From Clostridium sp. CAG:307_30_263 (GTDB taxonomy: Bacteria; Bacillota_I; Bacilli_A; Acholeplasmatales; Anaeroplasmataceae), in NCBI GenBank assembly GCA_001916215.1, contig MNRZ01000001.1:64541-88540 (forward strand): a stretch of DNA of 24,000 nucleotides, in the 5' to 3' direction. Positions 1 to 24,000 of the stretch are shown one piece after another (positions within the stretch are counted from its first letter, which is position 1; every line of letters starts with the position of its first letter). The notes under the pieces are model-generated. The model was not told the origin of the DNA. It did not search any database and saw nothing but the letters and a program-made list of their open reading frames with translations. A program made the position numbers and the translations under genes.

Positions 1-1
1 A

Positions 2-1747
2 ATTATCGATCAAGCAGGTGTAATTAAAAGAAAAAGAGTCGCAGCATATGCTCGTGTTTCAACAGAAAAGGATGAGCAGACCAACTCTTATGAGGCTCAA
101 GTCAATTATTATACGAACTATATTCAAGCAAATCCTGAGTGGGTATTTGTGGGCATTTATTCAGATGCTGGTATAACTGGAACAAGTACTAAAAAACGTG
201 AAGGATTTAAAAGAATGATAGATGATGCCATGAATGGCAAAATCGATTTAATTCTTACAAAGTCAGTTTCACGTTTTGCAAGAAACACCGTTGATTCACT
301 GGTTAATGTTCGAAAATTAAGAGAGAAGGGAGTAGAGGTTTACTTTGAAAAGGAAAATATCTATACCTTAGATACAAAAGGTGAGCTACTTCTTACAATT
401 TTATCAAGTTTAGCAGAAAGCGAATCTGTATCGATTTCACAAAATACCACTTGGGGGCAACGCAAAAGATTTGCAGATGGTAAGGTAAGCTTTGCATATT
501 CCAATTTCTTGGGATATGACATGGGGCAGGATGGCAAGCTTCATATTAATGAAGAACAGGCAAAAGTAGTTAAAAGAATTTACGAAGAATACCTTCTTGG
601 CTATACACCTTCATATATTGCAAAAAGATTGACTGCTGATAACATTCCTACTCCGCAGCGTAAGAAGGTTTGGTATCAGGGCGTAATTGACAGCATTCTT
701 ACAAATGAAAAATATATCGGTGACAGTATCCTTCAAAAGACTTTCTCAACAGATGTATTGACAAAGAAAAGAAAAAAGAACGAGGGTGAGCTGCCTCAGT
801 ACTATATTGAAAATAACCATCCAGCAATAATCACAGACGAGATATTCGAAATGGTTAAAGAGGAAATGGCTAGAAGAAAGTCTGCAGGTCTTATGACTAA
901 TGTATCCTGTTTTTCTGGTCGAATATTATGTGGTGACTGCGGCGGTTATTTTGGTAGGAAAGTATGGCATTCAAATCAGCCTAACAGAACAATAGTATGG
1001 CAATGTAATAAAAAGTTTAGCAATCCTGACGCTTGTGGAACTACATCAATAAAAGAAAAAGCGATTGAAGAGGCGTTTGTAAGAGCATTCAATGAAATGT
1101 TTTCTAGGAAAGATGAAATTATCGAAAACTATAAACTATGTATTGATGTAATTTGCGATGATTCAAAATTCCATGAAAGGAAAAATGAATTAGATAAAGC
1201 TTTGGAAGAAAAGACCATTGTCATTAAAGATTTCTTACTTAAGTGTTCTAAAACTGAAGAGAATATTGAAGAGTCAAATGCAAGATATGACGTGCTTATA
1301 AAAGAATTTGAAGCATTGAATGCAGAAAGACAAAAGTGTCTAGACATGATTTCATCTCTTGCAGCTAAGAGAGTAAAAATTAATAGCTTCTTAAATATTC
1401 TAAATAGTACAGAAGGAGTTATTAATTCATTCAACGAGGTGTTATTTCAAAAATCGGTTAACCATATGGTTATTAATCATGATTTAACAATTGATGTAAT
1501 ATGGCGTGATGAATCTAAAACAACAACTTATATAGAAAGAGGCGTTAAAGAAGTTAAGAAATCTGCCCCTAGAATAAAACCAGAAAAAGTCCTAAGTGAT
1601 CACATATGCTTGTGTTGTGGTAAGCAGCTATACATTACACCTGGTAAGGTTCAAAGAATATTCTGTAATAAGAAATGCGGTGAAACTTATAGAAGAGCAA
1701 AAGCAAAAGAAGCACGACTTGAAAACAATACGATTAGCCATGCATGA
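2..1747 (+). CDS. Large serine recombinase, 5' end off-window, with a C-terminal zinc-ribbon tail
   Basis: The reading frame of the 149..1747 ORF stays open back to nt 2. It reads IIDQAGVIKRKRVAAYARVSTEKDEQTNSYEAQ..., the catalytic-serine resolvase-domain signature (YARVST). This is followed by SRFARN, a recombinase domain, a Cys-rich zinc-beta-ribbon (CGDCGG...WQCNKK) and a long coiled-coil-like region. The extra tail is CLCCGKQL...RIFCNKKCGETYRR. Confidence 0.9.
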   Translation: MIDQAGVIKRKRVAAYARVSTEKDEQTNSYEAQVNYYTNYIQANPEWVFVGIYSDAGITGTSTKKREGFKRMIDDAMNGKIDLILTKSVSRFARNTVDSLVNVRKLREKGVEVYFEKENIYTLDTKGELLLTILSSLAESESVSISQNTTWGQRKRFADGKVSFAYSNFLGYDMGQDGKLHINEEQAKVVKRIYEEYLLGYTPSYIAKRLTADNIPTPQRKKVWYQGVIDSILTNEKYIGDSILQKTFSTDVLTKKRKKNEGELPQYYIENNHPAIITDEIFEMVKEEMARRKSAGLMTNVSCFSGRILCGDCGGYFGRKVWHSNQPNRTIVWQCNKKFSNPDACGTTSIKEKAIEEAFVRAFNEMFSRKDEIIENYKLCIDVICDDSKFHERKNELDKALEEKTIVIKDFLLKCSKTEENIEESNARYDVLIKEFEALNAERQKCLDMISSLAAKRVKINSFLNILNSTEGVINSFNEVLFQKSVNHMVINHDLTIDVIWRDESKTTTYIERGVKEVKKSAPRIKPEKVLSDHICLCCGKQLYITPGKVQRIFCNKKCGETYRRAKAKEARLENNTISHA

Positions 1748-1769
1748 GAAAATTAAGACATTAAAGATT

Positions 1770-1796
1770 AGAGTCATTAATTTGGCTCTTTTTTTG
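1770..1796 (+). terminator. Putative rho-independent terminator after the recombinase gene
   Basis: AGAGTC (1770-1775) pairs with GGCTCT (1784-1789), including one G-U pair. The loop is 8 nt and a T7 run follows. Confidence 0.5.
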
Positions 1797-1802
1797 TTCG
1801 AA

Positions 1803-1849
1803 CTAGGGGTGCTAGTAAATTGCACGATTACAATCTAGGGTGCTAGTAA
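1803..1849. repeat. Two direct copies of CTAGG(G)GTGCTAGTAA, 32 bp apart
   Basis: CTAGGGGTGCTAGTAA at 1803-1818 and CTAGGGTGCTAGTAA at 1835-1849. A related GTGCTAAT occurs at 1888 and its inverse ATTAGCAC at 1914. Confidence 0.6.
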
Positions 1850-1887
1850 GTATTAACCTTTTAATCTATGGGCATTAAGAAACGATT

Positions 1888-1927
1888 GTGCTAATACGAG
1901 ATTTTATGCTCAAATTAGCACTTTTTT
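1888..1927 (+). terminator. Hairpin plus T-run (possible terminator or small-RNA 3' end)
   Basis: GTGCTAAT (1888-1895) pairs perfectly with ATTAGCAC (1914-1921). The loop is 18 nt and T6 follows. Confidence 0.45.
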
Positions 1928-1942
1928 GTTATTTTAGGGCAT

Positions 1943-1976
1943 TTTTACTAGGGTTCAAGTCCCGTTATTAGTAAAA
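1943..1976. repeat. Nested inverted repeat (8-bp outer stem around a GGG-TTCAAGT-CCC mini-hairpin)
   Basis: TTTTACTA (1943-1950) is the exact reverse complement of TAGTAAAA (1969-1976). The 18-nt interior contains GGGTTCAAGTCCC. Confidence 0.4.
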
Positions 1977-2231
1977 TTGCCTAGTTTTTTATTGCATTGT
2001 ATTGGATTGATTCAACTTCATAAAAAAGCTTTAGTGTATTTTCACACGATAGGTACATGATTGCTCACCTTTCGTGTTATTCGTGTAAATAACATATTTC
2101 TTTTATAAATAGGTTTATTTTTAATAGTTATTCCCCTTTTTTATTGGATGGATAAAAAAATAAAAAATTTTTGAAAAAAGGTGTTCAAAATGAAGATTTT
2201 TGTCCCTTATCTATTGAAGGAGGTAAGTTAT

Positions 2232-2483
2232 ATGGTTAAAGAAGAAGTTATTAAGATTAAAATTGAAGGAAAATCATACAGTGAGATTTCAAGAATTTTA
2301 GGAGTAAATGAGTCTACAGCTAAAACTATTTATAATAGATTTAAGAATAGCCATCCTGAATCATTTTGCCCTATGTGTTCAAAGTTCTTAATTCAAACTA
2401 AAGGGCATCGCCAGAAAAGATTCTGTTCTAGTAAATGTAAAGACCGTTATTGGAACTTAATGACAAACCAAAAGAATAAGTAA
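2232..2483 (+). CDS. Small HTH (sigma-70 region-4-like) protein with a C-terminal zinc ribbon
   Basis: AAGGAGG at 2217-2223 lies 8 nt before the ATG at 2232, so the ORF-track start at 2181 is probably too long. The HTH-like segment is SYSEISRILGVNESTAKTIYNRF. The tail CPMCSKFL...KRFCSSKCKDRYW matches the tail of the upstream recombinase. Confidence 0.6.
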   Translation: MVKEEVIKIKIEGKSYSEISRILGVNESTAKTIYNRFKNSHPESFCPMCSKFLIQTKGHRQKRFCSSKCKDRYWNLMTNQKNK

Positions 2484-2498
2484 AGAAACTTATGAGAG

Positions 2499-2528
2499 AC
2501 TAGCCAATATTTAAACTGGCTAGTTTTT
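2499..2528 (+). terminator. Terminator between two convergent genes
   Basis: ACTAGCCA (2499-2506) pairs perfectly with TGGCTAGT (2517-2524). The loop is 10 nt and a T-run follows. Confidence 0.6.
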
Positions 2529-3121
2529 CATTTTTTATGTTCTCTAACCAATCTAAAGAACGTACCTCTAGATACTCCTATAAGTGATGCTGCTTCAGTA
2601 TTTGTTATTTCATGATTTATATATCTATCTAATATATCATTGGTGTTAGGTGGCGTGACTACTTTTGGTCTACCAAACTTAACACCTTTTTCTTTTGCGA
2701 TTCTGATTCCTTCCATTTGTCTTTGCTTAATATTTGTTCTTTCGTTTTCAGCTACAAATGATAATACTTGAAGAACGATATCACTTATGAACTTACCAAC
2801 CAAGTTTTTACCTTCAATTCTTGTATCAAGTAAAGGCATATCAAGTACCTTAATATCGGCACCTATTGTTTTTGTAATATGAGCCCATTCCTCAAGTATC
2901 ATATGATAATTTCTACCTAGACGATCAATTGATTTAATAATTAGTAGGTCGTCCTTTTTTAATTTCTTAATTAATTTTTTGTAATTAGTCCTATCAAAAT
3001 CTTTACCTGATTCTTTATCTACATAGATAAATTTGTCTTCTACTCCAAATTCTTTAATTTCTACATACTGCCTATCGATATTTTGTTGTTTTGTTGAAAC
3101 TCTAATATAAGCATAAATCAA
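2528..3121 (-). CDS. Small serine recombinase (resolvase/invertase, Hin/Pin/Tn3-resolvase type) with C-terminal HTH
   Basis: The N-terminus (M)IYAYIRVSTKQQNIDRQ carries the catalytic Ser, followed by SIDRLGRN. The C-terminal HTH is TNTEAASLIGVSRGTFFRLV. GGAGG (reverse complement of 3130-3134) lies 8 nt before the TTG at 3121. The GTG at 3130 in the track overlaps this RBS. Confidence 0.9.
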   Translation of the reverse strand: MIYAYIRVSTKQQNIDRQYVEIKEFGVEDKFIYVDKESGKDFDRTNYKKLIKKLKKDDLLIIKSIDRLGRNYHMILEEWAHITKTIGADIKVLDMPLLDTRIEGKNLVGKFISDIVLQVLSFVAENERTNIKQRQMEGIRIAKEKGVKFGRPKVVTPPNTNDILDRYINHEITNTEAASLIGVSRGTFFRLVREHKK

Positions 3122-3159
3122 CTTAATCACCTCCGTATTATATACATCTATAAAACGGA

Positions 3160-3360
3160 AAATTTATCAAGTGATAAGCAATAAAAAAAGAGATATCAAA
3201 AGCAATATAAAAATGTATACCTTTTGATACCTCAGATTATTCCACTAATTTAACAAAATTATATCACATATTTTCTAAAAAATCTCTATTTTAGGTAAAT
3301 AAAACCTACTTTTTTCTATACTTTGATAAATTCCAATAATTTATACAATTTGATACTTCA
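3160..3360. promoter_or_regulatory. Putative res-like recombinase binding region and divergent promoter region
   Basis: At least 7 TGATA/TATCA cores lie in 200 bp, against roughly 1 expected by my composition estimate. They include the palindrome TTATCA-AG-TGATAA (3164-3177). They also include the inverted pair GATATCAAAAG (3192-3202) and CTTTTGATACC (3221-3231), and TTTGATAAA (3322) and TTTGATACT (3349). The region sits directly upstream of the recombinase gene, the usual place for res sites. Confidence 0.4.
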
Positions 3361-3388
3361 AGACCTCACTAATCAAAAATGGAGGTCT
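3361..3388 (+). promoter_or_regulatory. Palindrome covering the RBS of the HTH gene (candidate C-box or operator, or RBS-sequestering hairpin)
   Basis: AGACCTC (3361-3367) is the exact reverse complement of GAGGTCT (3382-3388). The 3' arm contains the GGAGG RBS at 3381-3385. Confidence 0.35.
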
Positions 3389-3391
3389 CAT

Positions 3392-3596
3392 ATGATTGAT
3401 TATCAAAAAGCAGTAAAAGACTTAAGAGATAAGTTAATTATTACTCAAGTAGAATTTGCAAAAAAGCTTGGTGTTTTCTTTTACTTCAATCAATAGATGG
3501 GAAAACGGTCTTAATAGACCAACTACAACAGCTCGTAAGCAAATAGTAGAGCTATGTAAAGAAAACAATATCGAATTGAAAGAGGTAAATGAATAA
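3392..3596 (+). pseudogene. XRE-family HTH, controller (C)-protein-like, disrupted by a +1 frameshift
   Basis: Frame 1 reads MIDYQKAVKDLRDKLIITQVEFAKKLGVFFYFNQ*. Shifting one base near 3475-3480 gives the canonical ...LGVSFTSINRWENGLNRPTTTARKQIVELCKENNIELKEVNE*. The total length of 205 nt is 68 codons plus 1 nt. The stop overlaps the methylase ATG (TAATG). Confidence 0.7.
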
Positions 3597-5455
3597 TGCG
3601 ATATTTAGGGAATAAAGAATCAATTGTAAATGAAATAGTAGATTTAATAGATAGAAAGGGGCTTCTAAATAATCGATATTCTTTCTTTGATGCATTTTGC
3701 GGAACAGGAACTGTCTCAGATGCAGTTAAAAATTATTTTAATATTATATTAAACGATAATTTATTATTAGCTACTACATTTTCAAAAGGTAGAATTATAA
3801 GTCAATTATGTAATTTTGAAAATTTAGACTTTAATCCATTTGAATACTTTAATAACAATAGCGAAACTAGAATAGGATTTTTTTCACAAAATTATGCTCC
3901 GCAATTGTCGGGTAGAATGTATTTTAGTGACTATAATGCTGGAAGAATCGATTATTTTAGAGAACAAATTGAAGAATGGAAAAACAAAAATTTGATATCT
4001 GATGATGAATATTCCTACTTATTAGGTTGTCTATTAGAATCAGTCTCTAAAGTTGCCAACATAGCTGGTGTTTATGGTGCCTATTTAAAAACTTGGGACC
4101 CTAGAGCAATAAAAGAAATTAAATTTTTAAAAATAGAAACTACTAATAGTGACAATGAACCAATTGTTTTAAAAACATATAATAATAATTTAAACGAAAT
4201 AATTAGTGATGTTGATTGTGATATTTTGTATCTTGACCCTCCATATACGAAAAATAAATATTCAGTACAATATCATTTATTGGAGACATTAATAAAAAAT
4301 GATAATCCACAAATAGTTGGGATAACTGGAGGAAGACATTTTGATGGCGTGTCAGACAATTGGTCAAAAAAGTATCATGTTGAAGTCGAATTTGAAAAAG
4401 TCATTAAAAACACAAAAGCAAAACATATATTAATGAGTTATAGTTCTGATGGAATTATGTCAAAGGAATATATTTCAAATGTTTTAAAAAGATACGGCAA
4501 GGTAGAAACGTTTGAGCAAATAGAAATAAATTATAAAAAATACCGAAATTATAAAACAACCTCAACCGATGAACATTATGAATACATCTTTTATGTTGAA
4601 AAAAAACCAAAAAATGAGGTTGAATACTATTGTCCATTAAATTATATGGGTGGTAAAACAAATGTTGTTAATTATATAAAGCCAGAATTAAATACAAAGC
4701 ATACTTTGATTGATCTAATGGCTGGAGGATTCAATGTTGGAATTAATGGTTATGGCTTTAATTCGTATATCTATAATGATGTTAATTTTCTTGTTAAAAA
4801 TCTAGTTGAGATGTTTAAAAAAGTAGATACCGTAATCTTATTAAAAAAAATAGATGATATAATAAAAAAATACGAATTAACTAAACATGGAAAGGAAAAA
4901 TATATTAATTATAGAAATGAGTATAACAAAACACTTCAATACAAAGAAGACAAATTAATTTATTTGTATACATTAATATTATATGGATTTCAACAACAGA
5001 TTAGGTTTAATTCAAAATATGAATTCAATAACCCTATAGGTGAAAGTGGATATAACGAAAGCATAAAAGAAAAAATAGTTACATTTTCCTCAAGATTAAA
5101 AGAATTAAATGTGTCATTTCAATCAAAAGATTTTTCAGAATATATCGATATTATTGATGAAAATTGTCTTGTTTATATAGACCCACCATATCTAATTACT
5201 TTAGGAAGTTACAATGATGGAAAGAGGGGATTCAATGGTTGGGGAAATAATGAGGAAAAGAGATTGATATCTTTTCTAGATTCAATAAAAAACAAATGTT
5301 GCAAGATATTAATTTCAAATATTTTGGATTATAAAGGAAAGGGAAATGTTTATTTAAAGAATTGGATTATTTCTAATTGCGCAAATGTAAAAGAAATTAC
5401 TATCAGGGGTAGAAAGGAGGTTCTAATAACTTATGAAGCCAAAATTCAAAATTAA
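3596..5455 (+). CDS. Twin-domain N6-adenine DNA methyltransferase (two fused Dam/D12-class modules, FokI/LlaI-type)
   Basis: Module 1 has MRYLGNK, FDAFCGTGTVS (FxGxG) and DPPYTKNKY. Module 2 has PLNYMGGK, DLMAGGFNVG and DPPYLIT. Two complete motif sets in a 619-aa protein are typical of methylases for asymmetric (type IIS) sites. Confidence 0.9.
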   Translation: MRYLGNKESIVNEIVDLIDRKGLLNNRYSFFDAFCGTGTVSDAVKNYFNIILNDNLLLATTFSKGRIISQLCNFENLDFNPFEYFNNNSETRIGFFSQNYAPQLSGRMYFSDYNAGRIDYFREQIEEWKNKNLISDDEYSYLLGCLLESVSKVANIAGVYGAYLKTWDPRAIKEIKFLKIETTNSDNEPIVLKTYNNNLNEIISDVDCDILYLDPPYTKNKYSVQYHLLETLIKNDNPQIVGITGGRHFDGVSDNWSKKYHVEVEFEKVIKNTKAKHILMSYSSDGIMSKEYISNVLKRYGKVETFEQIEINYKKYRNYKTTSTDEHYEYIFYVEKKPKNEVEYYCPLNYMGGKTNVVNYIKPELNTKHTLIDLMAGGFNVGINGYGFNSYIYNDVNFLVKNLVEMFKKVDTVILLKKIDDIIKKYELTKHGKEKYINYRNEYNKTLQYKEDKLIYLYTLILYGFQQQIRFNSKYEFNNPIGESGYNESIKEKIVTFSSRLKELNVSFQSKDFSEYIDIIDENCLVYIDPPYLITLGSYNDGKRGFNGWGNNEEKRLISFLDSIKNKCCKILISNILDYKGKGNVYLKNWIISNCANVKEITIRGRKEVLITYEAKIQN

Positions 5456-6629
5456 GAGAATTGGTGCACAAAATGCATCGCCTTGCTATGATACTTTTTT
5501 AACAGCAAACATATTAAATGACATATCAAAAAGACTTTTAAATACGATCAATTATGATGTCGAATGGATTGAGGAAAGAAATAAAGGCCGTTTAATATTA
5601 TTAGAAACCTCTAATGAAATACACTATATTAACTTATCTCAAACTGGAGATGTTAGAGGAAGAAATTATCAGGTTCAAAGTATTCCTACTGCATTGTCTA
5701 TTTATTTATCTGAATCAAAATATCAAAAGAAGAAAACCTCATTTTGGTTCTATTTTTTGCCATTTAATGGAAATAATGAAACTAATTATATGTTATTCTT
5801 TTATAGAGTAATGAAAACCATAGGGATAAAATTCGCCAATCCTGATTTTGGATTAGAACATACAGTATTAAAAGAATATAGTACTGTCAAAGATATGATT
5901 CAATCTCGTAACACATTAAGAGAAGCAAATTCTGGAAATAAATCCACATATATTACTGATGAAGGTGACTATTATCATATTTATGGTAAAACATTCGGAG
6001 CGAATCAAAAAGAAACAACTTTATTGTGTTTTGCAATATCTGCAATAACAGATAAACCAGTAAAACTTTTCCAAATACTTGACAATGATTCGACAGCAAT
6101 AAGCGAACAAGATAAAGAAGCAATATCTAATTATTCCTCTCTATATGATAATTATGATATTGATGTTTTAGATGATTCATATCAGTTTGATGGAGATGAT
6201 AGCGATACAGTTAAAGATAACTTGCGTAGCCCACAATTTATTTACAACTTATTATCAAAATTTGATGGCGAAAAGAAATGTGCTTTATGTGGATGTAAGA
6301 TAGAACGGATTATTCAAGCTGCACATATATATCCCGTTGCAGATATAAGAAAAAGACATGACTTAGATTTTTCAGCAAAATTTAAATTGGCTGTTGATGG
6401 TGATAATGGTATATGGCTATGTGAGAATCATCATAAATTATTTGATAGTGGTTTAATATGGTTTGAAGAAGGAAAATTGTGTATTTCAAAGAAATTGAAT
6501 AGTGATGATTTACTTTTCGTTAAACAAGTCACTACAATTGAGAAAATAGAACCTAGATTTATAAATGAAAGGATGTTAGCATTTTTTGATAGTAGGGCTG
6601 GCATACCTCCTAGAGTCGTTCTTGCTTAA
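5433..6629 (+). CDS. HNH-family restriction endonuclease candidate (uncharacterised N-terminal domain, acidic linker, C-terminal HNH)
   Basis: The C-terminus reads CALCGCK...AAHIYPV...NGIWLCENHHKLFDSG, an HNH/beta-beta-alpha-Me signature. The gene overlaps the methylase by 23 nt, and AGGAGG lies at 5415-5420. The acidic linker is DNYDIDVLDDSYQFDGDDSD. Confidence 0.8.
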   Translation: MKPKFKIKRIGAQNASPCYDTFLTANILNDISKRLLNTINYDVEWIEERNKGRLILLETSNEIHYINLSQTGDVRGRNYQVQSIPTALSIYLSESKYQKKKTSFWFYFLPFNGNNETNYMLFFYRVMKTIGIKFANPDFGLEHTVLKEYSTVKDMIQSRNTLREANSGNKSTYITDEGDYYHIYGKTFGANQKETTLLCFAISAITDKPVKLFQILDNDSTAISEQDKEAISNYSSLYDNYDIDVLDDSYQFDGDDSDTVKDNLRSPQFIYNLLSKFDGEKKCALCGCKIERIIQAAHIYPVADIRKRHDLDFSAKFKLAVDGDNGIWLCENHHKLFDSGLIWFEEGKLCISKKLNSDDLLFVKQVTTIEKIEPRFINERMLAFFDSRAGIPPRVVLA

Positions 6630-6643
6630 TTGATAATTACTAA

Positions 6644-6676
6644 AGCAACTTGTCTTATTTGGCAGGTGGCTTTTTA
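6644..6676 (+). terminator. Putative terminator of the R-M operon
   Basis: AGCAACTTGTC pairs with GGCAGGTGGCT (one mismatch, two G-U pairs). The loop is 6 nt and T5 follows. Confidence 0.45.
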
Positions 6677-6811
6677 TGTGTAAATAAAAAACTGTCCAAA
6701 TTTTACTCTAAACAGTTATCATTCATACGTAATGAACTCATTTGAAACCTGTTGCAAACAAATGAATCTACCCATTGAAAAATGAAACCGTATTACTATA
6801 CTTGTCCTTAT

Positions 6812-6979
6812 ACATCATGAAACAACAGGATTGATACCAAAAATATCAGTCCTTTTTTCATTATATAGGGCTATTTCGCTTATTTTAGGCATAAATTGCT
6901 TAATTTTTGGTGAAGTAGCCCTTTTTTCTTTGCCTGTTTAGAAGAAGGCAATTTATCAAAAGCACGAATATACCTTAAT
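6812..6979 (+). repeat. Direct repeat copy 1 (about 168 bp), upstream flank of the GC-richer cassette
   Basis: It aligns by eye with 9535-9719 at roughly 90 percent identity. It contains the hairpin GGATTGATA-CCAAAAA-TATCAGTCC followed by T6. It also contains GGGCTA...TAGCCC followed by a T-run, and AATTTATCAAAAGCA at 6950-6964. Confidence 0.85.
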
Positions 6980-7095
6980 CTCTGTTGATAGGCCTCTAGG
7001 GAAAGATGTTTAAGGCCTTTTTGTGGGTATATGGAAGTTGGCCACCAAATTTTTGATGTTTTCTAAACTTTCCCTGAACATTAATGGCAAAACGG

Positions 7096-7124
7096 TAGAC
7101 AAAACTAGTACTATATAGTACAAT
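7096..7124 (+). promoter_or_regulatory. Sigma-A-type promoter with an embedded perfect palindrome (candidate MarR operator)
   Basis: TAGACA (7096-7101), a 17-nt spacer, then TACAAT (7119-7124). The perfect 14-bp palindrome GTACTATATAGTAC (7108-7121) spans the spacer and the -10 element. Confidence 0.55.
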
Positions 7125-7140
7125 ATATCAGGGTGATTGA

Positions 7141-7806
7141 ATGACTATTTGCATTAAGGATAAGATTAAGAACATCAACGCGGTTATCGGCTGCAACATC
7201 GGCTGCAGGTACTGCTACGCCAAAACGGTGGCAAATAGATTCCACCTGACAGACGATTTCTCTAAGCCAATCGCGGATTTGCATAAATTGGAAAGACTAA
7301 AAAAGCCTGGAGTATATTTTCTGACGGGAATGTCCGATTTGTACCTATGGAAAAAGGAGTGGCTTGATAAGTCATTCGAATTATTGAGTGAATCTCCGAA
7401 AACGGTGGGGGTATATTTGACGAAAGCCCCAAATAAAATAAAGCTTGATGACGTTCCCGATAATGCTTGGATGGGGGTCACCATCACATCGAAATCGGAT
7501 TTATGGAGATTGAAAGCATTAAGGGAAAACATCAAATGCAGGAACTATCACGTCACGTTTGAGCCGCTATTCGAGGATCTGGGCGACATTGATTTATCTG
7601 GAATCAAATGGGTAGTCATCGGAACGGAGACCGGGAAATGCAAGGGCAAGATAGATGCCAAAAAGGAATGGGTCGATCATTTGGTGGCTGTCGCTAGAAA
7701 ATATGGCTGCAGGATTTTTTTCAAAGAAGAGCTCGTTCATAAAATCATGGGCGAAGAAAACGCTATTCAAGAACTCGCTTTAGAAATGGAGGAAGCATTA
7801 AAATGA
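7141..7806 (+). CDS. DUF5131 / phage Gp37-Gp68-like protein with a canonical radical-SAM CX3CX2C motif
   Basis: GCNIGCRYCYA, GMSDLY, LTKAP, NAWMGVT, FEPLF, WVVIGTETG and IFFKEE follow the order of the conserved blocks I recall for this family. This is a by-eye pattern match. Confidence 0.75.
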   Translation: MTICIKDKIKNINAVIGCNIGCRYCYAKTVANRFHLTDDFSKPIADLHKLERLKKPGVYFLTGMSDLYLWKKEWLDKSFELLSESPKTVGVYLTKAPNKIKLDDVPDNAWMGVTITSKSDLWRLKALRENIKCRNYHVTFEPLFEDLGDIDLSGIKWVVIGTETGKCKGKIDAKKEWVDHLVAVARKYGCRIFFKEELVHKIMGEENAIQELALEMEEALK

Positions 7807-8234
7807 AGAAACATTACGGTGGAACCCTTATCTCTCAAATCAAGCAACTTCAAGATAGGGTTTTCAACAAGATTCTAAAAGAAGAGGGCATATACGAATT
7901 CAATGGTCAACAAGGGAGAATCCTATTTTCTTTATGGAAAGATGAGAAACTCTCCTTGATCGAATTATCGAAAAGGACTTCTTTGGCTAAAACAACGTTA
8001 TCATCGATGGTGGAGAGGATGAAGAACGACGGCCTTTTGATTGTAGAGGAATCCAAAGAGGACAAAAGAAGCCTGATTATCTATTTAAGCAACAAGACAC
8101 TCTCACTTGAAAGCAAGATAAATAGGGCCACAAAAAGAATGGGCGATATTTTCTACAAAGGCCTTAGCGAAGAAGAGGCAAGCGAGTTAGATAGATTATT
8201 AAATAAAGTAAAGGAGAATCTAAAAGATGAATAA
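7803..8234 (+). CDS. MarR-family transcriptional regulator
   Basis: Winged-helix pattern: LSLIELSKRTSLAKTTLSSMVERMKNDGLLIVEESKEDKRSLIIYLS. The ATGA overlap with the upstream gene suggests translational coupling. Confidence 0.85.
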   Translation: MKKHYGGTLISQIKQLQDRVFNKILKEEGIYEFNGQQGRILFSLWKDEKLSLIELSKRTSLAKTTLSSMVERMKNDGLLIVEESKEDKRSLIIYLSNKTLSLESKINRATKRMGDIFYKGLSEEEASELDRLLNKVKENLKDE

Positions 8235-9141
8235 GAACGTAATCATCAGGCAAATTCAAGTCAAAGACGTAATGACCAAATCTAACGCTCCTATAGGCGG
8301 ATATTGCGTCAACCCTTATGTCGGATGCACCCATGGCTGCAAATATTGTTATGCCTCATTCATGAAAAGATTCACAGGTCACACGGAAGAATGGGGAACA
8401 TTTTTGGATGTCAAGAACTGGCAGCCAATCAAGAATCTAGATAAATTCAAAGGCGAGCATATCATTATTGGGACTGTAACCGATGGCTATCTGCCAGAAG
8501 AAGCCAAATACAAAAACACTAGAAAACTATTGGAACAATTGGTGGGTGTTGACGCAGAACTATTGATATGCACGAAATCCGATTTGGTAGTTAGGGATTT
8601 GGATTTGTTAATGAAATTCGACAAAGTCACGGTTTCTTGGTCAATTAACACCTTAGACGAAGGTTTCAAAAGTGATATGGACGATTCTGTATCAATAGAA
8701 AGAAAATTAAAAGCAATGAAGGAAGTGTATGATGCTGGGATTAGGACGGTATGTTTCATCTCACCGGTATTCCCAGGTATCACGGACTTCAAGAAGATAT
8801 TCGAATTGGTTAAAGATCAATGCGATTTGATATGGCTTGAAAACCTTAACCTAAGAGGTGGATTCAAAGGGAAAATAATGGATTATATCAAAGAAAAACA
8901 ACCCGATTTGTATCCTTTATACGAAAAGATTTATAATAAAAAAGACAGGAGCTACTTTGAAGAATTAGAAAAAGAGGCTGATCAATTAGCCAAAGACAAC
9001 GATTGCCCATTCGTGGATAACGAAACACCATATGGAAGAGCTAAAAAAGGTCATCCAGTAATCGTTGACTATTTCTATCACGAAGAGGTTAGAGGCTCAA
9101 ACAACACAGGAAAAAGAAATAGGAAGCAAGATGGAAGATAA
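8227..9141 (+). CDS. Radical SAM protein, SPL / DNA-repair-photolyase-like (COG1533-type)
   Basis: NPYVGCTHGCKYCYASFMKRF near the N-terminus has the CX3CX2C motif. The size of 304 aa fits. It overlaps marR by 8 nt. Confidence 0.8.
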   Translation: MNKNVIIRQIQVKDVMTKSNAPIGGYCVNPYVGCTHGCKYCYASFMKRFTGHTEEWGTFLDVKNWQPIKNLDKFKGEHIIIGTVTDGYLPEEAKYKNTRKLLEQLVGVDAELLICTKSDLVVRDLDLLMKFDKVTVSWSINTLDEGFKSDMDDSVSIERKLKAMKEVYDAGIRTVCFISPVFPGITDFKKIFELVKDQCDLIWLENLNLRGGFKGKIMDYIKEKQPDLYPLYEKIYNKKDRSYFEELEKEADQLAKDNDCPFVDNETPYGRAKKGHPVIVDYFYHEEVRGSNNTGKRNRKQDGR

Positions 9142-9449
9142 GTTGAAGGCAGCAATCACATATGATGCAAAAAAAATAGCGCTTTCCATTATTTTAGAAG
9201 AACTGAATATTTTTTATATATTTAATACCGAAACAAACGAAGAAAAGGTAATAGATAATGGTGGATATACCCATCATAATCTAGCCGCATATCTAAAGTT
9301 GCTTGGCGTATCAACCTTAATTTGTGGTGGGATTGGCCTCTTGCGAAGTTAAAGCTGCGACTGCTTCAGGCCTTGATTTGATATTAGGAGCCGCTGATGA
9401 TAACCGTATTCGTGAAGCATTGAAGGACATCATCACGAACATTAATTGA
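9131..9449 (+). pseudogene. NifB/NifX-type (dinitrogenase FeMo-cofactor-binding-fold) small protein, frameshifted
   Basis: It reads MEDKLKAAITYD...GGYTHHNLAAYLKLLGVSTLICGGIG and then hits a stop at 9350-9352. The family-typical C-terminus ...ASCEVKAATASGLDLILGAADDNRIREALKDIITNIN* continues in another frame to 9449. The length of 319 nt is not a multiple of 3. The track start at 9065 is a likely over-extension into the upstream gene. Confidence 0.55.
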
Positions 9450-9534
9450 ATAATACACCATTTTTCGGCAAGATGAGTGGCTTTTTTGATAAGGTAGGAA
9501 ATGGTATGTAATTATATTAAATGTTATGTTTTAG

Positions 9535-9719
9535 ACATATTGAAACAATAGGATTGATACCAAAAATATCAGTTCTTTTTTCATTTTATAGGGCTATTTT
9601 GCTTATTTTAGGCATAAATTGCTTAATTTTCGGTGAAGTAGCCTTTTTTTTGCTTGTTTCAGAAGAAGGCAATTTATCAAAAGCACGAACTGACTATTAA
9701 AAGCACGAATATACTTTAG
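9535..9719 (+). repeat. Direct repeat copy 2 (about 185 bp), downstream flank of the cassette
   Basis: Same orientation as 6812-6979. It carries AATTTATCAAAAGCA at 9671-9685. A 20-nt insertion duplicates the 11-mer AAAAGCACGAA. Confidence 0.85.
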
Positions 9720-9919
9720 CCCGTATTTTTTGGCCATCGGCAGTGATGATGGTTTTTTTTTATGTCCAGAAATATTTTTTAACTTTTTTCAATTTATACC
9801 CTCCCATCAACATGGCCTCCGAATCTCCGTATGGTGAGAAGGGTAGCGTTCATGTAAATGGTATTATTGAAGTATAGTTTAGGGGATGCGGACATTTTTT
9901 AGTTGACATTTACAGCTGA

Positions 9920-9948
9920 TTGCAATTTCCTCGAATAAGTGCTATAAT
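9920..9948 (+). promoter_or_regulatory. Promoter candidate upstream of the lipoprotein gene
   Basis: TTGCAA (9920-9925), a 17-nt spacer, then TATAAT (9943-9948). A TG at 9940-9941 gives the extended -10 form TGcTATAAT. Confidence 0.5.
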
Positions 9949-10068
9949 TTCAATGTAATTTGATACTTTATTTGTAAGGCTTATGCTTTGATAACAATAC
10001 TAAAAAAGGACGAATGAGTATCTAAAAACTACTTCATAAAATGTTAATAAAAGGAAGGTCGAAAGAAT

Positions 10069-10692
10069 ATGTTAAGAAATAAATTGTCAATTATTGTTTA
10101 TATAGTACTTTTATCAATTACTTGTGTCAATTTAGTTGCGTGTGGAAATAATGATGTCAATGACGAAAATAAAAATTTTGTTCACGATGCAACGAAATGG
10201 TTTACAGAAGAAGAACTATCTACAAAGGGCCTTGCTGGTTTGACTGCACCAATAGGATTATCAGGTGATATACAATCAAGTGATACATGGTTTAACAGTG
10301 GATATTCGTTTTCACAAGTTTGCCCGAATGAAGATACATTTAAGACGAATGCAGAAATCTATTTTTCGTATTTAAAAACAAATTATAACGGGATGTTTGG
10401 CAAACCAAGAAGTGAAAAGTTTAGTATGGATACAAACGAAAATTGGTATATTATAGAGCCAAAGGAAGATTTGTCCGACTATTTTGATAATAATCCGAGT
10501 AAATTGTACAAGTTCTATTATGTAAGGAATAACACTTTGAATAATGGTTACTTTATAAAAGATTCGGTTTGGATTTTTGAAATTCGCTATGAATTTGATA
10601 CTAATTATGATGAATATAAATTCAAGCTATTTATTGAAAGTGCTGACTCTTCTCGAAATGGAATTTATATGAATTATTACAAAATGAGCTGA
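10069..10692 (+). CDS. Hypothetical lipoprotein
   Basis: Signal peptide with lipobox: MLRNKLSIIVYIVLLSITCVNLVAC-GNN. AAGGAAGG lies upstream of the ATG. Confidence 0.75.
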   Translation: MLRNKLSIIVYIVLLSITCVNLVACGNNDVNDENKNFVHDATKWFTEEELSTKGLAGLTAPIGLSGDIQSSDTWFNSGYSFSQVCPNEDTFKTNAEIYFSYLKTNYNGMFGKPRSEKFSMDTNENWYIIEPKEDLSDYFDNNPSKLYKFYYVRNNTLNNGYFIKDSVWIFEIRYEFDTNYDEYKFKLFIESADSSRNGIYMNYYKMS

Positions 10693-10922
10693 AAACAAAA
10701 TATATAATTGGTGTGAGATTTATGTAGAGGCGTTAAGTTAATCTTTTATGTACCTCAAATAATAAGGATTTATTGTTTAGAGTAAGAAAAAAGCAATAGC
10801 GGATAAAATTATTGATGGGAAAGTAAGTGTGGAAAATGGTGCTGTTGTTTTACCTGAACCTATAGAAATTGAAGGTGTCGATATGTCTCTGATAAAAGAC
10901 TTTCTGAAAGCAAAACAAAAGA

Positions 10923-11303
10923 ATGTATAATCTAGTCAAAAGAAAAGGAGTTGTTTTTGATAGGAAGTTTTGTTCTCATTGTGGTCATGAGCTTCTAGAT
11001 GATGCTTTTGTATGTCCTAATTGCGGTTGTAAGGTTGATGGTGTAAAGGAAAATATTAATTGTGAATCTCAAAAACAAGATGCAAATGATGTGTTAGCTA
11101 CAGTTGCTAAGGTATTTATGATTTTAGCATATGTTTCATCAGGCATATTATTACTTCCTTTGTGATGGACCATACCAATGACTATGTATTATTGGAAAGC
11201 GATTGATAATGGTGAAAAGGTACCAATGTCATTTAAGATTTGTTCATTAATTTTTGTAAATACTATCGCAGGAATTTTAATGCTATGCGATACTAAACAC
11301 TAA
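10923..11303 (+). pseudogene. Zinc-ribbon membrane protein interrupted by an in-frame TGA
   Basis: CSHCGHEL...CPNCGC zinc ribbon followed by a TM segment. The frame stops at TGA 11163-11165 (LLLPL*WTIPMTMYYWKAIDNG...). The same frame stays open and protein-like to TAA at 11301-11303. The total of 381 nt is 127 codons. Confidence 0.55.
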
Positions 11304-11327
11304 AGATAGCTTAGCTATCTTTTTTTA
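11304..11327 (+). terminator. Rho-independent terminator
   Basis: AGATAGC (11304-11310) pairs perfectly with GCTATCT (11314-11320). T7 follows. Confidence 0.7.
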
Positions 11328-11438
11328 AAAAAGACTAGAAATATATTAGTTAAATATGGTATGATGTAATGTAGTAATGATTTACTATAAATTTCAAAAA
11401 AGGAGTATATATAAAGTTAATTTATATAAATTTTGATT

Positions 11439-12959
11439 ATGGAAAAAAGTAAAGTTATGCAAATTATTAGTGATGAAACACTTACATATTCTCAACAAGT
11501 ATTAGCCCTTGCACGCCTTGCAGAATCAGAGGATTCTACTCTTAAAAGAAATCCATTATGGGATAAAGCTATAAAGGAAGGCAAGGTATGCGATTTAAAT
11601 GAAGGATATGCACCATATAGACCACGTTACATCTTACCTGATTATGATATATTAATGAAAAAAGGATGTAAATTTTTAGAATTAGAGCCTGCTAAAACAT
11701 TACTTGAAGCATGTAATAATTTATTGATTTTTTATAAACATTTGCCTTCAATTACATCATATCCTGTATATTTAGGTAATTTTACTGATTTATTTATGCC
11801 GTGGGATGATGAAGTTTCAAATCCCCAAACAAAAGAAATATTAAAGCTATTTTTAAAACATATTGATAAAACATTATGTGATTCCTTCGTTCATGCTAAT
11901 ATTGGGCCTAAGGATTCTAAAATTACAAGATTAATTTTAAATCTTACTAAGGAAATGCAGCTTGCTATTCCTAATATTACATTACTTTATGATGATGATA
12001 TTACTCCACATGATCTTGCTATTGCATCAATTGATACAATGCTTTATACTTCAAAGCCATCATTTGCAAATCATAAAATGTATAGTAAGGAGCATAAAAA
12101 TAATCCTTATGGAATTGCATCATGTTATAATGCACTTAATATTGGTGGTGGCGGTTATACCCTTCCTCGATTAAGGTTATACGAGATAAGTACAGAAGCT
12201 AAAAGTCTTGATGATTTTATGGACAATGTTTTGCCTAAGTATGTTAAGCTTATTCTTGAAAATATTGATCAAAGAATTAAATTCATTGTTGAAGAATCAA
12301 GCTTTTTTAAATCTAATTTCTTAGTTAAGGAAGGATTTGTACAAAGAGAAAAATTTACAGGAATGGTTGGTATTGTTGGAGTAGCTGAATGTACAAATAA
12401 TCTTTTAGGTATTAAAGATAAGGCACTTGGCTTTGGTCATAATGAAAAAGCCGAAGCTTTAGCAGCTAAAATTTTAGCTAAAATTGAAGAAATGGTTAAT
12501 AATCACAAAGGACTTTATTGTTCACTTTGTGATAATAAATATCAGATGCATGCACAAGTTGGAATTGATACCGATGAAACTGATGACGCACCTGGTTGTC
12601 GTATACCGGTTGGATATGAACCCGAGCTTTATAAGCATTTAATGATTGAATCAAAACTACATAAGTATTTTCCATGTGGAGTTGGAGATATTTTTAAATT
12701 CGATCAAACTTGGCTTAATTCTCGTGATGCTATATTAGATATTATTAAAGGCGCCTTTAATTCTGGATTAAGATATTTTACAGCTTATAATCAAGATAAT
12801 GATGTTGTTAGGGTTACAGGTTATCTTGTAAAGAAGAGTGAAATTGATAAATTAACGCATGGTGAGCAATCAATTAATAATTGTACTATTTTTGGAAAGG
12901 GAGCTAAAGAAAGAGGTCACGCATTAGAGCGTAAGGTTTATGGAAAAGGCACCAATTAA
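11439..12959 (+). CDS. yjjI: YjjI-family putative glycyl radical enzyme (DUF3029-type)
   Basis: About 506 aa with a C-terminal glycyl-radical-like motif, VVRVTGYLV. It is immediately followed and overlapped by a YjjW-type activase. The start is uncertain (ATG 11439 or TTG 11433) and no strong RBS lies nearby. Confidence 0.75.
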   Translation: MEKSKVMQIISDETLTYSQQVLALARLAESEDSTLKRNPLWDKAIKEGKVCDLNEGYAPYRPRYILPDYDILMKKGCKFLELEPAKTLLEACNNLLIFYKHLPSITSYPVYLGNFTDLFMPWDDEVSNPQTKEILKLFLKHIDKTLCDSFVHANIGPKDSKITRLILNLTKEMQLAIPNITLLYDDDITPHDLAIASIDTMLYTSKPSFANHKMYSKEHKNNPYGIASCYNALNIGGGGYTLPRLRLYEISTEAKSLDDFMDNVLPKYVKLILENIDQRIKFIVEESSFFKSNFLVKEGFVQREKFTGMVGIVGVAECTNNLLGIKDKALGFGHNEKAEALAAKILAKIEEMVNNHKGLYCSLCDNKYQMHAQVGIDTDETDDAPGCRIPVGYEPELYKHLMIESKLHKYFPCGVGDIFKFDQTWLNSRDAILDIIKGAFNSGLRYFTAYNQDNDVVRVTGYLVKKSEIDKLTHGEQSINNCTIFGKGAKERGHALERKVYGKGTN

Positions 12960-13779
12960 TCGTATTATTAATTTTTCTAATGTAGATGGCCCTGGAAATA
13001 GAATGTCAATTTTTTTCCAGACTTGTCCATTTAGATGTTTATATTGTCATAATCCTGAAACAATTAATGCTTGTGAAAATTGTGGATTTTGTGTTTCTAA
13101 ATGCCCCGTAAATGCACTTTCTATTATTGATGGTAAAGTTAGATGGGATAGTTTGAAATGTGTAGGTTGTGATACGTGTATTCATGTATGCCCAAATTTA
13201 TCTAGTCCTAAAATTACAATGATGAGTGTTGATGACATATTATTAAAAATTAAGGAAGTTAGGCCATTTATTAGAGGAATTACTGTCTCAGGAGGAGAAT
13301 GTACTAATTTTGCACCTTTTTTAGAATGTTTATTTCTTGAAGTTAAAAAATTAGGCTTAACATGTCTTATAGATTCTAATGGTGTTCATAACTTAGAAAA
13401 ATATGACTCTCTAATCGATATTTGTGATGGTGTAATGCTTGATGTAAAGGCAATTGATCCGAAATTTCATAAATTTATTACGGGTAAATCAAATGAAATA
13501 GTTCTAAAAAATTTAGATTACCTTATTAAAAAAAGAAAATTAGAAGAGGTTAGAACGGTTATTCTTCCAAACTATGAGGAAGAGAATATTAAAACAGTTA
13601 GGGCTGTTTCCAAAATGATTGGTTCTAGGGTAAGATATAAATTATTAAAATATCGCTATTTTGGAGTTAGAGAAGAAGGTCTAAATTATTTTGGTAAAGT
13701 TATTGTTGATGATGATACATTAGCTAAAATGAAAAAAATTGCTCTTGAAAATGGATGTAGTACAGTCCAAATAATTTAA
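12940..13779 (+). CDS. yjjW: Glycyl-radical enzyme activating protein (YjjW-type radical SAM activase)
   Basis: FSNVDGPGNRMSIFFQTCPFRCLYCHNPE carries CX3CX2C. Two ferredoxin-like clusters follow, CENCGFCVSKCP and CVGCDTCIHVCP, then GITVSGGE. Confidence 0.9.
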   Translation: MEKAPINRIINFSNVDGPGNRMSIFFQTCPFRCLYCHNPETINACENCGFCVSKCPVNALSIIDGKVRWDSLKCVGCDTCIHVCPNLSSPKITMMSVDDILLKIKEVRPFIRGITVSGGECTNFAPFLECLFLEVKKLGLTCLIDSNGVHNLEKYDSLIDICDGVMLDVKAIDPKFHKFITGKSNEIVLKNLDYLIKKRKLEEVRTVILPNYEEENIKTVRAVSKMIGSRVRYKLLKYRYFGVREEGLNYFGKVIVDDDTLAKMKKIALENGCSTVQII

Positions 13780-13784
13780 ATTTT

Positions 13785-13811
13785 AACATTGGCTTTTAGT
13801 CAATGTTTTTT
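13785..13811 (+). terminator. Rho-independent terminator after yjjW
   Basis: AACATTG (13785-13791) pairs perfectly with CAATGTT (13801-13807). A T-run follows. Confidence 0.6.
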
Positions 13812-13816
13812 GTATG

Positions 13817-13845
13817 TTGACACTAAATGGTAAAAGTTATACAAT
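13817..13845 (+). promoter_or_regulatory. Sigma-A-type promoter
   Basis: TTGACA (13817-13822), a 17-nt spacer, then TACAAT (13840-13845). Confidence 0.6.
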
Positions 13846-13890
13846 AAAAAATAATCAAATTTTTAATAAATAATATTGTGAGGAAATTAT

Positions 13891-14574
13891 ATGAGAAAAA
13901 GAAAAATAATTTTTGTTATAGCTTGTGTTTTGTTTTTACTTGCGTTAACTTGGACGATTTTAGTTTCAAATGGATTATTAGATAAAACTGATGAAAGTAT
14001 CGTTGAGTTTACTATTAAATATAGAGGAGAAAAATATAATTTTGTATATTGGTTTACAAGAATTATTACTGAAGGAGCTTATGTTTATTTTATAATTCCT
14101 TTTCTTATAATTATTTTATTGATTTACCACTTTGACTTAAAATCTATGATCTTAGCAGTTGGAACACCCGTTCAGCTATTAGTAAATACAATTATTAAAA
14201 ATATTGTTAAAAGACAAAGACCCAATGAAATATATCATTGGATGAGTGAAAAATCTTTTTCTTTTCCTTCAGGTCATTCCATGACGGCAAGTTTTTTATA
14301 TGGTTTTTTGATTTATATGATATGGGTTTCTAAGCTTTCTTTAAGAAAAAAAGTTTTACTATCTTCAATTTCAGGACTAATGATGATATTAATATTCTTT
14401 TCAAGGATAATATTGAGTGTTCATTTTACGTCTGATGTTTTAGGTGGTATTTTATGGGGTGGATTTTTAGTTATGATAGCTATTATGGTGAACGAATATT
14501 TTGGTAAAAAGTATAATGGCTTAAGAAATATTATAGATAGTAAATTAAAAGTGGGACAGAAAAATGAGGATTAA
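13891..14574 (+). CDS. PAP2-family lipid phosphatase (undecaprenyl-diphosphate / phosphatidic-acid phosphatase type)
   Basis: The three PAP2 motifs are present in order: KRQRP, FPSGHS and SRIILSVHFTSDV. The protein has multiple TM segments. Confidence 0.85.
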   Translation: MRKRKIIFVIACVLFLLALTWTILVSNGLLDKTDESIVEFTIKYRGEKYNFVYWFTRIITEGAYVYFIIPFLIIILLIYHFDLKSMILAVGTPVQLLVNTIIKNIVKRQRPNEIYHWMSEKSFSFPSGHSMTASFLYGFLIYMIWVSKLSLRKKVLLSSISGLMMILIFFSRIILSVHFTSDVLGGILWGGFLVMIAIMVNEYFGKKYNGLRNIIDSKLKVGQKNED

Positions 14575-16513
14575 TCACTTTTTGAGGAAAAATAACAAAA
14601 TAATTATATATTTAATATTGGTTTTTATTGCTATTATTCCTTGTATTATAATGTTTAATAAGGGGTATATTTGGTGTCATGATAATGCATTTCACTATGC
14701 TCAAATTCAAGATTTATATGATTCTATTAGAAGTGGTAATTTTAATTATTACTTAAATTATGAAACAGCTAATTATTTAGGTGTTGGTGTAAGATTAATG
14801 TATGGTTCTTTTTCGCATTTGATTACGGCTTTGATTGGAATAATAATTATACCTTTTGGTATGTCACTGACTGCCGCAATGAAAATTGTTATTATGATTT
14901 CAATGATTATAAGCGCAATTTATACATATAAGCTAGCTTATAAAATTACGAATCGTCAGGTATCAAGTATTCTTTCAGCGGCATTATTTGTTCTTTTCCC
15001 ATATCGCTTTTGTTTAATTTATGTTCGTAATGCTTATGCAGAAACGCTAGCATTGAGTATAGTTCCAATTGTGTTTTTAGGTGTATATGAAATTATCAAT
15101 AATTATTCATCAAGCCGTAAACCTTATTTTAGAACAATAATAGGAATGACATTACTTATTTTAACTCATAACATTACTGCTTTTTATACTGCTATATTTG
15201 TTATAGTATATGCCTTATGTACATTTAATAAATTATATAAACATTTAAAGGATAAAAATCTTTATTTAAATATTTTATGCTCGATTATTTTTATTTTAAC
15301 TTTATCAAGCTGGTTTTTATTACCCTTATTAGAATCAAAAAAAACAGGTTTATATCGTGTTTTTGATAGTGAAGCAATGAGGACAGGACTTGATGCTGTA
15401 ATGTCAAGTAGTAAATCAAGTATGGCCTATTTTATTTGTGGACTAAATTTTAAATATCTTAATAATTTCTTTGTTTTTTCTTTGTTAGGAATTTTTTTAA
15501 GTGCATCTATTGCGTTTTCTAGTTTATATTTTGAAAAAAGAAGTAAAAGAAATTTAATTCTTTTGATTCTTTTTATTATATCTTTTGTTGTATCATTTGT
15601 TTTTTCTTTATTTTATGATATAGATTATGTAGTATACTCTAGTATGGTTATCGTGCTTATAGCATATTTTTTCCCGTTTAAAACTATAAAATCAAAAAAT
15701 AAGTGGCAAGATTTAATTGTTTTTGGCTTTTTATCAGTATTAGCCACATTGTTAATATTTTGTGGGCCATTTTGGAAAGCTTTACCATCAATTTTTTATA
15801 ATATTCAATTTTCTTGGCGTTTATTTGGCTTTTTAGGATTATTTTTAGCTATTTTTATTGGTATTTTATTTTCTATTTTAGAAAAAAGAATGATGATATT
15901 AGCAAGATTTTCCAGTGGTGTTTTAGTTGGTATTTTATTTGTTATAATGAAACCAATTAGTACAAATGAATATAATTATTCTGCTGAATCAAATTGGAAC
16001 GAAAATTATTCCATCAAAAAAGAAGATACATATTATATGTATTCAACGGGATGGCAATTAGAATATTTTACAACTGATTTTTTTTCATCAACACCTAAAT
16101 CGAAATTTTGGTGGGAAATTTATTTAAATTATCTTGCAAATGAAAAAAAAGGTGATCCAGTTGATCACCCGGGTTTGATTTCAGGAAATGCTTCTTTTTC
16201 GAATTATAATTATAATAATGGCGTTATTACTTTTAAACTTGATAATAAAACAGAATCTATTGTAGAAGTAGCTCGTGTTTATTATAAGGGCTATCATATT
16301 TTAATTAAGGATAATGCTGGTGTTATTCATGAACTTGAAGCATTCAATAATGAATCATACGTAGCATTTAAAACAAATTTAAGTGGCGAAGTCACTATTT
16401 ATTATAAAAAAACACCAACAATGACTGCTGGTATTTATATATCATATATAGCTTTTGTTTGTCTTGCTAGTTTTATTTTAAAATCTTATGATTATGAGAC
16501 AAAGTGGAATTAG
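14564..16513 (+). CDS. Large polytopic membrane protein, GT-C-like glycosyltransferase candidate
   Basis: 649 aa with more than 10 hydrophobic segments and a soluble C-terminal domain of about 170 aa. It overlaps the PAP2 gene by 11 nt. The family assignment comes from architecture only. Confidence 0.5.
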   Translation: MRINHFLRKNNKIIIYLILVFIAIIPCIIMFNKGYIWCHDNAFHYAQIQDLYDSIRSGNFNYYLNYETANYLGVGVRLMYGSFSHLITALIGIIIIPFGMSLTAAMKIVIMISMIISAIYTYKLAYKITNRQVSSILSAALFVLFPYRFCLIYVRNAYAETLALSIVPIVFLGVYEIINNYSSSRKPYFRTIIGMTLLILTHNITAFYTAIFVIVYALCTFNKLYKHLKDKNLYLNILCSIIFILTLSSWFLLPLLESKKTGLYRVFDSEAMRTGLDAVMSSSKSSMAYFICGLNFKYLNNFFVFSLLGIFLSASIAFSSLYFEKRSKRNLILLILFIISFVVSFVFSLFYDIDYVVYSSMVIVLIAYFFPFKTIKSKNKWQDLIVFGFLSVLATLLIFCGPFWKALPSIFYNIQFSWRLFGFLGLFLAIFIGILFSILEKRMMILARFSSGVLVGILFVIMKPISTNEYNYSAESNWNENYSIKKEDTYYMYSTGWQLEYFTTDFFSSTPKSKFWWEIYLNYLANEKKGDPVDHPGLISGNASFSNYNYNNGVITFKLDNKTESIVEVARVYYKGYHILIKDNAGVIHELEAFNNESYVAFKTNLSGEVTIYYKKTPTMTAGIYISYIAFVCLASFILKSYDYETKWN

Positions 16514-18159
16514 TTTTCACTTTGTTTTTTTTGACTTAAATATAATCCTTTATAACCTTTCTTTTTGAGATTAACTAAGAAAAATAATAAGAAGCATAAT
16601 GCCATAATTCCAATTAAAATATTTGAAATACCCATAGAAATACCTGCCGCAGTATAATTTAAACCAATGCTATGACATACTACAAGAGATATGATACGAA
16701 TTCCAATTCGTGAAAAATTTAAAATTGAAGAAAGAAATGTTTTTCCATATCCATAAAGAAGTCCAAGTAAAGCACTTGTAAGTCCAAGGGATGGAATAGA
16801 AAGAGAATCATATACGAATATTTCTTTAATATATAATGACATTTTTTCGGATTCTTTATTTCCAATGCTAAACAAAGCAGTTAATTGATCAATAAAAATA
16901 AAGCGTACACAGATATAGCCAATAAGAGAAATGATTGCTACAATCGCTAAAGTTCTTATAAACGCACTAATTGTACGATCGAGATTTTTGTTGCCAATAT
17001 TTTGACTAACAATTGTCGATTCGCCCTCTTCAAATACATTTGTTGTATTAGTAACTAAACCAGATAAATTGTTTGATACTCCAAGAGCTCCAACAATTAA
17101 GCCGTTAGTAGCTTCACCATAATAGCTTCCACATAAAGCGTTAACGGTTGTTTTGCCTAGACTCATTACAAATTTACCTAAGAAAATAGGAATTGATAAC
17201 TTTAAAATGGGAATAATATATATACTTTGAGGTCGCATATTTTTGAAAGAAATTTGAAGCATATTCTTTTTTGAAAACATTATGAAGCAGCTATAAATAA
17301 ATAATGCTGCTTGGCTAATTATTGTTGCAATCTCTAAATAAATAATTGAATCAACCTTAATACCAAAAACAAATATAACATTAAGAATAAGCTTGATAAT
17401 TAAAACTGTAATATTTAATATTAGTATTTTTTTACTATTTCCTTTTATTTTTTCAAGACCGATGAAGATGTTATTTATAGATACAAAGATTAGTTCAATA
17501 AGGATAAGCCTAAAATATAAAATAACACTATTAGATATTTGAGGGACTTGTGCTATCTTTAAAATAACTGGTGCTAGTGGGACAAGAAGAACTAGTATTA
17601 TTAAAGAGGTTATTATGCTCACTAATATCATATTGCTACCAGTTTTTTTAGCATCTGTTATGTTTGCAGCACCATAATATCTTGATACTAAAACTGCACC
17701 ACCACCAGCAATACCTGCTCCAAAGGCAGATATCATTGATTTTATCTGGGAAATAACCATAATATTTGAAATATTAATTACACCTGATGCATTTGCTGCA
17801 CTTTTTATTCTCGAAGCCATGATTGAGTCAATAAGACTATAAAAAGAGTTAAAAAGTGCATATACAGCAAGTGGAAAACAAATAATTATGATTGCCTGGG
17901 TAATGTTTCCATAAAGGATTTGGTGGCGCTTGTGTTTCTCTTTTATAATTGCTCGTTTAACTTTAGCCTCATTACCTTGTTCATTATAGGTTTCAGAAAG
18001 CTTTTGATAAAGTGTTATTTTTTCTTTTAACTTATTTATTTTGTATTCGTCTAGATTATTTTTCTTCTCTTTTGCTTCTAATTTGACCACTTTTTGTTGC
18101 CAAGTAGTAATTTTTTTAAAAATTTTAGCGATTTTTTTAGTATTCTTTGTTGTATCCAT
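16510..18159 (-). CDS. MATE-family efflux transporter with a Lys-rich N-terminal extension
   Basis: 12-TM MATE-like body starting FPLAVYALFNSFYSLIDSIMASRI. About 85 N-terminal residues are K/E-rich. The preferred start is the ATG at 18159, after GGTGA. The track start at 18228 has no RBS. Confidence 0.75.
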   Translation of the reverse strand: MDTTKNTKKIAKIFKKITTWQQKVVKLEAKEKKNNLDEYKINKLKEKITLYQKLSETYNEQGNEAKVKRAIIKEKHKRHQILYGNITQAIIIICFPLAVYALFNSFYSLIDSIMASRIKSAANASGVINISNIMVISQIKSMISAFGAGIAGGGAVLVSRYYGAANITDAKKTGSNMILVSIITSLIILVLLVPLAPVILKIAQVPQISNSVILYFRLILIELIFVSINNIFIGLEKIKGNSKKILILNITVLIIKLILNVIFVFGIKVDSIIYLEIATIISQAALFIYSCFIMFSKKNMLQISFKNMRPQSIYIIPILKLSIPIFLGKFVMSLGKTTVNALCGSYYGEATNGLIVGALGVSNNLSGLVTNTTNVFEEGESTIVSQNIGNKNLDRTISAFIRTLAIVAIISLIGYICVRFIFIDQLTALFSIGNKESEKMSLYIKEIFVYDSLSIPSLGLTSALLGLLYGYGKTFLSSILNFSRIGIRIISLVVCHSIGLNYTAAGISMGISNILIGIMALCFLLFFLVNLKKKGYKGLYLSQKKQSEN

Positions 18160-18273
18160 TATATCACCAATAGAAGTATACCTTATAAATTTTATTTCTT
18201 TAGGAAAAATACACACAAAATTAGACAAAATAATGTATAATTAACATATATAATTATAGCAAATGGTGATTGA

Positions 18274-18753
18274 ATGAAAAAATATACACGTAAAATAATA
18301 TTTGGAATTTTAATAGTTTCTTGGATGATTATTATTTTTTTGTTTTCTAATCAAAATGGTGATTTATCAGCAAGTAAAAGTCAAAAAATTGTTAATATGA
18401 TTATTAAAATTTTTGTTAAGGATTTTGATTCATATTCTTCAATTAGGCAAAAAGAATTATTAAGTAAATTGAGTTTTTTAATTCGTAAATGTGCTCATAT
18501 GACTGAGTATGCAATTTTAGCATTGCTTGTTTTCTTTTTTTTAACAGATAGTCTGAAATTATTTAGATATATTATTCCTATTATTATATGCTTTATTTAT
18601 GCATGCAGTGATGAATTCCATCAATCTTTTGTTGGTGGTAGAGGTCCAAGCTTTAAGGATGTTTTGATTGATACTTTAGGGTCAATATTAATAATTGTAT
18701 GTTTATTTGTTTTCTTTTTTATACGAAAAAAACTTATAATAAGGAAAAAATGA
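18274..18753 (+). CDS. VanZ-family membrane protein
   Basis: RKCAHMTEYAILALL and SDEFHQSFVGGRGPSFKDVLIDTLG match the VanZ-like signature. Confidence 0.8.
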   Translation: MKKYTRKIIFGILIVSWMIIIFLFSNQNGDLSASKSQKIVNMIIKIFVKDFDSYSSIRQKELLSKLSFLIRKCAHMTEYAILALLVFFFLTDSLKLFRYIIPIIICFIYACSDEFHQSFVGGRGPSFKDVLIDTLGSILIIVCLFVFFFIRKKLIIRKK

Positions 18754-18901
18754 AAACCCTACTTTACATTAAATAAAAATAATTTTTTTAATTTAAGTCT
18801 TTATATTGATTTATTTTTAAAAAAACTATAAAATAAAATTAGTATAAGGGATATTAATTAGTTTTTTGAGTTAGATAATACATGATAAGAAGGAATATAT
18901 A

Positions 18902-19762
18902 ATGAATAAAATAATGATTGTAACCGATTCATGTTCGGACATTAGAAATGATGATATCGCAAGATATGATGTTGAAGTAATTCCAATGAATGTTACTTTT
19001 GGTGATGAAAATTATCAAGAAGGAATTAACATTTCAGTTGAGGAATTTTATAAAAAATTAACAGCTTCACGAGTTTTTCCCAAAACAAGTCAACCTTCGC
19101 CAGAATTATTTGAGAATGTTTTTTTACGAGCAAAGGAAGAACAAAGAGAGGTTCTTGTACTTTGTATTTCTTCAGGACTTTCAGGAACTATTCAATCAGC
19201 AAATTTAGCTGCATCTTTGGCTGAATATGAGGATCATATTCATATTGTAGATACAATAAATTGTCTAACAGGATTAAGGCTTTTAATTAAGGAGGCTTGT
19301 AAGTTACGTGATGAAGGTAAAAGCGTTGATGAAATAATTAATGTTCTTGAAGACATTAAGCATCGTATTAGATATTTCTCAATATGTAATACACTTGAAT
19401 ATTTTCATAAGGGTGGAAGGTTATCTTTCACAAAACTTATTATTGGCTCTTTAGTGGGATTAAAACCTTTTATCGATCTTGATTCCAATGGAAAGATAAG
19501 ACAATTTGGTCAAGCTTTAGGAATGAATCGCTCTTTAAAAGCTGCTCAGGAATATATTAAGAAAAATGAACGTGATGAAGCATATGGTGTTACATATGGA
19601 TTTACAGCTACAGAAGATAATATGATGCGTTTGTTTGAAAAAACAAAGGATTTACTTAATGTAGAAGAAATAGACTATGCTGAAATCGGTGCTGCATCTG
19701 GCTCTCATATCGGACCTGATGCTTCTTGTGTATGTTATGTTGCAAAGGAGCCTAGAAAATAA
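18902..19762 (+). CDS. DegV-family fatty-acid-binding protein
   Basis: IMIVTDSCSDI...TSQPSP...SSGLSGT..., a typical DegV pattern in 286 aa. Confidence 0.9.
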   Translation: MNKIMIVTDSCSDIRNDDIARYDVEVIPMNVTFGDENYQEGINISVEEFYKKLTASRVFPKTSQPSPELFENVFLRAKEEQREVLVLCISSGLSGTIQSANLAASLAEYEDHIHIVDTINCLTGLRLLIKEACKLRDEGKSVDEIINVLEDIKHRIRYFSICNTLEYFHKGGRLSFTKLIIGSLVGLKPFIDLDSNGKIRQFGQALGMNRSLKAAQEYIKKNERDEAYGVTYGFTATEDNMMRLFEKTKDLLNVEEIDYAEIGAASGSHIGPDASCVCYVAKEPRK

Positions 19763-20061
19763 TGCTATTTTACTCAACTGTTGCCATTGTTATTGGTACT
19801 TTATTAGGGGGAATAGGATTGTTTTATATTATTAGAAAAGAAAATGGATTAAAAAACTTGAAAAAAGCTAAGCTATCTAATCCAAGATTATATATTAATA
19901 TTATTTCGTTTGTAATGTTATTTATTGGTGTGGCATTAATTGCTAGTGGTGTCTTATCGTTTATTTATTCACATGATTTAATCTTCTCAATAATATTTAC
20001 AGCATTAATTGCTTTATATTTATTAATTGACTTTATTTTACAAAAAAAATTAAAAAATTAA
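19762..20061 (+). CDS. Small membrane protein (3 predicted TM segments), function unknown
   Basis: The start overlaps the degV stop (TAATG). The sequence is hydrophobic. Confidence 0.5.
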   Translation: MLFYSTVAIVIGTLLGGIGLFYIIRKENGLKNLKKAKLSNPRLYINIISFVMLFIGVALIASGVLSFIYSHDLIFSIIFTALIALYLLIDFILQKKLKN

Positions 20062-21025
20062 AACTTTGGAATCACATTTTTGAGGTGATTCTTTTTTAAT
20101 ATTTTAAAGCATAAAATCATGATAATAGTTAGGAAACCTAAAAAATAATTATAATATAAAATAACGACTATTATGCCACTAATTAATCCAATGATACTTC
20201 GTTTTAGAAGAAAAGATGTGTAATTTAAATAATTTGTAACACTTATGATTTGTAGGTGAATTGATATACCTAAAAAAGCATTGAAAAAGCAATATAAAAA
20301 AATATTTATAATACGATTAAAAGAAAAATAGAATCTTGTAGCTACTGTCATATCTAAAATATTTGAAAGGAAAAAAGAGTATGCTTGATTTATATTAAAA
20401 AATTGAACTAAAAAAGAGGCTATAATATCAAAAAAGAAAACAAAAGAAAATATTTTAATTAAAATTTCAAAGGATTCATTTATAATATTAGTTAAATTAA
20501 TGGGATAATCGGAAAAATAGAGTGATTCATTTTTTGTTTTTTCTGAGGCTTTATAAGGAAAAGAATGGGAATTATGTAAGTAACAATGATAATAAGCCAA
20601 ATATCAGTTTTAAAAAAAATAATAGAGGATTTATATAGATATAAAAATGATGAGAAGCATAAAGATGTACTTAGTCTGTTGGCTTCATACTTAGATATTT
20701 TATTTTTCTTATATAAATTATTAATTAAAATATGTGATGTCGGATTTCCACTTAAAAAAGAGAATAAAAATACGAAAACTTCATCTAGAACTACGAATCC
20801 AAAAACTTTCATAAAAAAAGGCGATATAAATTTAATAATTTTTTTGATATATTTATTTTCTTGCAATATTTTAGAAATGATTAACATCATAAATAATGAC
20901 GGTATTAAAATGTATACAAAGGTATCTACAGTAAAAAGAAAGGATTTAACTACTAAATTAGAATATTTAATACTTAAAAATGCAACAAATAAAGTTAAAA
21001 TTAGTATAAAAATAATATCACCCAT
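20058..21025 (-). pseudogene. YlbJ-like / nucleoside-recognition (Gate) domain membrane protein, split by a frameshift
   Basis: Two overlapping minus-strand ORFs (20492..21025 and 20058..20600) read as one membrane protein. The N-terminal part includes ...FLSGNPTSHILINNLY.... The frames swap inside T6-G-T6 at 20530-20542. The total of 968 nt is not a multiple of 3. Its position upstream of DUF177-rpmF matches the Bacillus ylbJ neighbourhood. Confidence 0.55.
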
Positions 21026-21086
21026 TTAAATTTAATACTAAAAAACAAAAAATATGATAAAATAAAAAAAGAAAGGGGATATAACT

Positions 21087-21968
21087 ATGATACGTAAACT
21101 TATTAAATATTTCAAATCAAAAAAAGCTTTAAGTTCATATTTATATGGTGATGTGATTTGGTGTAAAATAAAACAATATGGTGAACAATTTAAATTTATA
21201 GATAATCATCAAATTAGACCCTTTTTATTTGTTAAATATGAAAAAAGAAGAATATATGGATATACACTTACCCATACTGTTCCTAGTAAAAATACGCTAG
21301 CTTATCCACTTAAAAGTCATGATGGGGATTATGCTCTATTAATGTGTTTATTTGAACTTAAAACAAGCTCATTTGAAGGATTCTCAGAGCATCTTGATGA
21401 AAATGATTTATCTAATATTTCAAAAATTATTTATAATATGCATGATGATAAAATAATAAAAGAGCAAATTCTGAATACCATAAAGCTTGATGTTAATGAT
21501 ATTGTTCTATATAATGGTCAAAAGTATTTAGTATATGCTATTGATGCTAAAAGATTAACACTTTATAAACTTTTAAAGGATAAAAATGAAATTAAAATTA
21601 TTCATAATAAAAATGTTTATTATCTTGAAAATAAAGCAATAATAGCAGATATTAATGATGTTATATTTAGTGATAAATTTAATGAGGATATTAGAAGCCT
21701 ATTAAAAAATGCAAGAAAAGAAAACAAGGCCCAGAATAAAATTAATAAAAATATTTTTTATCCTGGAGATATCTATAAAACTGGGAGTGGAAGATACTTA
21801 GTTCTTGAGGTAAATGGGGATAAGCTTTTGGTTACTAAGTATGGAAATCCTGATTATGTAGTAAAAAATACAACAGCAGTTGGAAAACAAAAAATAGATT
21901 CCATTTCAGAAGAAAGTCTTAACGAATTTAAAATAAAGCTATCTAAAATAGCAGAAGTTTTTGGCTAA
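21087..21968 (+). CDS. Hypothetical protein with three related SH3/PemK-like beta modules
   Basis: GGGGA RBS lies before the ATG. Three modules recur: GDVIWCKI...RPFLFV, NDIVLYNGQKYLVYAIDAKRLTLYKL and PGDIYKTGSGRYLVLEVNGDKLLVTKYG. Confidence 0.55.
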   Translation: MIRKLIKYFKSKKALSSYLYGDVIWCKIKQYGEQFKFIDNHQIRPFLFVKYEKRRIYGYTLTHTVPSKNTLAYPLKSHDGDYALLMCLFELKTSSFEGFSEHLDENDLSNISKIIYNMHDDKIIKEQILNTIKLDVNDIVLYNGQKYLVYAIDAKRLTLYKLLKDKNEIKIIHNKNVYYLENKAIIADINDVIFSDKFNEDIRSLLKNARKENKAQNKINKNIFYPGDIYKTGSGRYLVLEVNGDKLLVTKYGNPDYVVKNTTAVGKQKIDSISEESLNEFKIKLSKIAEVFG

Positions 21969-22010
21969 ATAAAAAATGATTTTTTAGAAGCAAAAAAAGT
22001 ATAAAAATAC

Positions 22011-22039
22011 TTGACTTTTATATTAGTAGTCTTTATAAT
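22011..22039 (+). promoter_or_regulatory. Strong sigma-A-type promoter for DUF177-rpmF
   Basis: TTGACT (22011-22016), a 17-nt spacer, then TATAAT (22034-22039). Confidence 0.65.
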
Positions 22040-22059
22040 TAGAATGCTAGGGTGATTTT

Positions 22060-22527
22060 ATGCGTTATACATTAGCTCAATTAAGAAAAATGCAGTTTCC
22101 ACACAAGGAAGAATGCGAATATGATTTTAATGAAGAATTAGATGGCTTTGAAGATGTTAAATCATCAGATAGAGCCAAAGTAATAGAAACCATTGCAAAC
22201 ATAGGACCTGATTCTTATAAGGTCGATCTTGATATTGAAATCAATCTTATGCTTGAGTGTGCTGTTACGCTTGAAGTATTACCTTACAAAATTAAAACTA
22301 AGGCTAGTGAATATTATACTTTTGATAAAGAAACTTATGACAACGGAGACTTTATCTTAGTAGAAGGACAAACTCTTGATACGAGAGAAGAGGTATTGTC
22401 AGAAATTCTAATTGAAAAGCCAATGAAATTTGTTAAGAATGGCGTTTCTTTTCAAGATGAAATTGATGATGAACCAAAAGAAAAAATTAATCCTGCATTT
22501 GCTGGGCTTAAAGATTTATTAAAATAA
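22060..22527 (+). CDS. DUF177 (YceD/YlbN) family protein
   Basis: Acidic 155-aa protein immediately upstream of rpmF, the conserved gene pair. It has a ...LECAVTLEVLPYKI... block. Confidence 0.8.
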   Translation: MRYTLAQLRKMQFPHKEECEYDFNEELDGFEDVKSSDRAKVIETIANIGPDSYKVDLDIEINLMLECAVTLEVLPYKIKTKASEYYTFDKETYDNGDFILVEGQTLDTREEVLSEILIEKPMKFVKNGVSFQDEIDDEPKEKINPAFAGLKDLLK

Positions 22528-22542
22528 TTAGGAGGTGTAATT

Positions 22543-22740
22543 ATGGCAATTGTTCCATTCCGTCGTGTTTCAAAGACTAAGAAGAGACAAAGAAATTCAC
22601 ATTCTGCTTTAACAGTTCCAGGTATGATTGTATGTCCTAACTGTGGTGAATTAACATTATCTCACCGTGCTTGTGCAAATTGTGGTTACTACAAGGGTAA
22701 GCAAGTCGTAGCTAGTAAGAGTTCAGAAAAATCTGAATAA
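22543..22740 (+). CDS. rpmF: 50S ribosomal protein L32 (zinc-ribbon form)
   Basis: [20 protein letters not shown]...CPNCGE...CANCGYY. GGAGG RBS lies at 22530-22534. Confidence 0.95.
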
Positions 22741-22747
22741 TTAATAG

Positions 22748-22780
22748 AAATAGATGCTAAAGGCATCTATTTTCTATTTT
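22748..22780 (+). terminator. Rho-independent terminator after rpmF
   Basis: AAATAGATGC (22748-22757) pairs with GCATCTATTT (22763-22772). The tail is T-rich. Confidence 0.7.
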
Positions 22781-22802
22781 ATGCGGAATTTAAAAGAAAA
22801 TA

Positions 22803-22811
22803 TGGTATAAT
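22803..22811 (+). promoter_or_regulatory. Extended -10 element upstream of rsmH
   Basis: TGgTATAAT at 22803-22811. There is no clear -35 element. Confidence 0.45.
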
Positions 22812-22824
22812 AGCTTGAGGTGTT

Positions 22825-23751
22825 ATGATGTCAAAACATATTACGGTTTTAAAAGAAGAGGCAGTTGATGCCCTAAATATTAAAGATGATGGAATTTATG
22901 TTGACGCTACTTTAGGTGGCGGGGGGCATTCATCATTAATATTGTCAAAACTAAAAAAAGGGCATTTATATTCTTTTGATCAAGATGATTATGCTATTTC
23001 ACGTGCAAAGGAAAAATTGGATACAGTTGGTAATAATTATACTATTATAAAAAGTAATTTTGTTAATTTAAAGGAACGTCTTAACGAACTTGGTGTATAC
23101 CATATTGATGGTATTTTATATGATTTGGGTGTCTCATCTTTTCAATTTGATATGGAAGAAAGAGGATTTTCATATCGTTTAGATGGTCCTCTTGATATGA
23201 GAATGAATCAAAATCAAGAGCTTAGCGCTAAAACGATTGTTAATGAATGGCCAGTATCAAAACTTATTGAGATCTTTTATCGCTATGGTGAGGAAAAATT
23301 TGCAAAGCAAATTGCTTTTCAAATTGATAAGGTAAGACATGAAAAGGAAATTTCCACAACATTTGAGCTTGTTGATATTATTAAATCGGCTTTACCTCAA
23401 AAGGTTTTAAAGCAAAAGGGACATCCTGCTAAACAAGTTTTTCAGGCTTTAAGAGTAGCTGTAAATGACGAGCTTACTGTTTTTGAAAAGTCATTGCTTG
23501 ATGCACTTGATATGCTAAATTCAGATGGAAGAGCGGTTGTAATAACCTTCCAATCCCTTGAAGACAGGATTTGTAAATCTATTTTTAAGGAAAAATCAAC
23601 ACTTGATATCCCTGAAGGGTTACCAGTTATAATAAAGGAAGAAGCTCCTTTTGAACTTATTTCAAGAAAACCTATATTACCATCTGAAGAAGAGTTAAAT
23701 AACAATAATCGTTCACATAGTGCTAAAATGAGAATTCTAAGAAAGCGTTAA
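22825..23751 (+). CDS. rsmH: 16S rRNA (cytosine1402-N4)-methyltransferase
   Basis: [13 protein letters not shown]...[12 protein letters not shown]...[10 protein letters not shown]...GFSYR...DMRM, the canonical RsmH/MraW motifs. Confidence 0.95.
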
Positions 23752-23754
23752 AAA

Positions 23755-23786
23755 AGCCCAACATTAGTGTTGGACTCTTTTATTTT
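23755..23786. terminator. Bidirectional terminator between rsmH and the convergent gene
   Basis: AGCCCAACA (23755-23763) pairs with TGTTGGACT (23768-23776), one mismatch. An A-run lies upstream and T-rich sequence downstream. Confidence 0.55.
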
Positions 23787-24000
23787 GTTTGATTAAATTT
23801 TTCAATTGATGGTCTTATTCTGTCATATACTAGGGCACAAATAAATACACTAAGAATATCTTTAATTAAAAATGGTGATAAGCCATTAGCGATAATATAA
23901 GAAAACGATTTTGAAGCGCCCATATAGCAATTTAAAATGATTGCCATATAAATTAAACCAACGATATCAATAACTGCAAGACCTAATAAGCCTCTAATAA
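23780..24000 (-). CDS. BioY-like biotin transporter S-component, 3' part only (5' end off-window)
   Basis: The minus-strand frame reads ...GLLGLAVIDIVGLIYMAIILNCYMGASKSFSYIIANGLSPFLIKDILSVFICALVYDRIRPSIEKFNQTK*. The PF(L/I)xxDxxK block near the C-terminus resembles BioY. The fragment is short, so the call is tentative. Confidence 0.45.
   Translation of the reverse strand, partial: IRGLLGLAVIDIVGLIYMAIILNCYMGASKSFSYIIANGLSPFLIKDILSVFICALVYDRIRPSIEKFNQTK

Follow-up and report, generated by a model that had tools for sequence, protein, structure and literature searches.

Two long repeats in the same orientation (6815–6975 and 9538–9715) stand on either side of a GC-rich segment carrying radical SAM genes in the 24,000-nt stretch of DNA analyzed here (hereafter, the window), which raises the question of whether a single integrated element left both of them behind. 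Such an origin had been proposed in the initial annotation, in which the repeats were taken for the traces of a circular element integrated at a repeat-like site. The left repeat is the leader of the radical SAM cassette itself, whereas the right one is part of the module that follows, a phage-like element in truncated form.

Repeat pair flanking the radical SAM operon

The features of the window were as follows (H1–H3, hairpins of the repeats).

1–1874 (+): module 1 (predicted prophage), right end
stop at 1747 (+): module 1 large serine recombinase, C-terminal 532 aa, second of two adjacent genes (Pfam Resolvase, Recombinase and Zn_ribbon_recom)
1807–1868 (+): module 1 tandem 31-nt motif GGGTGCTAGTAA...
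up to 1874 (+): module 1 terminal sequence ...CTATGGGCA
1875–6814 (+): module 2 (restriction-modification), starting with TTAAGAAACGA and ending with ...CCTTATACA
1888–1921 (+): module 2 own hairpin terminator
2181–2483 (+): module 2 HTH protein (Pfam, NCBIfam and PADLOC searches of the module)
2528–3130 (−): module 2 small serine recombinase
3596–5455 (+): module 2 fused double Dam-like methyltransferase
5433–6629 (+): module 2 HNH endonuclease
6815–6975 (+): left repeat (left arm), leader of the radical SAM cassette, starting with TCATGAAACAACA
6827–6853 (+): left-repeat H1, hairpin and T-run
6867–6920 (+): left-repeat H2, long hairpin and T-run
6932–6949 (+): left-repeat hairpin H3
6959–6968 (+): left-repeat AAAGCACGAA, one unit
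6976–7140 (+): cassette-specific upstream region (terminator, promoter, putative operator)
6990–7018 (+): fourth hairpin and T-run, in the upstream region
7096–7124 (+): promoter-like site (promoter scan)
7108–7121 (+): perfect palindrome GTACTATATAGTAC
7141–7806 (+): radical SAM mobile pair protein A (DUF5131, CxxxCxxC motif; PF07505, E = 2e-27)
7803–8234 (+): MarR-family regulator of the mobile pair system (TIGR04472, Pfam MarR)
8227–9141 (+): radical SAM mobile pair protein B (TIGR04470, NF033668)
9131–9449 (+): NifX/NifB-type Nitro_FeMo-Co domain gene, frameshift near 9340
9508–9537 (+): conserved right end of the cassette, GTAATTATATTAAATGTTATGTTTTAGACA
9538–9715 (+): right repeat (right arm), leader of the next module
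9550–9576, 9590–9643 and 9652–9670 (+): right-repeat H1, H2 and H3
9680–9689 and 9700–9709 (+): right-repeat AAAGCACGAA, two units
9716 to about 9842 (+): tail, non-coding remnant of the leader of a phage-like element
9732–9754 (+): hairpin and T-run of the tail

In the global alignment of the left (6813–6975) and right (9536–9715) copies, 152 of the 163 left-copy positions were identical, in agreement with the earlier estimate of roughly 90%, and the borders (6814|6815 and 9537|9538) lay within a few bases of those first proposed. A repeat search of the window gave 93% identity without gaps for 6808–6927 and 9531–9650 and 97% for 6937–6968 and 9658–9689; stretches of 23–30 identical bases were present. 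The pair is far beyond chance, because the next-best direct repeats of the window were so much shorter and weaker (29–41 nt, 62–83% identity). The right repeat exceeds the left in length because of a second AAAGCACGAA unit of about 20 nt, and this decamer occurred three times in the window versus 0.06 expected.

Both copies represent a leader of about 165 nt, composed of three hairpins with T-runs and of AAAGCACGAA repeats; the presence of hairpins and T-runs in each repeat, as previously described, was confirmed. The leaders are non-coding, since indels between the copies shift the frame; a gene ending on the minus strand of the repeat was also ruled out, the frame varying between copies. The predicted fold was well below that of shuffled controls (z = −4.5 for the left and −2.3 for the right copy).

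The exact scan of 185,579 species genomes with a 24-mer of the repeat, in which diverged copies may have escaped detection, revealed 10 homologous loci in 10 genomes. Each genome had one locus, mostly directly 3' of a tRNA or tmRNA gene, and paired copies occurred only around the operon (10 species representatives); the repeat is therefore not a multi-copy intergenic element. The same 24-mer was found in a single IMG/VR contig, and of the 80 phages linked to that contig by its HNH protein, no other carried the repeat. Searches of plasmid and phage DNA with 6700–9950 matched the operon coding region only (65–69% identity) and never the repeats. It should be noted that the repeat had not been recognized as an IS end, an integron attC site or a MITE, and it belongs to none of these classes. 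An IS-bounded composite transposon was ruled out by the non-coding repeats and by the plasmid and phage searches, in which they were never matched. An integron cassette was rejected because no window gene has a tyrosine recombinase domain and because the repeat lies 5' of the cargo and carries terminator hairpins, and a MITE or REP-type repeat because the exact 24-mer scan gave a single locus per genome, mostly at tRNA/tmRNA genes, and the repeat search of the window found no terminal inverted repeats.

Radical SAM mobile pair cassette

The GC content of the operon (7141–9449) was 0.389 versus 0.274 at 9901–24,000, and the GC3 values of its three intact genes were 0.52, 0.44 and 0.40 versus 0.14–0.19 in six other window genes (host genes and the methyltransferase and HNH genes of module 2). 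The expected contrast of about 40% against less than 30%, and with it the description of the segment as compositionally foreign, was thereby confirmed. Tight coupling, as described for a four-gene operon, applies to the three intact, adjacent and overlapping genes (protein A, MarR and protein B), whereas the fourth is frameshifted. Similarly, the genes described as an Fe-S/radical SAM operon do encode radical SAM proteins and belong to a named family, the NCBIfam radical SAM mobile pair (TIGR04471, TIGR04470 and TIGR04472), whose genes for the same three protein families are likewise adjacent and carried by mobile DNA. The cassette thus has as its cargo two radical SAM enzymes under MarR control.

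The best match of protein A was TIGR04471 (261.8 bits, profile 1–217 of 220), below the curated cutoff of 355, which points to a divergent subfamily. The regulator matched TIGR04472 best by far (133.9 bits, cutoff 240, profile 2–138 of 141). Protein B exceeded the TIGR04470 cutoff of 410 (542.7 bits, full-length profile 1–285), also matched NF033668 (E = 4e-36), is kin to the PA0069/Rv2578c radical SAM families and had PHROG matches (phrog_13321 and phrog_9252), including a weak one annotated as "DNA repair photolyase"; more than 7,700 of its relatives were found. PDB sequence searches with proteins A and B gave no meaningful match. The truncated 73-aa product of the fourth gene scored 21.7 bits against Nitro_FeMo-Co and 30.3 bits (profile 15–92 of 94) after a one-base repair; the truncated product was matched exactly on 416 contigs, while the gene was absent from the cassette in other species (L005, L013, L166 and L168).

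The GC-richer remnants described inside and outside the repeats proved real and conserved, the former being the terminator, promoter and putative operator region of the cassette and the latter the truncated phage-like leader. Region 6976–7140 accompanied the operon in L003, L004, L005, L007, L013, L166 and L168, and its palindrome, likely the MarR operator, was retained even in the L163 cassette, which is only 76% identical. The tail sequence continues into phage early genes in L009, L011, L014 and L177–L179. The cassette together with its repeat had 88–95% nucleotide identity in other species whose flanks lack shared synteny; the cassette has spread horizontally between species.

Modules at the 3' end of tRNA-Leu(CAA)

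The window, identical (100%) to L015, comes from "Clostridium sp. CAG:307", an Acholeplasmatales-like bacterium of the human gut that has not been cultured. ARAGORN detected no tRNA in the window; tRNA-Leu was seen in other strains only and has here presumably been pushed upstream, out of the window, by modules 1 and 2. In seven of the ten same-species contigs listed, argS and tRNA-Leu(CAA), ending ...CTACCA, were followed at once by the left repeat, the arrangement of the basal strains. Module 2 was absent from L016–L020, L023 and L024; in L021 and L068, it lay alone directly 3' of the tRNA-Leu CCA, ahead of the left repeat, and in L022, module 1 alone occupied the place between the CCA and the left repeat, abutting the latter. 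In the window, both modules would occupy exactly this place between the CCA and the left repeat. At all junctions examined, ...CA|T led into a GAAAC-type start and then a hairpin, and CA|T was all that the module junctions had in common; the element-side left half-sites were poorly conserved between modules, and the module ends examined contained no tRNA-Leu fragment.

The complete pair of large serine recombinases of module 1, present in L015, comprised 431 and 597 aa, matched the phrog_95 integrase and was similar to the CcrB model (E = 1e-33 to 1e-37), with 115–127 bits versus Ccr family cutoffs of 900. The right end of module 1 had 99–100% identical counterparts in IMG/VR, on contigs 51 and 35 kb long. 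Meanwhile, no recombinase domain was found among the ORFs of at least 50 aa in 6815–9537, all of which were accounted for.

In L073, a contig of the same species with 99.3% identical flanks, a module designated X replaces the cassette, and the 30-nt right end (identical at the end of module X), the right repeat and the tail are retained, whereas L058, from a related species, has neither cassette nor repeats. The cassette is thus polymorphic by presence or absence at the tRNA-Leu site, and its borders are of the same type as those of the recombinase-bearing units there. A comparison of related strains for sites with a single repeat, advised at the outset, was therefore answered in part: L073 lacks the cassette and keeps the right repeat, but a precise empty site, with the tRNA joined to the right repeat, was not found in a metagenome scan with the tRNA-Leu 3' end. 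An exact search with the lipoprotein (10069–10692) for other alleles returned the same context only.

In other gut Bacilli, the leader begins directly behind the encoded CCA of eight types of tRNA/tmRNA genes (tmRNA and tRNA-Ser, Ala, Pro, Leu(caa, gag, tag) and Glu), and the cargo behind it was of three kinds, namely, the radical SAM operon, phage early genes and another gene. A second species had the same order as the window (tRNA-Glu, arm, A-MarR-B, arm and tail), the right junction being ...TAGACA|TATTG in the window versus ...GGACCACCGCCA|CATAAG in that species. In L166, from another species, a different leader follows the operon, a sequence near-identical to the cassette right end precedes an arm, and a different large serine recombinase (484 aa) is encoded upstream of the cassette; in L163 and L166, the operon adjoins prophage genes. 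In L179, a recombinase pair 49.5% identical to that of the window was located a short distance 5' of an arm. The examined parts of the arm-bearing phage loci contained no recombinase, and the regions downstream of more distant recombinase relatives (L027–L031) no arm-like site.

Copies of the repeat were 85–97% conserved across species, and the left and right repeats were each 96–97% identical to copies from other species versus 91% to one another; therefore, they probably arrived with two separate modules. This result, together with borders sharing only CA|T, contradicts their interpretation as halves of one integration event. Concerted evolution of the two repeats was considered and dropped as a claim, its basis of two shared rare sites being too weak. 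As for integration at a repeat-like site, the locus is a site-specific hotspot, but what is actually targeted is the tRNA-Leu(CAA) 3' end.

Movement of the cassette and related systems

Integrative modules are stacked in tandem behind tRNA-Leu(CAA), probably as an SCC-like array in which the radical SAM cassette would be a non-autonomous unit moved in trans. Rightwards from the tRNA, the order is module 1, module 2, the cassette (6815–9537) and the truncated phage-like remnant (9538 to about 9842), each module ending in ...CA and opening with a T-rich GAAAC-type start and then a hairpin terminator. The homologous leaders of the last two modules are the long repeats. The cassette appears to be a passenger, since it has both types of ends but no recombinase, and it was probably integrated and excised by serine recombinases that other elements in the same cell encode, strands being exchanged putatively at the CA that ends the encoded CCA. 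To our knowledge, recombination between attL and an attP-like junction inside the array is not carried out by canonical large serine integrases; therefore, a more promiscuous enzyme of the Ccr type would be required to excise the cassette on its own. The poor conservation of the left half-sites on the element side suggests that several recombinases may take part, and the two-arm arrangement in the second species means that the whole block could have moved as one piece rather than in two integrations. Homologous recombination between modules through the long leaders would also be possible.

Two roles of the leader are probable, judging from its structure and position. Its three to four consecutive hairpins with T-runs would stand in for the terminator of the tRNA gene and insulate the element from tRNA read-through, and the leader may also provide the element-side half of the recombination site along with short repeated protein-binding motifs (AAAGCACGAA). 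A multi-terminator leader of this kind would exemplify an element that replaces the regulatory sequence it displaces.

The repeats could also be regarded as attL and attR of a single, reversible integration, in which a circular element with one copy recombined with a resident copy at any point of the 165 nt. The same orientation of the repeats around a compositionally foreign segment, the single repeat kept by L073 and the long stretches of identical bases agree with this; however, the copies differ by 9% and each is closer to copies from other species, the other modules at the locus are joined with CA|T alone in common, and the cassette right end (9508–9537) is conserved separately, outside the repeat, so that such an origin seems unlikely. 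We likewise hold it improbable that the operon is a prophage "moron" captured between two copies of a phage leader through homologous recombination between related phages, and that it then moved in an arm-operon-arm-tail block with a since-decayed phage and was never independently mobile. The recurrence of the arm-operon-arm-tail order at tRNA-Leu here and at tRNA-Glu in another species, the phage-leader nature of the tail and the prophage genes adjoining the operon in L163 and L166 are what this explanation would predict, but it does not account for the unlike right junctions of the two species, the NifX-like gene confined to the species of the window, the different leader behind the operon in L166, or module X, which lacks the operon and has the same right end at the same place.

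That the repeat is a small structured or regulatory RNA gene, one encoded by each of two elements, is very doubtful. Its strong conservation across species, its stable predicted fold and its non-coding nature with frame-shifting indels fit an RNA; however, Rfam gave no match except a meaningless snoRNA (gathering score for the whole window; E ≤ 1 for 6600–10,000), of 41 predicted pairs only 2 showed compensatory changes, a terminator-like T-run stands behind every hairpin, and the promoter scan listed no promoter-like site upstream of H1 within the left repeat.

The tandem array at tRNA-Leu(CAA) has counterparts among known elements. SCC composite islands encode CcrAB, and ccr-less SCC-like elements are found in tandem at rlmH. 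The likeness to SCCmec lies in two adjacent large serine recombinase genes, units stacked at one chromosomal site, some of them without a recombinase, and a short sequence common to the borders (SCC as described in part in PMC3146451); in this respect, the cassette is comparable to SCC elements without ccr or to cis-mobilizable elements. The differences are that the predicted recombinases here score far under the Ccr cutoffs, that the targets are the ends of tRNA/tmRNA genes instead of rlmH, and that the units carry a long terminator-rich leader. The Dehalococcoides ssrA islands (DsiB/DsiA) stand in tandem downstream of the tmRNA gene with a CcrB-like serine recombinase, and cis-mobilization has been proposed for some units, which have no integration module (PMC3146451); here, in contrast, insertion follows the terminal CCA, several different tRNA genes are used and no tRNA fragment is duplicated. 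Classical islands and prophages of the tyrosine-integrase (Islander/TIGER) type also occupy tRNA/tmRNA genes, sometimes in tandem (PMC4383910), but they cut within the gene, bring a replacement fragment and leave the displaced fragment at the far end, whereas no tRNA-Leu fragment was present at the module ends examined here and the window encodes no tyrosine integrase.

More tentatively, the modules may belong to a wider family of large-serine-recombinase elements of uncultured gut Bacilli (phages, defence modules and recombinase-less cassettes), which would integrate at the CA of the encoded CCA of many tRNA/tmRNA genes by recognizing features common to these genes, bring their own multi-terminator leader and exchange passengers in the manner of SCC. 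Action at the terminal CA of so many genes would be an unusual choice of target for serine recombinases; if so, this would be a serine-recombinase route to tRNA genes that neither cuts nor duplicates the gene, and genome engineering could gain from it a landing site of nearly universal occurrence. In the abundant uncultured gut bacterium studied, the position directly 3' of the tRNA is a hotspot at which strains exchange prophages, restriction-modification modules and passenger cassettes.

For the widespread, uncharacterized radical SAM mobile pair, on which our literature search found no paper, the array would provide a concrete vehicle and an insertion rule. Annotated pairs are located on plasmids of Bacteroides, Parabacteroides, Lachnospira eligens and Selenomonas, whereas the carrier here is a tRNA-linked chromosomal cassette. 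Relative to the NCBIfam pair, protein A and MarR fall below the curated cutoffs and a fourth, NifX-like gene is appended; the gene order was A-MarR-B in the window versus MarR-A-B in the plasmid-borne pairs.

Direct repeats and the operon between them

The repeat search of the window revealed direct repeats at 6808-6927 and 9531-9650 (93% identity, ungapped), with a second stretch at 6937-6968 and 9658-9689 (97%), and found no other direct repeats longer than 41 nt or more than 83% identical. Global alignment of 6813-6975 with 9536-9715 gave 152 matches across the 163-nt left copy, which bears out the two long direct repeats described in the initial annotation. The extra length of the right copy was a second unit of about 20 nt with AAAGCACGAA, a motif present in 1-4 copies per repeat (three in the window versus 0.06 expected). 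Each repeat contained three hairpins, the first two followed by T-runs, in agreement with the structures noticed earlier. Since indels among the copies shift the reading frame, the repeat was considered non-coding; no Rfam family matched it. A MITE or REP-type element was ruled out because the repeat occupies a single locus per genome in the exact 24-mer scan described below, and the same observation runs against a common multi-copy intergenic element, the case that the initial annotation had set against its own proposal.

The DNA enclosed by the repeats has a foreign composition, and the GC enrichment estimated by eye was confirmed: GC content was 0.389 at 7141-9449 versus 0.274 at 9901-24000, whereas GC3 was 0.52, 0.44 and 0.40 in the three intact operon genes versus 0.14-0.19 in six other genes of the window (host genes and the methyltransferase and HNH genes of module 2). 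The following units and genes were delimited.

Modules and operon genes (window coordinates unless a contig is named)
1-1874: module 1, right end of a predicted prophage of ~50 kb, closed by adjacent genes for two large serine recombinases (431 aa, L015 443-1738; 597 aa, L015 1728-3521; L015 is the contig holding the window sequence)
1875-6814: module 2, with an HTH protein, a small serine recombinase, a double Dam-like methyltransferase and an HNH endonuclease
6815-9537: cassette, with the left repeat (6815-6975) as its leader
7141-7806: protein A, TIGR04471 at 262 bits (cutoff 355), Pfam DUF5131
7803-8234: MarR regulator, TIGR04472 at 134 bits (cutoff 240)
8227-9141: protein B, TIGR04470 at 543 bits (cutoff 410)
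Fourth operon gene: Nitro_FeMo-Co domain of NifX/NifB type, frame broken by a frameshift near 9340
9538-9715 and 9716-9842: right repeat and tail
L073 6745-11945 and L076 (oriented) 8950-13182: variants of module X

The NCBIfam profile match of the operon was "radical SAM mobile pair", which in annotated Lachnospira eligens and Selenomonas plasmids has the order MarR-A-B, whereas the order here is A-MarR-B. Protein B also matched the PA0069 (E = 4e-36) and Rv2578c (E = 4e-29) radical SAM families and, weakly, a PHROG annotated "DNA repair photolyase"; PDB sequence searches gave nothing meaningful, and a literature search found no paper on the mobile pair. The operon is a member of a named family. 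With one base repaired, the NifX-like gene scored 30.3 instead of 21.7 bits against the Pfam profile and covered positions 15-92 of 94. The exact truncated product of 73 aa was present on 416 contigs, which excludes a sequencing error in this contig as the source of the frameshift. A candidate MarR operator, GTACTATATAGTAC, was located upstream of the operon.

The tRNA-Leu(CAA) locus and related loci

The window was 100% identical to part of the 138-kb human-gut metagenome contig L015, and named copies of its proteins belonged to "Clostridium sp. CAG:307" and Acholeplasmatales MAGs. Ten same-species contigs were retrieved by exact protein B. In seven of them, argS and the end of tRNA-Leu(CAA), ...CCCCTACCA, were directly followed by the left repeat, and the remaining contigs carried extra DNA precisely between the CCA of this tRNA and the left repeat. 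Modules 1 and 2 occurred together in the window, module 2 without module 1 in two contigs (L021 and L068) and module 1 without module 2 in one (L022); module 2 was present in some strains of the host species and absent from most. The two large serine recombinases of module 1 were 40% identical to each other, a module 1 recombinase recurred in IMG/VR at 99-100% identity, on contigs of 51 and 35 kb, and a tandem 31-nt motif (1807-1868) lay behind the recombinase genes, just before the module border. In the type II restriction-modification pair of module 2, a protein of 619 aa contains two Dam-like D12 methyltransferase domains and the HNH endonuclease measures 398 aa; the pair is accompanied by the small HTH protein and, on the opposite strand, the 200-aa serine recombinase.

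In the same-species contig L073 (upstream region 99.3% identical), which has no radical SAM cassette, the tRNA was followed by module X (an HTH protein, an HsdM fragment and other genes). Behind this module came 30 nt identical to window 9508-9537, then the right repeat and finally the tail. Contig L076 had the first ~535 nt in common with module X, comprising a hairpin, GGGTGCTAGT motifs and an XRE-type HTH gene. The variants differed in their cargo, an HsdM fragment and a 523-aa protein in L073 versus a UvrD-like helicase and a DNA methyltransferase in L076; therefore, the tRNA-Leu site behaves as a defence-gene hotspot. In a related species (L058, flanks 75-81% identical), a single hairpin terminator followed the tRNA, and the cassette and repeats were absent. 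Just downstream of the hotspot lie host genes (11439-13779) for a YjjI-like glycyl-radical enzyme and its YjjW-type activase, which are unrelated to the radical SAM genes of the cassette. Three long overlapping ORFs lie at 20058-21029 (20058-20600 and 20492-21025, minus strand; 20586-21029, plus strand), of which at most some can be real genes.

An exact 24-mer of the repeat, scanned against one genome per species and IMG/VR, detected 10 homologous loci in 10 uncultured gut Bacilli, one viral contig in IMG/VR and one chance match in a Cytophagales genome. Alignment of all copies placed the start of the repeat directly behind the CCA encoded by a tRNA or tmRNA gene.

Genes directly preceding the repeat (L-numbers denote the compared loci)
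tmRNA: L003, L009, L014, L177
tRNA-Ser: L004
tRNA-Ala: L006
tRNA-Pro: L007
tRNA-Leu(caa): L010
tRNA-Leu(gag): L011
tRNA-Leu(tag): L012
tRNA-Glu: L168

The repeat continued either into the equivalent of 6976-7140 and the operon (L003, L004, L005, L007, L013, L166 and L168) or into the tail, the equivalent of 9716-9842, which in L009, L011, L014 and L177-L179 led to a small gene (MKHKVKISV...) and phage recombination/replication genes; L006 had a third cargo type. At L010 (84-430, minus strand), tRNA-Leu(caa), the repeat and the operon promoter region preceded a gene start unlike protein A, after which the contig ends; judging from this arrangement, the same leader and promoter may drive other cargo. 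In Candidatus Caccosoma (L005 1-600, minus strand), the right repeat ended straight after its first hairpin and adjoined a gene beginning MKPIITCDVSKNKSHIRGY..., which by eye we take to resemble an IS110-family transposase, and this suggests an IS inserting beside the hairpin. Some CAG:288-like strains carried a second, slightly different tRNA-Glu(CTC) (L169 10212-10290) ~3.5 kb downstream of the first, past the cassette and a GNAT gene (Rfam scores of 37.9 versus 54.6 bits for the first); it was absent from others (L168).

Relationship between the two repeats

The initial annotation had treated the repeats as two borders left by one integration, and the comparison of copies contradicts this: the left repeat was 96-97% identical to copies in L007, L009 and L013, from other species, and 91% identical to the right repeat of its own genome. 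Similarly, the two copies of the CAG:288-like species were 86-88% identical, whereas its left copy was 94-96% identical to the left copy of the window. The right end of the cassette (9508-9537) is conserved and lies outside the repeat; its sequence also closes module X and precedes the repeat in another species (L166). Together with the cross-species identities, this right end defines the cassette as a unit with its leader on the left and a distinct terminal sequence on the right. The right repeat leads the unit that follows, a phage-like element cut short at about 9842. The earlier idea of a foreign, excisable insert was right in spirit; the repeats, however, are not one duplication but leaders shared by adjacent modules at a tRNA-end hotspot. 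The whole block of repeat, operon, repeat and tail could also have moved as one piece, as the identical order at tRNA-Glu in a second species would favour; however, the right junctions differ between the two species and the window species has the extra NifX-like gene, which suggests some independence. Homologous recombination between leaders may plausibly have acted as a further route besides movement of the cassette as a unit.

Junctions and proposed mode of insertion

Junction sequences (slash, border)
tRNA/left repeat: ...CTACCA/TCATGAAAC
tRNA/module 2, which has its own hairpin terminator: ...CTACCA/TTAAGAAACGA
Right end of module 1: ...TATGGGCA/
Right end of module 2: ...CTTATACA/
Cassette/right repeat: ...TTTTAGACA/TATTGAAAC

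The left sides of the junctions share only CA/T, and CA is the only dinucleotide found at every junction, including L003 and L006, in which an A follows; we therefore infer CA as the probable crossover. Short repeated motifs border the junctions: module 1 carried GGGTGCTAGT at its right end, module X at its left end, and three copies of GGGGTACGAA preceded the repeat in L166. If the cassette were excised exactly, its circle would read ...AAATGTTATGTTTTAGACA/TCATGAAACAACAGGATTG, with 9537 joined to 6815, and the empty site ...CCGCCCCTACCA/TATTGAAACAATAGGATTG, with tRNA-Leu joined to 9538.

The module borders share 2-3 bp, the module ends examined show no duplicated tRNA fragment, and module 1 has its two large serine recombinase genes ~125 nt from its end. 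These features fit integration by serine recombinases and differ from the usual tyrosine-integrase tRNA islands. The viral contig L179 carried, just upstream of the repeat, a recombinase pair with 49.5% and ~38% identity to that of the window; between the pair and the repeat lay a cargo gene and GGGGTATACTTTT in three copies. A different large serine recombinase (484 aa) lay upstream of the cassette in L166. Serine recombinases were the only recombinases seen beside junctions, and no integrase was found in the examined parts of the repeat-bearing phage loci. CcrB is only a distant relative: the recombinases scored 115-127 bits against its model (cutoff 900), far below the cutoff, and were therefore not filed in this family.

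The cassette carries no recombinase gene and would be moved by enzymes supplied in trans, like the ccr-less SCC elements, which also have no recombinase of their own. Canonical large serine integrases would leave the internal units of such an array in place. The known kinds involved are tandem site-specific islands and cis-mobilizable cassettes; what is unusual is insertion exactly behind the CCA of many different tRNA and tmRNA genes, with serine recombinases the only kind seen beside the junctions. The recombinase-less islands proposed in Dehalococcoides resemble the cassette in this lack (PMC3146451).

A series of hairpins and T-runs was present in every leader, and a single analogous terminator at the start of modules 2 and X. 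Insertion directly after a tRNA gene would remove its terminator and expose the element to read-through, from which the leader hairpins and T-runs, replacing the lost terminator, would shield it; a terminator role of the leader would thus make functional sense. In L178, a module encoding a 602-aa serine recombinase is separated from the repeat by a 3' fragment resembling a tRNA (4560-4628; T-arm, acceptor and CCA). ARAGORN and Rfam found no full tRNA gene there, and the fragment may be a displaced gene piece from a different kind of insertion.
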